Source of the DNA: Anaerolineae bacterium
GTDB lineage: Bacteria; Desulfobacterota; Desulfobacteria; Desulfobacterales; ETH-SRB1
Length of the DNA: 64,000 nt
Direction: 5' to 3'
NCBI GenBank assembly: GCA_035529315.1
Contig: DATKWZ010000015.1
Coordinates: 22,955 to 86,954 of the forward strand
Shown one piece after another: positions 1 through 64,000 of the stretch. A model generated the notes under the pieces. It saw only the letters and a program-made list of their open reading frames with translations. It was not told where the DNA came from and did not search any database. Position 1 is the stretch's first letter. Each line of letters starts with the position of its first letter. Position numbers and translations under genes: made by a program.

Positions 1-1378
1 CGACACCATCGCCTGCGGTGAAAAGACCGTTAACCGTTGTCATGCGGTTATAAATCTTGCCGTTGGCGGCTTTAACCTTGTATGAATCCGGCACCCAGTC
101 AAAATCCGGCCCGGAAGCCCAGAGACCGCAGCAGCCGGAATGTGACCCTAACAGATACGGCTCAGTCGGCATAAGCTCGGAATTCAGCTTTTCAGGCTCG
201 CAGTTTTGCGCACACCACAGATTGGCCTGCCCGCATGTCATATCGAGAAAGTCTTCCCATGCCTCTGACTCAAGATGTTTGAGCTCTTTCTTGTCCAGCT
301 TAGCGCCAAGCGTTGCAAGAGCTGTAACAGTGTCCATCTGAATAGGCCCGCGGCCTTCCTTCATTTCAAACAGCATTAAATGGTTTCGCAGGCATGTCGG
401 TGTAATGGCAGCTGTTCCATAAGGAGCATATTTCGCGAGCTCTGCCTTGGCCGCATCACTGGTCGTATAACTTTCCCCAAGGCCGTTGATTGCTTTAGCC
501 TTAAACAGCAGGAACCATGCGCCCACAGGACCATAACCATCCTTAAAACGGGCCGGGGTGAAACGGTTTTCCATCATGGTAAGCTCTGCGCCAACCTTCA
601 TGCACATGGTGTATGTAGAACCGGCATTCCATACAGGATACCATGCACGGCCCTTTCCTTCGCCAACGCTTCGAGGCTGATAAATATTAACAGCGCCGCC
701 GCAGGCTACCATCATGGTCTTGCACTTGATGATGTAAATCTTGTTTTCACGAACCGAAAAACCAACAGCACCTGCAATCTGGTTCTCTTTATTGGCATCA
801 AGAAGAATCTCAACAATAAAACAACGTTCTAAAATGTTTTCTTCTCCAAGAGCTAACTTGGCGGCCTCAGCAACGATCCTCTTATAGGATTCACCGTTGA
901 TCATAGCCTGCCATTTACCTGTACGAACACATTTAGCGCCTGACTTTAATGTTCCCATAGCCTGGCCCTTTTTGCCGTCAAGGGTTTTCCCTTCCGCAGA
1001 TTTCTTCCATATCGGGAGACCCCATTCCTCAAAAAGATGTACTGAATCGTCAACATGACAGCCCACATCAAAGATCAGGTCTTCACGAACAATGCCCATC
1101 AGGTCGTTACGTACCATACGGACATAGTCCTCGGGTGTATTATCGCCGATATAGGTGTTGATTGCGGACAAGCCCTGAGCAACAGCGCCGCTTCGTTCCA
1201 TGGCAGCCTTGTCGCACAGTAAAACTGTCTGGCCTTCAGACATCCATTTCTTTATTTCAAAAGCAGTTCCGCAGGCAGCCATACCGCCGCCGACGATCAG
1301 GATGTCAACTTCCCGCTCTTCAACTTCCGGATCTCTTACGGCTTTGATTTCACCCAAAGGTTTATTTGGTATTGCCAT
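1..1378 (-). CDS. aprA: Adenylylsulfate (APS) reductase alpha subunit, 5' part; gene continues beyond the left edge
   Basis: Not in the ORF track. Manual translation from ATG at 1378 (RBS GGAGG upstream) gives MAIPNKPLGEIKAVRDPEVEEREVDILIVGGGMAACGTAFE, the FAD-binding N-terminus of AprA; it lies directly downstream of aprB. Confidence 0.95.
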   Translation of the reverse strand, partial: MAIPNKPLGEIKAVRDPEVEEREVDILIVGGGMAACGTAFEIKKWMSEGQTVLLCDKAAMERSGAVAQGLSAINTYIGDNTPEDYVRMVRNDLMGIVREDLIFDVGCHVDDSVHLFEEWGLPIWKKSAEGKTLDGKKGQAMGTLKSGAKCVRTGKWQAMINGESYKRIVAEAAKLALGEENILERCFIVEILLDANKENQIAGAVGFSVRENKIYIIKCKTMMVACGGAVNIYQPRSVGEGKGRAWYPVWNAGSTYTMCMKVGAELTMMENRFTPARFKDGYGPVGAWFLLFKAKAINGLGESYTTSDAAKAELAKYAPYGTAAITPTCLRNHLMLFEMKEGRGPIQMDTVTALATLGAKLDKKELKHLESEAWEDFLDMTCGQANLWCAQNCEPEKLNSELMPTEPYLLGSHSGCCGLWASGPDFDWVPDSYKVKAANGKIYNRMTTVNGLFTAGDGV

Positions 1379-1455
1379 ATTATATCCTCCTTAAAAATAT
1401 TTTATTCATGATTAATCATTTTACTGTGGATACAGATAAACAAGATAAAGACAGT

Positions 1456-1887
1456 CTATGCTTTGGGTTTTGGAATAACATAGCCGTCAGCTTCTTCAGT
1501 ACAAAGCAGTTCACTTTCGAGATCCTTTCCCCTCATAGCCTTATAAGCATTTGCGGTTCCCTCTGGAGTAGTCCTGATGGGGAACTTGAAACGTTTGATA
1601 AGACCGTTTCTGAACTTACAGGTCCACATAACATCCTCAGTTCCCAGCATCGGCATTATGCTGCTTCCCATAGGCACAAAGTCGGAATAACCTCTAACCT
1701 CGATTGCCTGGGTAGGACAAATCTTTACGCATGAAAAACATTCCCAGCACTGATCAGGCTCCTGATTGTATGCCTTCATAGCATTAGGATCCAAAACCAT
1801 CAGATCATTAGGACAAATGTACATGCAGGCTGTTTTATCCCCGCCCTTGCAACCATCACATTTCTCTTGGATTACAAAACTTGGCAT
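1456..1887 (-). CDS. aprB: APS reductase beta subunit (2x[4Fe-4S])
   Basis: MPSFVIQEKCDGCKGGDKTACMYICPNDLM...CWECFSCVKICP and WTCKFRNGLIKRFKFPIRTTPEG are typical of AprB. Confidence 0.96.
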   Translation of the reverse strand: MPSFVIQEKCDGCKGGDKTACMYICPNDLMVLDPNAMKAYNQEPDQCWECFSCVKICPTQAIEVRGYSDFVPMGSSIMPMLGTEDVMWTCKFRNGLIKRFKFPIRTTPEGTANAYKAMRGKDLESELLCTEEADGYVIPKPKA

Positions 1888-2353
1888 TAATTATACCTCC
1901 TAATTTTGCGTTGTAAGAATTATTGTTGCGAAATTTCAGTCAATTTTTTTTAAACGTTTTTGCACCTCCCTTCAATAGCCGCTCAAAAATTAAGTCTTCA
2001 ATCAGCTTAAATTAATATTATCACATAAATTTTCTTAACAAAAAATATAAACCATCGTCAGGTTGAAAAATTATAATATGTCCTGCAAAATCAATAAGAT
2101 ATTATACATATAAATAAACAAATCTAATATCATTTAGCCTTTTGCTTGTCAAGAACTTTTGGACAAACAAAGGGCTAAATTTTGCGGTTGATTACAGCCA
2201 AAAGCCCTATAAACAATATCTGGATAGCAATGTCTGTATGAACCCTATATATGGTATTTATATTCAAAATTTTATGTTGACATACTAAATAAAAATGCTA
2301 CCTGATATTGTTTAATATTACCAAGATTTCTTAGAACAACTCATTGGATAAAA

Positions 2354-3100
2354 ATGGCAGACCAAACAACCCTTCTTTTGTTAGATGATACTTTCAGATT
2401 CTCATGTTCTGAAGCTGTTTTATGTTTTAATAAATGTTGCCAAGATCTTAATCAGTTTTTAACCCCATATGATATCCTGCGTCTTAAAAATCGACTTGGC
2501 ATCCCATCTGATCTTTTTCTGAAAAAATATACATCTGAGCACACAGGCCCTGACTCGGGGCTCCCAATTATTTCACTGAAATTTAATTATGCTTCACAAT
2601 ATAAATGTCCGTTTGTTACGCCTTCAGGATGCAGTGTTTACGAAGATAGGCCGTCATCATGCCGCACCTACCCTCTTGCCCGTATTCTTACCAGATCCAG
2701 GGAAACAGGCAATATGACCGAGCAATATATGCTGCTGAAAGAGCCTCACTGCCTTGGTTTTAATCATGGACAAACACACACTGTCCGTGAATGGATTGAA
2801 AATCAGGGCATTGCCGTATATAATAAGATGAACGATCTGCTTATGGATATCATCTGTTTGAAGAATCGTCTTATACCCGGAAGCAGTATGGACGACGAAT
2901 CCCGGCGGATTTTTAATATGGCCTGTTATAACCTTGATACATTCAAATTCCACATGTTTCAAAAAGGGATTTTAAACGATCTTAATCTTGATATAGACAC
3001 TCTGGATGCAGTGAAGACTGATGATGTTGCGCTTTTGAAACTGGGCCTGAACTGGATAAAACAGGTGCTTTTTAATAATAAATCAATGCCGTCAGCTTAG
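2354..3100 (+). CDS. YkgJ/CxxCxxCC-family cysteine-cluster protein
   Basis: FSC...CFNKCC, CPF...GCSVYEDRPSSCRTYP motif set. Confidence 0.75.
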   Translation: MADQTTLLLLDDTFRFSCSEAVLCFNKCCQDLNQFLTPYDILRLKNRLGIPSDLFLKKYTSEHTGPDSGLPIISLKFNYASQYKCPFVTPSGCSVYEDRPSSCRTYPLARILTRSRETGNMTEQYMLLKEPHCLGFNHGQTHTVREWIENQGIAVYNKMNDLLMDIICLKNRLIPGSSMDDESRRIFNMACYNLDTFKFHMFQKGILNDLNLDIDTLDAVKTDDVALLKLGLNWIKQVLFNNKSMPSA

Positions 3101-3115
3101 GCGATTTTATTAATC

Positions 3116-3174
3116 ACCACGAAGAACACGAAGGATTTTTTATTTATCTTCGCACACTTCGTGATCTTTGTGGT
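3116..3174. repeat. Imperfect hairpin built from 9-bp units (CACGAAGAA/CTTCGTGAT type)
   Basis: ACCACGAAGAACACGAAGGA...TCTTCGCACACTTCGTGATCTTTGTGGT between YkgJ and SDR genes. Confidence 0.6.
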
Positions 3175-3196
3175 AAAAATATGGAACAGATATCAT

Positions 3197-4012
3197 ATGG
3201 AACTTAATAACAAAGTAGCCATTGTTCTTGGAGCCATAAAAGGCATTGGTAAGGGGATCGGCCTTGCACTTGCAAATGAAGGGGTAAAGGTTGTCTTAAA
3301 CTATTATGACTGGGAAAACAGTCTTGATGAATTAAAGAAAGATCTTGCAAAAACAGGCACAGATCATCTGATTATAAAGACAAATCTGCTTAATACCAAT
3401 AAAATTCCAGGGTTTATCAGAAAAGCAGTGGACCATTTCGGGCGTCTGGACATTCTGATAAATAATATTGAACGCGGAGGATGGCCCATTGTCCACGGAT
3501 CGTATGTGCAAGAGCAGTGGGACATGGAAATGGCTACTACGCTTCGTGCAAAATGGTGGGTCTTTGATTCAGCCCTTCCCTATCTTAAAGCATCAGGAAA
3601 CGGGATTGTCATAAACCTTTCTTCCATTGCAGGAATTGTTGGGCGGTCGGGTCCTGCCGGTTATATATTCAACGACGGATATGCAGCGGCAAACAGGGCA
3701 GTATCACTTCTTACGGAAACATGGGCTCGAATCGGGGCGCCGCAGGTACGTGTTAATGAAATCATGCTGGGCATAGTTGAAACACGTCATGGGGATAAAA
3801 CCAGAGGCTGGGGGCTGCTTTCAGAAAAGCAAAAACAATCGCTCATTGACCACACCCTGCTTGCACGAACCGGCGCTATTGATGATGTGGTTAAGGCTGT
3901 GAAATTTATAATTAAAGATGCTTCGTTTATGACGGGAAGCATAATTAAGCTTGATGGAGGCTATACGCTTGGAAGTGAAAAGGTTATGCCTATGCCAAAA
4001 GGGGTGGTATAG
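3197..4012 (+). CDS. Short-chain dehydrogenase/reductase (atypical catalytic motif)
   Basis: GAIKGIGKGIG Rossmann motif, FGRLDILINN, NLSSIAG, FMTGSIIKLDGG. Start moved to ATG 3197 because the track's GTG at 3161 lies in the upstream repeat. Confidence 0.82.
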   Translation: MELNNKVAIVLGAIKGIGKGIGLALANEGVKVVLNYYDWENSLDELKKDLAKTGTDHLIIKTNLLNTNKIPGFIRKAVDHFGRLDILINNIERGGWPIVHGSYVQEQWDMEMATTLRAKWWVFDSALPYLKASGNGIVINLSSIAGIVGRSGPAGYIFNDGYAAANRAVSLLTETWARIGAPQVRVNEIMLGIVETRHGDKTRGWGLLSEKQKQSLIDHTLLARTGAIDDVVKAVKFIIKDASFMTGSIIKLDGGYTLGSEKVMPMPKGVV

Positions 4013-4015
4013 AAT

Positions 4016-4033
4016 TTAGGTGTTAACACCTAA
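4016..4033. repeat. Perfect 18-bp palindrome between convergent genes
   Basis: TTAGGTGTTAACACCTAA equals its own reverse complement. Confidence 0.6.
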
Positions 4034-4035
4034 CA

Positions 4036-4818
4036 CTATCTTTGAGTGATATATTTAGTTTTAATCCCCCATATGTAAAGTTTTACCCACCTGAAACCCA
4101 TCTTCATCAGTTCCACGTCATCTTTCTTGATTTTTTTAAGAATTTCCGATTTTACCTTGTATCTTTTAAGAAAGGTGCTGTTAAATACAAAATCGCGAAA
4201 CCTGTCAATATTGTATGTGGCCATAAAGGCCATTTTCCCTCTGGGGCTGTCCGGCCCTTCGCCCTGCCAGGGATCGGTCTGGAACAGACTCTTTAACTCT
4301 GCCCACAGCGAAGTCATTTTGTTATATTCAACAGCATCCTGATCTACAGACCATGCTGCTGTTGTCCATTTTTTGCTTTCATGCTGTCCCATACAGAAAT
4401 CCGGAGGCCTGAAAAAATAGACCGGCTTTGACCCTTTGTTTTTAGCATCAAACATAAGCCCCTGTTCAACAGGAAATGTGCGGCATGTATCAGGACGGTC
4501 AGGATAAACCAGGCAGCCTGATTCAGTCAAAAAGGGGCATGTCATGTCTGTATTGTCCGACATGCGAAGAAGCGCTTCCGGGAAAAAATTTGAATCCCGC
4601 AAAACAACATCTACATATTTATCAATGAATTCATCTGAAGTAATACCAAGACATTTTTTGAGCCTGATTACATCGTATGGATATAAAAAAAGATTTATAT
4701 TGCGGCAGCATTTATTAAAGCAGGAAAGCTCAGGATGGCAATGAAACGAAAAGGTATCATTATTTTCAAGCCTTTTGCCGGACAATTTATCCAAATTATC
4801 AATATCAACATATTTCAT
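4036..4818 (-). CDS. YkgJ/CxxCxxCC-family cysteine-cluster protein, paralog of 2354..3100
   Basis: FHC...CFNKCC, LYPYDVIRLKKCLG, CPF...GCLVYPDRPDTCRTFP, MATYNIDRF align by eye with the 2354 protein. Confidence 0.75.
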   Translation of the reverse strand: MKYVDIDNLDKLSGKRLENNDTFSFHCHPELSCFNKCCRNINLFLYPYDVIRLKKCLGITSDEFIDKYVDVVLRDSNFFPEALLRMSDNTDMTCPFLTESGCLVYPDRPDTCRTFPVEQGLMFDAKNKGSKPVYFFRPPDFCMGQHESKKWTTAAWSVDQDAVEYNKMTSLWAELKSLFQTDPWQGEGPDSPRGKMAFMATYNIDRFRDFVFNSTFLKRYKVKSEILKKIKKDDVELMKMGFRWVKLYIWGIKTKYITQR

Positions 4819-4936
4819 ATAGACTTTTTTGACAGGATTAACAGGATATTCAGGATTAAAACATCAAAACCTTTTTTTTGTTCACTTGAAACAAAATTTT
4901 GTTTATCCTGTCAGATTTTTTCAAAGCGCTAAAACA

Positions 4937-5086
4937 TGACGGCTTCGTAAAAAGTCTCGAAATCGTCATGCCGGACTTGATCCGGCATCCAGAACGCATT
5001 GAATTTACTGGATTCCTCCCGGACCTGATCCGGGATCTACCGGAATGACGGGAAAGAGAACTTTTTGACTTTTTACGAGTTCATCA
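4937..5086. mobile_element. 150-bp MITE-like element with ~20-bp terminal inverted repeats enclosing a REP-like palindrome
   Basis: Left TGACGGCTTCGTAAAAAGTC, right GACTTTTTACGAGTTCATCA. Inner CGTCATGCCGGACTTGATCCGGCATCCAG...CTGGATTC...CCGGAATGACG carries two nested CCGGA-N5-TCCGG hairpins. Confidence 0.75.
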
Positions 5087-5101
5087 AAATATTACCATGA
5101 T

Positions 5102-5701
5102 TTACAATATTAACATTTCCGCTACGGTCATTTTCAACTTTTGATTAATGCCTGCCGCATGTTTCAGCTTATTTTCCAGTTCAGCCATCTTTATATAAAA
5201 AGGTGTCCTGTCAAACCTGAAGTAGCTTTTTTCTCTGTTTTGTTCTGCAAAGACATCGCATCCCGGGCTATGAATTACATTTTGACCGCCCCTTTGAAGT
5301 TCGTGTGGAATGCCGTGTAATCTGCATATCATTGGACGATAATTATATAATATACACATGTCGTCAAAATTAAGTGGGCACATCAACCGCACCTTCATTC
5401 CTTTTTCGTCAGCCTCATCGGTTTTCCCACATACTTCAAGCGCCCTGTTTCTTGTTTCAATTTGCCGGTCCTGCCCAAGTGTATTGTATCCCTCTAAAAT
5501 ATAAAGGTATTCTAAAAGAGTATAATGATAAAAACGGGTGAGGCAGCAATTGTCGTGACAGCCCTGGCAATGAAATCCATAGTAACCGGCAGCCTCTTTG
5601 TATTTTTGATCCATTACCTCATAAATCACCTTTAACCTGTCTAAAAAAAGTGGGTATTTATTATATTGAGCTTTTACTTTTTTCAGCAACATAAACACCA
5701 T
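5102..5701 (-). CDS. YkgJ/CxxCxxCC-like cysteine-cluster protein (more divergent third copy)
   Basis: FHCQGCHDNCC, CPLNFDDMCILYNYRPMICRLHG. Confidence 0.68.
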   Translation of the reverse strand: MVFMLLKKVKAQYNKYPLFLDRLKVIYEVMDQKYKEAAGYYGFHCQGCHDNCCLTRFYHYTLLEYLYILEGYNTLGQDRQIETRNRALEVCGKTDEADEKGMKVRLMCPLNFDDMCILYNYRPMICRLHGIPHELQRGGQNVIHSPGCDVFAEQNREKSYFRFDRTPFYIKMAELENKLKHAAGINQKLKMTVAEMLIL

Positions 5702-5747
5702 ATACTCAAAGACTCAAAAAAAATGGTTTCGTAAAAAATCGGATTCG

Positions 5748-6803
5748 TCAGACAATAGGCATGGGGAAAAAGATTTCCTCATAAAGATTTAGAGCATATC
5801 TGTCGGTCATGCTGGCAATAAAATCGCAAACTATCCTTTCTCTGGGCTGTTCGCTGTTGTAGCAGGCTAACATTTCCATTTCTTCAAGCTTTATTTTGAG
5901 TGTTTTTTCATTTCTTAAAAAATATGTGTAAAGGTCTGTTAATATCTTCTTTGCCTTAACAAATTCATTATGGACCTGTGGTGAACGATATACGTTCTCA
6001 TAAAGGAACTCTCTTAATGTGGTCATGGCTGAAAACAGCTCATCGCTAATGAGTATGCATAACTCACCATTAACAACCTTGCTTGAATTAATAATATCCC
6101 TTATCATGGTATTGGCACGCTCTGAATGGCTCCTCCCGATAACCCTTAAACATGATTCAGGCACCTGTTTCGAGCTGATAACACCGCTGCGTATCGCATC
6201 ATCAAGATCATGGTTTAAATATGCGATTATATCGGCAACCCGTAATATTCTCCCTTCAACGGTTGAAGCACAATCTTCCGGGTCATTGGAGAGAATCGAC
6301 CCGTAACCCTTTGAATGCTTTAATATCCCGTCACGAACCTCGTAGGTCAAATTAAGACCCTTGCCGTTGTTTTCCAATACATCAACAACTCGAAGGCTCT
6401 GCTCATTGTGAGAAAAATCCTGCGAATAGATCTCTTTTAAAGCTGCTTCACCGCCATGTCCGAAAGGTGTATGCCCGAGGTCATGCCCAAGGGCGATGGC
6501 TTCGGCCAGATCTTCGTTCAACCGCATAGCCCTTGCTATTGTTCTTGAAATTTCCGCTACTTCCAGTGTATGTGTAAGGCGTGTTCTGTAATGATCGCCC
6601 AAAGGGGACAAAAAAACCTGGGTTTTGTGTTTTAACCGTCTGAAAGCATTTGAGTAAATAATGCGGTCTCTGTCCCGCTGAAAAACGGTGCGGATAGGGC
6701 AGGGTTTTTCTTTTTTCATCCTCCCCTTTGAATTGGAACTCAGGCAGCCATATGAAGGTATAAAGCTTTTTTCGCGTTTTTCAAAATCTTCCCGAATAGA
6801 CAT
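5748..6803 (-). CDS. dgt: Deoxyguanosinetriphosphate triphosphohydrolase (HD family)
   Basis: [64 protein letters not shown]. Confidence 0.92.
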
Positions 6804-6980
6804 AATAATATACTTATATTAATTTTATGCGCCAAAATCAAGCCAAAGGTAACATTTTAATCTTATGTAACAAACTATCTGCAATCAAGCTCTAATTGTG
6901 ATTAAATTTAAATCATAATTATTTCTTTACGGTTATGGCGGGTCCTTTTAAAATGATCAAAAATAGATTAAACTACTTGC

Positions 6981-7112
6981 ATGGCGATCAGAAGAACCAG
7001 TCATGCGGTTTATGATACCAGATACCATTTGGTATGGGCTCCAAAATACCGTAAATTGGTATTGAGGGGAGATTTTCGTGAATTTGTTAAGCAATGTTTT
7101 CAAGAGATTGCC
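6981..7112 (+). pseudogene. tnpA: IS200/IS605-family TnpA (Y1) transposase N-terminal fragment
   Basis: RRTSHAVYDTRYHLVWAPKYRKLVL...VKQCFQEIA; similarity stops after ~44 aa, before the HUH motif and catalytic Tyr. Confidence 0.75.
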
Positions 7113-7245
7113 GTCGTGAAAGCGTTACGCAGCGGAGCGATCAACATCTCAGACACTATGCGTGAGTGGCAGCGCGAGCAAGAACTGCCCCAAGAATGTG
7201 TCTTCTGCAGATCGACATCTGATCCCAAGGTCACGGGGCGGCCCG
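7113..7245 (+). pseudogene. Frameshifted HNH endonuclease fragment joined in frame to the tnpA fragment
   Basis: REWQREQELPQECVFC (CxxC), followed in the +1 frame by HLIPRSRGGP (HNH 'DH-x-IP-x-S-x-GG' motif); visibly more GC-rich than its flanks. Confidence 0.5.
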
Positions 7246-7290
7246 AGTTTGATACTTTTGATGTCAACAAGAACAAAATTCACACACTCA

Positions 7291-8415
7291 TTAGATGCTT
7301 ATCTCCTCTTTCAGCAAACAGCATGCAATTTTATATTCAGGGGCTCCGTCTGCTTTATATTTTAAATTTTCAGGCTGTATAACCCTGTTCATTACACAAC
7401 CTTCCGGGATCTTCAGCCCAAAAAAATCATTTTCATTGATCTTGCCTGTTTTCAGCAGTTTATTGTCCTTAAAAATCATGCTGTGCAAAGGATAGTCTTC
7501 ACACAAAGGGCACCTGTATACCCTGCCGTTGGGGAATATAAAATAATTTTCTGCAACCTGGCCCGCGCATTCAAACTGTTCTTCAGGGCGCAAAAAAACT
7601 TTTGGGTATGCAACGGTTATGCCGAGATCGGCAATCTTTTCCGCTGAATCAGGAACTACGCTTAACCATTCGGATATGGGAATCCGTAGCCCCTTATCAC
7701 TGGTTTTGGCGGGTTTGCCCCTGATGCCGAGTACCTGTATGAAAAACCTTTCTATCCCAAGATCTTTAATAAGCTGGGCCATCATGTTCAGCTCATGTAT
7801 GTTTGCGCTGCTTACCGTATATATAAGGCTTGCGGCAAAACCTGCTGAAACAGCCTCTCTAATGCCGGCGATACATTGATCATACGATCCTTTGCCCCTG
7901 AGCATATCATTTGTCTGCCTGGTTGCGCCGTCAAGGCTGAAACTAAAATAATCCACCTCATTTGGCTTAACCTTTGAAAGGATATTATTAAACAGATACC
8001 CGTTTGTATCAACTGTAATGGAATTATAACCAAGCTTTTTTGCCTTTTTTATAGCAAGCCCTAAGTCCTTGTGTAATGTTGGCTCTCCGCCTAAAAATAT
8101 GATATTTGCCTTGTTGCTTTTCCTCGCAAATGCCTCCATCCATGCCTCTATGGTTGCTATCTGAAGGATATTTGTTCCGTGCTGCTCGGGATTTATATAG
8201 CAGTGCCGGCACCTAAGGTTGCAATTTGTGAGAATATGGAAAAAAATATTTACCGAATTTTTTGAAAATGAAACCGTTTTTTTCATCTGCTTTTTTTCGT
8301 CTCCTGAAATTTCAAAGTACGAGTTTCGGGACATCCTATAATCCTTGAAGGATATCTCACCAGATGTTTTAAAGTTCGTACAGCTTGCCAACTGCGCAAA
8401 CCATGATTCAGACAA
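7291..8415 (-). CDS. Radical SAM protein of unknown function (true start possibly ATG 8286)
   Basis: CNLRCRHC CxxxCxxC, FLGGEPTLH, DTNG, FSLDG; C-terminal Cys-containing region. Confidence 0.85.
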   Translation of the reverse strand: MSESWFAQLASCTNFKTSGEISFKDYRMSRNSYFEISGDEKKQMKKTVSFSKNSVNIFFHILTNCNLRCRHCYINPEQHGTNILQIATIEAWMEAFARKSNKANIIFLGGEPTLHKDLGLAIKKAKKLGYNSITVDTNGYLFNNILSKVKPNEVDYFSFSLDGATRQTNDMLRGKGSYDQCIAGIREAVSAGFAASLIYTVSSANIHELNMMAQLIKDLGIERFFIQVLGIRGKPAKTSDKGLRIPISEWLSVVPDSAEKIADLGITVAYPKVFLRPEEQFECAGQVAENYFIFPNGRVYRCPLCEDYPLHSMIFKDNKLLKTGKINENDFFGLKIPEGCVMNRVIQPENLKYKADGAPEYKIACCLLKEEISI

Positions 8416-8705
8416 TTCTCATGCAGGTAGGTTTGCATATCACAAATTTTAAAGAGTTTCAATTTGTTATCTGAAGGGCGGTTTTTATTCTTTCGTCAAT
8501 TTGAAGGATTCAGGATATTTTTCACACATTAAAACGTTGTGGTGGCGAAGGCCGGGTTACAGTATAGTACGCTGACAATAATTTTACCTGACAGGACAAA
8601 TTGTTTAGATAATATCCCCTCTATATGAAAAAAATTAAGGATAGGATATTAGATTTGAATTTGTCGGCTAAGCGTTCTGCTTTTCTTCGGGGAACGGGTT
8701 TTTTG

Positions 8706-8780
8706 TGGTGATCCCAAGGGGAATTGAACCCCTGTTGCCGGCGTGAGAGGCCGATGTCCTAACCGCTAGACGATGGGACC
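8706..8780 (-). tRNA. tRNA-Glu (anticodon CTC)
   Basis: GGTCCCATCGTCTAGCGGTTAGGACATCGGCCTCTCACGCCGGCAACAGGGGTTCAATTCCCCTTGGGATCACCA: 75 nt cloverleaf, loop CT-CTC-AC, encoded CCA. Confidence 0.95.
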
Positions 8781-8870
8781 ATTTATTGAAGTGTCTCTTT
8801 GTGGTGATAAGTATTGAACTTAGACAATTTTGTCAAATATTATTTAAAAAGCATTTCCCAAAGATCTCTT

Positions 8871-9095
8871 TTATAGAATACCGGGTGTTTCCGACTTTTT
8901 CCCTTTTCTAAATCCAAAGATAAGATAGATAATAAAGCCGATAAAAGGGATGAATGCTATAACTCCCCAGAGAGCCTTCTTTTTTACAGAGCCGAAATCT
9001 TTCAGTGCGACATCGACAATTGCCCACATGGTCATTAAAAAAAAAGGTATGCTTATTCCAATGAATGCAATGGTTGTTTTCAAAACAGGTTTCAA
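8871..9095 (-). CDS. Small membrane protein, PLDc_N-like
   Basis: Two hydrophobic helices with K(ALW)xxIAFIPFIGFIIYLIFG pattern. Confidence 0.6.
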   Translation of the reverse strand: MKPVLKTTIAFIGISIPFFLMTMWAIVDVALKDFGSVKKKALWGVIAFIPFIGFIIYLIFGFRKGKKSETPGIL

Positions 9096-9988
9096 CCTTT
9101 CAAAAGTTTGGCGATTTTTAAAATAATATTTGCGTAATATTTGCTGTAATTATAGCTCAGCAGTATTTTATAAGCTTTTTCGTCGTCTATTCCGGCCCGC
9201 CAGCCATAATGTTGCAGGTAGCTTGCGATGCTTACTATGGCGTCGGTATGATTAAACAGGTCTACACAGCCGTCCCTGTTGCCGTCTTTTGCATGCGCAA
9301 GTATATTGCTGGGCATAAATTGAGAAATGCCGATTGCGCCTGCATATGATCCGGAAACAGACAACGGGTCGATCTTTTCCCTGCTTGAATATTTGAGAAA
9401 ATCTTTTAGCTCAGAATATGCCCACGTTGATTTCTTTTCAGCCTTTTTATCAAACTCATCCCTTGTAAAAGAGATAAAAGAGGATGAATCTGAAATTTTG
9501 CTCCATAACATATTTTTTACATGCGGGTCTTTCAGGGATGCCATGGTTGAAAGAGTGTTTAATATGGATCTTCCCCCCAGACAGGTTCCGAGCCTGGTTT
9601 CGACCAGTATTATTGCAGTAATAATTTCTTTGTCTACAGAATATGTCTTTCCCGCACCATCAAAGGCTGCCATGTGTTTTTTAAGATATTGTTTTGCATT
9701 TTTAATCGACCCTTTTGAAAGAAACTGATCGTAATTTAATTCGCCTTCGCTGTGACTGAAAAAAAGGGAAACCCCTTTTGTGTCAAAATAGACCCCGTGC
9801 CTGGCATAGAGCGCATTGATTTTGTTTTTGTTAAAACCGTCTTCTATAAGCCTCTTTTGTAATGCATTAAAATAATCGGCTTTTTTATTTGCACCTGCCG
9901 GAGTCTGGGACGGCAAAAAAAGCTGCAAAGCCATAAGGCAAATAAAAATAAAACAGTTGCAACGGGTTATTTTAATACTCAAAATCAA
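9092..9988 (-). CDS. Lytic murein transglycosylase (MltB/SLT_2 family)
   Basis: IITAIILVETRLG catalytic Glu, GSYAGAIGISQFMPS, DGNRDGCVDL, SIASYL, YNYS. Confidence 0.87.
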   Translation of the reverse strand: MILSIKITRCNCFIFICLMALQLFLPSQTPAGANKKADYFNALQKRLIEDGFNKNKINALYARHGVYFDTKGVSLFFSHSEGELNYDQFLSKGSIKNAKQYLKKHMAAFDGAGKTYSVDKEIITAIILVETRLGTCLGGRSILNTLSTMASLKDPHVKNMLWSKISDSSSFISFTRDEFDKKAEKKSTWAYSELKDFLKYSSREKIDPLSVSGSYAGAIGISQFMPSNILAHAKDGNRDGCVDLFNHTDAIVSIASYLQHYGWRAGIDDEKAYKILLSYNYSKYYANIILKIAKLLKG

Positions 9989-10007
9989 TTTCCAAATTAA
10001 GTAATTG

Positions 10008-10055
10008 GTAATAGTTCAGATTTGTGTCTTTGTGCTTTAATGGCTGAACCGTTAC
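10008..10055. repeat. Short element with imperfect 12-bp terminal inverted repeats
   Basis: GTAATAGTTCAG...CTGAACCGTTAC; the right arm contains the stop codon of the upstream PHP gene. Confidence 0.5.
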
Positions 10056-10864
10056 GTTTTTTTACGAATTGAAGATTCCAACTGAATCATTTTCCGCTTT
10101 CGCTTTGTAAATGTGGATAACCGCCTGTATCCTGCTGAAACCAGCATCGGCAGCACCCTGTCATAGTGTTGTCCCACGCTTTCCGGATTATGTGCATCTG
10201 ATCCAACAGTAATGTTTATCCCTAATTCATGGCATTTATTAATAATTTCCATGGATGGAAATGTTTCATTGGCCGGATATTCATATCCGCTTGTATTTAC
10301 CTCAACGGTTAAATCCTTGCTTTTTATTTTTGATAATATTTTATCAAATGTTTTATCAAAAGATATCGATGGGTTCCATCCGAATTTTTTCACAAGGTCG
10401 ATGTGGCATACAACATCAAAATAGTTGTAATCCAGCATCTTTTCAAGTTGGGAAAAGTAAAGCCTGTATACATAATCGATATCCAGTTTGCCCTGTTTCC
10501 ACTCGGACTTGCGTGTGACTATGTCCATCTTGCCGAGAAAATGCAATGAGCTTCCTATTACATCAAATGAATAGGTATCCACAATCTTTTGGAAAAAATC
10601 GGTATGTTCCTGAGTAAAATCCAGTTCAAGCCCGGCCTTAACTTTAATAACGCCGCTGTATTTATGCTTTAATTGTTGCACGATCTGAAAATATAAGGGA
10701 ACTTCTTCCGGGCTCATTGAAAGTCTTTTTCCGTATTCGTGCATTGTAAGGTGATCCAGAAAGCATATCTCCTTTAAACCGATGGCAACGGCTTTTTGTA
10801 TATATGCTTCCATGGGACCTTTGGCGTGGTTGCAAAGTTTTGTATGGACGTGATAATCGATCAT
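10052..10864 (-). CDS. PHP-family phosphatase (HisJ-type histidinol-phosphatase family)
   Basis: MIDYHVHTKLCNHA, FLDH, GLELD, IGSSLH, CHIDLVK, EVNTSG, VGSDAHNP. Start moved to ATG 10864 because the longer start lies in a MITE. Confidence 0.82.
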   Translation of the reverse strand: MIDYHVHTKLCNHAKGPMEAYIQKAVAIGLKEICFLDHLTMHEYGKRLSMSPEEVPLYFQIVQQLKHKYSGVIKVKAGLELDFTQEHTDFFQKIVDTYSFDVIGSSLHFLGKMDIVTRKSEWKQGKLDIDYVYRLYFSQLEKMLDYNYFDVVCHIDLVKKFGWNPSISFDKTFDKILSKIKSKDLTVEVNTSGYEYPANETFPSMEIINKCHELGINITVGSDAHNPESVGQHYDRVLPMLVSAGYRRLSTFTKRKRKMIQLESSIRKKT

Positions 10865-10941
10865 TTCTTTATTATATGTGCGAGAGCATTTTTTGATTGA
10901 ATTAAAATGGCATGGTATGTAATAAAATGTCAAACAATAAT

Positions 10942-11067
10942 GATGGCGTCGCAAAAGTCCCATCTACTGCGTTGTAGTAATTTTTCAGATCCTCGACATA
11001 CTATATGTATGCCTTCGGCCCTAAAAAATTACTACGCCTTGTATATGAACCTTTTTACTTAGCCATC
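10942..11067. mobile_element. 126-bp MITE-like element
   Basis: Left GATGGCGTCGCAAAAGTCC, right AACCTTTTTACTTAGCCATC; inner arms GTAGTAATTTTT/AAAAATTACTAC; central hairpin CATAC-TATAT-GTATG. Confidence 0.68.
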
Positions 11068-11096
11068 TATAGTTAAATTCGTAGAAAGTCGAATTA

Positions 11097-12464
11097 ATGA
11101 AAAAAAATGTAAAAACAGTCTTTTGTTGCCAGTCATGCGGATATCAGGCCCCTAAATGGCTTGGGAAATGCCCTGACTGCGGACAGTGGCAAACCTTTGT
11201 CGAAGAGGCTCAGGCCGCAGGGCCCGCCCGTAGAACAAAGTCAGGCATATCATATTCCGGTACTGTACCTGTTCCCATTGATTCTATTGAGCTTGAAAAA
11301 GAATACCGGCTTTTAACCGGCATTACGGAATTTGACCGTGTGCTGGGCGGAGGTCTTGTTCCCGGGACTCTTGTACTGATAGGAGGAGATCCTGGAATCG
11401 GCAAGTCCACACTTATGCTTCAGATTTTGCACGGCCTTGCAAACCAGGGTCATAAAACGCTTTATATTTCCGGTGAGGAATCGATCAGGCAGGTAAGGAT
11501 ACGCAGCGAGAGGCTTTCTACAGGATCACATAATTTACTGGTTGTTTCTGAAATAGATATTGAATCCATCCTGTCGATGATTGAATCTGTAAAACCTGAT
11601 GTTCTTGTTATCGATTCTATCCAGACAATGTTCAGCCCGGATCTTACATCTGCTCCTGGCAGTGTGAGCCAGGTCAGAGAATCTACGGTTCGGCTTATGC
11701 ATATGGCTAAAAAAACAGGGATTCCGATATTTCTTGTAGGGCATGTGACAAAGGACGGCGCAATAGCGGGACCAAGGCTTTTGGAACATATGGTTGATAC
11801 GGTTCTTTACTTTGAAGGGGACAGGAACCATATATTCAGAATTTTACGGGCTGTAAAAAACAGGTTTGGATCAACCAACGAAATCGGCGTGTTTGAGATG
11901 AATGAGAAAGGGTTGGAGGAGGTTGCCAACCCTTCGGCGATATTTCTTTCCGAGCGTCCCAAGAATGTGCCGGGATCGGCGGTTACAGCAAGCATAGAAG
12001 GCACAAGGCCGATACTTGTTGAATTGCAGGCCCTTGCCAGCAGCACAAGCTTTGGAAATCCTCGAAGGACCATTCTCGGCCTTGACAGCAACAGGGTTGC
12101 ATTGCTTGCAGCCGTGATAGAAAAAAAATTGGGCTTGCATTTAATGGGGCACGACATCTTTATGAATGTTGCCGGAGGGGTTAAGGTTGACGAGCCTGCA
12201 ATCGACATGGGGATAGTTGCCTCCATTGCATCAAGCTTTTTAGACAGACCGATTCCCGACGCTACCATTGTTCTTGGCGAAGTTGGTTTGACAGGTGAAG
12301 TAAGAGCCATAGGTCATGTTGAAATCAGGGTTGTGGAAGCAAAAAAGATGGGCTTTAAAAGATGCATTGTGCCGGCAGGCAATCTTAAACGGATGAGCGG
12401 AATAAAGGGAATAGAGCTTATCGGAATATCATCGATATCAGAAGGGATTGAAGCATTATTTTAG
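11097..12464 (+). CDS. radA: DNA repair protein RadA/Sms
   Basis: CQSCG...CPDCG zinc finger, GGDPGIGKST Walker A, KNRFG motif, Lon-like C-terminus. Confidence 0.97.
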   Translation: MKKNVKTVFCCQSCGYQAPKWLGKCPDCGQWQTFVEEAQAAGPARRTKSGISYSGTVPVPIDSIELEKEYRLLTGITEFDRVLGGGLVPGTLVLIGGDPGIGKSTLMLQILHGLANQGHKTLYISGEESIRQVRIRSERLSTGSHNLLVVSEIDIESILSMIESVKPDVLVIDSIQTMFSPDLTSAPGSVSQVRESTVRLMHMAKKTGIPIFLVGHVTKDGAIAGPRLLEHMVDTVLYFEGDRNHIFRILRAVKNRFGSTNEIGVFEMNEKGLEEVANPSAIFLSERPKNVPGSAVTASIEGTRPILVELQALASSTSFGNPRRTILGLDSNRVALLAAVIEKKLGLHLMGHDIFMNVAGGVKVDEPAIDMGIVASIASSFLDRPIPDATIVLGEVGLTGEVRAIGHVEIRVVEAKKMGFKRCIVPAGNLKRMSGIKGIELIGISSISEGIEALF

Positions 12465-12481
12465 GTGGCGTCATAAAAAAC

Positions 12482-13111
12482 ATGCAAAACTCAAAATCAA
12501 AACATAACAAGTGGGAAGATCATTATTCGCAGCAGGCAAAGAAGGAACAATTCCCAGCAAGATCTGTTTACAAGCTTAAAGAAATACAGCAAAAATATAA
12601 AATAATAAAAAAAGGGGACAGGATTCTTGATCTTGGATGTTTTCCAGGCTCCTGGCTGCTTTATGCAGCAGATTTGGCTGGGGAAAAGGGAGAGATAGTG
12701 GGAATCGACTTAAAACCTTTGTCAAAGTCGGTATTATTAAAACTTCCGGCCAATACCAGAACTTATGTCGGCGATATGCTGTCTGTTGATGGAAAAGATG
12801 AAAAGGATGAAAAGCTAAAAGCTGTGGGGAAAGATTTTAACATCGTAATGAGCGACATGGCGCCGGATACTACCGGCAATAAGAATGTTGATGCCGCAAG
12901 GTCTTTTAATCTCTGCCAGGCCGCCTTAAGGATCGCTAAAGATCTGTTGGTTGACGGAGGATCATTTATTTGCAAGATTTTCCAGGGAGAGGATTTTAAA
13001 GAATTTATAGATTCAGTTAAATTAAATTTTAATAAACACAAAATTTTTAAGCCGCAAAGCAGCAAAAAATCAAGCAAAGAAATATATATTATCGGATTTG
13101 AGAAAAAATAG
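12482..13111 (+). CDS. rlmE: 23S rRNA 2'-O-methyltransferase RlmE/FtsJ
   Basis: RSVYKLKEI, LDLGCFPGSW, SDMAP, KIFQG, KPQSS...KEIY. Confidence 0.92.
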   Translation: MQNSKSKHNKWEDHYSQQAKKEQFPARSVYKLKEIQQKYKIIKKGDRILDLGCFPGSWLLYAADLAGEKGEIVGIDLKPLSKSVLLKLPANTRTYVGDMLSVDGKDEKDEKLKAVGKDFNIVMSDMAPDTTGNKNVDAARSFNLCQAALRIAKDLLVDGGSFICKIFQGEDFKEFIDSVKLNFNKHKIFKPQSSKKSSKEIYIIGFEKK

Positions 13112-13120
13112 GAGGAGAAA

Positions 13121-13858
13121 ATGTCGGGACATAGCAAATGGTCTTCCATAAAGCATAAAAAAGGGGCTACAGATGCAAAGAGGGGTAAGGTTTTTACCAA
13201 ACTCATCAAGGAAATTACCCTCTCTGCCCGCACAGGAGGGGGAGGGGACCCTTCCAGCAATCCCAGGCTGAGAACAGCTATTCTGGCGGCGAAAAGTGAA
13301 AATATGCCGAAAGATAATATTGAAAGAGCAATCAAAAAGGGGACCGGCGAACTTGAAGGTGTAAATTATGAAGAGTCAAATTATGAAGGATATGGACCTG
13401 GAGGAGCTGCCGTGCTGATTGAAGCGCTTACAGACAATAAAAACAGGGCAGTTGCCGACATCCGTCATATTTTCAATAAATGCGGCGGAAATCTCGGTGA
13501 AAATGGATGTGTGTCCTGGATGTTTAACAGCAAGGGATATATTGATGTTGAGAAGAAAGTGGTTGATGGGGACAAGCTGATGGAAACAGCCATTGAGGCT
13601 GGCGCAGAAGATGTGAGGGAAGATAATAATAGTTTTGAAATCATTACGGAACCGGATGATTTTGAAGCTGTAAAAACAGCTATGGATAATGCATCGATTC
13701 CTTATGTAGTGGCGGAAATCACCATGCTTCCACAGACAATGCTTGAACTTAAAGGAAAGGAGGCAGAGCAGATGATCAAATTGATGGAAACACTCGAAGA
13801 TTGTGATGATGTGCAAAAGGTTTACACCAATGCCGATATTCCCGACGAATTAGTTTGA
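13121..13858 (+). CDS. yebC: YebC/PmpR family protein
   Basis: [40 protein letters not shown]. Confidence 0.95.
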
Positions 13859-14758
13859 CAGGTCTATCATTCTTTGAACCGCCTTTAATGCAGGCAGTCT
13901 GATATCCTCAGGCACCTTAACCTCTCCGTCCATGGTTTCAAGAGACCTTACAATATCATCAAGGGAAATTTTTTTCATGTCATCACACAGCATATTCTTT
14001 GAAGCCGGATAAAACTCTTTGCCTGGATTTGCCTTTTTTAATGGATAAAGCATCCCTATTTCCGTGCCCACAATAAAGGACAGGCTGTCAGACTCCCCAG
14101 CATATCTAATCATCCCTGAAGTGCTTGCAATAGCATCGGCAAGCTCAAGAACCTCCGGCCTGCATTCGGGATGTGCTATAAAAAGGGCGTCCGGATGCAT
14201 CTTTTTTGCTTTTTGAACATCTTCAGGTGTAAGGCTGTCGTGGAACGGGCAGTATCCATCCCACAGATGTATTTTTTTATTTGTTTTCGAAGCTGTATAT
14301 TGGGCCAGGTTCCGGTCAGGAACCATAAGTATCTCTTTTGCTTCCAGACTGTTTACAACCTCGACGGCATTTGCCGATGTGCAGCAGATGGTTGACATGG
14401 CCTTGACAGATACTGATGAATTTACATAGGTTACAACCGGCATGGGAGGAAGTCCGGCAAGTCTTGATTTAAGTTGTGCCGGCGTTACCATGTCGGCCAT
14501 TGGACAGCCCGCGTCCTTGCGGGGTAAAAGAACCCTCTTTTCAGGAGACAGCACTGAAGCTGTCTCAGCCATAAAGGTCACGCCGCAAAAGAGGATAACC
14601 TCGGCATCGGTCATGGATGCCTTTATGCTGAGCTCAAGAGAATCTCCGCAAAGATCGGCAAGATCCTGAATTTCCGGCGGCTGATAATTGTGCGCCAGCA
14701 TGATTGCTTTTCTTTTTTTCAGCAGACTTTTTATCTTTTCCTTCATCTTTAATACCAC
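13850..14758 (-). CDS. nadA: Quinolinate synthase
   Basis: [44 protein letters not shown]. Confidence 0.95.
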
Positions 14759-14765
14759 CTATCCG

Positions 14766-15458
14766 CTATTCGTCAAGTTGCAGGATATCAGCTCCTTCAG
14801 GAATTTCAAAATAAAACATTGAGTCATCGATATGTTTTTTAAACTCAATATTTTTAAGATAAATTTTTGTTTCATCATTATATGAATTATATGTCGTTAT
14901 TTGAACAACATCAAAGGTATTTATTGAGATCGAGAGGTATATCAGGGAGATATCAAATGTTTTTTCTTTGGGTATAAGTTTTAAAATATAGTATTGGCCG
15001 GTTCTTTTATCATCCAGCGCAATATTAAATTTTTCCCTTATAATTTTCATATCTGAAAGAAAACCGCCCCCTTTGCCGCTTCCAAAAAAATAAGGGGATG
15101 TTCCGACCATAACCTGGTTGTCATCCTGCCTGTAAACCCACAATCTTTTGCCGTTTGTAATTATGAGCTGTTGGTCCGGCTTTTCATATTCCCACCTCAT
15201 CATACCCGGGGCCTTGACAAAAAGATTTCCAGATGCGGTATCTGTAATGTCAATTGCCTTGATGGTCGACTCTTGAGAAAAATTTGCCGAAAACCCTTTT
15301 GCAGCATATCTGTTTTCGATCCTGTTAATGATTTCATCCAGCGACAGATTAAGCGGATGAGACCTGTCTTTGCATTCAGCCGCTTGCGGATTGAACAAAA
15401 CAAAGACCAAACAACCGACTATAATTATTATCTTTAAATATTTCATATCTCTTTCCAT
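14766..15458 (-). CDS. lolA: Outer-membrane lipoprotein carrier protein
   Basis: Signal peptide, FSANFSQ, KAPGMMRWEY, ITNGKRLWVY, FEIPEGADI. Confidence 0.85.
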   Translation of the reverse strand: MERDMKYLKIIIIVGCLVFVLFNPQAAECKDRSHPLNLSLDEIINRIENRYAAKGFSANFSQESTIKAIDITDTASGNLFVKAPGMMRWEYEKPDQQLIITNGKRLWVYRQDDNQVMVGTSPYFFGSGKGGGFLSDMKIIREKFNIALDDKRTGQYYILKLIPKEKTFDISLIYLSISINTFDVVQITTYNSYNDETKIYLKNIEFKKHIDDSMFYFEIPEGADILQLDE

Positions 15459-15601
15459 AACAAATTAGGTCCGGCCATGCAACGCTCTTTAATCAAAACC
15501 TTTGACAACTAATTGACCTGGGTGTTTATGATTCTGGATTGACAAATATTTTGTATATTGATAAAATTTTATATATTGGTAATTAATCGGCGGCTTTATA
15601 C

Positions 15602-15720
15602 AAGGTTTCTTTTGAGAATTTTAAGCCTCGAAATACTCAATATATTCGAATGGTTAATATTTTAGCCTTTCTTTAACTTAAATTCCGCTTTTAGCGGGAA
15701 GCATTTTTCAAAGGTTCCTT
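15602..15720. mobile_element. ~120-bp MITE-like element
   Basis: Left AAGGTTTCTTTGAGAATT, right ATTTTTCAAAGGTTCCTT (imperfect TIR); inner CCTCGAAATACT core resembles CCTCGACATACT in the 10942 element. Confidence 0.58.
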
Positions 15721-15798
15721 TTATAAAGTCGTTTTGTGTTTTATTTTGGCCTTTTTCAATTCCGTCTAATATCATAAAATATTTATCTGTGGTAAACC

Positions 15799-16071
15799 TT
15801 GTCACATACACTTTCAAAGGATGTGGTTGTTATCAATGAATTTGGCCTTCATGCAAGGTCTGCTGCAAAAATAGCAAAACTTGCACAAAATGCCAACTCA
15901 AAAGTGTGGCTTATAAGGGGAAAAGAACGGGTGGATGCATCAAGCATTATTGATATTCTTTCCCTTGGATGTTCAAAAGGATCAAAAATAACTTTAGCAA
16001 TTGACAAAGAGTCGGACATTAATATCTTAAATGAAATTATTGACCTGGCAAAAAAGGGTTTTGGGGAATAA
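15799..16071 (+). CDS. ptsH: Phosphocarrier protein HPr
   Basis: GLHARSAA (His15) and DASSII (Ser46 region); TTG start. Confidence 0.9.
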   Translation: MSHTLSKDVVVINEFGLHARSAAKIAKLAQNANSKVWLIRGKERVDASSIIDILSLGCSKGSKITLAIDKESDINILNEIIDLAKKGFGE

Positions 16072-16077
16072 GTTTTT

Positions 16078-17847
16078 ATGCTGGATACAAATGCAGTTGA
16101 GCTAATTTTAAATGGGATAGGGGCCTCTCCGGGCATATGTATAGGAAAGGCTTATTTGGTCGATAAAGAAGGGGTCAATGTCGTCAGGAAATATTTTATC
16201 GAAAAAGAGAACCTGCGGCGTGAGGTAAAGCGTTTCAAGGCCGCCGTAAAGAAAGCAAATGATGAACTCAGGGTAATTATTAAAAATTCCAATGAAGATT
16301 TGCGCCAGCAGAGTTATATTCTCGAGACCCATATCGTGATACTAAAGGACAAGATGCTGTATGGCAAAACAATTGAAACCATTGAAGATGAAGGGATAAA
16401 TGCGGAATGGGCTCTGAAGAAGGTGGTGTCAAGCTTGAAATCGATGTTTCAAAATATGTCTGATCCTTATTTAAAGGAAAGGGCCGCAGACATCGTGCAG
16501 GTGTCCGACCGTGTAATGAAAAATCTGATCGGCGCGGAAGCGGTCAATATCGCTGATATTTGCAAGAGGGTCATACTTATCGCCCATGATCTTTCACCTG
16601 CTGAGACCAGCCAGATACAATTGGAAAAAATTAAAGGCTTTGTTACCAATCGTGGAGGAAAGTCATCACATACCGGTATAATCGCCCGGACTCTTGAAAT
16701 ACCGGCTATTTTAGGGCTTGATCAGGCAACAGGAATAATCCAAAACGATGATCTGGTTATAGTTGACGGCACTACCGGCACAGTAGTCGTTCATCCAACA
16801 GAAGAGACACTGCTCAAGTATGAAGAACGTAAAATCAAATATGCAGAATACAGAGTTGCCATTGCCAGGGAAAGCCATCTTATAGCTGAAACAACTGATG
16901 GATTTAAACTGCCTGTTATGGGCAATATTGAGCTGCCCGAGGAGGTGGTTTCCGTTATCGACCATGGTGGTGACGGTATCGGTCTGTACAGAACCGAATT
17001 TCAATATTTAAACAGTTCTGTTTTTCCAAGTGAAGAGGATCTGTTTGATAAATACATGGATGTGGTGGAGGTAATAGCGCCAAAGCCTGTGACTATCCGC
17101 ACTCTTGATATAAACGGTGATAACGCGATAGCCCATTTTTCCAAGCATGATGAGGCCAATCCTGCTCTTGGGCTTCGCGCAATCAGGTATTGCCTGCAAA
17201 ATCCTGAGGTTTTCAAGACTCAGATCAGAGCAATATTAAGGGTTGCCGCATATGGCAATGTCAGAATCCTGATCCCCATGATATCAAGCTATGATGAGGT
17301 CTGCGAAACAAAAAGGATTTTAAGCGAAGTTGCTGATTCCCTGGATAAAGAAGGAGCGGTCTTTAACAGAGATATTGAGGTTGGGATAATGATAGAGGTC
17401 CCTTCGGCTGTGACCATGGCGGATGTGCTGGCAGAAAATGTTGATTTTTTCAGCATAGGGACAAACGATCTTATTCAGTATTCACTGGCGATAGACAGGG
17501 GGAACAGCAGGGTCGCCTATCTTTATAATCCGCTTCATCCCGCTATTATACGTGCGATTAAACATGTTGCCGATGTGGCGCGTGAAAAAGGGATAAAGGT
17601 CTTTATGTGCGGTGAGATGGCCAGTGACCCGATCTACATGCCTATACTTTTAGGTTTGGGTTTGGATGAATTGAGCATGAACCCTCAATCAATACCTGCT
17701 GTAAAGAGCATGGTAAGATCGCTTAACATAGGGGAGGTCAAGCTCTTTATGCAGGATGTTCTTAAACAAACCTCGGCCACCGCTATAATGAAATTAGTGC
17801 AGGATAGATATGGCAGCATTCTTTATGATAAAATCTACCACGAATAG
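16078..17847 (+). CDS. ptsI: PTS enzyme I
   Basis: GGKSSHTGI phospho-His, GIGLYRTE, EANPALGLRAIR, GIMIEVP, FFSIGTNDLIQY, MCGEMA. Confidence 0.95.
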   Translation: MLDTNAVELILNGIGASPGICIGKAYLVDKEGVNVVRKYFIEKENLRREVKRFKAAVKKANDELRVIIKNSNEDLRQQSYILETHIVILKDKMLYGKTIETIEDEGINAEWALKKVVSSLKSMFQNMSDPYLKERAADIVQVSDRVMKNLIGAEAVNIADICKRVILIAHDLSPAETSQIQLEKIKGFVTNRGGKSSHTGIIARTLEIPAILGLDQATGIIQNDDLVIVDGTTGTVVVHPTEETLLKYEERKIKYAEYRVAIARESHLIAETTDGFKLPVMGNIELPEEVVSVIDHGGDGIGLYRTEFQYLNSSVFPSEEDLFDKYMDVVEVIAPKPVTIRTLDINGDNAIAHFSKHDEANPALGLRAIRYCLQNPEVFKTQIRAILRVAAYGNVRILIPMISSYDEVCETKRILSEVADSLDKEGAVFNRDIEVGIMIEVPSAVTMADVLAENVDFFSIGTNDLIQYSLAIDRGNSRVAYLYNPLHPAIIRAIKHVADVAREKGIKVFMCGEMASDPIYMPILLGLGLDELSMNPQSIPAVKSMVRSLNIGEVKLFMQDVLKQTSATAIMKLVQDRYGSILYDKIYHE

Positions 17848-17857
17848 CATAATCTGG

Positions 17858-17936
17858 GTAACTGTTCACGGTTTACAGTTATCGGTTCACGGTTGAAAAA
17901 ACTGTGAACTGTGAACCGACAACCGTGAACGGTTAC
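17858..17936. repeat. Inverted array of 7-bp units (GTTCACG / CGTGAAC)
   Basis: GTTCACG GTTTACA GTTATCG GTTCACG GTT-GAAAA-AAC TGTGAAC TGTGAAC CGACAAC CGTGAAC. Confidence 0.7.
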
Positions 17937-17940
17937 TAAT

Positions 17941-18396
17941 ATGGAAAACAAACATAACAAAATAGTTACAGAAAACAGGAAGGCCAGGTATAATTATTAT
18001 ATTGAGGATACATACGAGGCAGGAATGGTTCTGCTTGGTACTGAAGTCAAATCGCTCAGACTTGGCCGGGCTAACTTGCAAGATTCATATGCCAAAATTA
18101 TAGGTGACGAGGTTTTTGTTTGCCAAATGCATATTGGTCCCTATCCCTATGCCAGTTATGAAAATCATGAACCTTTAAGGCGCAGAAAACTGCTTTTGCA
18201 TAAGCATGAGATTAAAAAGCTTTATGGTAAGGTAAATGAAATGGGTTTTTCCCTGATACCGCTAAAGGTTTATTTTAAAAACGGAAAAGTCAAAATAAGC
18301 TTAGCCCTTGCCAAAGGCAAACGCAAATATGACAAGCGTGAGACCATTAAAAAGCGTGATGAAAAAAGGGAGCTTGATAGGGGGGAAAAGGCTTGA
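17941..18396 (+). CDS. smpB: SsrA-binding protein
   Basis: NRKARYNY, EAGMVLLGTEVKSLR, RKLLLHK, GKRKYDKR. Confidence 0.97.
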   Translation: MENKHNKIVTENRKARYNYYIEDTYEAGMVLLGTEVKSLRLGRANLQDSYAKIIGDEVFVCQMHIGPYPYASYENHEPLRRRKLLLHKHEIKKLYGKVNEMGFSLIPLKVYFKNGKVKISLALAKGKRKYDKRETIKKRDEKRELDRGEKA

Positions 18397-18508
18397 CAAT
18401 TTTTGATAAACATGTTTTATTAAAAAAGGAAATTTATCTGCTTGGCAGGTCTCAAAGCGCTGGCCTGAGGCAAAGAACATTAACAGTTTTAAGAAGGAGA
18501 TTAGTGTT

Positions 18509-18709
18509 TTGGCTAACGGAATTGTAAAATGGTTTAGTGATAAAAAGGGATTTGGTTTTATTGAGCAGGAAGAGGGTGGGGATATATTTGTTCACCACTC
18601 AGCTATCAACACGTCTGGCTTCAGAACTCTTTCTGAAGGCGACAAGGTAACTTTTGATGTGGAAGAAGGCGATCGAGGACCGTCCGCGAAGAACGTAACT
18701 AAGGTTTAG
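18509..18709 (+). CDS. Cold-shock protein
   Basis: [15 protein letters not shown] (RNP1), DIFVHHSAI (RNP2); TTG start after AAGGAG. Confidence 0.95.
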
Positions 18710-18735
18710 TTCTTAAATAAATGCATTGATCAAGG

Positions 18736-18769
18736 GCATCCCGTTTATTTAAAGCGGGATGCTTTTTTT
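18736..18769 (+). terminator. Rho-independent terminator after csp (probably also serves the convergent HNH gene)
   Basis: GCATCCCG-N11-CGGGATGC followed by a T7 run. Confidence 0.8.
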
Positions 18770-18771
18770 AT

Positions 18772-19278
18772 TTAATAGATCCCAAAATCTTTTAGTAGAT
18801 CATTAATGCCGAGATTTCTGACTTTTAGCCTCAGGAATTCCGCAATAGTTGGTTGACAGGCCTTAATTTTGAGATACATATTAGCCTGTTTTGGTGTTTG
18901 GCCGCCTTTTTTATTGTTGCAGTGTTTACAGGAAGAAACGCAGTTCTCAAATGAAGTTTTACCGCCTATTGATTTAGGGATAATATGGTCAATTGTCAGT
19001 TTTTCTTTATCATTGCCGCAATAGGCGCATCTAAACCCGTCTCTTATAAGAATATTCTTTTTGCTGAAAGGCACTCTACTTCTATACAGGGTTCTAATAA
19101 TCTTTACCAGCTTCATAACAGCAGGGATTTTTATTAAAGTTCCTTCAGCGGTTCTGACAATTTTTTTAGAATACTTTAATACTTGAACCTTGCTCTTTAC
19201 CACAAGACACATCGCTCGTTTCCAGGTTATCACATTTAAAAATGAGTAATCTGCATTAAGCAAAACACATTGAACCAT
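18772..19278 (-). CDS. HNH endonuclease
   Basis: RDGFRCAYCG, TIDHIIPKSIGG, NCVSSCKHCNNKKG. Confidence 0.87.
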   Translation of the reverse strand: MVQCVLLNADYSFLNVITWKRAMCLVVKSKVQVLKYSKKIVRTAEGTLIKIPAVMKLVKIIRTLYRSRVPFSKKNILIRDGFRCAYCGNDKEKLTIDHIIPKSIGGKTSFENCVSSCKHCNNKKGGQTPKQANMYLKIKACQPTIAEFLRLKVRNLGINDLLKDFGIY

Positions 19279-19419
19279 TTTGTCCCACCTTTCTGTAAAG
19301 GCTGTTATAAACAGATTGAGTGTTGTGTCTTTGCCGATAAAATATTGTATATATCAATCAATAGTCAACTAATTTTATTTGGTAATTGCTTAAGCGCCGA
19401 TACTAAGGGTATAAAAATC

Positions 19420-19491
19420 AGTCAAGGCGATAAAGAGCCTGTACGCCACAGTAAGGGCCAAAATAAATTTGACTCCTTTACTGCCTTGACT
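19420..19491. repeat. Imperfect 16-bp inverted repeat in the HNH/PNP divergent region
   Basis: AGTCAAGGCGATAAAG ... CTTTACTGCCTTGACT. Confidence 0.45.
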
Positions 19492-19532
19492 TTGATAGAA
19501 ATCAAGGGTGCGAAACCAGAAAATATAACTTA

Positions 19533-20372
19533 TTGAGGTTTTTGAAAATGAAAAATTATAGAGAAAAAGCTATTGAAACAGCATCTTTTTTAAAAACACA
19601 TATTAAGAAACCTTCTGAAATAGGAATTCTTACAGGGACCGGTCATGGAGAAAGCGCAGAATCGCTGGATATAGACGCCTCATTTGCATACAAAGATATT
19701 CCACATTTCCCGATTTCAACTGTTGAAAGCCATTTTGGAAGACTTCTCATAGGCAGTATGCATGGCAGGCAGATTATCGCCATGCAGGGACGGCTTCATC
19801 TCTATGAAGGATACTCTCCGGCTGATGTTATCTTTCCGATAAGGGTGATGCAGGAGCTCGGCGTTAAAACACTGATTCTTTCCAATGCATCCGGAGGCAT
19901 AAACCCTCTGTTTAAAGCCGGCGATATTATGATTATCGTTGACCATCTTAATCTTACAGGCTCTAACCCTCTGATAGGGCGGAACGAAGAGACCTGGGGC
20001 ATAAGGTTCCCTGACATGACACGGGCATACGATAAACAGCTTGTTTCAATCGCTGAGAAGGCCGGAAAAAACAATGGAATCTGTCTGCAAAAAGGTGTTT
20101 ATGCCGGTCTGACAGGCCCAAGTCTCGAAACACCTGCTGAAGTGTGTTTTTTAAGAACTATAGGGGCAGAAGCCGTCGGCTTTTCAACTGTCCATGAGGT
20201 AATTTCGGCCGTACATGCCGGTATAAAGGTGCTGGGATTATCGATAATAACCAATGTTCATGATCCTGACAGTCCTGTTGAATCAACAATTGAAGAAATA
20301 ATTGCCGTGGCAGAGAAATCTTCTTTAAAGCTTGCATCAATCGTAAGCAATGTAATTGAGAATCTAACATGA
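19533..20372 (+). CDS. Purine-nucleoside phosphorylase (trimeric type; start possibly ATG 19548)
   Basis: GILTGTG, STVESHFG, MQGRLHLYEG, SNASGG, GPSLETPAE, VGFSTV, SIITN. Confidence 0.9.
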   Translation: MRFLKMKNYREKAIETASFLKTHIKKPSEIGILTGTGHGESAESLDIDASFAYKDIPHFPISTVESHFGRLLIGSMHGRQIIAMQGRLHLYEGYSPADVIFPIRVMQELGVKTLILSNASGGINPLFKAGDIMIIVDHLNLTGSNPLIGRNEETWGIRFPDMTRAYDKQLVSIAEKAGKNNGICLQKGVYAGLTGPSLETPAEVCFLRTIGAEAVGFSTVHEVISAVHAGIKVLGLSIITNVHDPDSPVESTIEEIIAVAEKSSLKLASIVSNVIENLT

Positions 20373-21145
20373 AACTATTTGACAGCCACTGCCATCTTAA
20401 CGACAGGGCGTATGATAAAGATCTTGATGCAGTTATTAAACGCGCGCATGATGTCGGGGTGTCAGCATGTATGATTGTTGGAACAGACAAGGAAAGTTCC
20501 ATTAAAGCCGTTGCGCTGGCAAAATCCATAAACAATATTTATGTCTCTGTCGGCATTCATCCTCACGAAGCAAAACACTGCTCTGAATCAACCTTAAAGT
20601 GCCTGATAAATCTTGCTGAAAACCCCAGAATTTGTGCATGGGGTGAGATAGGCCTTGATTTTAACCGTATGTATTCGCCACAAGATGATCAGGAAAAATG
20701 GTTTATAAGGCAGCTTGAGATTGCCGACAGATACAATCTTCCGGTTATCTTCCATGAAAGAGACAGCAAAGGCCGCCTGCTCGAAATAGTTAGGACTTAT
20801 AACAAAAAGGGGAGAAAAGGGGTTGTGCACTGTTTTAGCGGAAACAGGGCGGAGCTTGAGCAGTATATTAATCTCGGCCTTTATATCGGCATAACAGGCG
20901 TTTTGACACTAAAAAAGCGTGGCGCTGATTTACGCAAGCTGGCGCCTATAATTCCTGTTGAACAGATTCTAATCGAGACAGATGCGCCATATCTAACACC
21001 TGCTCCGGAAAAAAATCGCACACAACGGAATGAGCCGGCATTTGTCAGGTCTATTCTGCTTAAACTGGCGGAAATAAGAAAGGAAGATCCGGAATATCTG
21101 GCATCCGCTACATGGGAAAACAGCTGCCGGCTGTTTAATATATAA
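20369..21145 (+). CDS. tatD: TatD-family hydrolase
   Basis: FDSHCHL, GIHPH, GEIGLD, FHER, HCFSG, ETDAPYL, NEP. Confidence 0.9.
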   Translation: MKLFDSHCHLNDRAYDKDLDAVIKRAHDVGVSACMIVGTDKESSIKAVALAKSINNIYVSVGIHPHEAKHCSESTLKCLINLAENPRICAWGEIGLDFNRMYSPQDDQEKWFIRQLEIADRYNLPVIFHERDSKGRLLEIVRTYNKKGRKGVVHCFSGNRAELEQYINLGLYIGITGVLTLKKRGADLRKLAPIIPVEQILIETDAPYLTPAPEKNRTQRNEPAFVRSILLKLAEIRKEDPEYLASATWENSCRLFNI

Positions 21146-21164
21146 CTCAAGTTTCGCAGCCTTA

Positions 21165-22493
21165 TCAACCGATCCCGAGGCTTTTTTTGATCCCGAGAGC
21201 AATCTTTTTTACCCTTTTTATAACTTCGGCTTCATTAATCGTTAAAAGGCATCTGTCTTTCATAACAATTTTTCCGTTTATAATAACTGTGGTTACATCA
21301 GATCCATTCACAGCATAAACAAGATGAGAATAGGGATTGTACATCGGGGTAAGGTGGGGTTTGTTCAAATCTATGGCAATGATATCCGCCTTCATCCCGG
21401 CTTTTAGAGAACCTGCAAGATTCTCCATTCCAAGGACCCGGGCTCCGTTACAGGTCGCCATATGTGTAACAGTATGCGCAGACATGACTGTTGGATCAAG
21501 ACGTTCAACCTTCTCAAGCTTGGCCGCCGTGTCCATCTCCTGCAGCATGTCGAGATTATTATTGCTGGCGCATCCGTCGGTTCCAAGTCCAACGACAATG
21601 CCATGGTTTAACATGCTGGATACAGGAGCAACACCGGAAGCAAGCTTCATGTTGCTTTCAGGATTATGAACAACCTTGCATCCACTGTCTGCAAAGATTT
21701 TTATATCCTCTTCATCCATGCAAACGCAGTGAAAGGCGATAAAACGCTCATCAAGATAATTGATATCTTTCAGGAAATCAGTTGCCCTTTTGCCCAATTT
21801 TTTTCTTAACTCTTTTGCTTCTCCTTTGTTTTCCAGAAAATGGGTCGCAATCGGGACGTTGTACTGGTCAGCCAAAGCCTTGGCATCTATAAGAAGGGAA
21901 GAAGAGCATGTGTATAATGAGTGTGGCTCAACCACGATGTTGACCAGCGGATCATCCGCCCATTTTTCAATGAGCATTCTGGTATATTCCAAACCTTGGT
22001 CAGGTGTTTTAATGTTGGGAGACGGAAAATCAAAAAGAACCTCTCCAAGAAGGCATCGCATGCCGGCCTCTTTTGCGGCCTTTGCTGTTTCATCTTCAAA
22101 AATGTACATGTCACAGAAAGTCGTTGTTCCAGATTTGATCATTTCTGCGCATGCCAGCAGACTTCCCCAAAAGGCCAGTTCTACATTCACATTTTTAGCC
22201 TCAGCAGGAAATATGTAATTGTTCAACCAGTCCATGAGTTCAATGTCGTCGGCTATTCCCCTGAAGCAGGTCATTGCCGCATGTGTGTGGCTGTTAATAA
22301 GCCCCGGCATAATCAGATGATTTGTTGCATCTATGCTTTCTCTGGATATATACTTTGCCTTTATTTCCTCGGATTTGCCGACAGCAATGATATTTTCACC
22401 GTCAATTGCAACAGCGCTGTTTTCGATTACAGTTTCATTTTCATCCATCGTAAGCGCCAGTCCGTTGGATATGATAATATCAACTTCAGTCAT
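21165..22493 (-). CDS. Amidohydrolase, MTA/SAH-deaminase (MtaD)-like
   Basis: PGLINSHTH, HSLYT, HFLE, FHCV, HNPESNMKLASG, GTDGCASNN; start taken at MTEVDIII (22493). Confidence 0.85.
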   Translation of the reverse strand: MTEVDIIISNGLALTMDENETVIENSAVAIDGENIIAVGKSEEIKAKYISRESIDATNHLIMPGLINSHTHAAMTCFRGIADDIELMDWLNNYIFPAEAKNVNVELAFWGSLLACAEMIKSGTTTFCDMYIFEDETAKAAKEAGMRCLLGEVLFDFPSPNIKTPDQGLEYTRMLIEKWADDPLVNIVVEPHSLYTCSSSLLIDAKALADQYNVPIATHFLENKGEAKELRKKLGKRATDFLKDINYLDERFIAFHCVCMDEEDIKIFADSGCKVVHNPESNMKLASGVAPVSSMLNHGIVVGLGTDGCASNNNLDMLQEMDTAAKLEKVERLDPTVMSAHTVTHMATCNGARVLGMENLAGSLKAGMKADIIAIDLNKPHLTPMYNPYSHLVYAVNGSDVTTVIINGKIVMKDRCLLTINEAEVIKRVKKIALGIKKSLGIG

Positions 22494-22855
22494 TTTTTTG
22501 AAGTTCTCCTTTAGAGTTCTATCCGTATCGCAGGGAATTATGTCGTTTGCAAACATTTTTTATAACTCAATTATTTTTTTAATAGGTACATCTTTCCTGG
22601 CTTTTGCCAAATCAACCATAAAACCATGTCATGTTTTTTTCTTGACCTGCTCCTTAACGGGCTTTTGCCCGAATCCAAATTTGGTGAAAATCAGCAATCC
22701 AGCCAAAACCTGCATTTAACAAAATTAATAAGTTAAGTTCTTGCTATGATGCGATATAACATGGGGTACCCCATTTGATCTTGACATAAAGATTGATAGG
22801 CGGTTATTATAATACAGTTTTTTTATAAAACCATCTTTTTTGGAGAATCTTTACA

Positions 22856-24952
22856 ATGGAAAAAGATTTCATGGATATTGAAGATTTACTGAAGAATCCA
22901 GAAGTGCAAAGTGCTACCGGTAATATAAGCCAGGAGTTAATTGAGAGAAGGAAATATGTTCCTTCCGTATGTAAAGCTCTGTCTCATAAATATACTGTGC
23001 TGGAGGATAATCCTTGTTTTAAATTTTCAATCAACAAGGAGGCCGGCAAACAGTTGCCGAACATTATAAACAACAAAGTGCAAAACATTATCGGCCTTGA
23101 TTCCCTGGATGAATCTTTAAAACAGGAATATTGCAAACAGCGTAATATCGGAATCGTATTTTCAGGGGGGCCGGCTCCAGGAGGACATAATGTTATAGCA
23201 GGGCTTTTTGATGCCGCAAAAAAGGCCAATCCGGAAAATAAAATATACGGCTTCCTGCTTGGGCCGGATGGAATACTTGAAAATGAAGCTATTGAGCTGA
23301 CGAAAAGCATCGTTGATTCTTACAGAAATCTGGGCGGTTTTACAATGATCAAGACCGGCCGGACAAAAATCGACACAAAAAAGAAGATGGCCCTTACAAA
23401 TGAGACATGTAAAGATCTTAATCTGGATGCCATTGTAATAGTTGGAGGTGATGATTCAAACACAAATGCGGCATTTATGGCTCAGGAGATGTTTGACCAC
23501 GGCCTCCAGGTTATCGGAGTTCCCAAAACAATTGACGGCGACATTCAGGTCAAAGATATAGACGGCAATATTTTATGTGCAATATCGTTCGGCTTTCATA
23601 CCGCTGCAAGGGCTTTTGCCAACGAGATAAGCAACCTGTGCACGGATTGCAGTTCCGATGTCAAATACTGGCATATCTGCAAGGTAATGGGCAGGGTCGC
23701 AAGCCATCTGGCGCTTGAAGTGGCCCTGCAGACTCACGCCAACATAACCCTTATCGGTGAGGAGCTTGCCGACTACATAGACAAAAAACGGCTTGAAAAA
23801 GCAAAAAAAGAAAAAGTCGTGGATTACAGCGCTTATGGAATGACACTTCGGCATCTTTCCAGGTTGATTTGCGATGGTATAGTAAGAAGATCAGCTGTTG
23901 GAAAAAATTACGGCGTAATTGTAATACCGGAGGGGATTTTAGAATTTATTGATGAAATACAGGTGTTTATAATCAAATTAAATACAATTATCGCTGAATA
24001 TAACAAAAAGCACGATATTGATTTTCATTCTGATTTTCCCATGCTCAGGGATAAACTTGAGTACCTGCGGAGACTGGCCAGGCGTTCACGTGAGGACAGC
24101 TCTTTTACTATATGGAATACACGTGATGATGATCTTTTCGATGATATCCCTGAATTTTTCCAGAGAGGGCTTCTTACGGAAAGAGACAGCCACGGCAATT
24201 TCCAGTTTTCTCTGGTTGAGACAGACAAGATCATAATGGAGCTGGTAACCGACTATCTGAATATTCTTAAAGAAAATGGAGTTTATAAGATAGGAATTGA
24301 AAGAGCATATTACACAGACATACTAAACAAGGAGGGGTTTAACCCTGATTTTTTCGGCCGTATCCTGTTTAGAAACTATGATGATAGCAGCATGTTTTTG
24401 CTGGTTAAGGAGTCTATAATATCTGTTAAAACCCTTAACAAGGTGCTTATAAATGAAGGGGCTATAACGGAAAACGAAAATATCCCGGGTTGTGTTGAAA
24501 AAATATTCAAAAAGTCGGTCCCAAAATTCAAAACCCAGGTCCACTTTTACGGTTATGACGGCAGAGGGAATGATCCGACCAGATTTGACTGTATTTATAC
24601 ATACAACCTTGGGCTGACCGTTTTCAGCCTTATAGCCAATGGCGCAACCGGCCAGATGGCGGCGATAAAGAACCTGGAAATGGATTTTTCCAGATGGGAG
24701 CCTATCGGGATTCCGATTGCGTCTCTGATGCACCTTGAAGAAAGAAAAGGGAAGCTGGTCTTAGTGCTTGAAAAAAGCGTGGTTGATGTAAACTCCACGG
24801 CATTTAAGGTTGTAAAGGCATTTGAAGAAAAATGGCTGGCAGCAGAACCTGGCGAAGATCACTATAGAAGACCGGGCCCCATACGTTTTACCGGCAAAAG
24901 TGAAGAGGACAGGCCTATAACACTTGTTTTGAATGCGCTCAGAGACCTTTGA
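22856..24952 (+). CDS. pfp: Pyrophosphate-dependent phosphofructokinase (long type)
   Basis: SGGPAPGGHNVI, GGDDSNT (Asp form = PPi-dependent), VPKTIDGD, VMGRVASH. Confidence 0.87.
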   Translation: MEKDFMDIEDLLKNPEVQSATGNISQELIERRKYVPSVCKALSHKYTVLEDNPCFKFSINKEAGKQLPNIINNKVQNIIGLDSLDESLKQEYCKQRNIGIVFSGGPAPGGHNVIAGLFDAAKKANPENKIYGFLLGPDGILENEAIELTKSIVDSYRNLGGFTMIKTGRTKIDTKKKMALTNETCKDLNLDAIVIVGGDDSNTNAAFMAQEMFDHGLQVIGVPKTIDGDIQVKDIDGNILCAISFGFHTAARAFANEISNLCTDCSSDVKYWHICKVMGRVASHLALEVALQTHANITLIGEELADYIDKKRLEKAKKEKVVDYSAYGMTLRHLSRLICDGIVRRSAVGKNYGVIVIPEGILEFIDEIQVFIIKLNTIIAEYNKKHDIDFHSDFPMLRDKLEYLRRLARRSREDSSFTIWNTRDDDLFDDIPEFFQRGLLTERDSHGNFQFSLVETDKIIMELVTDYLNILKENGVYKIGIERAYYTDILNKEGFNPDFFGRILFRNYDDSSMFLLVKESIISVKTLNKVLINEGAITENENIPGCVEKIFKKSVPKFKTQVHFYGYDGRGNDPTRFDCIYTYNLGLTVFSLIANGATGQMAAIKNLEMDFSRWEPIGIPIASLMHLEERKGKLVLVLEKSVVDVNSTAFKVVKAFEEKWLAAEPGEDHYRRPGPIRFTGKSEEDRPITLVLNALRDL

Positions 24953-24981
24953 ACAATAGCAAAAGGTGTGTTTGAAACCCT

Positions 24982-25893
24982 TCAGAAAACTACGACCCGA
25001 TTCCTTCCCTCTTCTTTTGCCCTGTACAGTGCCTTATCCGCGCATTTGATCAGGGTCTTGGCATCAGCGATCTCCGGGTGGGGAAAGCTGACAACTCCTA
25101 CGCTGATGGTCACTGTCAGAACCGTATTTTGGCTGTCTGCCTGAAACTTATGCTGCGCTACAGCCTTCCTCAGCCGCTCTGCAAGCATAACGGCTTCCTT
25201 TGGTTCAGTATGATACATAAGCAGAGCAAACTCCTCTCCTCCATATCTGGCCGACAGATCACTATTCCGTATTAATTCACGGATTAAATCACCAAGTGTT
25301 TTAAGGACCATATCCCCGGTCTGGTGACCATAAGTATCGTTGAATTTTTTGAAATGATCTATATCAAACATCACGCATGAAAGAGATTCGTGGTAACGGG
25401 CGGCTTTTTGAAAATCCCTTGAGATAGTTTCTTGAAAATACCGGTGATTGTACAGGCCTGTCAGGCCATCACGATTAGCCATTTCTTTAAGCTGTCTATT
25501 TTTTTCTTTAAGGCTTTCGTGAAGCTCCCTGATCTGCAGGTGGATATTAACTCTGGCTATCAGCTCCCCTTCGTCAAAGGGCTTGGTAACATAGTCTGAG
25601 GCCCCCATCTCCAGCCCGCGCACCTTGTCCGCTGCTTCAGACTTGGAGGTGAGCATTATAACAGGTATCTCCGACGTGGCATCCCCTTTCTTGATTCGTT
25701 GACAAACCTCATATCCATCTATCCCTGGCAGGATCAGATCCAATAGAATCAAATCAGGATGTTGCTTTGCGGCTATTTCCAACCCTATAGTTCCATCCTC
25801 GGCCGAAAGGACCTGATGGCCTTTCTTGCTCAGGATAGTCTTTGCTACATGCAATATCAGTTTGCTGTCATCGATTATCAGAATGCTGGCCAT
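24982..25893 (-). CDS. Response-regulator diguanylate cyclase (REC-GGDEF, WspR/PleD-like)
   Basis: IIDD/LLDLILP/K receiver; DGLTGLYN, DIDHFK, RNSD I-site, RYGGEEF. Confidence 0.93.
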   Translation of the reverse strand: MASILIIDDSKLILHVAKTILSKKGHQVLSAEDGTIGLEIAAKQHPDLILLDLILPGIDGYEVCQRIKKGDATSEIPVIMLTSKSEAADKVRGLEMGASDYVTKPFDEGELIARVNIHLQIRELHESLKEKNRQLKEMANRDGLTGLYNHRYFQETISRDFQKAARYHESLSCVMFDIDHFKKFNDTYGHQTGDMVLKTLGDLIRELIRNSDLSARYGGEEFALLMYHTEPKEAVMLAERLRKAVAQHKFQADSQNTVLTVTISVGVVSFPHPEIADAKTLIKCADKALYRAKEEGRNRVVVF

Positions 25894-25921
25894 ACCTTAA
25901 GTCCTGTTTTGCTTTGCAATC

Positions 25922-25976
25922 GGTCGAGTAGTTAAGCACTTGACCATTTCCCTGCTCGACCACTCGACTACTTGAC
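25922..25976. repeat. Inverted array of ~8-bp units between cheB and the DGC gene
   Basis: GGTCGAGTAGTTAAG ... CTTGACC...CTCGACCACTCGACTACTTGAC. Confidence 0.45.
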
Positions 25977-27011
25977 ATTGTTGAGAAGAATAGCCGGGAT
26001 ATCTTCCGGAGAGGCAACTGCATCCACAATGCCCCGCTTAATGGCTGCTCGCGGCATCCCGAAAACAACACAGCTCGCCTCGTCCTGGGCAATAGTATAA
26101 GCCCCCGCCTTTTTCATTGCAACCAGTCCGTCAACCCCATCATTTCCCATTCCGGTCAATATTATGCCAACCGCATTTGGACCGGCGCTTTCCGCAACCG
26201 AGTGGAATAGCACATCTACCGAGTGGCTTACATTTATCAAGGGATGTTGTGTGGACGAGGTTTTGTCGAGCCGGATTATATAACCAGCTCCATCCCGGAC
26301 CACTCGCATATGTCTTCCCCCGGGTACAATTAAGACTCTGCCCTGATTTACGCTGTCCATGTCACGTGCTTCCCGCACCTCAAAAGGGAGGAGGCTGTTG
26401 AGCCTCTGTGCAAAGGCCAGTGTGTATTGTGCTGCCATGTGTTGCGCAATCACAATACCCAGAGTCTGAAAAGAAATACCGCAAAGGAGCTTATTAATGG
26501 CCTGAGGTCCACCAATGGACGCTCCGATGGCAATGAGTTTGTGCGCAATTGAATGTGGTACTTTTTCGATCTTTATCGGCGTTTTACGCCACAAAAAAAG
26601 GGGTTTGACCTGAGCCTGCCTTGCAGCCCGGATCTTGTTGACTATTTCGTCGCGTAATGACGTAAAACCTTTTTCTACGTCCTGAGACGGTTTGGTTACA
26701 AAATCAACAGCCCCCGCTTCAAGAGCCTCCATGGTTCTCATGCTGTTCTTACGAGTATAAGAGCTGATCATGATCACCGGAATAGGGGAGTAGCTCATAA
26801 GGCGCTTTAAAAAGGTGATGCCGTCCATACGAGGCATTTCAATATCGAGAGTAATGACATCAGGCTTATGCTCAATGATTAAATCCTTGGCCTCAAACGG
26901 ATCGGATGCAACTCCCACTATGTCTATATCGGGTTCTCCGGAAAGAATACGCCTAAGAATCAACTGCACTATAGGAGAGTCATCTACAATAAGTACGCGT
27001 ATCGGTTTCAT
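25968..27011 (-). CDS. cheB: Chemotaxis methylesterase (REC-CheB)
   Basis: TLDIEMP receiver, GASIGG (Ser), QHM (His), SVDVLF, LTGMGNDG (Asp), FGMP. Confidence 0.95.
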   Translation of the reverse strand: MKPIRVLIVDDSPIVQLILRRILSGEPDIDIVGVASDPFEAKDLIIEHKPDVITLDIEMPRMDGITFLKRLMSYSPIPVIMISSYTRKNSMRTMEALEAGAVDFVTKPSQDVEKGFTSLRDEIVNKIRAARQAQVKPLFLWRKTPIKIEKVPHSIAHKLIAIGASIGGPQAINKLLCGISFQTLGIVIAQHMAAQYTLAFAQRLNSLLPFEVREARDMDSVNQGRVLIVPGGRHMRVVRDGAGYIIRLDKTSSTQHPLINVSHSVDVLFHSVAESAGPNAVGIILTGMGNDGVDGLVAMKKAGAYTIAQDEASCVVFGMPRAAIKRGIVDAVASPEDIPAILLNNVK

Positions 27012-27014
27012 ATA

Positions 27015-27605
27015 CTAAAATAAAATAACGGACCCTGATGGCACAGCCCGTCTTTTGTGTAAGACCATGCCCTTATATGTCCTCTCCTTATCAAAAATTT
27101 TCTGATTTTTTTTCACATCGAACTGTTTCAACAAGACTTTTGCCGTGTCTGTAAAAAAGAGGATTTTTCTGCCGCAATATCCACCTAAATCTTCACTTTG
27201 TACAGGTATTCCCTCCAGTTCGAGGAACTTTTTTGCAAAATGGATATTTGATCCTGTTATATCACCGTCACTTCTTCGGAATTTTAGAACGTTTCCACCA
27301 CCAAATATCTTGGCTATAAGATTCTCTCTCCTTGTCCCGTATTTAATGAATTCTCCGATGAGAAGCTCCATTGCATACATGCCATATCGCCCCAATTTTG
27401 ATGTAAGGATTTCATCCCGATGGATCATGCCGGGCAAAAGGTAGTGATTCATTCCCCCAATTTTTTTTTCAATATCGTAAATACAGACGGCAATGCATGA
27501 CCCAAGAACCGTATAAAGGATTTCTCCATCTTTTGAAGCAAAATATTCTCCTGGGCCGAGAATAATCACCCTTTTTTTATACCTTTGGCTGTAAAATCGC
27601 CGCAC
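27015..27605 (-). CDS. cheD: Chemoreceptor glutamine deamidase
   Basis: TVLGSCIAVC, GGMNHYLLP, AKIFGG, EDLGG..GRKI. Confidence 0.93.
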   Translation of the reverse strand: MRRFYSQRYKKRVIILGPGEYFASKDGEILYTVLGSCIAVCIYDIEKKIGGMNHYLLPGMIHRDEILTSKLGRYGMYAMELLIGEFIKYGTRRENLIAKIFGGGNVLKFRRSDGDITGSNIHFAKKFLELEGIPVQSEDLGGYCGRKILFFTDTAKVLLKQFDVKKNQKIFDKERTYKGMVLHKRRAVPSGSVILF

Positions 27606-27609
27606 AATC

Positions 27610-28455
27610 TTATCCTTTTTTACGATAGATCGCTCTTTCTATTAGTTCAAAGCGATCATCAATCCCTAAAAGCGACTCGGAAAGACCGAGACACAAGTAT
27701 CCTTTTGGTTCAAGAAGGTGATAGAATTGATCTGTGACTTTTTTCTTTGTCGCAGAATCAAAGTATATCATTACATTGCGACAAAAAATCATATCTATGG
27801 GCCCTTTAAGCAGGTTTGCAGACATCAAAAGATTGAGTCGCCTGAAAATCAATCTTTCTTTCAAATTCTTTTTGATACAAAAGACATCCTCGCCGCCGCT
27901 CCTTTCCTTGCGAAAGTACTTTGCAAGATAAGTCGGCGGAATTTCGGCAACCTGATCGGCTCTATATTTCCCAAGGTAAGCGATCTTCAGAGAACAAGTA
28001 TTTACATCAGTGGCCAGCATCTTGATATCCCAGGATATATCCACATTAGCCATTTCATAAACAAGCATTATCAGACTGTAAGGCTCCTGTCCGGTGGAAC
28101 ACCCGGAAGACCATATCCGGATACGTTTTTTTTCCATTTTTCGCCAAACTATCTCTGGAAGAATGCGCTTGTGTAAAAGCTCAAGTTGCTGCTTTCCTCT
28201 GAAAAAGTCGGTCTGGTCAATAGTAATGATGTTGATCAGATGCCGCAACTCTCTCGCCACTTCGGGTCTAAGGAGATAGTGGTAGTAATCAGAATAAGAT
28301 GAAAAGCCAATATGTTGCAACCGGCGAGACAGCTTCAGGCCAAGCATCTGCCTCCTCCCTTGCCGGATGGAGATTCCCACCTCCTTCTTCACAAGGCTGC
28401 GGAACAGATTAAAATCTTTTTCGGATATTTCCGGGAGTATTTTATGCTGGGGCAT
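27610..28455 (-). CDS. cheR: Chemotaxis methyltransferase
   Basis: TDFFR, IWSSGCSTGQEPYS, ATDV, IFCRNVMIYFD, LGLSESL. Confidence 0.95.
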   Translation of the reverse strand: MPQHKILPEISEKDFNLFRSLVKKEVGISIRQGRRQMLGLKLSRRLQHIGFSSYSDYYHYLLRPEVARELRHLINIITIDQTDFFRGKQQLELLHKRILPEIVWRKMEKKRIRIWSSGCSTGQEPYSLIMLVYEMANVDISWDIKMLATDVNTCSLKIAYLGKYRADQVAEIPPTYLAKYFRKERSGGEDVFCIKKNLKERLIFRRLNLLMSANLLKGPIDMIFCRNVMIYFDSATKKKVTDQFYHLLEPKGYLCLGLSESLLGIDDRFELIERAIYRKKG

Positions 28456-28459
28456 GGTT

Positions 28460-28909
28460 CTAAGCCGAATCTACCAGTTCGAGCTCTTCAGGACTTAACA
28501 GACGATCTATGTCCAGGATAATTATCATTTCGTCTTGCTTTTTCCCGACCCCCTTTAGGTACTCCCGTCGGAGGTTCGATGGAAGGTTCTTTGTTGTTTG
28601 AAACTCTTCAGGGAGGATCTCCAGCACATCCAAAATTTCGTCAACTATGACGCCCATAATCCGCCCAGCAATTTCAACAACAATAATCACATGAAAACTT
28701 GTATATTCCTTTGCAGGAAGATTGAACTTTTCCCGTAGATCAAAAACAGGAATGACAGCTCCGCGTAAGTTGATGATCCCCTTGACAAACTCGTCCACTT
28801 GCGGCAGAGGGGTGACCTTCCGGTAGCTTAAGGTCTCTTTTATTTTTAATAGTTCAATCCCGAAAATCTGCTGATTTATTGAAAAGACAACGTATTGGGT
28901 TTTTGCCAT
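28460..28909 (-). CDS. cheW: Chemotaxis coupling protein
   Basis: VKGIINLRGAVIPV, MGVIVDEI. Confidence 0.93.
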   Translation of the reverse strand: MAKTQYVVFSINQQIFGIELLKIKETLSYRKVTPLPQVDEFVKGIINLRGAVIPVFDLREKFNLPAKEYTSFHVIIVVEIAGRIMGVIVDEILDVLEILPEEFQTTKNLPSNLRREYLKGVGKKQDEMIIILDIDRLLSPEELELVDSA

Positions 28910-31212
28910 CAGAATTCCTTAAATCCTCCTTCAAACTCTTTTTCCAACAAATCTTCATTCAGGTCATCTAAAGGTGGTTTGGTCAGCAGATCCTCATACA
29001 GCGGGGTGGGAAGAGCTTTAGACTCCCGGCGATTTTTGAGAGCCGGCAGCGGGTCCTTTTCAATTTTCAGATCCTCCTCCTTTTGCTCCTCCTTGTCTCC
29101 AAGGATAAATAGCCCGGTTATATTATGAAGCTGCTGTGTTTTTTCCGAAAGCTTTCGGGTCTCCTGCGAAATCTCTTCCACAAAATAGGCGTTCTTTTCG
29201 TTCACATTGCTCAGCTCCTGGGTCCCCTGGCTGATCTGTTCGATCCCCTTCGAGCTTTCCTCATTCCCCAGGGTGACCTCTCCCAATGCATCTGAGACCT
29301 GCATTGATGTTTGCACGATCTCGGTAAAACATTCTTTCAGTTTGTCCACCCACTGCCCGGTTGAGCTCACCTTGCTTATAATTTCCCGGACCAGTTTTTG
29401 AATATCCTTGGATGCAGCCCCGCTCCTTTTCGCAAGATTTCGTATTTCATTGGCTACGACCGCAAATCCGCGTCCTTGTTCTCCTGCACGAGCAGCCTCA
29501 ACAGCCGCATTGATGGATAGCAGATTCGTCTGGAATGTGATTTCATTGATCAGATCCACCATCTCAACAATCTTCTGGCTCGCATTTGACATATCAACCA
29601 TTGCATTAGCGGTCTTTTCCACCTCATTTGCCCCCTCCCGGGCCACCTTCACAGCATCTTTGGAAAGGGAATCCGCATGGCGGGTATTTGTCAAATTTCC
29701 AGCGGTGTTTGAGACAAGCTCCTCCAGAGTAGCGCTTATCTCCTCCATGGCTGATGCCTGCTGCTCGGTCCGCTTGGAAAGGTTCTGATTTCCCTCAGAG
29801 ATATGCCTAACACCCTTGATTACCGGAATAATGTGATTCTTGACCTGGGAGATCAAATTCACTATACTGTCGAACGTCTCATTGATCTTTTTGGTCATCA
29901 CATCCATGGCATCTTCTGTTCCGGAGAGAGTTCCGCGCATGGTAAGATCGCCCTTGGCTACCTGCTCGAGCATCTTGGAAAGGTCATCTACCTTTTTCTC
30001 CAGCTCCTGTTTGGCTTTGCCTTCCCGGAGATATGCCTCCTGAAGGCTCTTTTCCGCCTCCACTTCTGTAGTCAGATCGCGAATAATCTCAAACGCCCCC
30101 AGTACCTTTCCTGAAGAATCCTTCAGAATGGAAGCGATGGACATCGCCGGGATCTCATTTCCCTTCTTATCCGTCAGAGTCATGCGTGTGGCTTTCGCAA
30201 CCTCACCGGTATCCATGGCCTTCTTTAAAGGACAATCCTTGCAGGCAGAGGTATGGAAGACTTCATAACATGGCTTCCCTATGGCCTTATCCGGCGACAG
30301 GCCGGCCATGCGCGCTGCGTTTTCGTTAATAAAAGTCATGTTCAGCTCCGGATCGACCATGAAAAACGGATCGACGATCCCAAGTTTCAGGCTGTTGGCA
30401 TATTCCATCCGGTCGCGTATGCTCTTCACCATCTGGTTGAAGTTGCGGGACAGGCTCCCGATCGAGTCTCGATGGTTATCAACAGCTTCCACCGTAACAT
30501 CTCCGGCAGCCACCAGGCTGGTTTTTTCTTTCAGCAGTTGAATTCGCCGCGAAACAAGCCTGGAAAAAAAGAAATTTATGAAGATCACAACTCCTATGAG
30601 GGCAGCCATAAAATAGACAATAAGTCTGTTTCTTGTATGATTGATGGCATCAAACACATTTTTGACAGGCTGTTTGATAACCATTACGCCGAGGACTTTT
30701 CTGCTGGCTCCATGACAGTGGTAACAGGCTGATTCATTAAGAATCGGCTTAATGGTTACCAGAAAAGGGGCTTTGTCCTCTGTTTCGGAAAATGATATTC
30801 CCGGAGCTTTGCCGGTTGCCAGCGCTTGGACCAAGGCATTGCGCGACTCGTTTCCATGGAGATACTTTTCCATGTTTCTGTCGACGCGTTCTTTTTCCGA
30901 TGCATAGGATATGTTCTGGTGAAAGTCTGCGATGTAAACCTGAACGCCACCCATGCGCTCTTTTACGTCTTTCATCTGCTCTTTCACTGTCTTTTCGTCC
31001 CCAACTGACATGGGAAACCTGATGGCGCTGTAAACATTGTCCAGCATGTGATTTGAAAACTCAGACGCCTGGTTTATAGCGGTTTTTTTATGGAGTATAA
31101 GGCTTTGATAGAGACTGAGCCCCATAAAAACAGACACTACCATGATAGTTGCAACAAATATCTTGGTTCGCATCCGCATATTTTTAAAAAACTTATTGAT
31201 AGTATTTCTCAT
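28909..31212 (-). CDS. Methyl-accepting chemotaxis protein with periplasmic c-type heme motif, HAMP, PAS and C-terminal pentapeptide (DcrA-like)
   Basis: Two TM helices flank a periplasmic domain containing CYHCH; HAMP; PAS with [15 protein letters not shown]; signalling tip [27 protein letters not shown]; ends GFKEF. Start taken at ATG 31212 after GGAGG. Confidence 0.92.
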
Positions 31213-31228
31213 TGATCTCCCCTCCAGT

Positions 31229-31690
31229 TCAATGGGAACCGGCATAGATTATCGGTTTGTAACGGAAAGCCCCCACTCTTTCCTTGGTATGGCACTTCTG
31301 GCAAACATCTATAGTCACGTTCCTTATGATTCGAGCCGGATCCTGCGTATCCATATGGAGTTTGCCGGGACCATGACAGACCTCGCATCCTGCGTTTTTG
31401 AGTTCAGGCGTCTGCTTTGGATCAGTAAAACCACCCGGTTCGCCGTAGGCGGTAGTATGGCAGCCATAGCATCCCCTGATTTCATCCTCGGTAAGACCCT
31501 TTTTCATCCTCTCTATGCTCTTAAAGGAACGGCTTTTTCTGGCATGACTCAGGAAGGACTCATATTGTACTTCGTGGCAGGACCTGCACGATGCAGACCC
31601 AACATAAGTATTTGTCTCCTGCTCCTGCGCTCCTACAGGCAAGGAAAAAAGAAAAACCAGCAAAATGCCGCGCCATTTCTTTATTTTCAT
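31229..31690 (-). CDS. Secreted tetraheme cytochrome c (c554-like family)
   Basis: Signal peptide and four CxxCH motifs (CRSCH, CYGCH, CEVCH, CQKCH); YVGS motif before heme 1. Confidence 0.9.
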
Positions 31691-33816
31691 ACTGCACCCC
31701 CCGGCAATGAATGTTTGAAAAAAATTTCCTCAAGCCCAAGAAGGTCGAGGACAATGGCCGCAGAACCATCTCCCATGATAGTGGCGCCGCTCACTCCTTT
31801 GACGCTCTGATAGTTTGATTCAATGCTCTTGACTACCACCTGATAAGAAGCAAGCACTTCGTCAAAGAGGATTCCGAACTTTTGTTTTCCGGTATCAAGA
31901 AAGACCGTAGCCATCCCCGTGCGGTCGTTCTCCGGCGCAATCGTCCCGTAGATACGGCATAAACTCATAAGGGGAAGATACTCACCCCTGAACCGGTAGA
32001 CCTTCTCATCCGCGCCAAAGGTTCGAATGCGTTCTGCATCAAACCTTCCTACTCCTATTATCCCCCAGAGAGGCACCAGATAAGATCTGTCCTGATCCCT
32101 TACGTGCAGAGCTTCGGTGAGGGCAAAGGTCAGAGGAAGAGCCAGAGTAAATACGGTTCCCTTTCCCTTTTTCGTCTCGATTTGTATTGACCCTCCAACC
32201 AGCTCAACCTGTGTCTTGACAACATCCATGCCAACCCCTCTTCCGGAGAGTTCGGTAACGCTTGATGCCGTAGAAAAACCAGGGTGGCAGATGATCTCCA
32301 CAAGTCTGTCGTTGTCGAGCTTTTCACCTGCTTTATCGAGCCCCATTTCCAGAGCACGGCGGCGTATTTTTTCTATATTGAGACCGCGACCATCGTCATA
32401 AATTTGTATGAATATCTTTCCACCCTTCTGGTATGCCTTAAACTCGATTATTCCTTCTGCGGGTTTTCCTGCCGCCACCCGCTCTTCAGGTGGCTCTATA
32501 CCATGATCCACACAGTTCCGAACCAGATGCTTTAATGGATCTGCTATATATTCGATTACCTCTTTATCCAGTTCCGTATCAATACCTGACAGAATAACCT
32601 TTATCAGCTTCTTTTGATCATAGGCGGCATCTCTAACAAGCCTCTGAAACCGGAGGAAAGTTCCTTTTAGAGAAAACATCCGGACGCCGGCTACCTGCTC
32701 CTGAAATTCACGATTCACCTTGAGCAGGTTTTCTATCTCTTGTTCGATTTTATTCCTGGAAAGATCCCCTTCTCTGATAACGAAACTCTGCACTCTGGAG
32801 AGATTAATTCCGATTTCCTCGGCAAGGTTGACCAGATGGTCTATCTTTTTCACATCTACCCGCACGCTTGTCTTTCTATAGGCAGAACGGCTTTCCTGCT
32901 GCAAAGAAATCATTTTCTGGACAGCTTCTTTATCAATTTTCCCCTCATCTACCAGAATCTCTCCAAGCTTCTTCTGCTTATCAAGAGCGCTTTTCAAATC
33001 TTCTTTGGTAATACCGCCGCTTTCGACAAGGGCTTCACCCAGAGGCATCTCTCCTAATTGGAGCTCGACTCCTCCTTCACTGTGGCGATCGGTTATCTCA
33101 TCAATTACTATATTATGTTCATCTTTGACAAACATAAAGACATCTTTGACTTCCTGGATAGATGCGGTAGTCTTCAGAATGACTCGCCATGAAATATAAA
33201 GTTTATAAAAATCCATCCCTTTATAGTGGGGAAGTTCAGAAGTATCCGCCGCTACTTCCACACATTCTCCCAACTCTGTCAGGTTTAGCAGTAGAAGAAG
33301 AGGATCATGGCCGGAATTGAAAAGGTCCTTTCTAAACTTAAGATCGATATGATAATAATGCCAACTCTTGTCCTTGGCAGAATCAGGGACTGCTTCCCTG
33401 ATCGTTTCCTCTTTCCCGGAACCCCCCTCTATACCCAAAAAACGGTTTAACTGGGCTTTGCGAGTATTTAAAACACCAGCATCAATATCTTCACTACCAC
33501 CAGCACACCTGTCCACTATGGCGCGGATAAAATCAACATCCTCCAGAAGAAAGGAGATAAGCGGCCTGGTTATGGAAAGTTGATTATTTCTGATCCGGTC
33601 CAGAAGGTTTTCGATAAGGTGAACGTATCCGGAAAGAGTATTAAACCCTACCATGGCGGAACCACTCTTTAAAGTGTGAATTGCTCTAAAAAGTTCTTCC
33701 AGGTCGGGCCCGGGTCCGGGAGCAGTCTCTATGCGCAGCAGGCTCTCTTCTGATCTTTTGAGCAGGTCTTCTGTTTCAGCAAAAAAGACCTGCAATGTCT
33801 CTTCATGTTCATTCAT
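31687..33816 (-). CDS. cheA: Chemotaxis histidine kinase
   Basis: Hpt FRAIHTLKSG, HLVRNCVDHGIE, DDGRG, GRGVGMDVV, C-terminal CheW domain. Confidence 0.96.
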   Translation of the reverse strand: MNEHEETLQVFFAETEDLLKRSEESLLRIETAPGPGPDLEELFRAIHTLKSGSAMVGFNTLSGYVHLIENLLDRIRNNQLSITRPLISFLLEDVDFIRAIVDRCAGGSEDIDAGVLNTRKAQLNRFLGIEGGSGKEETIREAVPDSAKDKSWHYYHIDLKFRKDLFNSGHDPLLLLLNLTELGECVEVAADTSELPHYKGMDFYKLYISWRVILKTTASIQEVKDVFMFVKDEHNIVIDEITDRHSEGGVELQLGEMPLGEALVESGGITKEDLKSALDKQKKLGEILVDEGKIDKEAVQKMISLQQESRSAYRKTSVRVDVKKIDHLVNLAEEIGINLSRVQSFVIREGDLSRNKIEQEIENLLKVNREFQEQVAGVRMFSLKGTFLRFQRLVRDAAYDQKKLIKVILSGIDTELDKEVIEYIADPLKHLVRNCVDHGIEPPEERVAAGKPAEGIIEFKAYQKGGKIFIQIYDDGRGLNIEKIRRRALEMGLDKAGEKLDNDRLVEIICHPGFSTASSVTELSGRGVGMDVVKTQVELVGGSIQIETKKGKGTVFTLALPLTFALTEALHVRDQDRSYLVPLWGIIGVGRFDAERIRTFGADEKVYRFRGEYLPLMSLCRIYGTIAPENDRTGMATVFLDTGKQKFGILFDEVLASYQVVVKSIESNYQSVKGVSGATIMGDGSAAIVLDLLGLEEIFFKHSLPGGAV

Positions 33817-34198
33817 CAGTAGTCCACACCAGTTTCTTTATTGCCCACAAAAATTTCTCGGGGCGGAAAGGCTTTGCCAGCCATCCGGCAGCCCCGGCAG
33901 CTCTTCCCTTTTCTATCATTGACTCTTCCGATTCCGTGGTAAAAACAAGTATGGGAAGAAAGCGAAAATCGCCTTTCTTGACCTCTTCTATGAAAGCAAT
34001 ACCATCCATTTGAGGCATATTGACGTCGGTGACAATCAGGGAAGGAATTTGCCCCTCTTCCTTCATGTTTGCCAGCTTTTCAAGAGCATCTTTCCCATTT
34101 TCAGCCTCTGTTACCTTATATCCGGCATTACTAAGGCAAAAGGAAACCGACGATCGAACAGTAGGAGAATCATCTACCACCAGGATAAGTTTTTCCAT
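33809..34198 (-). CDS. cheY: CheY-like response regulator
   Basis: VVDD, VTDVNMPQMDG, FTTE, LAKPF. Confidence 0.9.
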   Translation of the reverse strand: MEKLILVVDDSPTVRSSVSFCLSNAGYKVTEAENGKDALEKLANMKEEGQIPSLIVTDVNMPQMDGIAFIEEVKKGDFRFLPILVFTTESEESMIEKGRAAGAAGWLAKPFRPEKFLWAIKKLVWTTDE

Positions 34199-34212
34199 GT
34201 TCCTCCAATCAA

Positions 34213-34509
34213 CTAATCTACCAGGGCTGTTTTGAGACCGCTTATTTCCAGAATCTTTTCCAGCTTAGGAGACAATCCCAGCAACCTCCATTCGGTCTCG
34301 GGTTTCAATGACCTCTTGAAGGCGATAAGGAGCTGCAACGACGCAGTGTCTGCAAATGTTACCCCTGACATACAAATGGAAATTTTCTTTGCGTGAGCAA
34401 GAGAAATATCAAGAAGAAGCTTGTTCAGGTAGTCAATGCCATGTATGGTCAACTCTCCTTTAAACTGAAAAACACCTTCGGCATCCTGGCTTACAGTAAA
34501 CTGCGACAT
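34213..34509 (-). CDS. STAS-domain protein
   Basis: FKGELTI, MSGVTFADTASLQLL, LEISG; typical first gene of cheY-cheA operons. Confidence 0.82.
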   Translation of the reverse strand: MSQFTVSQDAEGVFQFKGELTIHGIDYLNKLLLDISLAHAKKISICMSGVTFADTASLQLLIAFKRSLKPETEWRLLGLSPKLEKILEISGLKTALVD

Positions 34510-34623
34510 CTCTGTTTTTTAACCACCTTTTTTCAAGATCTTTTAACTATTCAAAAATAGAACAACAAAATAAAAATATCAAGGTTTTTCATAATAATTC
34601 TGACACAGGTACAAAGACACCAT

Positions 34624-34905
34624 CTACACATTCCTGGCCGGAGACATTAAAAACCATATACCTGCGATAATAAAAAAAACTCCTGTTCCGATTTTGATAT
34701 AATTATACGGAATAAACCGGCTGAAGACCGCGCCAAATACCACAGCGATAAGCGAAGTTGTCACAAGGGCGATCGCAGACCCTAGAAATACGGAAATCTT
34801 TGAATCATTGTCCGCAGAAAGACAAAATGTGGCAAACTGTGTTTTATCCCCCAGCTCTGCCAGAAATACCAGGCCGAATGTTGTCAGAATAAGCTTTAAA
34901 TTCAT
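34624..34905 (-). CDS. TMEM165/GDT1 (UPF0016) family, single-repeat form
   Basis: FLAELGDKTQ signature, three TM helices. Confidence 0.85.
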   Translation of the reverse strand: MNLKLILTTFGLVFLAELGDKTQFATFCLSADNDSKISVFLGSAIALVTTSLIAVVFGAVFSRFIPYNYIKIGTGVFFIIAGIWFLMSPARNV

Positions 34906-34936
34906 AAGCTTCCTCCTTTTTAATCAAAAAATTCTT

Positions 34937-34997
34937 ACCACAGAGCACGCTGAGATTTTCTATAAAAAAGAAACGTTTTCTCTGTGTTCTCCGTGGT
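34937..34997. repeat. Imperfect hairpin built from 9-bp units (CACAGAG/CTCTGTG type)
   Basis: ACCACAGAGCACGCTGAGA ... TCTCTGTGTTCTCCGTGGT. Confidence 0.6.
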
Positions 34998-35012
34998 GAA
35001 AATAGCTGGTTC

Positions 35013-37037
35013 TTACTTTAACAACTCGATTGCCTTTTTAACTATATTTTCAGACGTAAATCCGAACTTTCCCATAACTTTTCCACCGGGCGCTGAAACT
35101 CCAAAACCGGTTATGCCGATTATTTTCCCGCTGGTTCCGACATATCGTTCCCATCCCATCGGAATGCCGGCTTCAACGGCAATGCGCTTTTCCACATCCG
35201 GCAACAGGACTTTATCCTTATATTCCCGCGGCATTTTTTCAAAAAGTTCCCAGCTCGGCATATTGACCATCCTGACTGAAACGCCTTGATCCGCAAGAAT
35301 TCCGGCCGCTGTTAGAGCTATATGAACCTCTGAGCCGCTGGCAATCAGGATCAAGTCTGGTTTGTCCTCTGAATCAGACCCCTTTGAATCATACAAGATA
35401 TAGGCGCCGTTTGCAAGCCCCTCTGCCGGGCCATATTTTGATCTGTCTAATACAGGAAGCTTCTGGCGGCTCAGGATCAGGGCTACGGGACCATTAACAC
35501 TCTTCATCGCAATACGCCATGCTTCTGCTGTGTCCACGGCATCTGCGGGACGGATTAAGGTCAGCCCTGGAATGGCCCTTAAACTCGCTATATGCTCAAC
35601 CGGCTGGTGCGTTGGACCATCTTCGCCAACCGCAATACTGTCATGAGTAAAAACATATATTACAGGCAATTTCATCATGCTTGCAAGGCGTATTGAAGGA
35701 CGCATATAATCCGCAAACACAAGGAAAGTGCCACCATACGGCCTCAAACCCTTATGAATCGCCATGCCGGACAGGATAGCCCCCATGGCATGCTCCCTGA
35801 CGCCAAAACGGATATTCCTGCCGTCATACATATTTTTTTGAAAATCATGGGAAGATTTGATAATTGTATTGTTTGAAGGAGCGAGATCAGCGGATCCACC
35901 AATAAGAGAGGCAACCTTTTCTGCAATAGCATTGAGCGCCTTGCCGGATGCTGCGCGCGTTGCAACGGAGCCTTCGAAATGCGGCAGTTCCGCATCCCAT
36001 CCATCCTTTAATGTGTTGCTTACAGCATCTGTCCATCTTTCTGCAAGATCAGGGTATCTATCTGTGTAGATCTCGAATCTTTCCTGCCATTTTGATTCTG
36101 CTTCCTTTCCCCGGGCAGTATATTTTTTGAATATATCAAGAACCTGCTCAGGAACGTAAAATGTATCTGATTCAGGAAAGCCCAGTCTTTGCTTTGTAAG
36201 CCTAACTTCATCTTCACCAAGGGGCGCTCCATGGGCATCTGACGAGTCCTGTTTGTTTGGGCTGCCAAATGCAATATGTGTGCTCAGCATAATCAGGGAG
36301 GGCTTATCAGTTTCCTGCTTTGACGCAACAAGAGCATTATAAATCGCATCCAGATCATTTCCATCCTCAACCTGATTCACATGCCAGTTGTATGCCTTGA
36401 ATCTTTGGGCGACATCTTCCGTAAAGGATATATCCGTGCTTCCTTCGATAGAAATTTTGTTATCATCATAAATACAGATCAACCTGGAAAGACCGAGGTG
36501 GCCGGCAAGTGATGCGGCTTCAGATGTTATCCCCTCCATCATGTCCCCGTCGCCACACATTACAAATGTATGGTGATCCACAATCTCACAATCAGGGCGG
36601 TTATATGTTGCCGCAAGGTGTTGTTCAGCCATTGCCATGCCAACTGCATTGGCAAAACCCTGCCCCAGGGGACCGGTTGTTGTTTCAACGCCCGGAGTAT
36701 GTCCGAATTCAGGATGCCCCGGGGTTTTGCTGCCCATTTGCCTGAAATTTTTTATATCATCCAGGCTCAGATCATAACCTGAAAGATATAGCAGGCTGTA
36801 AAGAAGCATTGATGCGTGACCTCCGGAAAGCACAAACCGGTCCCTGTCCAGCCAGTCGGGATTGTCTGAATTGTGTTTTAAAATCCGGGTCCAGAGCACA
36901 TATGCTGCTGACGCAAGCCCCATCGGCGCGCCAGGATGGCCGGAATTGGCCTTTTGGATGGCGTCCATGGAAAGCGTGCGGATCGTATTTATGCAAAGTT
37001 CATCAAGTTTAGACCAGTTATCTATCCCTTTGTTCAT
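35013..37037 (-). CDS. tkt: Transketolase
   Basis: [48 protein letters not shown]. Confidence 0.97.
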
Positions 37038-37281
37038 GAATAGTTTCTCCTTATATAATCAGAATCAGATATTAGATATTGACAACTGAAAGCTAACACC
37101 TATTTAATTTTATATGCAAGTATTTTAATCATATATTTTGAAGTGTTAAACGGTCTAACCTGAATTAATTACTTATATTGTTTGTTAAATCTGAAACATT
37201 TGTTATATGGATAATTTATTGAAACTAAATTAATCTAAGTATCATTATTTGATGGGCTTATAAATGGAGATTTAAGGCACG

Positions 37282-38262
37282 ATGCTTGCCTGGGCTTTAT
37301 TTGTTATAGGATTGTTGATGCTTTACTATGGGGCGGAGTGGCTTGTAAAGGGGGCGTCCAGTCTCGCGCGAAGCCTTGGTTTAACGCCTATGGTTATAGG
37401 CTTGACGGTAGTTGCATTCGGCACTTCGGTACCAGAGCTCGTTGTAAGTGTTATTTCTTCTTTACAACAAAAAAGCATGATTGCTGTGGGAAACGTTGTG
37501 GGCAGCAATATTTGCAACATCGCTCTTGTTCTCGGGCTTGCAGCATTATTTATACCAATTAAAGGTAATAGCTCTGTTGTTAAGAGAGATATACCTATTA
37601 TGCTCGGGATATCTTTATGCCTTTTGCTGATTTCTCTCAATTCTCAAATAGGAAGGCTTGAGGGAGCTACTATGGTGGGAGGAATCATCCTGTACACATG
37701 GTTTAACTATCGCTTTGCCGTGAAAGAAACAAAATATACGGCAAGCAAAGAAAACTATACCGCTGAGCTTGCAGGTGGTGAAATTGGATATATTTCCTCA
37801 AAGGCAAAACAGATCACACTTATTTTTGCAGGGATTGTATTTGTAGTATCAGGCGCGGAGATACTGATTGATTCAGCAGTAAAAATAATGCAAGTATTTA
37901 GTATAAGTGAAAAGTTTATCGGGTTAACGATAGTTGCTTTCGGGACTTCACTGCCTGAACTTGCCATTTCTGTTGTTGCCGCGATAAGAAAGGAGATGGA
38001 TATCAGCCTTGGCAACATTTTTGGGAGTAACATTTTCAATATACTTGGAGTACTCGGGATTGCATCGCTGGTCAGGCCTATTTTGATTCCAGGCGGTTTT
38101 ATTCAGAGCGGTTTACTAATTGATTACCTGGTCATGATATTTATCGGTTTTTTACCATGGCTGATGATGAGAAAGAAATGCATGCTTATGAAAAAGGATG
38201 GCGTTGTCCTTTTATCAGGATATGTCGGATACATCGCTTATCTGACAATTAAATCATTGTAA
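37282..38262 (+). CDS. Calcium/sodium antiporter (CaCA, YrbG-like)
   Basis: Two alpha repeats: AFGTSVPE...GNVVGSNICN and AFGTSLPE...GNIFGSNIFN. Confidence 0.9.
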   Translation: MLAWALFVIGLLMLYYGAEWLVKGASSLARSLGLTPMVIGLTVVAFGTSVPELVVSVISSLQQKSMIAVGNVVGSNICNIALVLGLAALFIPIKGNSSVVKRDIPIMLGISLCLLLISLNSQIGRLEGATMVGGIILYTWFNYRFAVKETKYTASKENYTAELAGGEIGYISSKAKQITLIFAGIVFVVSGAEILIDSAVKIMQVFSISEKFIGLTIVAFGTSLPELAISVVAAIRKEMDISLGNIFGSNIFNILGVLGIASLVRPILIPGGFIQSGLLIDYLVMIFIGFLPWLMMRKKCMLMKKDGVVLLSGYVGYIAYLTIKSL

Positions 38263-38305
38263 CTCTAAGGCGAACAGGGCTGAATGCTCCCTAACAGCCT
38301 TCAGT

Positions 38306-40945
38306 CTATCCACGTGGTTGTGGGAACCAGGAGCTTATGTCTTTTAGCATTTTTTCCTTGTAATAAGCTGCTCTGGCAGGGTTGCCCATTATCATATCAA
38401 GCTGCCTTGTATGCATTGTAAGATATCCAAGTATCTTAAGACGTTTTATTAAAAAAGATTTATCATATCCCTCGATAGTTGCATTCATGTAATCTTCATG
38501 TATTTGTACCTGAAAATCATATTTGCCTAAAATTTCTTTTATAAGCTGCATTCTGCGAAGCTTTCTGGTAAGGTCCGCAGCCCCGCCCTTGAAACAGAAT
38601 TTTATGTAATTTTCTCTGGACTCATCACTGATAAAAGTCTGTACAACCGAATAATGATAACCGAACCGGCAGCTTAGATTGCAAAAGTTTTTTGAAATAA
38701 TGGCGCAGTCATTCTGAGAATAATTTGATTGATTTGATGGGGATAAATTACGATTCATGGTAGATTCGACCATTATGGACATCAATCCTTTAGTGTCAAC
38801 AGGAGGCGGGCCCTCCCATTCTACAGCGGTTATTCCCTCCCATAGAGCAAGCATCGGGACAGATGCTATATTTTCAAGTATTACAGTATTTTTTTCCACT
38901 GCTCCTTTTAAACCATCTCCCAAATCAATAAGCATCCACTGGGTTGGGAGACCATTTGCAACCAGCCTTTTCCCTGTATTTATATTTCTGTTCTTTTTGC
39001 CATAATCAAACATTTCTTCTACGGCCTTTTCATGGCATAAGCGGGTAATGTCGTGATATGTGTGGCAGCCGTCAGGCGTAAAATTGCCGGCTTTTGGATC
39101 AGTAAGATTCAGCGGGGTGATATGCTTCAGCATTTTTTTCAAGGTTATATAAACAGGGCTTCCTTTAATTATACTGGTATGTTGCGCGCGGTTTGCTTTT
39201 AATAATGCCTCGGCTTTTTCTTCGTATACTTTCCGTGCAAAGGCATCAACCGTGATAATAGATTTATTTTTAATTTTGCTGGTTGCTTCAATGGTATCAA
39301 AGAGCGCCGGAATACCGAATTCTCTTGCAACGGTAGCCAGATGACCGGTAATTCCTCCACGATCTGTTACAATTGCGGCAGCTTTATTCAATATCGCCGC
39401 CCATTTAGGCAGGGATTTTTTTGCCACTAAAACAGAGCCTCTGGGAAATTTATAAATTTCTTCGTCCGAGTTCACGATAAATGCCGGCCCGCATGCTACG
39501 CCCGGGCTTGCTGTAATGCCCCCACTGATTATCACACGGTTATTAACCTTTATTTCTGAGTCATCTTTATATTTATTGTCTTCCTTTATTATCTGTTTCA
39601 GCGGACGGGTTTGCAGTATCTTTATCTGACTGTTTTTTTCTATAGTCCACTCGATATCTTGTGGCGTTTGAAAGTGCTTTTCAAGCATAACAGCCTGTTT
39701 TGCCAGAAATTGGGCCTGTAAATCCGTGATAGCCGGCAGGTTTTTTTCTGTATCAGGCATTTTGACGGTTTGGAGATTTTTGTTGGAAAAAGTTAAAGTT
39801 TCCTGATCTTTGGCATGAATCTCTTTTTTAACCACTTGAAATGGCTGCTTCCTGGAAACCACAAATAAATCAGGTGATGTGCTCCCCTCGACCACTGATT
39901 TGCCTAATCCTTTAACTGCATTGATGAATATTTGATTATTGTGGATGTTGCCTGGATCTCTTGAATACATAACTCCACTGGAAACAGCTTCAACCATTGC
40001 CACACAGCCAACGCACATGACAATGTCTTCATCGCTAAAGCCCTTATTGAAACGGTATGTAATAGCCCATGGAGAATATTTGCTGGCAAGAACTTTTTTA
40101 TATGAGTTAATAAGTTCTTTAGAGCTTACATTCAGTTCTGTGTGATATTGACCTGCAAAGGATGCTTCCTGGCTGTCTTCGCCCAGGGCGCTGCTGCGCA
40201 TTGATACTTTGACATCTTTTTCTGTTTTTTCTTCCAGGCACTGGTATTCCGCAAGTATTGCTTTTTCGAGTTCTAAAGGAACACTTGATTGCATTATAAG
40301 CTTTTCGATATTTGCGCTGGCATTTCCCAGCATTGTTATATCTTCAATATCAACTGATTGAAGCTGCTGGCTGATTTTTTTTTGGAGAGAACCATGATTC
40401 AGGAACAGATTATATGCAGAGGTTGTAATAACAAAACCATGCGGAACACTAAGGTGTTCCATGTCCATAATTTCGCCTAAATTCGCCATCTTACTGCCAG
40501 TGTGCTTTGCGCTGTCTTTATTTATATTTTCAATCGATATAACCAGTCTGCCTTCGTCTGCCTCTTCCTTTTTTTCTATTATTTGATTTATTTTATATTG
40601 AATATCGGCAAAAGCATGGTAGAGCGTTTCATAACGATTGTCGGAAAGCTCATTTATTTTTTCAATGAGTTTATATATATTTACTGAAATGGATATGCAG
40701 TTTGCACGAATGAATTCCATGCTGAATTTTTTGTTTCCCTGCAGTGCCAATTCCATTTCCGACATAATCTTAAGAATTGTATTATTGATGCTTAAAAGAC
40801 TTTTGAAATTCCAGTACTTTGTTTTGAAGAGGGAGCGGATAACATCGTCGGGCGATTTTTCGGAAGTTGGGCCTTCCCCTTTTTTACCCGAAAAGATTTT
40901 TTTTATTGATTTCCTTAATCCAAACATCTTTACTCCAGACTTCAA
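38306..40945 (-). CDS. PEP-synthase-like protein (ATP-grasp + phospho-His swivel + non-canonical C-terminal domain)
   Basis: GSKMANLGE, MRSSALGED..SFAGQY, DIEW, LQTRP, GGITGHLATVAREFGIP; pyruvate-binding barrel motifs (NPxLGxRG, SIGxNDLxQ, CG) not found. Confidence 0.85.
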   Translation of the reverse strand: MKSGVKMFGLRKSIKKIFSGKKGEGPTSEKSPDDVIRSLFKTKYWNFKSLLSINNTILKIMSEMELALQGNKKFSMEFIRANCISISVNIYKLIEKINELSDNRYETLYHAFADIQYKINQIIEKKEEADEGRLVISIENINKDSAKHTGSKMANLGEIMDMEHLSVPHGFVITTSAYNLFLNHGSLQKKISQQLQSVDIEDITMLGNASANIEKLIMQSSVPLELEKAILAEYQCLEEKTEKDVKVSMRSSALGEDSQEASFAGQYHTELNVSSKELINSYKKVLASKYSPWAITYRFNKGFSDEDIVMCVGCVAMVEAVSSGVMYSRDPGNIHNNQIFINAVKGLGKSVVEGSTSPDLFVVSRKQPFQVVKKEIHAKDQETLTFSNKNLQTVKMPDTEKNLPAITDLQAQFLAKQAVMLEKHFQTPQDIEWTIEKNSQIKILQTRPLKQIIKEDNKYKDDSEIKVNNRVIISGGITASPGVACGPAFIVNSDEEIYKFPRGSVLVAKKSLPKWAAILNKAAAIVTDRGGITGHLATVAREFGIPALFDTIEATSKIKNKSIITVDAFARKVYEEKAEALLKANRAQHTSIIKGSPVYITLKKMLKHITPLNLTDPKAGNFTPDGCHTYHDITRLCHEKAVEEMFDYGKKNRNINTGKRLVANGLPTQWMLIDLGDGLKGAVEKNTVILENIASVPMLALWEGITAVEWEGPPPVDTKGLMSIMVESTMNRNLSPSNQSNYSQNDCAIISKNFCNLSCRFGYHYSVVQTFISDESRENYIKFCFKGGAADLTRKLRRMQLIKEILGKYDFQVQIHEDYMNATIEGYDKSFLIKRLKILGYLTMHTRQLDMIMGNPARAAYYKEKMLKDISSWFPQPRG

Positions 40946-40988
40946 TTTAGCAGATTAATTTTTAGCATGTATATTGCATAGAATTGTA

Positions 40989-41004
40989 ATCAAAAAATGT
41001 GCCA
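40989..41004 (-). promoter_or_regulatory. Sigma54 -24/-12 promoter for the PEP-synthase-like gene
   Basis: Minus strand TGGCACATTTTTTGAT (GG-N10-GA), ~45-60 bp upstream of the start. Confidence 0.7.
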
Positions 41005-41067
41005 GATCGGATTCCCTTAAATTACAAATAGTTATATTTATACGGTATTTTGGGAGGCAATAAAGAC

Positions 41068-41230
41068 GTTTCAAAACGAAACCTAATTCCTTAACGGTAA
41101 TATTTTGAACTGCAATAGCGAGCGCGTTCCCCGTAGCTTGCTGCAGGGAATCTTCAATCATTCTAATGGCCAAAACAGTCAGGTTTTTTGATTAGAGTTT
41201 CAATATGAAACCAACGTTTCATATTGAAAT
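41068..41230. promoter_or_regulatory. Three GTTTCA-N3-TGAAAC-type palindromes (putative activator sites)
   Basis: 41068 GTTTCAAAACGAAAC, 41197 GTTTCAATATGAAAC, 41216 GTTTCATATTGAAAT. Confidence 0.65.
41105..41157. mobile_element. 53-bp miniature element, copy 1
   Basis: TTGAA...TTCAA ends with internal TTCCCCGTAGCTTGCTGCAGGGAA hairpin; highly similar to 41997..42048. Confidence 0.7.
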
Positions 41231-41324
41231 ATTAATGGTTGTTTGGAACCGCCATCTATCGACAGCATCAAAATTTTTTGATTGATAGCTGTGTTCTAAA
41301 TGAATTTATAACAAGGAGTGGACA

Positions 41325-41753
41325 ATGAAGCACAAGATATTGCTTGTTGATGATGAGGAGATAACGCTTAAATACCTTTCAAAATTCTTGATAAAAAAAG
41401 GTTTTGATATAAGTACGGCAATGAATGGCAGTGAAGCCTTGGAGAAGATTAAACAGCAGGATTTTATTACAGTATTGCTGGATGTTTTAATGCCGGGAAT
41501 AGATGGCATAGAAACCCTCAGGGAAATAAAAAAAATCAAGCCGATTACAGAAGTAATAATGCTTACCGGCCATGCCTCGGTTCAGGTTGCCATTGAAGGC
41601 ATGAGGCTGGGGGCATTTGATTATCTTATGAAGCCTTTTGATCGTGATGAACTTATTGAAAAGTTACGGTTGGCTTGTGAGAAAAGATTATTTAATGAAA
41701 AAGGTATAGATGCCGTCAATATACCGGAAATGACCTCGAACGAGCCAGAATGA
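41325..41753 (+). CDS. Stand-alone response regulator (REC)
   Basis: LVDDE, LLDVLMP, LTGH, LMKPF. Confidence 0.9.
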   Translation: MKHKILLVDDEEITLKYLSKFLIKKGFDISTAMNGSEALEKIKQQDFITVLLDVLMPGIDGIETLREIKKIKPITEVIMLTGHASVQVAIEGMRLGAFDYLMKPFDRDELIEKLRLACEKRLFNEKGIDAVNIPEMTSNEPE

Positions 41754-41791
41754 ATATAAATCCTTTTTCTTTTATTTGCCCTTTAGTTTCA

Positions 41792-41905
41792 ATTTCAAAA
41801 TGAAACATAGTCCCGAAATGAAACATATTTTCATATCATCTACTCTTGTTGGGCTTTAATATAAACAAATAGCTGCAACATGTCCTATGCGTTTCATATT
41901 GAAAC
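41792..41905. promoter_or_regulatory. Three further GTTTCA-N3-TGAAAC-type sites upstream of the usp-SLC13 operon
   Basis: 41792 ATTTCAAAATGAAAC, 41810 GTCCCGAAATGAAAC, 41891 GTTTCATATTGAAAC (extends to GCGTTTCA-TAT-TGAAACGC). Confidence 0.65.
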
Positions 41906-41969
41906 GCTACCCACTGCTCTTTCCTGATCTTCAAAATATAACAATCCGTAATTATTGAATATAATTATT

Positions 41970-41985
41970 TGGCATATTTCTTGAT
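41970..41985 (+). promoter_or_regulatory. Sigma54 -24/-12 promoter of the usp-SLC13-CMK-like-REC operon
   Basis: TGGCATATTTCTTGAT (GG-N10-GA), preceded by an AT-rich tract and palindromic sites. Confidence 0.7.
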
Positions 41986-41996
41986 TATAGTTTTTA

Positions 41997-42048
41997 TTGA
42001 ACCGCAAAAGCGAGCGCATTCCCCGCTGCTTGCGGCGGGGAGCTTCAA
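41997..42048. mobile_element. 52-bp miniature element, copy 2
   Basis: TTGAACCGCAAAAGCGAGCGCATTCCCCGCTGCTTGCGGCGGGGAGCTTCAA. Confidence 0.7.
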
Positions 42049-42123
42049 TTGATCAAAAGGGACTGTGGTTCCCTTTAAGGCCTGGGCCATATAATTTATT
42101 TAATCAATGAGGGATAAAGTTAG

Positions 42124-42567
42124 TTGAACAAGATACTCGTACCTTTGGATAATTTTTCTGAGATATCGCTGAATGCGGCTCGTTACGCTGTTGAATTCGC
42201 CAAGAGAAGCGGCTCTAAGCCAATTTTTCTGTTCTTATCAAAAGATGATAAAGCAATGTCAGATTGTTTTGAGCCAGACATTCCTCAAGAAAAGGACAGA
42301 GAAAGAAAAATCAGGGGAAAAGTAGAGCTGCTTATAGACAAGAGTACTATGGAAGGAATCAACATTGAGCAGTACGAGTGCCGTGGTGAATATATAGAAA
42401 AGGTCTGCGAGTTCGTGCGGGATTTGAACATAGCCGAGATAGTGATTGCCGTTCCTGATAAACAGGATGAGTATTATCAGAAAATCAAAAAAAATATATC
42501 TTTACTGGCTCAGATGACATCTTGCCGTGTATTAACCGTAAAGGAAAAAGCAAAGAGATTTGAATGA
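42124..42567 (+). CDS. Universal stress protein-like
   Basis: KILVPLD..E.SLNAARYAVEFA N-terminus; C-terminal CRVLTVK; TTG start. Confidence 0.72.
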   Translation: MNKILVPLDNFSEISLNAARYAVEFAKRSGSKPIFLFLSKDDKAMSDCFEPDIPQEKDRERKIRGKVELLIDKSTMEGINIEQYECRGEYIEKVCEFVRDLNIAEIVIAVPDKQDEYYQKIKKNISLLAQMTSCRVLTVKEKAKRFE

Positions 42568-42607
42568 TTAGGTAGTTTAATCTGATTAAAAAGGAGATTG
42601 ATTTTTT

Positions 42608-44425
42608 ATGGAAGCGAATGTGTTAACAACAGAAATGATTTTGGTCATGATGATGATAGGAGTAGCGGTGTTCCTTTTTATTGTCGAATGGATTCGCGTT
42701 GATATGGTTGCTATACTAATGACGATTATGCTGCCTTTGCTTCATTTAGTTACACCTAAAGAAGCGTTTTCCGGTTTTAGCAGCAATGCAGTTATTTCTA
42801 TCATTGCGGTTATTATCATAGGCGCTGGTCTGGACAAAACCGGACTCATAAACAGATTGGTTAAGCCGGTAATGAAATTGGCCGGCAACAGCGCGTCTCG
42901 GGTTGTTATTGCTATGGGAGCAACTGTAGCAGGAATTTCGAGTTTTATGCAGAACATCGGTGCTGCAGCTCTTTTCCTGCCTGCTGTCAGGCGTGTAAGC
43001 AAATCAATGAACATACCACTTCCACAGATGCTTATGCCCATCGGTTTTTGTGCAATTCTTGGCGGCACTGTAACTCTGGTGGGTTGCAGTCCGTTGATTC
43101 TTTTAAACGATTTGCTGGCTCCCTTTAATCTTAAGCCATTTGGCCTGTTTGATGTGACTCCTATTGGTTTGGCGTTAGTCGGGTCTGGAATCGGGTTCTT
43201 CATCTTTTTCGGACGGTTTGTGCTTCCTAAGGGAAAAATTGGAGATGGCGGTTCTGCTGATGAATCTATTAAGGGACTTGCAAGTTCTTACGAAAACATC
43301 GGCGATCCATTTGAGTTAAAAGTGCCTGGTGATTTTACCGATTTCAGAGATCCTTTGACGATTAAAGATTTAAGGGAAAAATATTTGGTAAATATTGTTG
43401 CGATTGCCGGAAGGGATGGTTTTAAGCTTCTTTCCGTTGATTCAGACATGGAGATAAGGTCTGATGTTGATATTGTTGCTTACGGACTGCGGAAAAATGT
43501 TGAGAAAATGGCCAAAGAACTTGGAATGCAGATTAAAGACTCTTTGGAATTATTCCAGAATGAAATGTCTCCAGCCATATCCGGAACCATTGAGGCCGTC
43601 GTTGCACCTCGTTCCGAGTTAATCGGCAAAACCCTGAGAAAGGCGCATTTCTGGGAACAGTTTCAGGTAAACCCATTGGCAATTTATCGTTCAGACAAGG
43701 CTTTTTATTCCGGGCTTTCAGATTTTAAACTGCAATCAGGTGATTCAATACTGCTTCAGGGTACTTGGGAACGGTTTAATATTTTACAGGAAAGACACAA
43801 TTTTATTTTTACAACTCCGGTAAGTGAAGTTATTAAACCGCAAAAATCTTTAATAGCCGGTTTTTGGCTGGCAGTAGCCCTTGTAATGATAATTATATTT
43901 AAAATTCAGTTGTCGGTATGTCTTATGACCGGAGCCTTTGGAATGATTGTATGCCGGGTACTCACTATAGACGAGGCATACAAGTCTGTTGACTGGCGGA
44001 CGATCTTCCTCCTTGCCGGACTTATTCCCTTGGGGATTGCAACCGAGAAAACAGGTACGGCGGCGTGGATTGCTCATACTATTCTTAATTTAATGGGCGA
44101 TGTTTCTCCTGTTGTACTGTTGACAGCCATCGCAGTGCTTTCCACTTTTTTTACTCTCGTTATTTCAAATGTGGGCGCTACAGTACTTCTTGTGCCGCTT
44201 GTGGTTAATATGGCTCTAGCTGCGGGCATAGATCCCAGGATGGCTGCACTTGTGGTAGGCTTGGCGACTTCAAATTCGTTTATGCTGCCGACACATCAGG
44301 TTAATGCGCTTTATATGGGGCCAGGCAGATATAGAAGTGTAGATTTTATAAAGGCCGGCGGGATTATGACAGTATTATTTATAACAGTATTAATCGGCAT
44401 GCTTTATTTATTTTACGGAGTTTAA
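42608..44425 (+). CDS. SLC13/DASS-family permease with central TrkA-C (RCK_C) domains
   Basis: GFSSNAVI, SSFMQNIG, LGGTVTLVGCSPLI, soluble insert (SELIGKTL), ISNVGA, PTHQVNAL.MGPG.Y. Confidence 0.88.
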   Translation: MEANVLTTEMILVMMMIGVAVFLFIVEWIRVDMVAILMTIMLPLLHLVTPKEAFSGFSSNAVISIIAVIIIGAGLDKTGLINRLVKPVMKLAGNSASRVVIAMGATVAGISSFMQNIGAAALFLPAVRRVSKSMNIPLPQMLMPIGFCAILGGTVTLVGCSPLILLNDLLAPFNLKPFGLFDVTPIGLALVGSGIGFFIFFGRFVLPKGKIGDGGSADESIKGLASSYENIGDPFELKVPGDFTDFRDPLTIKDLREKYLVNIVAIAGRDGFKLLSVDSDMEIRSDVDIVAYGLRKNVEKMAKELGMQIKDSLELFQNEMSPAISGTIEAVVAPRSELIGKTLRKAHFWEQFQVNPLAIYRSDKAFYSGLSDFKLQSGDSILLQGTWERFNILQERHNFIFTTPVSEVIKPQKSLIAGFWLAVALVMIIIFKIQLSVCLMTGAFGMIVCRVLTIDEAYKSVDWRTIFLLAGLIPLGIATEKTGTAAWIAHTILNLMGDVSPVVLLTAIAVLSTFFTLVISNVGATVLLVPLVVNMALAAGIDPRMAALVVGLATSNSFMLPTHQVNALYMGPGRYRSVDFIKAGGIMTVLFITVLIGMLYLFYGV

Positions 44426-44481
44426 TCAGGTCGTGGAAAATATATAAAAAACTTTAAAATATATTTTAAGGAGGGGCAAAA

Positions 44482-45312
44482 GTGTCCATTATAACTATTA
44501 CCGCAGGTTCTTACATCGGAAGGCAAATAGCTAAAAGTGCCGCCAAAAGATTGGATTACGAGTATATAGATAGTGAGAATATTTTATCACTGGTTTCTAA
44601 GGAATTCGGTGTTTCTGAACCAAAGCTTGTTCGAGCTTTTAAAGAAGCACCATCAGGCATTGGCATGTTTTCCAAGACTAAACCTGAATATATAATATTT
44701 ATTGAGACTTTGATCGCAGAGTGTTTGTTAAAAAATAATATAGTGTATTATGGGGTCGTCGGACTTCCACTTATCCAAGAGGTTCCTCATGTTCTCAAGG
44801 TCCAGATTATTGCTAACCTGGAGGACAGGATAAAAAACAGAATGAAGCTGGATAATATATCTCAGGATAAGGCAAGTAAAGTGATTGAAAAGGAGGATGA
44901 AGAGCGGACAAAGTGGGCTGAAGCTGTTTATGATATAGACATTGCAAATTCGAACTTATATGATCTTGTAATAAACATAGGGCATATCAAGGGCGATGAT
45001 ATGGAAGCTGCTCTGGAGACCATTATCAGTACCGTAAAACACAAGAAATTTCAGCCAATGACATATTCATTAAGATGCATGAAAAATGTTGCAATGTCAT
45101 GTCGTGTCAGGGCGACTCTGGCTGATATAGATTCAAAAATGCAGGTAAAATCCGATGAAGGAACTGTATATACATATACTAAAGCAATAAAGAAAAAGGC
45201 GCAGGATAAGGTATTAGAAATGAAACAAAAGGCCATGAGAATTGAAGGGGTCAAACACATTGAGGTTTTTATAGATTATGATTTATTTACAAAGGTTGCG
45301 CATGGGCAGTAA
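44482..45312 (+). CDS. Cytidylate-kinase-like protein with short C-terminal extra domain
   Basis: IITIT.GS.IG..IAK..AK.L.Y, LKVQIIANLEDRI, YDLVINI; degenerate P-loop; GTG start. Confidence 0.75.
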   Translation: MSIITITAGSYIGRQIAKSAAKRLDYEYIDSENILSLVSKEFGVSEPKLVRAFKEAPSGIGMFSKTKPEYIIFIETLIAECLLKNNIVYYGVVGLPLIQEVPHVLKVQIIANLEDRIKNRMKLDNISQDKASKVIEKEDEERTKWAEAVYDIDIANSNLYDLVINIGHIKGDDMEAALETIISTVKHKKFQPMTYSLRCMKNVAMSCRVRATLADIDSKMQVKSDEGTVYTYTKAIKKKAQDKVLEMKQKAMRIEGVKHIEVFIDYDLFTKVAHGQ

Positions 45313-45327
45313 TCTGCTCTAACATGT

Positions 45328-45744
45328 ATGGAGGGTAAAAAAATGAAAGAAAAATTAGAAATTCTGCTATTGGATGATGAAGCTATAGTTGGGAACAGAT
45401 TGGGGCCTGCGATTAAAAAAGCTGGTTATGGTGTAGAAGTATTTGATGATCCCCAAAAAGCTCTAAACAGGATCAATGAAAAGGAGTTTGATATTGTTGT
45501 TACTGATATAATGATGGCTGATGTGAACGGAATCCAGGTTTTAGAACAGGTGAAAAAAAAATCAGACAGAACCAAAGTTATTATTATTACAGGGTATGCG
45601 ACGGTAGCTCTAGCCCGTGAAGCAATGGACAAAGGCGCTTTTGATATGATAGCCAAGCCATTCAGTCCTAACGATCTCCGTATCTTAATTGCAAAAGCAG
45701 CTGCTTCCCTTGGTTATAAAAAAGAAATTGTAGCAGAAGCATAA
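45328..45744 (+). CDS. Stand-alone response regulator (REC)
   Basis: LLDDE, VTDIMM, ITGY, IAKPF. Confidence 0.9.
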   Translation: MEGKKMKEKLEILLLDDEAIVGNRLGPAIKKAGYGVEVFDDPQKALNRINEKEFDIVVTDIMMADVNGIQVLEQVKKKSDRTKVIIITGYATVALAREAMDKGAFDMIAKPFSPNDLRILIAKAAASLGYKKEIVAEA

Positions 45745-45873
45745 TTAATTTTGGTAAAAAAAGGGGGGGATTTATTGCTTGAAAATTAATATCTAGCATG
45801 AGATAAAATATAATTTTGTTTGTTTTGAACAGGTTAGTGCCTTATATGTTAAATGCTCTGAGACCTAAAAACC

Positions 45874-47385
45874 ATGCAGGAAAAAAAGATATTTCAAAAA
45901 AAGTTTGCTTTGACTACTGCTGACAGGGGGTTGCTTGAACGACCGCAATTTAGCTTTCGTTTGCACATGTCTCTGGTGTTCATTTTTTTTTCCTTATTTT
46001 CGATAGCAATTATTGTAGGTTCAGTTATAGCCATAAACAGGATACAGAAAAAACTGTACTTTGTTCAAGCCTCTGAAAGATACCTGTTTGAAATTGAACA
46101 GGCAAGGAGATGGGAAAAAAATTACTTTTTGTATGGCACTAATCTCGAAAATGCGATTCAATGCGCTTATAATGCAAAATCCCTTTTATCACAGAACTTG
46201 CAGAAATTAATAACTGTTTTATCTGCAGAACAGACAGAAACTATTGTTGAGCATCTTGATAGATACAGTAGTCTGTTGCAGGAACTTATGCTTTTGGAGA
46301 AAAACAGGATTGATAGTCGTGAAAAAAAGAGCAAAATTGAGACTTCCTTAAGAAAATATGGCGCTGAAATGGTTAAGGTAGCGGCTGCTCTGGTTTATAA
46401 GGAGCAGGATTCCATGAATGCAATGCTTCACCTTATCCAGAGAATACCCCTTTACAGCCTTGTAGTTGTTTTGTTAATAGGAGTATTCGTTGCACGTTTT
46501 CTTGTGCAAAGATTGATAAAACCGCTTAAACATCTAATTGAATGCACTCAGAGAATAGCAAAAGGAGATTTTTCACCGCTTAAACCAATTCGTAAGTACC
46601 GTGATGAGTTTACGACAGTGGAGGTGGCTATTAATCGTATGCTTAAGCAACTTAAATCACACGAAGCTGCGATGGTGGAATCACATAAACTTAGAGCAGT
46701 TGGAACTCTGACAGCCGGGGTTGCTCACGAATTAAACAACCCTCTTAACAATATAATGCTCACGGCACATGCAATGCTTGAGGATCATAAGGAGTTGTCA
46801 GAAGATGAACTACTTGAAATGCTAAACGATCTTATTGGCGAAGCCAACAGGTCCAGGAGTATAGTTCGCAATCTTCTGGATTTTGCAAGAGAAAGCGAAT
46901 CTGTTTCTGAACCTCTTGATCTTGGAGCGTTGGTTAACGATACTATTAAGCTGGCGCTCAATCAGGTAAAAGTTTCCGGAGCAAAAATAGAAACTCAAAT
47001 TCAGCCCAACCTACCCAAAATCCGCGGTGACACCCAGCAATTAAAGCAGGTATTTTTAAACTTAATCCTTAATGCATTAGATGCTGTTGACAAAAATGGA
47101 AAAATTATAATAAATGTTAAAGAATCTGAAATATCAGGATTCCTGGCCGTTCAGATAGAAGATAATGGATGTGGAATACCTGCCCATATTCTGCCTAATA
47201 TATTTGATCCGTTTTTTACGACAAAAGGACCGGGTAAAGGTACAGGGCTTGGTCTTTCTGTTTCACATGGAATCATTATAATGCACGGTGGACAGATCAA
47301 TCTTGAAACCGAAGAAGGAAAATATACAAGATTTACCGTAACTCTCCCTTCTAGAAATATTCCTGCGGATTTTAATAAAACCTGA
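45874..47385 (+). CDS. Membrane sensor histidine kinase (HAMP-HisKA-HATPase)
   Basis: Two TMs, HAMP, VAHELNNPL, NLILNA, DNGCGI, FDPFFTTK, GTGLGL. Confidence 0.93.
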   Translation: MQEKKIFQKKFALTTADRGLLERPQFSFRLHMSLVFIFFSLFSIAIIVGSVIAINRIQKKLYFVQASERYLFEIEQARRWEKNYFLYGTNLENAIQCAYNAKSLLSQNLQKLITVLSAEQTETIVEHLDRYSSLLQELMLLEKNRIDSREKKSKIETSLRKYGAEMVKVAAALVYKEQDSMNAMLHLIQRIPLYSLVVVLLIGVFVARFLVQRLIKPLKHLIECTQRIAKGDFSPLKPIRKYRDEFTTVEVAINRMLKQLKSHEAAMVESHKLRAVGTLTAGVAHELNNPLNNIMLTAHAMLEDHKELSEDELLEMLNDLIGEANRSRSIVRNLLDFARESESVSEPLDLGALVNDTIKLALNQVKVSGAKIETQIQPNLPKIRGDTQQLKQVFLNLILNALDAVDKNGKIIINVKESEISGFLAVQIEDNGCGIPAHILPNIFDPFFTTKGPGKGTGLGLSVSHGIIIMHGGQINLETEEGKYTRFTVTLPSRNIPADFNKT

Positions 47386-47423
47386 GATAATAAAAGCAAA
47401 TTGCTGTTGGAGGAAATTTATCG

Positions 47424-48800
47424 TTGAAAAAAAACGATGAAAACATATTGATGCGTATTGCGGTTATTGATGATGAGCCTCTGGTTTTGCAAAATTTGCA
47501 GAGAAAAATTGGTAAAAGTGGCTACCAGGTTGAAACCTTTATAAACCCCATCAAAGCAATCAAAAGAATGGAAAACCAGCCTTTTGACATTGTTCTAACC
47601 GATTTTCGCATGCCTGAAATGGATGGTATGCAGATTTTAGAGAAGATCAAGGAAAATTATCCCAAAACCGAAGTTATAATTATTACAGGCTATGCATCAA
47701 TAGAAAAGGCGGTTGAAGCAGTTAAAAGAGGTGCTTTTTATTACCTTGAAAAACCTTTTACTCCTGAACAGGTTATGCTGATAATAAAGCGTGCTGCTGA
47801 TAAAGTGCTTCTGGTCCATGAAAACAAGCGTCTTAAAGAGGATCTTCTTAAAAAAGATAATGTGAGAAAAATTATTGGTGTCAGTTCTCCTGTACGTGAG
47901 TTGATTAAAATTATTCAAAAGGTTTCCAAGGTGAACTGTAATGTTCTTATTCAGGGCGAAAGCGGAACAGGCAAGGAGTTAACTGCAATGGCCATACATT
48001 TTGGCAGCCCCAGAAAGGATAAACCTTATATCAGCTTTAATTGCGGCAGTTTTACAGAGGAGTTGATAGCCAATGAACTTTTTGGCCATGAAAAGGGGGC
48101 TTTTACAGGCGCAGAAAGCATTAAGGTTGGTTTGCTTGAGGCAGCTCAGGGCGGAACTGTTTTTCTTGATGAAATAGGGGAAATGCCTCTTTCCATGCAG
48201 GTAAAGCTGCTCAGGGTAATTCAGGAGAAAAAGCTGCTTAGAGTAGGTGGATCTCATCCGGTTGACCTTGATATAAGGGTGATATCAGCCACAAATAAAG
48301 ATCTGGAAAACGAAATCAAGGCCGGACGGTTTAGAGAGGATCTTTATTTTCGTTTAAAGGTAGTCAAAATACGCGTTCCCTCACTCAGGGAAAGGAAAGA
48401 AGACATATCTCTGCTAATAGAGCATTTTATAGATAAATACAACAGGCTTTACAATAAAAGGATTAAAGGGTTCTCAAAACGAGCCAAAGAGGTCTTAATG
48501 AAATATTCTTTTCCAGGGAATGTCCGAGAACTTGAACACATGGTCTCAAGCGCCATTGCTCTGGGAGAAGGAGTCTGGATTGATGAAAACGAACTGCCTG
48601 AGGATCTTGACCACCTGGTAGTAGAGACAGTTGAAAACAGAGAGCTGCTTTCCCTTTATGAAGAAGAAAAAGCACATATAATCAGGGTGCTTGAGGCCAC
48701 TAATTATAATAAGGCAAGGGCTTCAAAAATTCTTGATATCCCAAGAACAACTTTGTGGAGAAAGACAAAAAAATACGGTATCATGGAAACTTTGGGATAA
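47424..48800 (+). CDS. Sigma54-dependent response regulator (NtrC family)
   Basis: REC; GESGTGKE, GAFTGA, FLDEIGE, FREDLYFRL, FPGNVREL; HTH RTTLWRK. Confidence 0.95.
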   Translation: MKKNDENILMRIAVIDDEPLVLQNLQRKIGKSGYQVETFINPIKAIKRMENQPFDIVLTDFRMPEMDGMQILEKIKENYPKTEVIIITGYASIEKAVEAVKRGAFYYLEKPFTPEQVMLIIKRAADKVLLVHENKRLKEDLLKKDNVRKIIGVSSPVRELIKIIQKVSKVNCNVLIQGESGTGKELTAMAIHFGSPRKDKPYISFNCGSFTEELIANELFGHEKGAFTGAESIKVGLLEAAQGGTVFLDEIGEMPLSMQVKLLRVIQEKKLLRVGGSHPVDLDIRVISATNKDLENEIKAGRFREDLYFRLKVVKIRVPSLRERKEDISLLIEHFIDKYNRLYNKRIKGFSKRAKEVLMKYSFPGNVRELEHMVSSAIALGEGVWIDENELPEDLDHLVVETVENRELLSLYEEEKAHIIRVLEATNYNKARASKILDIPRTTLWRKTKKYGIMETLG

Positions 48801-48807
48801 GGGCGTA

Positions 48808-48837
48808 AATTGCAGGGCCCGATATGGCCCTGCAATT
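48808..48837. terminator. Hairpin between convergent genes (likely bidirectional terminator)
   Basis: AATTGCAGGGCC-CGATAT-GGCCCTGCAATT, perfect 12-bp stem. Confidence 0.7.
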
Positions 48838-48857
48838 AAATATATATGTAAATTAAT

Positions 48858-49544
48858 TTAATGTTCCAGTCTCAGTCCCCATCCTTCAAACATGAATAAA
48901 ATGGAAAAACCATACCACAGCGTGTAAAACACATAGAAAACCAGAGAAAATATAACGATCCCCATTTTGTCGGTAATTTTTTGTGGTTCAATTGTATAGT
49001 AATTATAAGAAGTTTCAACAACCTTCTTTATAGCCAATGCAACGACCTTGGCTTCTTTAAACAGCTTCTGCTTTTTCAAGTTTTTATCTGCTGCCTTTAG
49101 AGCCGTCCACCAGTTATAAAGAGCCTGTCTCTCGTTGTAACCGTACTTGTCTGAGACTGTCGCTCCGTCATTATTATACATGCTGTCTGAATCTGTCAGA
49201 CAGGCCGCAAGTATATTGCCAAGATCGCCGGATACATTTAGCTGGGCTCCTGATACGTCTGCTCTTGCGCCAGCTTTTGTAAGCAGCAGAGCTGTCTGTT
49301 GCGCCTGCTTTTCATCCGCCATTTTAAGGGTCATGTTTACAGTATTTCCTATAAATGTGTCTGTTTCTTTTTTTACCTTAGGAATATAGTATGCGGAACC
49401 TTTGGAGATTGAGTTATACAGAGAATCCAGATATTGCATGCCGTTCTGTCCATTAAAGACAGGTGAAAATATTATAAACAAGACAACAAAAAACGCCACA
49501 AATAATGCAGCACCGCCGTAAAATTCTTTTTTATGAGCAATCAT
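48858..49544 (-). CDS. Conserved membrane protein, partner of TauE (N- and C-terminal TM, periplasmic middle)
   Basis: 2-bp gap after the TauE gene; LDSLYNSISKGSAYYIP, SYNYY.I and YTLWYGF..MFEG.G motifs. Confidence 0.75.
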   Translation of the reverse strand: MIAHKKEFYGGAALFVAFFVVLFIIFSPVFNGQNGMQYLDSLYNSISKGSAYYIPKVKKETDTFIGNTVNMTLKMADEKQAQQTALLLTKAGARADVSGAQLNVSGDLGNILAACLTDSDSMYNNDGATVSDKYGYNERQALYNWWTALKAADKNLKKQKLFKEAKVVALAIKKVVETSYNYYTIEPQKITDKMGIVIFSLVFYVFYTLWYGFSILFMFEGWGLRLEH

Positions 49545-49546
49545 GA

Positions 49547-50833
49547 TTACACCCCCTCTCCCTTAAGTTTTGGAATGTTGACCAGAAACGTTCCGATTAC
49601 CCAGACAGAAAACGCTCCTATTACAACGAAGAATGCCCAGACACCTATGCTTTCAAGTACGCTTGCGAGTCCTGGATTAATTTTGATAACATCCATTGCG
49701 TTAAGTTTTGCGGGCAGGGCAAAGACACGGTTAACGAAACCAGCCATGACAGCCATAGCATAAAAGCCTCTGATCGTGATTCCGGGAACGACCTTTGTTA
49801 CCAATGCACCTATCTGGATTCCCAGAAGGGAGCCAAGGAGCATGCCCATAGCGAGTGTATAAAAGATAAAGCCGTAAATAGCATACTGGCTTATTGATGC
49901 ATAACCTGCCGTGAAAACGATCTGGAAAATGTCGGTTCCAACGGTTGTCATGGATGAAACACCTAAGACATAGACAAATATGGGAAAGGTCAGAAAGCCG
50001 CCGCCAACGCCCATAATGCCTGCCGCAAGTCCGACAAGCGCGCCGCTGGCTACCAGGAATACCCATGAAATGCCTCTGCCTCCCTGTACAAGGTCAAAAT
50101 CAAATTTAACCAAAGGAGGTATTTTTACGGCCTGAAGTTTTTTAGGAAGGCCGCCCAGATCAGCACCTTCGCTTTTTCCGCCATGTGCGCCCTCATCTGC
50201 CGCACCAGGAGCCTTTCTGGCCTTGAGAAAGTCAACCATAGAATAAATACCCAGAAAACCAAGCATACCTGAATAGACAGTCGTGATAAATGCATCGCTG
50301 AGTACCGGGTTGATTTCGTAAAGTACGCGGTTAAGAATTCCGCCGGCCGTGGCTCCTATGATGGCACCTATAAGGAAGACCATGGCCAAAGGCACTGATA
50401 CGTTTCCTAACTTCCTGTGGATTACGCTTCCCATTATTGCCTTGGCAAAGATATGAAAGAGGTCGGTTCCAACTGCAAGGATACCTTTGATACCCGCGCT
50501 CATAAGGGCAGGCGCGATGATAAATCCACCGCCGGCTCCGATGCAGCCGGTAATCAGGCCCGCACCCATTCCAATAAGGATTGATACGACAAAGATACCT
50601 GTACTGTAAAAAGCCGGGCTGTAAGCCTTTTTGCCTCCAAGCAGTGCGGGAAGGGCTCCGCCGATTTGATCTGCAAAAGCAATACCACCCAGTATTGCAG
50701 GAATGGCAAGCAGGCCAAGAATAATAAGCCGCTTTTTGTCTCCAAGTATTGTATTGGAAACATCAAGCTCCCATTTTGCATGGGCCCTTGCGCCCATCAT
50801 CATAAAACTGCCCAATTGTTTAAAGAAATTCAT
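49547..50833 (-). CDS. TauE/SafE (DUF81, TSUP) family transporter
   Basis: GLITGCIGAGGGFIIAPAL, AVGTDLFH, GIMGVGGGF, VGTDIFQI. Confidence 0.88.
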   Translation of the reverse strand: MNFFKQLGSFMMMGARAHAKWELDVSNTILGDKKRLIILGLLAIPAILGGIAFADQIGGALPALLGGKKAYSPAFYSTGIFVVSILIGMGAGLITGCIGAGGGFIIAPALMSAGIKGILAVGTDLFHIFAKAIMGSVIHRKLGNVSVPLAMVFLIGAIIGATAGGILNRVLYEINPVLSDAFITTVYSGMLGFLGIYSMVDFLKARKAPGAADEGAHGGKSEGADLGGLPKKLQAVKIPPLVKFDFDLVQGGRGISWVFLVASGALVGLAAGIMGVGGGFLTFPIFVYVLGVSSMTTVGTDIFQIVFTAGYASISQYAIYGFIFYTLAMGMLLGSLLGIQIGALVTKVVPGITIRGFYAMAVMAGFVNRVFALPAKLNAMDVIKINPGLASVLESIGVWAFFVVIGAFSVWVIGTFLVNIPKLKGEGV

Positions 50834-50870
50834 AGCAATATTTCTCCTTTTCCACTGATTTTATAATTAT

Positions 50871-50905
50871 GTTCAATATTTGTTTGATTAAGACAAATAT
50901 TGAAC
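50871..50905. repeat. Perfect 13-bp inverted repeat in the leader of the TauE gene
   Basis: GTTCAATATTTGT-N9-ACAAATATTGAAC. Confidence 0.6.
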
Positions 50906-51014
50906 TTGTACATTTTGTTTAGAAATGAACCATCTGCAAGCTGTCTTATTGTATTTTATCCCCTCCCTTCCTTATTGTTTAAATTTGATAATGGTCATTA
51001 AAAAAATATGCCTA

Positions 51015-51284
51015 TTACTTTATTATAATTTTACGTCCATGTCTGACAATAATTTTTGCTGCCCTTTTTTTCAGGTCACCTTCTAATCCGATTACTTTAA
51101 GCGCATCTTCCAATTTTATCATGCCGAGTATTTTATCTTTGCTTGTCACGGCAATGCAGTCGAGGTCGTTTTTAAGCATGACTTCAATTGCATCTGTAAT
51201 CTTGTCCTCTACAGAAACAGATGGCCTTATGGAAAGATTTTCATCCATGAGGAGAGAAATATCCTTAACCTTTAGTTGTTCCAT
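51015..51284 (-). CDS. Small CBS-domain protein
   Basis: V..EDKITDAIEVML...DCIAV....KILGMI..EDAL. Confidence 0.72.
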   Translation of the reverse strand: MEQLKVKDISLLMDENLSIRPSVSVEDKITDAIEVMLKNDLDCIAVTSKDKILGMIKLEDALKVIGLEGDLKKRAAKIIVRHGRKIIIK

Positions 51285-51354
51285 TATATTCCTTGTTGAA
51301 AGGGTCTCCTTCTTTGGGCCTTAGAGGATGAACTGTTACAAACTATTATTAAGT

Positions 51355-51371
51355 AGCAATACAGGTGCCAA
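51355..51371 (-). promoter_or_regulatory. Sigma54 -24/-12 promoter of the CBS-TauE-partner operon
   Basis: Minus strand TTGGCACCTGTATTGCT, near-consensus GG-N10-GC. Confidence 0.8.
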
Positions 51372-51463
51372 AAAATCAGTCGGCGGGAATAAAATCTTAA
51401 TTACCTGTAATAATTATTAATTGCTTATTGATTTTATTAATTGTGTTTGGGTTTTAAACTTTC

Positions 51464-51564
51464 TGTAAACAATCAGGTTGCAGTAATCGGTGTGCAGGAA
51501 TGAAGATTATACAGATAGATTATGAAATACCAATAAGTTAGGATGGTGAAACAATCAGGTTACA
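51464..51564. promoter_or_regulatory. Two copies of a putative activator site, 82 bp apart
   Basis: TGTAAACAATCAGGTTGCA (51464) and GTGAAACAATCAGGTTACA (51546) share AAACAATCAGGTT. Confidence 0.6.
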
Positions 51565-51582
51565 TCAATAAAATTTGGAAGG

Positions 51583-52974
51583 TTACTTAAATATTTCAGC
51601 GTTAATATTCTCTTCTTTTATGAGTCTGTGGAGATATTGTCTTTGCAGGTCAGCCTGCTCGGCAGCCTTGGAAATATTACCCTTATTTTGTTGAAGGATC
51701 CAATAAATATATCTGTTATGAAAAGCCTTTATAACTATTTCCTTTGCGTCTTTAAATGGAAGTGTATAAATATTGTGATCAAAAACAGGCGAAGTATGCA
51801 CTACAGGTTCTTGTGGCAAGATATCTGAGATTTTAATAATATCGGATTGGCAGAGAAGTGCCCCGCGCTCAATACAGTTTCCCAGTTCCCTGATATTTCC
51901 AGGCCAGGTTTTAGACATTAGCGCCGACATTGCCTCGGGGGCAATAGTACTTATTTTATTATCGTTTAACGAATTGAATTTTTTGAGGAAATGATATGCT
52001 AAAGTTGGGATGTCTTCTTTTCTATCCCTTAAAGGGGGCATGTGTAGATTGATAACATTTAGCCTGTAGTAAAGATCTTCTCGAAATTGTTTTGCTTCTA
52101 TCAGCTTTTTAAGATCCTGATTGGTTGCAACTACAAAACGGATATCTGCTTGTTTTGTTGTTAGACCTCCAACCGGCTTGTATTCCCCTTCCTGCAGGAG
52201 CCGAAGCAATTTGGCCTGCATGGCCATGTTCAGATCTCCTATTTCGTCCAAGAAAAGAGTGCCCTGGTCCGCCTCTTCAACAATTCCCCTTTTATCTTTC
52301 CATGCGCCCGTAAAGGAGCCTTTGACGTGACCAAAAAGTTCGCTTTCTATTATTTGTTCAGGCATGGCTGTACAGTTGACCGTTATAAAGGGCTTGTCTT
52401 TACGGTTGCTGTGATAATGAATAGCTTTTGCTGCCAGTTCTTTTCCTGTGCCGCTTTCTCCGGTTATAAGAATCGTAGCTGTTGATTCGGCTACCTGAAC
52501 AATCGTTTTTGTAATTGACAAAAGAGAGGGGCTTGCGCCGATAATTGGAGGAAATTCTTTTATTTGCTTAAGAGAATTTCTCAGAGTTATATTTTCCTGG
52601 GCGAGCTTTTGCCATTCCATGGCCTTGTCAATTGTTATAAGTATCCGTTCTTTACGGAATGGCTTGGATATATAGTCAAAAGCGCCTTTTCTGGTTGCTT
52701 CTACAGCGGTTTCAATAGTGGCATATGCTGTCATAATTACCACAATAGCAGAGGGTTGAATATTTCTTGCCATATCAAGAATAGCTATCCCATCCATCTT
52801 TGGCATTTTCAAATCAGTTATTATGATATCAAATTGATGTTTTTTCAACAGTTCTATTACTTTCAAAGGATCATATTCTGTTTCAACAATATGGTTGGTT
52901 TTTTCTGTAAGTATTCTTTTTAAAAGGACAAGCATGTCTTTTTCATCGTCAACTATTAAAATTCTTCCATCCAT
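51583..52974 (-). CDS. Sigma54-dependent response regulator (NtrC family)
   Basis: REC; GESGTGKE, GSFTGA, FLDEIGD, WPGNIREL; HTH RQYLHRL. Confidence 0.95.
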   Translation of the reverse strand: MDGRILIVDDEKDMLVLLKRILTEKTNHIVETEYDPLKVIELLKKHQFDIIITDLKMPKMDGIAILDMARNIQPSAIVVIMTAYATIETAVEATRKGAFDYISKPFRKERILITIDKAMEWQKLAQENITLRNSLKQIKEFPPIIGASPSLLSITKTIVQVAESTATILITGESGTGKELAAKAIHYHSNRKDKPFITVNCTAMPEQIIESELFGHVKGSFTGAWKDKRGIVEEADQGTLFLDEIGDLNMAMQAKLLRLLQEGEYKPVGGLTTKQADIRFVVATNQDLKKLIEAKQFREDLYYRLNVINLHMPPLRDRKEDIPTLAYHFLKKFNSLNDNKISTIAPEAMSALMSKTWPGNIRELGNCIERGALLCQSDIIKISDILPQEPVVHTSPVFDHNIYTLPFKDAKEIVIKAFHNRYIYWILQQNKGNISKAAEQADLQRQYLHRLIKEENINAEIFK

Positions 52975-53350
52975 AATTAGTCCTGTTTAATCCTAAGTGT
53001 AATTTTAAAAGTGGTTCCTTTTGGGTTATAGATGTATTGCTTTCGCAGGAAATCGTCCCCTCATATTTCGCTGCGATGCCGTGACTTACAGAAAGACCTA
53101 AGCCTGTGCCTTCCCCTTTTCCAGACAATTGTCAGAGCAACTCTGGTGAGTTTAAGTCGGTTTTGGAGATTAATTTGGGTCAGATATTAATAGTTCATCA
53201 AAAACTCTTTCCAAACTTATTGATTATAATCGCAAATGGTTTTAATGCAAGAAAAAGATCGATTCAGGAGAAAAATCGTTTTTTGTGGTGAGATTGCCGG
53301 TTTTGCCTGTTGCAAGGTTATGCCGGGGTGTTGTATAGTAATTTTAGCAC

Positions 53351-54511
53351 TTGGATTCCAGCTTTTCGCCTGCAGACATGCAGGAAGATACGGAGATGCC
53401 ATTGTTTAAGACCATGATTGAAGAGGCGCGCCTTTCCCTGTTGATCGTAGACAGCAAAGGCCGTATAATTTTCGCCAACAAATGGTTGGAAAAGCGTATC
53501 GGGTATGCCCGGCGGGAATTTTTGAAAAACAATCTGCAAAAATTTTGCGCGACTTATGAACAAAAGCGATATATTTTCTCATGTTTGCCTGATATCGAAA
53601 GGACGACCGAGGTTGATATTGATCTTCAGCAAAAAAATGGTGAGATATTCACGGCAAATGTTTCTTTTGCCCCCTTTGATTACCGGAAGACGCGGCATTT
53701 TCTTATAATTGTCAGGGACGTAACTGCCAGGCGGATCCGGGAAGCAAAAGCAAGGGAAGATGAGGAGCTATGCCGCAGGCTGCTTATAGAGCGAAATATG
53801 TTGCAGAATCAGCTTCATCGATCCAGCAAGGTTGCCTTCATGGGAGAGCTGGCAGCCGGTATTGCCCACGAAATCAACAATCCCCTTGGCATTATCCTCG
53901 GGTTTGTCCAGGATATTTTAGATGAGATTCCTTTGAAAGATCCTTTGATTGAACCGATCAAAATTATCGAAAAAGAGACAGCCCGGTGTGTAGACGTGGT
54001 AAAAAACCTTTTGGACTTTGCCAGGTTAAAGCCCCCTGAGAGGATTCCTGTAGACATAGTTGAACTTCTTGAATCTTCAATTGTATTGCTGACCCCCAGA
54101 ATCAAGAAAAACAAGGTGAATATAAAAAAGGATTTTGAAACAAGACTCCCTCGTGTCAAGCTTGATCCACAGCTTATCCAGCAGGTTTTCCTTAATGTGA
54201 TGATTAATGCTATTCAAGCAATGCCTGATGCGGGTGTTCTCGCTTTTGGTATCGGTCTTGTACACAAAGAGCGGTTGTCGGGACCCGGCGATTGGATACA
54301 GGTCAGCATATCAGATACAGGTAACGGGATATCTGAAAAGGCTCTTGATCGTGTTTTTGATCCCTTTTTTACTACCAAGGGGAGCAAGGGGACAGGGTTG
54401 GGGCTCTCTGTTTGTCAGCGTATCATGGAAGACCACAAGGGAAAAATTAAAATAGAGAATCAAAAGGGAGCAGGAACTATATGCAGCCTTTATTTTCCGA
54501 TAAAAGATTGA
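53351..54511 (+). CDS. Cytoplasmic PAS sensor histidine kinase
   Basis: PAS (VRDVT), IAHEINNPL, NVMINA, DTGNGI, FDPFFTTK, GTGLGL; no TM helix. Confidence 0.92.
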   Translation: MDSSFSPADMQEDTEMPLFKTMIEEARLSLLIVDSKGRIIFANKWLEKRIGYARREFLKNNLQKFCATYEQKRYIFSCLPDIERTTEVDIDLQQKNGEIFTANVSFAPFDYRKTRHFLIIVRDVTARRIREAKAREDEELCRRLLIERNMLQNQLHRSSKVAFMGELAAGIAHEINNPLGIILGFVQDILDEIPLKDPLIEPIKIIEKETARCVDVVKNLLDFARLKPPERIPVDIVELLESSIVLLTPRIKKNKVNIKKDFETRLPRVKLDPQLIQQVFLNVMINAIQAMPDAGVLAFGIGLVHKERLSGPGDWIQVSISDTGNGISEKALDRVFDPFFTTKGSKGTGLGLSVCQRIMEDHKGKIKIENQKGAGTICSLYFPIKD

Positions 54512-54512
54512 G

Positions 54513-55892
54513 GTGGATACGGTGTTGGCGAAGATTTTAGTGGTGGATGATGAGCAGCACATGCTCAAGCTGTTTGAAAAAATTCTCACAAAACAGGGGC
54601 ATGAGGTGCGAACCGCGGCCAGTGGAACCGAGGCGATCAGTCTATTGGAAAAGAATGACTTTGATCTGATATTTTCTGATCTTTTGATGCCTGACCTTGG
54701 CGGCATGGATCTGTTAAAGGAGGTAAAAGCCGGATATTCGGACATTCCTTTTATTGTAATCACGGCTTACGGCACTATCGAATCTGCGGTTGAGGCTATG
54801 AAGACAGGTGCATTCGACTATCTGACCAAGCCTTTCCGCAAAGATGATATTCTTCTGGTAACAGGCAAGGCCTTAAAATATTGCGAACTTCGTAATGAGG
54901 TCAAACGACTCCGCGAGAAGCTGAAAGACAAAGATGGAGTTAAAAAGATTATCGGAAAGAGCAACGCCATGCAGGATGTGTTGAAACTCATTGCCAGGGT
55001 GGCAGACAGCCAGGCGACAGTCCTGATCCAGGGAGAAAGCGGTACCGGTAAGGAGTTGATCGCCCGGCTTATCCACAACCTGAGCAGCCGGAGAGACAAA
55101 CCTTTTATAGCTGTGGATTGCGGCGTTTTTCCTGAACATCTTTTGCAAAGCGAACTCTTCGGCCATGTCAAGGGATCATTTACCGGAGCGGTTAAAGATA
55201 AAAAAGGGTTGTTTATTGCGGCAGACAAGGGCACGCTTTTCTTAGATGAGATCGGGACAATCTCTCAGGCCATGCAGTTGAATCTGCTCCGGGTGCTTCA
55301 GGAAAAAGAGGTAAGACCGGTAGGCGGCATTGCCAGTATTGAAGGAGATGTGCGGGTGGTAGCAGCTACAAGCGTAGACCTTGAGCAAGCAATGCATGAG
55401 GGAGGTTTTCGAAAGGATCTTTACTACCGGCTGGCTGTGGTCACCGTGGATATGCCTCCCTTGAGAGAAAGAATGTCCGATATAACTGCGCTTGCATATC
55501 ACTTTATGCTAAAATATGCTGCTATTTATGACAAAAAACTTTCCGATATCACGCCGGATGCCATGCGCGCCATCATGGAAAATTCATGGCCTGGAAATGT
55601 CAGAGAGCTTGAGAACGTCATGGAGCGTGCGGTACTTCTAAGCGCTGGTCCTTTTATTGATGAAGCTGCGCTTTCATTGCCTGTCAGACAAACAATGCCC
55701 TGTAAAACCAAGCAGTTGGAACCGTTTAAAACCTCAATCAAAGCCGCTGGCCGGGATGCGGAAAGGAAAGCCATATTAAAGGCATTGGAAGAGACAAGCG
55801 GCAATAAGACAATGGCTGCCAGGATTCTTGGAATAAGTCGAAGTTCATTATATAATAAAATATGCGCTTTTGGCATTGAGAAATCATTATGA
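54513..55892 (+). CDS. Sigma54-dependent response regulator (NtrC family)
   Basis: REC; GESGTGKE, GSFTGA, FLDEIG, WPGNVREL; HTH RSSLYNK. Confidence 0.95.
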   Translation: MDTVLAKILVVDDEQHMLKLFEKILTKQGHEVRTAASGTEAISLLEKNDFDLIFSDLLMPDLGGMDLLKEVKAGYSDIPFIVITAYGTIESAVEAMKTGAFDYLTKPFRKDDILLVTGKALKYCELRNEVKRLREKLKDKDGVKKIIGKSNAMQDVLKLIARVADSQATVLIQGESGTGKELIARLIHNLSSRRDKPFIAVDCGVFPEHLLQSELFGHVKGSFTGAVKDKKGLFIAADKGTLFLDEIGTISQAMQLNLLRVLQEKEVRPVGGIASIEGDVRVVAATSVDLEQAMHEGGFRKDLYYRLAVVTVDMPPLRERMSDITALAYHFMLKYAAIYDKKLSDITPDAMRAIMENSWPGNVRELENVMERAVLLSAGPFIDEAALSLPVRQTMPCKTKQLEPFKTSIKAAGRDAERKAILKALEETSGNKTMAARILGISRSSLYNKICAFGIEKSL

Positions 55893-56452
55893 AACAATCA
55901 TTGCTTGTCCATGAATCTCCCTTAATCGTCCGTACGGTTACATCTTTTCTTGAAGGCGGCGGATATGAGGTTACATGCGTGGAAAACGGCAAGGCCGCCC
56001 TGCAAAACGTGACAGGGCTGAAATATGATATTCTTGTCACAGGCTTAAACATCCCGAAGATGAATGCCCTGGAATTGATAGAAAATGTCAGGCTTCGAAA
56101 TAATTGTGTTCCCATTGTAATTTTGTCCAATACAAAAAGTGTTGAGACAGCGGTTGAGGCAATGCGGATAGGAGCGGACGATTTTGTCGCTGAAAAAACA
56201 GCGAATCTTGGGAAAGAGCTTATTTTTGTTATTGAAAGAGCCATACAATCGAAAAGAGCTGAAAGACGCCTGCAGATATATGAATCTAATCTTCCGATAT
56301 GCATGCATTGCAAGAAAATACGTTATGAAAGGGAACACAATAAGTGTGCATGGGTTTCTATTGAAGAGTATCTCAACCAAAAAATGTCGGGAATAGATTT
56401 TTCTCATGGAATATGTCCTGAATGCATCAAAAGGTATTATCCTGATGCATAG
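55889..56452 (+). CDS. Degenerate (Asp-less) receiver with C-terminal CxxC...CxxC domain
   Basis: LLVHES and LVTGLNIP in place of DD and D; LPICMHCKKIR...FSHGICPEC. Confidence 0.8.
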   Translation: MKQSLLVHESPLIVRTVTSFLEGGGYEVTCVENGKAALQNVTGLKYDILVTGLNIPKMNALELIENVRLRNNCVPIVILSNTKSVETAVEAMRIGADDFVAEKTANLGKELIFVIERAIQSKRAERRLQIYESNLPICMHCKKIRYEREHNKCAWVSIEEYLNQKMSGIDFSHGICPECIKRYYPDA

Positions 56453-56525
56453 CCGTTCACGTTCCGTGAACGCTTACCCTGATTCGGAGTAAAATGTTTT
56501 GATGAACGAAAATATATATAGACAG

Positions 56526-56550
56526 TGTCCAACTAAATGGACAGTGTCCA
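56526..56550. promoter_or_regulatory. TGTCCA/TGGACA palindromic putative activator site
   Basis: TGTCCA-ACTAAA-TGGACA followed by a further TGTCCA half-site, ~120 bp upstream of a sigma54 motif. Confidence 0.55.
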
Positions 56551-56659
56551 TTATTCTAAACGAAAATACACTCTTCCTATATTAGTCCAGCGTGCCTCAC
56601 CATTGATAATTAATTGTTAATACAATATGTTATCGTTTTGAATCGTTAGCCCTCCTCTT

Positions 56660-56675
56660 TGGTACACTTTCTGCT
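56660..56675 (+). promoter_or_regulatory. Sigma54 -24/-12 promoter of the REC-membrane protein-SLC13 operon
   Basis: TGGTACACTTTCTGCT (GG-N10-GC). Confidence 0.7.
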
Positions 56676-56701
56676 TTACAATAAATAATGAGTTTAAAAG
56701 T

Positions 56702-56722
56702 TGATGGTTTCGTAAAAAAGTC
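56702..56722. repeat. Solo terminal repeat of the 4937-type MITE family
   Basis: TGATGGTTTCGTAAAAAAGTC; no matching right end found. Confidence 0.55.
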
Positions 56723-56781
56723 TGAAATGCCCTCTTTCTCTGCTGCGGGAGGACCAGGGTGGTGGTATATGGAAGAAGCTT

Positions 56782-57153
56782 ATGGCGTATAAGATTCTGG
56801 TCGTGGATGATGAGGAGAACATGCAGGTGCTCTTAAAACGGGTGCTGGGCAAAGCGGGTTATGATGTTGAGTGCGCAGGCTCAGGAGCGGCAGTGCTTCG
56901 ACTTGCCGCAGACAGGCCATTTGATCTGGCTATCGTCGATGTTTGCATGCCGGAGATGGACGGAATCGAGGTGCTGGCAAAGCTCAGGGCTATCAACAGG
57001 CAACTACCTGTGATTATGATATCAGCCTATCCTGCGTGGGGTAAAAAACAGACCGCAGAAAGCATGGGCTGCACGGGTTATTTGTCAAAGCCGGTGGACA
57101 TGAACTACTTAAAGGAGCTTATTAAAAAGAACTTGGGGGATAAAGGGGAGTAA
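56782..57153 (+). CDS. Stand-alone response regulator (REC)
   Basis: VVDDE, IVDVCMP, ISAY, LSKPV. Confidence 0.9.
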   Translation: MAYKILVVDDEENMQVLLKRVLGKAGYDVECAGSGAAVLRLAADRPFDLAIVDVCMPEMDGIEVLAKLRAINRQLPVIMISAYPAWGKKQTAESMGCTGYLSKPVDMNYLKELIKKNLGDKGE

Positions 57154-57668
57154 TGACCGGATATCCTCTTCGGCCAGATAAACAGGCAACGGTGATATCA
57201 GTGGGGGGAGGTGATATGGTGGGAAATGTCGGGACAATGGAGATCAAATGTCTATCTCAAAAAACAGATAATACCCAGATGGGGTGTAATGTGTCGCAAA
57301 GGAGAATGTACAAAAGAAAACCTATGGGGATTACCCTTTTGGGGGGAATCATGCTTGTCAGCGGCATATTTTGTGTTTGTGCGGCTTTTTCCAAAATGCC
57401 GGTCAGATTTATAGGATTGGCACTTTCAGGGTGGCCGGCAATTATGATCCATTTGCTCCATGCCGGAATAAGTATTTATATATTTAATGGATTCTTAAGG
57501 TTAAAGAGACATGCGTGGAGCGTATATATAATATTTCTGGTTCTCGGGGTCGTCAATAATCTTATCGCGATCATATCGTCCGGTTCATTTGATCCGTTGG
57601 CGCCTATTACACTTATGTGTCTGTTCGGATATTATGTATATAGGAAAAGACAGCTCTTTGTTAATTAG
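57153..57668 (+). CDS. Hypothetical membrane protein (~4 TM; start uncertain)
   Basis: Hydrophobic C-terminal 120 aa starting at KRKPMGITLLGG; start overlaps the REC stop (TAATG). Confidence 0.6.
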   Translation: MTGYPLRPDKQATVISVGGGDMVGNVGTMEIKCLSQKTDNTQMGCNVSQRRMYKRKPMGITLLGGIMLVSGIFCVCAAFSKMPVRFIGLALSGWPAIMIHLLHAGISIYIFNGFLRLKRHAWSVYIIFLVLGVVNNLIAIISSGSFDPLAPITLMCLFGYYVYRKRQLFVN

Positions 57669-57841
57669 GACTCAATTCAAAATAGATGGATTGGATCGAC
57701 CAAAGACAGCATGAAGATAAGATGCAGGATGTTTAAGTTACTTTGACTTAAGCCTTTAATCCAGCCTCTTTTTTGAAGCATAAGGGTTTCATTAAGGATA
57801 AAAGTTAAGAAAATATAAACATATAAAGGAGGAAAACAAAA

Positions 57842-59476
57842 ATGGAACATGGAGTAACAGCACCGGTAGAAAAGCACAAACCTTTTTCCGGGAAATGGTG
57901 GAAAGGGGCGCCCGGATTTCAGCCTGGTATCATACTGGGTTTAATCATCTTTTTTGTTACTGTGGCTTATGTGATACCCGTTCCGCAGAGCATGGTAAAC
58001 CTCGTGCAGAAGGATAAAGTGCTGGGCGCCAAGTATAAGTCCGGAACAACCAACTTTGTTGATTCTTTCAACAGTCTTATGAAAAAAAAGGGCGCAGACA
58101 GATACACGCCGGAAGAGGTGGCCTGGAAGCTGAAGTTGTGCGTGGCCATGCTCTTTACCATCGCCTTTCTCTGGGGTACGGAGGCGATCTCCCTGGCATG
58201 TACGGATATCCTGATCGGTCTTGTTCTGTATATCTGGCTTATTCTGCCTATCAATGAGATATCAAAAGCCTACATGAAGGATGCGGTATTTTTTATCCTG
58301 GGCGTGCTTATCCTGGCCGCAGCAGTCGGGGTAACAGGGCTTGACAGGAGGATAGGTAATATTCTCCTGGGTAAGATAAAGGGGCTCAAGGGTTATTGTT
58401 TTATCTTTTTTCCTGTTTTAGCCGTAATTGCGGGCTTTCTTTCAGAACACGCGCTGGTTGCACTTATGTGTCCGATCCTGTGCATGGTATATCTGGCCGG
58501 GGAAAAAGCAGGCTGTAACAAGAAAGAGCTTCATGCCCTTGCCTGCTGCCTGTTTTTGGGGCTGTGTTTTGCCGGAAACGTGGGCGGATCAGGATCGCCT
58601 GCTGTTGGAGGCCGATCAGCTATAATGATCGGTTATTTCTCAACCTATGGCCTGCCCATGGATTTTCTCACATGGATGATGTACGGCCTGCCTGTGGTGC
58701 CGCCTCTTGCTCTTGCCTGCGCCTTCTGGGTATATTTTGCCATGGCCAGAAAGACCGGGCCTGCGCTTAAGATGGACCTGGGTCATATAATGAAAAAGGG
58801 TGTTGAGGGTATGGGGCCTATTAGAGGAAAAGAGCTTACCATGGCCGTTTTGTTTGGAGCACAGGTTGTTTTATGGATGGTTTTTAGCGGGAAGTTCGGC
58901 CTTGGCGGTACGAGCATGTTTATAGTCTTTTGGATCCTGGTCACAGGCCTGATGACATGGGAAGATGTTCAGAAGAGGGTGCGCTTTGATGTTGTAGCAC
59001 TTTATGCCGGAGCGTGCGCCATGGGTGTTGCCCTGAATAATACAGGCGCGGGTGTGTGGCTGGCCCAGACATTTGTAGGAATACTGCCGGAGTATTTCCA
59101 CAAAGGCATGGGTATTGTACTTGCCGCAAGTCTTATCACCACAATTATTACCAACTTCATGAGTGACGGCGCAGCAGTCGGCGCTCTGGGGCCTGTGGTT
59201 CTGCCTATGGCCGCTATCGGCGGTGTGCATCTGTGGAAGGTGGGACTTGCCTGTTCATTCGGGTCTTCTTATGCCCACGGCATGATCGTAGGTACTGTAA
59301 ATAACGCTATAGCTTATGGTATGGCCAAACATCCGGAAACAGGCGAGCAGCTCCTCACCCCGTTTGACTTTATCAAGTACGGAGTGCCGTTTGTTTTCAT
59401 ATCCATACTTATCCTCTGGGTGGTATGCTTTTTCGGGTACTGGCAGCTCCTGCCGTGGCCTGCAATAGCACCATAA
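57842..59476 (+). CDS. SLC13/DASS-family anion transporter
   Basis: FLWGTEAI, AGFLSEHA, GGSGSPAVGGR, TNFMSDGA, GTVNNAIAY. Confidence 0.87.
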   Translation: MEHGVTAPVEKHKPFSGKWWKGAPGFQPGIILGLIIFFVTVAYVIPVPQSMVNLVQKDKVLGAKYKSGTTNFVDSFNSLMKKKGADRYTPEEVAWKLKLCVAMLFTIAFLWGTEAISLACTDILIGLVLYIWLILPINEISKAYMKDAVFFILGVLILAAAVGVTGLDRRIGNILLGKIKGLKGYCFIFFPVLAVIAGFLSEHALVALMCPILCMVYLAGEKAGCNKKELHALACCLFLGLCFAGNVGGSGSPAVGGRSAIMIGYFSTYGLPMDFLTWMMYGLPVVPPLALACAFWVYFAMARKTGPALKMDLGHIMKKGVEGMGPIRGKELTMAVLFGAQVVLWMVFSGKFGLGGTSMFIVFWILVTGLMTWEDVQKRVRFDVVALYAGACAMGVALNNTGAGVWLAQTFVGILPEYFHKGMGIVLAASLITTIITNFMSDGAAVGALGPVVLPMAAIGGVHLWKVGLACSFGSSYAHGMIVGTVNNAIAYGMAKHPETGEQLLTPFDFIKYGVPFVFISILILWVVCFFGYWQLLPWPAIAP

Positions 59477-59493
59477 ACATACTTTGGGGGGCA

Positions 59494-59523
59494 ATAGAGG
59501 CCCTTTGCAAAAAGGGCCTCTAT
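59494..59523 (+). terminator. Strong hairpin after the SLC13 gene (terminator or stabiliser)
   Basis: ATAGAGGCCCTTT-GCAA-AAAGGGCCTCTAT, 13-bp stem, weak U tract. Confidence 0.55.
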
Positions 59524-59561
59524 CTTAATAAAAGAAACATCGACCTTAAACAAGGATTGAG

Positions 59562-60545
59562 ATGTCAGGAAGTATAATAAAAAAAACAGCAGGTGTTATC
59601 CGGTCAAGGCGCAATGCCGGGTATTCCGCGTGGATAGTCCAGTGTCTGACAGGGCTGTGTTTCCTTTTGACGGCGCTTGTTCCCTCCACACTTTATGGTG
59701 CAGGAGGCAGCCTGTATGCGGATGACAGCGCTCACTTTTCTTTGGCCATGCCATCCGGTGTTCAAGAGATTTCGCAGGATTGGCTGGAAAAGAGTTTGTT
59801 TGATCCAAAGCATCTCAAATGGTGTAAGGATGCCGTAGAAAAGTATGACAAGACGTTTGTGTATTTAGATGATACAGCCCAAACAGCAAAAGGCCTTGTT
59901 CTTTTTGGCGTAAGGACATACAAACATGAGAAAAAGCGCTTTAAGGTCTTTACTGATCGCCTTGAAACAGATGATTTTTTTGATCCTGGTGTGATTAAGG
60001 ATTTCATAGCGCAGATAGAAAAAAGACTCGTTGAAAAAGGTGCAAAAGATGTTACCGTAGGCACTCCGGTCCTGAATAAAGATAGAAATGATTTCAGTTT
60101 TACCTGCAACTATCTACTTTTCGGGGAACATGAGGCAAAAGAATTCCACTGGGTGTTTATGGGACGGACTCACCTGGTCTATCTTGATATTAATCTTTAT
60201 GCAGCAGATGACGTAGCCGTATATCAGAGTCTGATTGAAGATATTGCTGCTTCTTTCAAGTTTGAACAAGGCTTTGAAGCAAAGGGTTCATATGTTGATG
60301 CATTTGCAGATAAGATCGAAGCATATAACCTGTTTGGAATCAGTCTCTCTGAACTTGGAAGGTCGATGTTAGCTGTTTCCATGATCATATTTATTTTAAA
60401 TTTTCTTTTAAATCTAATACTTGGCCGTGTCACCAATCCAAGTAAAAAGCCTAATGCAATAACGGAATTTTGTCAAAGAAATAAGATGTGGGCAAGGCTT
60501 GCAACTGTTCCTGTAGGTATATTCTTATACCTGGCACACTGTTAG
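59562..60545 (+). CDS. Hypothetical exported protein with C-terminal membrane anchor
   Basis: Signal-like N-terminus, ~200-aa soluble domain, C-terminal hydrophobic helices; no family recognised. Confidence 0.65.
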   Translation: MSGSIIKKTAGVIRSRRNAGYSAWIVQCLTGLCFLLTALVPSTLYGAGGSLYADDSAHFSLAMPSGVQEISQDWLEKSLFDPKHLKWCKDAVEKYDKTFVYLDDTAQTAKGLVLFGVRTYKHEKKRFKVFTDRLETDDFFDPGVIKDFIAQIEKRLVEKGAKDVTVGTPVLNKDRNDFSFTCNYLLFGEHEAKEFHWVFMGRTHLVYLDINLYAADDVAVYQSLIEDIAASFKFEQGFEAKGSYVDAFADKIEAYNLFGISLSELGRSMLAVSMIIFILNFLLNLILGRVTNPSKKPNAITEFCQRNKMWARLATVPVGIFLYLAHC

Positions 60546-60584
60546 GGACTTTTGCTGAACAGAATATAATAAGGAGGGATAACA

Positions 60585-61040
60585 ATGAAAGAGTTTAGGG
60601 TGTTGGTAGTTGATGATGAGGATGATTTTCGCGAAACATTTATAAAACGTCTTCAAAAGAGAGAACTTAATGTTACCGGTGCGGAAAGCGGGGAAAAGGC
60701 ACTGGAGATTCTGGATAAACTACTTTTTGATGTGGTAATACTGGATGTTAAAATGCCGGGTATGGGCGGTGTGAAAACTCTTCAGGAAATGAAAAGAATA
60801 AGGCCGCTCATGGAGGTGATTATGCTCACCGGCCACTCAACCGTAGAAACGGCCATTGATGGACTGAAATTAGGCGCTTTTGATTACATAATGAAACCCG
60901 CAGATTTTGATGAGTTGCTGGAGAAGATGACACAGGCCTATGAAAAGAAAAAGGCCCATGAAATGAAAATTCAGGAAAGCAGGATCCGTGAGCTGGAAGG
61001 CCATCCCGGACGGGTCTTTGAACAGGTCAAGGAGAAATAG
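60585..61040 (+). CDS. Stand-alone response regulator (REC)
   Basis: VVDDE, ILDVKMP, LTGH, IMKP. Confidence 0.9.
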   Translation: MKEFRVLVVDDEDDFRETFIKRLQKRELNVTGAESGEKALEILDKLLFDVVILDVKMPGMGGVKTLQEMKRIRPLMEVIMLTGHSTVETAIDGLKLGAFDYIMKPADFDELLEKMTQAYEKKKAHEMKIQESRIRELEGHPGRVFEQVKEK

Positions 61041-61115
61041 ACTCCTTACGCTCCAGATATCCTGGCTGCGTTTTTTAAGTTGAGGCAAACACTTCAAAAA
61101 AAACGGAGGGTTATT

Positions 61116-61622
61116 ATGACAAGTAGTGGAGAAAGAAAAGTAAGGGATCTGATGATCCCGCTTGAAGATTACGATAGCATCTCATCGAATAAGTCTGTCA
61201 GGGATGCTTTTGAACTTATGGCTAAAACAGGGCATCACGCGATTCTGGTTCTGGACGAAAACAATGAGCCGATAGGACAACTGTCGCATAGAGACGCTCT
61301 GATGGCGATGGTACCTAAATATACCCCGACTGGGCGTAGCGATTCCTGGTTAACCCCTGAATCATTTAAAAACTATCCTGTCTTTCATTACGATGGTGAG
61401 TTCTCAGGACAATGTAAGGCACAATTGAAAAAAACAGTCAAAGAGGTTATGTCTTCATTTCCGGTTAGCATAGATGAAAGTGCCCCCCTGTCCGAGGCCG
61501 TTCACGCCATGGTGACCGAAAATATAGGCCGGATGCCGGTGGTGTCGGGCGACAAGGTCCTGGGGATGATCAGGCTCATAGAGATCTTTGATGAGATGAA
61601 AAAGGTTGTTTTGGCCCAATAA
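61116..61622 (+). CDS. CBS-pair protein
   Basis: KVRDLMIPL, HAILVLD...IGQL, VKEVMS, RMPVV...VLGMIR; ATG 61116 after GGAGGG. Confidence 0.85.
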   Translation: MTSSGERKVRDLMIPLEDYDSISSNKSVRDAFELMAKTGHHAILVLDENNEPIGQLSHRDALMAMVPKYTPTGRSDSWLTPESFKNYPVFHYDGEFSGQCKAQLKKTVKEVMSSFPVSIDESAPLSEAVHAMVTENIGRMPVVSGDKVLGMIRLIEIFDEMKKVVLAQ

Positions 61623-61638
61623 ATGTTGTGCAAGGACG

Positions 61639-61676
61639 AGGGTCTGTCATGAAATATTACATTCATGACAGACCCT
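61639..61676. terminator. Hairpin between convergent genes (likely bidirectional terminator)
   Basis: AGGGTCTGTCATGAA-N8-TTCATGACAGACCCT, 15-bp stem. Confidence 0.7.
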
Positions 61677-61696
61677 AAGGGCTTGGGGAAAAAGGG

Positions 61697-62119
61697 TTAT
61701 GGAGTATTGGCAACTGTTTTTTCTTTTAGTCGGCGCAGCTCCTTTTTCATCTGTTGCCACTCTAATGCCCTATCAATAGCAATCAATATCTGTTCCTTAC
61801 GAAAGGGCTTGGTGATGCAACCATAGGCGCCTTTACGTATAACCTCTTCTGCCGACTCAACAGAGCCATAAGCAGTGATGATGACTATGGGGATATATTT
61901 ATCTATCTTTCTAATCTCAGCGATGAGTCCCACACCATCCATACTTGGCATCTTGAGATCGGAAATCAGTAGATTATAATCTCCTGTTTTAATCAATTCA
62001 GGCACCTCTAAGGGATTGTTGGTGGTAGTAACTTTGTGCTTGGTCTTTTCCGAAATAATCATAGCAAGAAGCGCAAGCATATCAAGTTCATCGTCAACAA
62101 CCAAAATTTGTGCAGCCAT
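61697..62119 (-). CDS. Stand-alone response regulator (REC)
   Basis: VVDDE, ISDLKMP, ITAY, ITKPF. Confidence 0.9.
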   Translation of the reverse strand: MAAQILVVDDELDMLALLAMIISEKTKHKVTTTNNPLEVPELIKTGDYNLLISDLKMPSMDGVGLIAEIRKIDKYIPIVIITAYGSVESAEEVIRKGAYGCITKPFRKEQILIAIDRALEWQQMKKELRRLKEKTVANTP

Positions 62120-62268
62120 CCTTATCTCCTGTGTACGCAGAGTGCCTGAGTTTTAGTTATATCAGCGGAACGAGCCCTCGGGCCTGATTCAGTCTGGTAT
62201 CAGTGTTTTTTTTCATGATATCACACACTATGCCGTGCTTTTTGTCTATTTTTGTAGATTAATAGAAG

Positions 62269-64000
62269 TTAGGCGTCCGGTTTGGTTTTCTCGTTATAAT
62301 GTTTCTTGATGAATTCCTTGATATACCAGTCTACAACAGCATCATTAAATAGAGTCATATCCAATTGTTTGGTGAATGCGGTCAACCTGGCCATTACACC
62401 CAGTTTTTTCTCAATACTGGTTCTGTCATAATTGGTTACCCTGCCATCCAGTACATCGCCGGTCCTATCAACGTGAAAGTCTATCTTTTCTAAAATCTCC
62501 TTTATGAGCCGAGTCCTTCTGGCACGTCTGTCATGGGATGCCCCGCCACCTTTAAACAAGAAACGGATATAGTTATCATTGATGCGTTCACCTGCATACG
62601 CCTCGATGGTCTGCAGGTGATAACCGAGCCTGACACTGAAGTTCATGTATTCCCTGGATATTACAGCAAAGCTGGGCTCCGACAATGACCTTTCGGAGTT
62701 GGGTTGCATAGTGGTACTGGCAATTACACTGAGCAGGCCTTTTACATTTACAGGTGGGGGGCCCGGCCATTCTATGGCCATCATCCCTTTTAGGAGAGCC
62801 TTCATGGGGATGCAGGCAATATTATCGACTGTAATATTGTCTGAAGCCTTTTCCACACCACCGCCCAGGTCTATCACACGCACATCAAGGGGAAGCTTGA
62901 CTACCAGTTTCACTGCCCCGCCCTTTCTTCGATGTGCACCTTCACCGAGCTTGAACATCTCATTCATCGCCATTTCATGGGCAAACCGGGTTATGTCATG
63001 AAAGGTTTCACAATATTGTGGACTAAACTTCTCATCCTCAGGACAGATAAGGTTCAGAGGGACTATGCTCTGCAAAACAGCTCTTAACATCTCAAAAACA
63101 GCGGTATCCTTAAAAGGGTTATCGCTTTTTCCCGCCTCAATAAGTTGCTCTATACGCCCCTCATAAATAGTTCCATTAATCGCATCAACGGTGATTTCCT
63201 GGCCGACTTTCAAGGTCTTCATGGCTATCTCGGTATTAAGAATGGTGGGCACACCATACTCTCTGGCAATTGCTGCCAGATGGCCTATAGGGCTTCCTAC
63301 ATCCGCAATAATAGCGCCGGCCTTATTCATGGCAGTCACAAATCTTGGAGAGGTGTGTCTGGCTACGAGAACAGCCCCTTCCGGGAAGCTCTTTAATTCT
63401 TCATCGTTGGTGACAAAATATACCTTTCCGGCGCCGACACCCTTGCAGGCAATTTGCCCCTTATTGATCAAAATCTTATGGCCCGGTAAAGATCTGGGAA
63501 CAGGCCTGCTCCGTTTTTCAGCTATAATCCGAAGTGGTCTTGCCTGCAAAATCAGAAGGTTATCATTCAAATCAAGCGCCCACTCTATATCCTGTGGCTT
63601 CCCATAGTGTTTCTCAAGTACCAGGGCATATCCGGCAAGGGTGGTTACTTGTTCATCGGTCAGACACGGCATTCGTCTTATATAATCCGGCACCCTGACA
63701 TCTATTGCGCCCTCTTCAAGGCCGCATATGAGCATAAACGGCTGCGCGGGTTGGTTTTTTTCCAAAATGGGCATGGGAATATCCCTTGAGACTACATAAG
63801 TATGTGGTTTTACTATACCATCAACAACATATTTCCCCAGGCCCCAAACCCCATTGATTATGATCCCCAGCTTGCCTTCATCCGTGGGATCACGCGAGTA
63901 CACAACCCCGCTTGCCTTGGCATCAATCATTTCAACCACTCCAACGGCCATAACCATATTTTCTATGTGGAAGCCTTTACTTCTACAATAGAATATAGCC
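62269..64000 (-). CDS. Second PEP-synthase-like protein, 3' part; start lies beyond the right edge
   Basis: Frame is open to position 64000 (AIFYCRSKGFHIENMVMAV). DIEWAL, LQARP, GSPIGHLAAIAREYGVP; the same non-canonical C-terminus as 38306..40945 (PLNL, TFHDITRFAHE, FLFKGG, TKQLDM). Confidence 0.85.
   Translation of the reverse strand, partial: AIFYCRSKGFHIENMVMAVGVVEMIDAKASGVVYSRDPTDEGKLGIIINGVWGLGKYVVDGIVKPHTYVVSRDIPMPILEKNQPAQPFMLICGLEEGAIDVRVPDYIRRMPCLTDEQVTTLAGYALVLEKHYGKPQDIEWALDLNDNLLILQARPLRIIAEKRSRPVPRSLPGHKILINKGQIACKGVGAGKVYFVTNDEELKSFPEGAVLVARHTSPRFVTAMNKAGAIIADVGSPIGHLAAIAREYGVPTILNTEIAMKTLKVGQEITVDAINGTIYEGRIEQLIEAGKSDNPFKDTAVFEMLRAVLQSIVPLNLICPEDEKFSPQYCETFHDITRFAHEMAMNEMFKLGEGAHRRKGGAVKLVVKLPLDVRVIDLGGGVEKASDNITVDNIACIPMKALLKGMMAIEWPGPPPVNVKGLLSVIASTTMQPNSERSLSEPSFAVISREYMNFSVRLGYHLQTIEAYAGERINDNYIRFLFKGGGASHDRRARRTRLIKEILEKIDFHVDRTGDVLDGRVTNYDRTSIEKKLGVMARLTAFTKQLDMTLFNDAVVDWYIKEFIKKHYNEKTKPDA

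Follow-up and report, generated by a model that had tools for sequence, protein, structure and literature searches.

A c554-like tetrahaem cytochrome and a predicted haem-c chemoreceptor recur as a gene pair that may sense periplasmic redox state or a gas

A secreted tetrahaem cytochrome and a chemoreceptor with a predicted periplasmic haem c are encoded side by side in a ten-gene chemotaxis-like operon, and genes related to the cytochrome usually adjoin a gene for the same type of sensor in other species. That cytochrome and receptor form a functional pair is well supported. The recurrence of the pair suggests that two proteins together sense a gas or the redox state of the periplasm, an arrangement of which we found no description in the literature searched, a search of limited coverage.

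The operon occupies the minus strand of the window, the whole 64-kb stretch of DNA that was analyzed, from 34509 to 24982 (Table 1). Its genes are co-directional and tightly packed in the order STAS, cheY, cheA, cytochrome, MCP, cheW, cheR, cheD, cheB and REC-GGDEF, with neighbors overlapping or at most 16 nt apart except for 74 nt preceding the cyclase gene, which is itself convergent with a pfp gene. Pfam domain E-values across the operon run from 1e-12 to 1e-57, so the pattern is not due to chance. The STAS gene, which follows a 114-nt AT-rich stretch, keeps its position in 15 related operons. A promoter and terminator scan gave a signal no better than that of shuffled sequence. An earlier sequence-only reading of this DNA had described overlaps between the cheA stop and the cytochrome start and between the MCP stop and the cheW start, and both are confirmed, the former as ATGA. 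The same reading placed the cytochrome stop 17 bp before the MCP; the proximity stands, while the spacing is 16 nt from the cytochrome TGA to the MCP ATG at 31212, which is preceded by the Shine-Dalgarno sequence GGAGGGGAG. The mechanical ORF call of the MCP begins earlier, at 31245. Genes for STAS, CheY, CheR, CheD and CheB, which that reading did not describe, complete the operon together with cheW.

Table 1. Genes of the operon and receptor features, in order of transcription (positions in the window).
Feature	Coordinates	Strand	Basis and remarks
STAS-domain protein, anti-sigma-factor-antagonist type, operon gene 1	34213..34509	-	Pfam STAS E=6.9e-12
CheY-like single-domain response regulator	33809..34198	-	Pfam Response_reg E=1.4e-26; 8-nt overlap with cheA
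CheA histidine kinase: Hpt, dimerization, HATPase_c, CheW-like; without C-terminal REC	31687..33816	-	Pfam
Secreted 153-aa tetrahaem c-type cytochrome, compact c554-like family	31229..31690	-	Pfam PF13435
Methyl-accepting receptor (MCP), 767 aa from ATG at 31212	28909..31212	-	Pfam MCPsignal, PAS_9, HAMP, PF21563
Receptor periplasmic sensor, approximately residues 40-200, sCache_heme / Mcp40H-20_sensor type	30613..31095	-	PF21563, 3B42, AF2
Receptor CYHCH haem-c attachment motif (predicted) with extra subfamily-specific His165	30712..30726	-	motif
Receptor cytoplasmic PAS with conserved Cys triad	30070..30372	-	Pfam PAS_9 E=6e-15
Receptor C-terminal pentapeptide GFKEF, probable CheR/CheB tether	28912..28926	-	conserved MCP ends
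CheW coupling protein	28460..28909	-	Pfam CheW E=1.8e-37; ATG overlaps MCP stop by 1 nt (TGATG)
CheR methyltransferase	27610..28455	-	Pfam CheR E=8.5e-57 and CheR_N
CheD receptor deamidase	27015..27605	-	Pfam CheD E=5.4e-27
CheB methylesterase, REC and CheB_methylest	25968..27011	-	Pfam
REC-GGDEF diguanylate cyclase, last gene	24982..25893	-	Pfam GGDEF E=2.2e-52, Response_reg E=8.2e-32

The description of the cytochrome as a secreted protein with four CxxCH motifs proved correct. A Sec-type signal peptide, read directly, would be cleaved before QE, exactly four motifs are present (CRSCH, CYGCH, CEVCH and CQKCH), and the protein matches Pfam Cytochrome_C554 (PF13435) at 68.2 bits against a cut-off of 20.8 (E=1.3e-18). 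Cytochrome c554 of Nitrosomonas europaea (1BVB/1FT5) shares this family and is found by sequence (1BVB, E=1.5e-10) over residues 29-111 only, which align with c554 residues 5-97 and contain three CxxCH motifs and CHGPG. The two proteins differ in length (approximately 125 aa mature here, 211 in c554), in a C-terminal part that is unrelated by sequence, and in context, since c554 is linked to hydroxylamine oxidation and the present cytochrome to a sensor. Its AF2 model, built on a 20-sequence alignment, reached a pLDDT of only 48, too low for any structural argument. Among 82 aligned cytochromes, including one truncated homologue gapped at the last two CxxCH, all four motifs are invariant wherever aligned, as are H112 and H153, the only two invariant histidines outside the motifs for four haems. 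In the c554 alignment, the second CxxCH coincides with that of haem II, the five-coordinate, NO-binding haem of c554. At 50% identity and E<=1e-30, the family falls into only 26 clusters.

The receptor comprises, in order, TM1, a haem-c sCache sensor, TM2, HAMP, PAS, a HAMP-like segment, the signaling hairpin, a linker and GFKEF. We assign its sensor to the sCache_heme family of GSU0582 and GSU0935, to which it belongs by sequence and by predicted fold, with the haem predicted from the motif. The domain scores 31.0 bits against PF21563 (cut-off 27) and matches GSU0935 (PDB 3B42) by sequence at E=6.7e-4. Its AF2 model (pLDDT 90) has a single Cache fold in which a short inserted helix between strands, residues 161-167, bears C163-H167, and Foldseek matched this model to the WalK sCache, 3B42 (E=6.8e-7), 3B47, CitA and DcuS. 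Hydrophobic segments on either side of the sensor, modeled as long helices 2-69 and 184-214, place the domain outside the cytoplasm, and the CYHCH that the sequence-only reading called periplasmic indeed lies between two transmembrane helices. That reading had used DcrA of Desulfovibrio as its comparison. DcrA of Desulfovibrio vulgaris, a sulfate reducer, is an MCP with a periplasmic CxxCH haem; GSU0582 and GSU0935 are demonstrably related to the present sensor (PF21563, 3B42) and are the better reference.

In these two Geobacter sulfurreducens proteins (sCache_heme, DUF3365/Tll0287; PMC12889525), too, the CxxCH sits on a short helix inserted in a Cache fold that is flanked by two transmembrane helices and fused to an MCP. 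The present receptor differs from them in several respects. Where GSU0935 has CQSCH, the sensors partnered by a cytochrome share N..xCxHCHG with an extra invariant histidine, and N159, C163, H165, C166, H167 and G175 are invariant in 30 such sensors. The receptor adds a cytoplasmic PAS domain whose Cys triad is kept in orthologous MCPs and in PAS-bearing hybrid kinases. Finally, a cytochrome gene lies directly upstream here, whereas no such partner is mentioned for the Geobacter proteins in the literature searched, a comparison made on their published description. A metagenome scan with a GSU0935 fragment, aimed at Geobacter-type loci, gave no match.

The strongest evidence for a functional pair comes from other genomes. 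We sampled 81 related cytochrome genes at 80 loci from different species, of which two lay at contig ends and 79 could be judged. In 70 of these 79, the next gene, within 400 nt, encodes the homologous sensor type. At 27 of these loci the sensor is fused to an MCP, and at the other 43 it belongs to a hybrid histidine kinase (Desulfobacterota, Nitrospirota). These kinases have the architecture sensor-HAMP-[PAS]-HisKA-HATPase-REC-REC (Pfam on representatives), so that adjacency of cytochrome and sensor persists although all downstream parts differ. Absence of the cytochrome from orthologous operons had been named as an observation that would count against the pairing; in all 27 related che operons examined, the cytochrome lies directly upstream of the haem-sensor gene. 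When the sensor domain served as the starting point instead, the cytochrome lay immediately upstream of all five more distant sensors examined (24-36% identity), a check biased toward the subfamily because its profile was built on cytochrome-linked sensors. These sensors were drawn from two sensor-domain protein searches (5 and 20 proteins) that gave short fragments only.

The cytochrome might conceivably just carry electrons in the periplasm at large, sharing a transcript with the sensory genes but playing no part in sensing; in sulfate reducers, c554-type cytochromes are considered general carriers (PMC10553843). A passenger, however, would not be expected to keep its place directly upstream of the sensor gene in two phyla, with three receptor architectures and in several che gene orders, nor should its phylogeny track the type of partner. 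In the cytochrome tree, che-linked and kinase-linked sequences fall into separate clades, and at one locus (L019), where both module types stand side by side, each cytochrome groups with its own type, an arrangement in which two copies would have no reason to serve two neighboring sensors if they were passengers. The split of the tree by partner and the grouping at L019 therefore favor cognate pairs over one carrier shared by both. Cytochrome and sensor distances also correlate in a mirror-tree comparison (r=0.85), a value we set aside as uninformative because neighboring genes are co-inherited.

All nine exceptions to the pairing occupy the window's own genomic slot, the transketolase/pfp slot. 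In these nine species every one of the nine che genes has been lost and the cytochrome remains alone and intact, which speaks for such a general carrier. Its retention implies that the cytochrome also has a receptor-independent role and is not only a receptor accessory, and its co-location with the receptor could partly reflect convenient co-expression. Syntrophic sulfate reducers are also listed as having c554-type cytochromes among their conserved periplasmic carriers (PMC10553843); this listing and the retention alike fit a protein that is itself in the electron pool. Given the tree and the persistence of adjacency, we consider it very unlikely that the cytochrome has no part in sensing.

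The identity of the cue is a separate matter. The best-studied signaling members of the sCache_heme family are reported as NO sensors (PMC12889525), and the cue may therefore be a gas rather than redox state. In that case, the ferrous receptor haem would bind NO (or CO, or sulfide) and the cytochrome would be a service partner, either keeping or returning the receptor haem to Fe(II) or binding the ligand, or turning it over, at a five-coordinate haem of the c554 kind, with the same pathway output. Signaling-fused sCache_heme domains bind NO with high affinity and autoxidize quickly (PMC12889525), so such a sensor would need a reductant. A gas cue also draws on the alignment of the second cytochrome motif with c554 haem II, on there being only two invariant candidates for a distal histidine among four haems, and on the many partnered loci from Nitrospirota, a nitrogen-cycling lineage. 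On the other hand, the NO sensors tested are Pseudomonas proteins of another subfamily for which a cytochrome partner is not reported, most of the hosts here are strict anaerobes from sulfidic sediments, and sequence does not reveal how the haems are ligated. Neither module type has conserved NO-metabolism genes nearby. Around the kinase-type modules in particular, the neighbors reflect lineage synteny only, with no nitrogen- or sulfur-oxide enzyme seen; they include a P-loop ATPase (by motif reading), a thymidylate-synthase-like gene, a CBS protein and an ABC transporter. On balance, a gas cue appears somewhat unlikely.

We propose instead that the operon encodes a non-flagellar F7-like pathway in which the one dedicated receptor relies on a periplasmic module of two proteins for sensing and c-di-GMP follows periplasmic redox state, a reading to which we give an even chance. 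The module would consist of the soluble tetrahaem c554-like cytochrome and the receptor's own haem-c Cache domain. The cytochrome might trade electrons with the general periplasmic carrier pool and dock on the receptor domain, and in this way determine how the receptor haem is oxidized and ligated. The conformational change that follows could pass through TM2, HAMP, PAS and the second HAMP-like segment to the signaling hairpin and alter CheA activity. Phosphorylated CheA would then act on CheY, CheB and the REC-GGDEF cyclase, so that c-di-GMP levels track periplasmic redox state, while adaptation might be provided by CheR, CheB and CheD tethered at the C-terminal GFKEF; GF(E/K)E(F/Y) forms the terminus of all 20 complete orthologous MCPs. 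There are precedents for such an arrangement. TorT/TorS and LuxP/LuxQ each have a membrane sensor that responds to contact with a soluble periplasmic protein, and the TorC feedback of E. coli shows a c-type cytochrome acting on a sensor kinase. In these systems the sensor lacks haem, and its accessory, a binding protein or an apo-cytochrome, is not a redox partner; the families involved are unrelated to the cytochrome and receptor described here.

Periplasmic haem-c sensor domains have reportedly been known since the Geobacter structures of 2008. A 2026 preprint proposed NO as the cue of periplasmic haem-c sensors. A dedicated, co-inherited cytochrome partner makes the question of their cue and haem redox state concrete and testable with two small soluble proteins. 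If the pair reports on the status of the electron pool, it would constitute a direct molecular link from respiration to c-di-GMP or phosphorelay decisions, as well as a marker gene pair by which to annotate hundreds of ‘hypothetical cytochrome’ genes. The pair would be relevant to its carriers, which include sediment sulfate reducers, syntrophic partners of alkane-oxidizing archaea, and Nitrospirota. More broadly, and with a little less than even confidence, we suggest that the c554-like cytochrome and the CxHCH haem-Cache domain form an unrecognized, widespread two-protein sensor that taps the electron-carrier pool, a unit plugged into chemosensory and hybrid-kinase pathways in Desulfobacterota and Nitrospirota in which the cytochrome is both carrier and signal input. 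Were this so, respiratory electron flux itself would set c-di-GMP in the present operon.

As the sequence-only reading had it, the operon ends in a REC-GGEEF protein with an intact RxxD I-site, here RNSD five residues upstream of GGEEF. With LSARY between these motifs and the REC acceptor residues D8/D9, D52, T82 and K104 intact, the protein has the motifs expected of an active, feedback-inhibited diguanylate cyclase, the activity being predicted. A REC-GGDEF gene closes 16 orthologous operons, and RxxD, GGEEF and the REC acceptor are intact in all 16. The claim that the window holds no flagellar genes also survives: among ORFs of at least 150 aa judged to be real genes, there is no flagellar, pilus or motility gene in the rest of the 64 kb.

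The main output might nevertheless lie elsewhere, with CheY acting on a motility organelle encoded outside the window or STAS acting on a sigma factor by partner switching, and with the cyclase as a side branch or phosphate sink; this would be compatible with any input model. CheY and STAS are the conserved first genes of the operon, and one related operon (L011) lacks the cyclase. STAS-type partner switching on a sigma factor has been proposed for ancestral F7 systems, and stage 1 F7 systems, whose gene order the operon matches, carry anti-sigma antagonists (PMC7184735). Shewanella Che1 is reported to be linked to RpoS control (PMC9855816). Set against this are the cyclase at the end of 16 diverged orthologous operons with every catalytic and regulatory motif, and a window with no motility gene and no serine phosphatase or anti-sigma factor. 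We therefore regard a main output other than c-di-GMP as unlikely, with CheY and STAS as possible additional outputs.

The class of the pathway was also reconsidered. Wsp-type routing of CheA signals to c-di-GMP had been invoked, and the Wsp pathway of Pseudomonas (ACF class) indeed also runs from chemosensory proteins to a REC-GGDEF response regulator, its presumed output. In WspE, however, CheA is combined with a REC domain, and the Wsp pathway uses two CheW-like proteins and lacks CheY, CheD and STAS. By Pfam, the present operon has a CheA without REC, a single CheW, and CheY, CheD and STAS, and we rejected a Wsp-type pathway on these grounds. The Esn network of Geobacter, comprising EsnA (MCP), EsnB (CheW), EsnC (CheA) and EsnD (diguanylate cyclase), offers another chemosensory route to c-di-GMP in an electroactive lineage, where it is required for electrode colonization (PMC5585712). 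It differs in that EsnA has a cytoplasmic GAF and no periplasmic domain, the genes are dispersed, and there is no cytochrome partner.

In its backbone, the operon is more like the stage 1 F7 chemosensory systems of Vibrio cholerae and Methylomicrobium than like Wsp (PMC7184735). The shared features are the order of anti-sigma antagonist, cheY and cheA followed, further on, by receptor, cheR, cheD and cheB, a dedicated receptor that is haem-based and has PAS and HAMP in its cytoplasmic part (Aer2 in those systems), and a non-flagellar function. The differences are that one CheW is present here instead of two, that the receptor is transmembrane with a predicted periplasmic haem c whereas Aer2 is soluble with haem b, and that operon and window hold a REC-GGDEF protein in place of a McpA-like receptor, second antagonist and serine phosphatase. 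The C-terminal arm of the receptor's signaling hairpin spans approximately 125 aa, or roughly 18 heptads, a rough count that would fit class 36H.

Across species, the tetrahaem cytochrome gene is regularly found directly before a gene encoding a homologous haem sensor. Cytochrome relatives were sought in one genome per species; at least 567 matched stretches encode one, and the best 80 loci, whose open reading frames were searched with the proteins of the window, contain 81 cytochrome genes. The synteny check proposed in the sequence-only reading was thereby run, and within these best 80 loci the cytochrome directly precedes the sensor gene in 70 of 81 cases, the next gene being one within 400 nt. 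The sensor is fused to an MCP in 27 and to a hybrid histidine kinase in 43; two genes lie at contig ends and are uninformative, and nine have no adjacent sensor. As in the window, cheA is directly upstream of the cytochrome in 21 of the 27 MCP cases, and in other che arrangements, such as cheY-cheA-cheW-cyt-sensor in L061, L078 and L082, the cytochrome still directly precedes the sensor gene. The partner kinases, according to Pfam in representatives, are laid out as sensor-HAMP-[PAS]-HisKA-HATPase-REC-REC, and a REC protein and a REC-kinase come next; among the best 80 loci the kinases dominate in Nitrospirota and Thermodesulfovibrionia and are present in Desulfobacterota too. A sensor-domain profile search found the cytochrome immediately upstream of five out of five more distant sensors, one of these copies being frameshifted in the assembly. 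On the cytochrome tree, che-linked clades are separate from kinase-linked clades. One locus, L019, carries two modules in tandem (2115-5255 and 6714-8845), one of them part of a che operon, the second a histidine kinase fusion, and its two cytochrome paralogues, one per module, each group with their own kind. Because adjacency is kept across two phyla, at about 55% cytochrome and 30% sensor identity and whatever genes lie downstream, gene order provides strong evidence that cytochrome and sensor form a functional pair, whatever passes between the two. The components are already known (haem-c Cache receptors, c554-like cytochromes, F7-like operons and che-to-cyclase routing); no description of the conserved gene pair was found in the literature searched.

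In the window, the pair is embedded in a series of ten co-directional minus-strand genes (34509 down to 24982) that overlap or stand at most 16 nt apart, except for a gap of 74 nt before the last gene. The cheA stop and cytochrome start share ATGA, the MCP stop overlaps the cheW start in TGATG, and 16 nt containing GGAGGGGAG separate the cytochrome TGA from the MCP ATG (31212). Gene order, overlaps, cytochrome and haem MCP are thus all present as first described, although the short cytochrome-MCP gap had been given as 17 nt, and six che-type genes had gone unmentioned beside those correctly named. A GDT1-family membrane protein and transketolase border the operon upstream, and a convergent PPi-phosphofructokinase gene (pfp) downstream. 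The nearest genomes are Candidatus Desulfaltia (Desulfobacterales), whose proteins are 87% (cytochrome) and 89% (transketolase) identical. A Pfam scan of the rest of the window, covering ORFs of at least 150 aa judged to be real genes, returned housekeeping genes, transporters and three sigma-54 two-component pairs, and no flagellar, pilus or additional che genes; the absence of flagellar genes had been noted before. The sigma-54-dependent cluster adjoins CitMHS/Na-sulfate-type transporters, a short-chain dehydrogenase gene lies between two CxxCxxCC paralogues on opposite strands, and a PTS enzyme I-like gene shares the window with two PPDK_N/PEP-utiliser genes.

Operon genes, receptor sites and other features by window position
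Feature	Position	Strand	Remark
STAS	34213-34509	minus	operon gene 1
CheY	33809-34198	minus	operon gene 2
CheA	31687-33816	minus	operon gene 3
Cytochrome, 153 aa	31229-31690	minus	operon gene 4
MCP	28909-31212	minus	operon gene 5
CheW	28460-28909	minus	operon gene 6
CheR	27610-28455	minus	operon gene 7
CheD	27015-27605	minus	operon gene 8
CheB	25968-27011	minus	operon gene 9
REC-GGDEF	24982-25893	minus	operon gene 10, last
His165 of MCP	30718-30720	minus	extra His in CxHCH
PAS domain of MCP	30070-30372	minus	Cys triad
GFKEF of MCP	28912-28926	minus	C-terminus
HAMP kinase, NtrC-type regulator	45874-48800		sigma-54 cluster
Second NtrC-type regulator	51583-52974		sigma-54 cluster
PAS kinase, NtrC-type regulator, REC	53351-56452		sigma-54 cluster
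CxxCxxCC (PF03692) paralogues	2354-3100; 4036-4818		putative Fe/Zn-chelating
PPDK_N/PEP-utilisers	38306-40945; 62269-63957		pyruvate phosphate dikinase or PEP synthase-like
PTS enzyme I-like	16078-17847

The cytochrome has four CxxCH motifs behind a Sec signal peptide and scores 68 bits against Pfam Cytochrome_C554; its residues 29-111, with CHGPG and three of the haem motifs, align with Nitrosomonas c554. Its family is compact and strongly conserved (proteins of about 160 aa), with more than 250 close homologues and only 26 clusters at 50% identity with E<=1e-30. In an alignment of 82 sequences, one of them a truncated homologue gapped from position 94, no aligned residue departs from the four CxxCH motifs, H112 or the C-terminal H153. 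Outside the motifs, these two are the only invariant histidines for four haems, positions 49 and 149 being His in some family members and Tyr in others; one or more of the haems may therefore have no His distal ligand, a hint of unusual or open coordination. The AF2 model of the cytochrome is poor (pLDDT 48).

The periplasmic domain of the receptor matches PF21563 and the solved domain of Geobacter GSU0935. AF2 predicts a single Cache fold (pLDDT 90) with CYHCH on an inserted helix, and Foldseek resemblances include WalK sCache, 3B42, 3B47, CitA and DcuS. Cytochrome-partnered sensors have in common an invariant N..xCxHCHG and a near-invariant PMxxGD, whereas GSU0935 has CQSCH in place of CxHCHG. 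The extra histidine, His165 in the receptor, is invariant in all cytochrome-partnered sensors and absent from GSU0935; possible roles are docking, gating or ligation. The PF21563-type family was renamed sCache_heme in a 2026 preprint, where signalling-fused members are reported as NO sensors (PMC12889525). Gas sensing, with the cytochrome as a reductant or ligand-handling partner, is the main rival for the input, one that we regard as possible but rather doubtful. In the cytoplasm, the PAS domain bears a conserved Cys triad (C-x9-10-C-x2-3-C-P), also found in PAS-bearing hybrid kinases paired with the cytochrome and missing its third Cys in three orthologues; it may constitute a second sensing site, of metal, Fe-S or thiol redox type. 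Beyond the PAS domain lies a second HAMP-like segment, and the C-arm of the hairpin, at about 125 aa, is roughly the length expected for class 36H. The last five residues of the MCP, GFKEF, are preceded by an acidic, Pro-rich linker (about 60 aa) and resemble the NWETF-type CheR/CheB tethering pentapeptide; the ending GF(E/K)E(F/Y) occurs in 20 of 20 complete orthologous MCPs and is likely such a tether.

We consider a two-protein redox sensor the most likely reading, at even confidence: the cytochrome would equilibrate with periplasmic carriers and set the state of the receptor haem, and the receptor would control CheA and then c-di-GMP through REC-GGDEF. With the gene pair, what periplasmic haem-c sensors sense can be approached as a two-protein experiment. 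As to the pathway, the order STAS, cheY, cheA, ..., receptor, cheR, cheD, cheB matches that of the stage 1 F7 system, likewise a non-flagellar one with its own haem-based receptor (PMC7184735). In composition the system is not like the Wsp type first cited for comparison, since CheA has no REC, CheW is single, and CheY, CheD and STAS are present. The REC-GGEEF end with its intact RxxD was correctly recognized: REC-GGDEF is the last gene of 16 orthologous operons and keeps RxxD, GGEEF and the REC acceptor in all of them, and a related operon, L011, is without it. This conservation, together with the analogies offered by Wsp and by Esn of Geobacter (PMC5585712), leads us to infer phosphotransfer from CheA to the cyclase. 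Output mainly via CheY or STAS, a question separate from the input, seems unlikely.

All nine sensor-less loci (L006-L009, L013, L014, L016-L018) occupy the window's own genomic slot, with transketolase, GDT1, cytochrome and convergent pfp, and all nine che genes are absent on both sides of the cytochrome. DNA comparison of L006 and L008 with the che-bearing L004 and L010, respectively, shows that STAS-cheY-cheA is cleanly missing on one flank of the cytochrome gene and everything from mcp to the cyclase gene on the other flank; the retained segment starts a few bases ahead of the cytochrome start and reaches its stop, and the L008-L010 junction has a 9-nt overlap. As the cytochrome tree places solo copies inside the che-linked clade at two or more points, it implies repeated loss of nine operon genes with retention of the tenth, and the cytochrome is therefore of value without this receptor. 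This retention is the best argument for passive co-transcription, in which the cytochrome would be a mere hitch-hiker in the operon, an explanation we find decidedly unlikely. Retention also fits both the view that c554-type cytochromes serve syntrophic sulfate reducers as general periplasmic carriers (PMC10553843) and the idea of a sensor that monitors a cytochrome active in the electron pool. Several copies of a repeat of about 165 bp surround the transketolase/che locus (L010 3590-3751, 5786-5948 and, inverted, 9734-9900; L008 1-168), one of them between cheA and the cytochrome gene; the repeat could be a small element, mobile or recombinogenic, with a part in che loss.

Follow-up and report, generated by a model that had tools for sequence, protein, structure and literature searches.

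The PEP synthase PpsA joins an ATP-grasp domain and a swivel domain carrying a catalytic His, in that order, to a TIM barrel for PEP and pyruvate. To our knowledge, the characterised enzymes with a third domain (PpsA, PPDK, rifampin phosphotransferase, glucan water dikinase and PigC) all bind a non-protein acceptor there. In several of them the acceptor is not pyruvate. Rifampin phosphotransferase (NF041857; PDB 5fbs and 5hv1) places its rifampin-binding domain between the ATP-grasp domain and a C-terminal His domain, and the prodigiosin-condensing enzymes PigC, RedH and HapC of secondary metabolism combine ATP-grasp and swivel His with a non-pyruvate substrate domain. Phenylphosphate synthase and the hydroxyphenylethanone kinase HpeHI use PpsA-derived modules, divided among two or three polypeptides, on small phenolic substrates (PDB 9goj; PMC12167813).

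Two further proteins are relevant as precedents. PTS enzyme I, built from PEP-utilisers_N, swivel and PEP-utilizers_C domains, takes phosphate from PEP by way of the PEP-utilizers_C barrel and has no ATP-grasp domain; it is a conceptual precedent for a protein of the PEP-utilizer family that works with a membrane transporter. In VadK (Rv1127c) of Mycobacterium tuberculosis the third domain is missing, not replaced. VadK derives from PPDK and acts outside central carbon metabolism as a His-autophosphorylating regulator (PMC13400623), without a link to anion transport.

The gene described here encodes a protein from a large, so far unnamed branch of the PEP-synthase/dikinase superfamily. It lies in a 64,000-nt stretch of contig DATKWZ010000015.1 (the window; Table 1), as a single open reading frame (38306..40945, minus strand) of 879 aa when counted from the TTG at 40945. 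That start, chosen in an earlier sequence-only reading, would add six codons to a gene that probably begins at the ATG at 40927 and encodes 873 aa: a GGAG lies 7 nt upstream of this ATG, and a public collection holds an identical 873-aa protein (P0271).

Table 1. Features of the dikinase-like gene and its surroundings in the window (residues in 879-aa numbering).
Feature	Position	Strand	Remarks
Dikinase-like gene	38306..40927	-	873 aa; stop codon 38306-38308
Novel C-terminal domain	38309..39178	-	residues 590-879; alpha+beta (AlphaFold)
PEP-utilizers phospho-histidine swivel	39239..39448	-	residues 500-569; Pfam PF00391, E 8.5e-20
Predicted phospho-carrier His codon	39341..39343	-	His535 (His529 in 873-aa numbering), inside GGITGHLATVARE
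PPDK_N ATP-grasp	39566..40501	-	residues 149-460; Pfam PF01326, E 4.8e-91
N-terminal extension	40541..40927	-	residues 7-135; family-specific
Sigma-54-like promoter element TGGCACATTTTTTGAT	40989..41004	-	about 60 nt upstream of ATG
Divergent neighbours	41325..47385	+	Pfam; NCBIfam DASS
228-aa membrane protein	48858-49544	-	no family assigned by search
TauE/TSUP permease	49547-50833	-	Pfam TauE
Second DASS transporter	57842-59476	+	Pfam, NCBIfam
Unknown 327-aa protein	within 57842..62119		
Response regulator	60585-61040		
CBS-pair protein	61080-61622		
Response regulator	61697-62119	-	just downstream of paralog at 62269
Paralog	62269..64000	-	same family; reading frame open to base 63999, cut by window end

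The first two catalytic modules of the protein, together with their catalytic residues, are those of the dikinase superfamily in its broad sense. The motifs quoted in the sequence-only reading are all present (GSKMANLGE at 150, RSSALGED at 250, FAGQY at 263, DIEW at 430, LQTRP at 444 and GGITGHLA at 530, and in the C-terminal region PLNL at 611, HDITR at 631, FKGG at 785 and RQLDM at 847), and the HMM scan that this reading had suggested finds PPDK_N and PEP-utilizers without PEP-utilizers_C. The closest match in both sequence and structure, over residues from about 131 to 591, is PpsA (NF005057, E 2.6e-114; PDB 2ols, 8a8e and 9dae), although the full-length model matches 2ols over 464 columns only, with 29% identity. 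The PpsA equivalog models align only at positions 4-478 of about 790 and score well below their cut-offs (383 against 598 for NF005057, 374.8 against 739.75 for TIGR01418). Models of other members of the superfamily also score below their cut-offs, with 72.9 against 843.45 for PPDK (TIGR01828), over partial coverage only, 219.7 against 999 for rifampin phosphotransferase, and 216 against 1300 and 210 against 1350 for PigC and RedH. For the prodigiosin-condensing enzymes the alignment is confined to the ATP-grasp region (E about 1e-62 to 1e-64). For the ATP-grasp domain, Foldseek retrieved PpsA 2ols, the ATP domain of rifampin phosphotransferase, which superposes well (5hv6; TM 0.86, relative to the target), and HpeI. 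The comparison with rifampin phosphotransferase made in the sequence-only reading is apt in principle, since both proteins would pair ATP-grasp and swivel His with a non-pyruvate acceptor domain, but not in layout: the order here is that of PpsA, with the His domain central. The split aromatic dikinases differ in another way, as the present protein is one chain with a different third domain.

In both modules the catalytic residues are preserved. Among 98 representatives of the family, K152, R250, E256, D257, D430, E432, Q445 and R447 are each conserved in 84 to 95, and the predicted phospho-His is present in 88; in close relatives the His and all other functional residues are retained (83 of 83). 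His535 aligns with the catalytic-His motif of the PTS enzyme I encoded in the window (16078-17847). The two proteins share the swivel alone (38% identity over 50 residues), the dikinase-like protein having neither the barrel nor the HPr-binding subdomain of enzyme I. In the predicted model, two low-confidence linkers bracket the swivel domain.

Relative to PpsA, the protein also carries an N-terminal helical extension of about 130 aa, found in almost all full-length relatives at a mean identity to the target of 25%. AlphaFold models it as three long helices (26-63, 70-94 and 102-118 in 873-aa numbering), and no Pfam family matched it above threshold. We considered an HPt-like role for these helices and rejected it, because they contain no conserved His. 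Both the extension and the gene-cluster context described below had escaped the sequence-only reading.

It is the C-terminal domain that sets the family apart. That the C-terminal region had been replaced was correctly recognised in the sequence-only reading, although the replacement measures about 290 aa (590-879) rather than about 270: where PpsA has its barrel, this protein has an unrelated alpha+beta domain. This domain has the largest share of conserved positions of the four domains (13% of its columns are at least 90% conserved), and charged or polar residues make up most of these conserved columns. Near-invariant residues are C627, H631, D632, R635, H638 and E639 in the first half, and R760, H764, N779, K786, G787, G788, R794, R798, D818, R847, Q848 and D850 in the second. 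On sequence grounds, this is the pattern that a second active site would be expected to leave. About 10 of the 98 representatives lack the swivel His and key ATP-grasp residues while retaining every C-domain invariant; the C-domain must therefore have a role independent of phosphotransfer in cis, which fits ligand sensing or scaffolding as well as catalysis.

Defined by this domain, the family comprises at least 1181 clusters at 50% identity, distributed in the Desulfobacterota and Nitrospirota. Most members are 840-890 aa long with the novel domain at the C-terminus; longer members (907-1078 aa) have no additional Pfam domain and hence offer no fusion clue to function. Four proteins on long contigs that seemed to consist of the C-domain alone (P0014, P0053, P0100 and P0105) proved to come from full-length genes broken up by frameshifts in long-read assemblies. 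Scanning a genome collection with one sequence returned only two close relatives. The paralog at 62269 is a second member within the window, with 39% identity over target residues 308-868, including the whole C-terminal region, and with all catalytic and C-domain invariants that are visible within the window. The sharing of C-terminal motifs between the two genes that had been noted from the sequence is therefore real, except that RQLDM reads KQLDM in the paralog. This paralog should not be taken for a 562-aa protein, because it runs off the end of the window. In our literature search on the family, and on dikinases in sulfate-transporter clusters, we found no characterisation. Public records label family members "pyruvate, water dikinase", so the mis-annotation as ppsA predicted in the sequence-only reading is a real one.

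The surroundings are those of transport and signalling, not of gluconeogenesis. The two paralogs flank a cluster of DASS transporters, two-component systems, CBS and Usp proteins, and between 41 and 64 kb of the window there are two DASS transporters, TauE, CBS, Usp and numerous two-component systems. Divergent from the target are genes for a single-domain response regulator, Usp and a DASS/CitMHS anion transporter with TrkA_C, with a cytidylate-kinase-like protein, a response regulator and a HAMP histidine kinase further along; the same gene set adjoins orthologs in loci L007-L012 and a distant family member in L005. Directly consecutive genes for TauE, the 228-aa membrane protein and the dikinase-like protein, in this order and on the same strand, occur in 30 of 43 informative loci, the canonical operon being histidine kinase, response regulator, response regulator, TauE, 228-aa protein and dikinase-like gene. 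In the remaining informative loci the gene lies beside DASS, CBS, response-regulator, histidine-kinase or NtrC genes, and no pair of TauE and 228-aa protein stands directly before the target.

This context matches a DASS sulfate-transporter cluster described for Desulfobacteraceae (PMC11887813). In Desulfosarcina variabilis, a DASS cluster of 30.5 kb includes the transporters Dvar_38230 and Dvar_38430. The sulfate assignment of the DASS and TSUP transporters is itself a genomic and proteomic inference. A candidate family member, judged by context, is the "PEP synthase" DITHS69_1988 (A0A1B9F8F1) of Dissulfuribacter thermophilus, which rises under thiosulfate disproportionation together with its neighbours _1989, a "transmembrane protein co-occurring with TauE", and _1990, TauE (PMC13490349; two different locus tags are given there for this "PEP synthase"). 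Upstream of the target, the element TGGCACATTTTTTGAT has one mismatch to TGGCAC-N5-TTGCW, and the orthologous loci L009 and L010 have the same or a similar sigma-54-like element at -60. It is only suggestive, because the window-wide count from the sigma-54 promoter scan was not above chance.

Based on these features, we conclude that the protein is almost certainly not a PEP synthase. More likely than not, it is a phosphotransferase that is driven by ATP, works through its swivel His, has a new acceptor domain and is tied to the transport or control of sulfur oxyanions. The sequence-only reading had likewise proposed a dikinase-type phosphotransferase rather than PpsA, and the intact ATP-grasp and swivel His and the absence of PEP-utilizers_C agree with this; the enzymology can be predicted as follows. 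ATP would be bound by the PpsA-type ATP-grasp domain, in which the expected residues are present. His535 would then be phosphorylated with release of AMP and Pi, a half-reaction (ATP -> AMP + Pi + His-P) probably held in common with PpsA, the closest relative. The swivel, placed between the ATP-grasp and C-terminal domains, may carry the phosphoryl group to the C-terminal domain, where a site formed by the invariant Arg, His, Asp, Lys and Cys and a strand-Gly-Gly-helix motif (FKGGAAD..R...R) would pass it to an acceptor other than pyruvate. We favour as acceptor a small anion, one that the neighbouring TauE/TSUP and DASS anion transporters handle. The enzyme would accordingly belong, physiologically, to a conserved cluster for the uptake of sulfate or sulfur oxyanions and its regulation in sulfate reducers and sulfur disproportionators.

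The most serious alternative, which we nevertheless regard as unlikely, is a regulatory kinase or energy-charge sensor in place of a metabolic enzyme. Reversible phosphorylation of the swivel His, dependent on ATP or on AMP and Pi, would report adenylate status; the C-domain would sense a ligand (e.g., sulfate, APS or a nucleotide) or dock a partner; and a phosphoryl group or conformational signal would go to a protein that tunes anion uptake, such as the single-domain response regulator, Usp, the TrkA_C of the DASS carrier, or the pair of TauE and 228-aa membrane protein. Single-domain response regulators do adjoin both window paralogs, within a dense signalling cluster (at least 6 receivers, 3 sigma-54 activators, Usp, CBS and TrkA_C modules), and several paralogs per cluster are common among the loci. 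The members lacking the His and with a degenerate ATP-grasp domain resemble pseudo-kinase regulators in keeping the C-domain, and the N-terminal three-helix extension resembles a signalling or dimerisation module. VadK, which derives from PPDK and not from PpsA, provides a precedent for an autophosphorylating regulatory kinase (PMC13400623), and an energy-status input to sulfate uptake has been postulated, its component left unidentified (PMC11887813). However, a protein acceptor could dock directly on the swivel, as HPr does on enzyme I, and a third domain in which about 18 charged or polar residues are near-invariant would then have no evident purpose. In addition, the regulators of the canonical operon are already served by a histidine kinase encoded within it, and the N-terminal extension is without a conserved His. 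Furthermore, we know of no PEP-utilizer His that passes phosphate to a receiver Asp.

A genuine PEP synthase, with a pyruvate/PEP domain diverged beyond recognition, is very improbable. The PpsA domain order, the closeness of the ATP-grasp and swivel domains to PpsA and the database name all agree with such an enzyme. So does the presence, at conserved C-domain positions, of a Cys, Arg, Glu, Asn and Asp, the residue types found around the pyruvate site of PPDK. Nonetheless, by no method tried did the C-terminal region align to PEP-utilizers_C. Even at E<=1, Pfam detected this family (PF02896) neither in the target nor in the 47 aligned relatives, whose C-terminal regions gave just scattered chance matches. 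There was no NCBIfam match to the C-domain, the family profile found only noise among PDB sequences (E >= 0.26), and profile-profile comparison with the window's enzyme I (hhalign) matched the swivel domain alone. The barrel motifs NPALGLR (361), SIGTNDL (459) and CGE (511) occur in that enzyme I, as the sequence-only reading had stated, and in neither the target nor the paralog. Structure prediction and a fold search, which it had also proposed, point the same way: the predicted secondary structure is not that of a (beta/alpha)8 barrel, the AlphaFold model of the C-domain (pLDDT 82) is alpha+beta and not a TIM barrel, and Foldseek with this model found no convincing match in the PDB (best E 5e-3, TM 0.21) and nothing in BFVD. 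The barrels of PpsA, PPDK and enzyme I, all present in the PDB library, were not retrieved, nor was rifampin phosphotransferase. Small T3SS-chaperone/YbjN-like proteins, LAGLIDADG nucleases and arginine kinases came up as candidates and were set aside as unconvincing. Finally, the equivalog scores are about half of the cut-offs, and the context is one of transport and signalling, not gluconeogenesis. That the gene is a decaying ppsA remnant with a junk C-terminal sequence has a negligible chance of being right, as its only point is that the third domain is not recognisable, whereas the open reading frame is unbroken and has a ribosome-binding site, conservation across the family's clusters is highest in the C-terminal region, the AlphaFold model is confident and no functional residue has been lost in any of the 83 close relatives.

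As a more speculative proposal, which we think improbable, the family would be a missing ATP/AMP-linked component of sulfur-oxyanion transport in sulfate reducers and disproportionators. It could act in either of two modes. In the first, the anion that the TauE/TSUP and DASS carriers bring in, or else a cofactor for that anion, would be phosphorylated in a PTS-like "transport and trap" step that is driven by ATP and relies on an acceptor fold not seen before. In the second, the protein would sense adenylate charge and gate the same carriers by means of its new C-terminal domain.

In marine sediments, dissimilatory sulfate reduction is responsible for a large part of the carbon that is mineralised. 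Sulfate uptake and its control in sulfate reducers are still argued from genomics (PMC5840216, PMC11887813), and the present family sits inside the clusters of sulfate transporters and regulators while being routinely mislabelled as PEP synthase. This label inflates the calling of gluconeogenesis in metabolic reconstructions and in proteomics, where an up-regulated "PEP synthase" has been taken as a sign of gluconeogenesis (PMC13490349), and it conceals what may be an enzyme or a regulator in the handling of sulfur anions. As the C-domain has neither a Pfam model nor a PDB relative, it is a clean target for structural work and for the definition of a new domain family. Once found, the acceptor would extend the few known dikinase chemistries by a new reaction or by a new logic of regulation.

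We conclude that the dikinase-like gene encodes a PEP-synthase-like protein whose C-terminal domain has been replaced, which bears out the sequence-only reading as a whole. The ATP-grasp motifs quoted there (GSKMANLGE at residue 150, RSSALGED at 250, FAGQY at 263, DIEW at 430, and LQTRP at 444), the swivel motif (GGITGHLA at 530), and the C-terminal motifs (PLNL at 611, HDITR at 631, FKGG at 785, and RQLDM at 847) all occur in the protein; the barrel motifs NPALGLR, SIGTNDL, and CGE are present in enzyme I, the PTS protein encoded at 16078, and absent here. An HMM scan (Pfam, E ≤ 1) found PPDK_N and PEP-utilizers and no further domain. PEP-utilizers_C, alignment to which had been named beforehand as contrary evidence, was not among the matches, and the finding is upheld. 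Residue numbers follow the 879-aa version, counted from a TTG. The true start is probably six codons downstream, at the ATG at 40927, since GGAG lies 7 nt upstream of this ATG and the protein in public gene calls has 873 aa.

The protein has four parts: an N-terminal extension, the ATP-grasp, a swivel domain with His535, and a new C-terminal domain (the C-domain, residues 590-879). The domain order is that of PpsA, all catalytic residues of the PpsA-type ATP-grasp and the swivel His are present, and the swivel domain lies between two flexible linkers, which have low confidence in the full-length model. The extension, of about 130 aa, is missing in PpsA and found in nearly all relatives; it has three long predicted helices (26-63, 70-94, and 102-118 in the 873-aa numbering of the model) and no conserved His. 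Among 98 full-length representatives, columns conserved at ≥90% make up 2% of the extension, 6% of the ATP-grasp, 8% of the swivel domain, and 13% of the C-domain. The C-domain is under strong constraint and has many Arg, His, and Asp residues. Its invariants are mostly charged or polar, and D632, H764, G787, G788, R798, and D850 are kept in all 98. In the model, a strand-loop-helix element carries FKGGAAD..R...R, by inference a candidate anion or phosphate-binding site.

Judged from its sequence, the protein is a member of the dikinase superfamily that would work like one. PpsA is its closest relative there, but the third-domain and cut-off tests fail for PpsA, as they do for PPDK, rifampin phosphotransferase, PigC/RedH, and enzyme I. 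Only the first ~478 of ~790 positions of the NCBI PpsA equivalog models align, with scores of 383 (cut-off 598) and 375 (cut-off 740), and the cut-offs of the PPDK, rifampin phosphotransferase, and PigC/RedH models are missed by still wider margins. PpsA sequences from the PDB can be aligned to residues of about 131-591 only. The C-domain tests were based on an alignment of the final 300 residues with those of 46 relatives. PEP-utilizers_C was detected by Pfam in none of these 47 members, the alignment profile matched no PDB sequence (best E 0.26), and profile-profile comparison with enzyme I recovered only the swivel segment, contributed by the longer rows. The AlphaFold2 model built from this alignment is confident (pLDDT 82, pTM 0.70) and has an alpha+beta fold, with the HDITR..HE motif on a long helix followed by helices and mainly antiparallel strands, and no (beta/alpha)8 barrel. 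Foldseek against 350,542 PDB chains returned nothing below E 1e-3 (top TM-score 0.21), and a BFVD search gave no match; structure prediction and fold search thus agree with the replaced-domain claim. The full-length model (pLDDT 81) aligns with PpsA 2ols over 464 columns and, for the ATP domain, also matches rifampin phosphotransferase and HpeI; its C-terminal third has no structural match.

The C-domain defines a family on the scale of 1181 clusters or more: an exhaustive HMMER search with it matched 1181 cluster representatives (clustering at 50% identity) at E ≤ 1e-3, of which 500 pass E ≤ 1e-30. The matches are mostly 840-890 aa long with the C-domain at the C terminus, and longer members have no extra Pfam domain. 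Misannotation as ppsA had been predicted, and some sources do name members "pyruvate, water dikinase"; others use "PEP-utilizing enzyme" or "PEP/pyruvate-binding domain-containing protein." The taxa recorded for members are Desulfobacteraceae, Desulfobacterales, Desulfovibrionales, Thermodesulfobacteriota, and Nitrospirota/Nitrospiraceae; isolated records carry the label Anaerolineae or Pseudomonadota. Among genome matches, an uncultured Desulfobacteraceae MAG came closest at 92%, followed by a deltaproteobacterial MAG at 78%. About 10 of the 98 diverse representatives have R, L, S, or Y in place of the swivel His and have also lost ATP-grasp residues, while keeping all C-domain invariants; they are possible pseudo-enzymes or partners of active paralogs. 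In long-read metagenome assemblies (L003-L006), frameshifts break family genes into two or three ORFs; the C-domain-only entries of 319-397 aa that this creates in the protein database are spurious.

The window's second family member is 39% identical over residues 308-868, including the entire C-terminal region. The C-terminal motifs described as common to both are so overall, except that RQLDM reads KQLDM in the paralog. Its reading frame remains open up to the window end; therefore, it is cut off by the window edge and not shortened in the genome. A third member, P0365 (870 aa), is 50% identical to the dikinase-like protein and 38% to the window paralog. Its record lists a longest contig of 381,681 bp, as does that of the dikinase-like protein itself, so that the source genome may carry at least three paralogs. 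The Anaerolineae label on P0365 in one source is probably a binning error.

Features of the dikinase-like protein, its family, and the window
Feature	Position	Strand	Remarks
Dikinase-like ORF	38306-40945	-	single long ORF, 879 aa counted from TTG
PPDK_N (ATP-grasp)	residues 149-460		Pfam E 5e-91
PEP-utilizers swivel domain	residues 500-569		Pfam E 8e-20
C-domain invariants, first set	C627, H631, D632, R635, H638, E639, R760, H764, N779		
C-domain invariants, second set	K786, G787, G788, R794, R798, D818, R847, Q848, D850		
His-less subgroup			none in window; P0149, P0174, P0186, P0190, P0192, P0197, P0202, P0210, P0212, P0222
Cluster part 1			response regulator, Usp, DASS/TrkA_C transporter, cytidylate-kinase-like protein, response regulator, HAMP histidine kinase
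Cluster part 2	47424, 51583, 54513 (activators)		three sigma-54 activators (NtrC-type), PAS histidine kinase
Cluster part 3	48858-50833		TauE and 228-aa protein
228-aa membrane protein	48858-49544	-	hydrophobic segments: one N-terminal, two C-terminal
Cluster part 4			second DASS transporter, CBS-pair protein, more receivers, then second paralog
Second paralog	62269	-	
Cytidylate_kin2, window	44482-45312	+	
Cytidylate_kin2, metagenome loci	L005 9191-11285; L021 10945-13037; L059 3784-4614		
Sigma-54 consensus, perfect	51355-51370	-	TGGCACCTGTATTGCT; ~520 nt upstream of TauE gene
Sigma-54 element, one mismatch	40989-41004	-	~60 nt upstream of dikinase-like gene
Enzyme I	16078-17847	+	complete PTS protein, swivel His and intact PEP-utilizers_C barrel

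The ~23 kb of the window from 41325 to 64000 form a dense run of signaling and anion-transport genes, with two DASS carriers (one with TrkA_C), two histidine kinases, and at least six single-domain receivers; for the proteins at 57153-57668 and 59562-60545, no family was found. The run corresponds to a 30.5-kb cluster of Desulfosarcina variabilis, described as "DASS-type sulfate transporter," which contains many two-component systems and CBS proteins and is conserved across Desulfobacteraceae and in a further 14 sulfate reducers (PMC11887813). A dikinase is mentioned neither in the text of that paper nor in the supplements examined. Sigma-54 elements number three window-wide against 2.8 expected, not above chance. 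The host genome of enzyme I appears to be that of a Desulfobacteraceae member.

The 228-aa protein belongs to no Pfam or NCBIfam family. In other genomes, it is nearly always flanked by TauE and a dikinase-like gene, and a Dissulfuribacter paper (PMC13490349) names it for its co-occurrence with TauE/SafE; no dikinase-like gene follows the window's own pair. We surveyed 80 metagenome loci found with the family profile, calling ORFs and matching them to window proteins. Among 43 full-length genes whose upstream flank spans ≥2.2 kb, 30 immediately follow TauE and the 228-aa protein, in that order and in the same orientation; the remaining 13 adjoin response regulators, NtrC-type activators, histidine kinases, DASS transporters, or CBS proteins. 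Clusters often hold two or three family paralogs. On long contigs, four distant members share one gene order: response regulator, TauE/TSUP permease, unannotated membrane protein, and dikinase-like gene, the last split by assembly frameshifts. Orthologs of the window gene (L001, L002, and L007-L012; 70-91% identical) lack the TauE pair. Where upstream sequence suffices (L007-L012), they are divergent from all or part of a window-type run of response regulator, Usp, DASS with TrkA_C, cytidylate-kinase-like protein, response regulator, histidine kinase, and NtrC. Cytidylate_kin2 (P-loop NMP-kinase-like) proteins recur beside family members, sometimes fused to receivers.

In Dissulfuribacter thermophilus, proteomics found three adjacent genes more abundant under thiosulfate disproportionation: DITHS69_1988, a "phosphoenolpyruvate synthase" (log2 fold change 3.40), DITHS69_1989, named as a transmembrane protein that co-occurs with the TauE/SafE sulfite exporter (1.79), and DITHS69_1990, TauE/SafE (1.56); a nearby Usp (_1982) and a "sulfur deprivation response regulator" (_1984) both decrease (PMC13490349). 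The authors classed the PEP synthase under gluconeogenesis (PMC13490349). The order of these three genes is typical of the family, from which we infer that DITHS69_1988 is a member. The "PEP synthase" A0A1B9F8F1 is tagged DITHS69_1988 in Table 2 and DITHS69_1161 in section 3.2.1 of that paper (PMC13490349); neighboring accessions suggest that the former is correct.

In the mechanism that we propose, ATP would phosphorylate His535, releasing AMP and Pi in the manner of PpsA, after which the swivel domain would carry the phosphoryl group to the C-domain, and the C-domain would hand it to an acceptor other than pyruvate. The usual operon comprises a histidine kinase, regulators, a TSUP permease, the membrane protein, and the dikinase-like gene. 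A small anion is the favored acceptor because, to our knowledge, the third domain, where characterized dikinase relatives keep it, always serves a nonprotein acceptor, and because this operon looks like a sensor, a transporter, and a first enzyme. In the main rival reading, which we consider rather unlikely, the protein would act on cluster proteins as a regulatory kinase or a sensor of adenylate charge; in its favor are the surrounding signaling genes, the presence of several paralogs, the members without the swivel His, and the precedent of VadK (PMC13400623). A true PEP synthase is very improbable and effectively excluded, as the failed third-domain and cut-off tests support a dikinase-type protein of another kind. 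A dead remnant has a negligible chance and is likewise effectively excluded, every tracked ATP-grasp, swivel, and C-domain residue being intact in 83 of 83 close relatives at metagenome loci.

We found no paper that characterizes this family or notes it in sulfate-transporter clusters. Beyond the sequence-only reading, the analysis adds the size of the family, the extension at the N terminus, the subgroup without the swivel His, and the setting in transporter clusters. Overall, we rate the protein as a known phosphotransfer engine joined to a new domain, acceptor or effector, that has no structural match, and its family as consistently linked to sulfur-anion transport.
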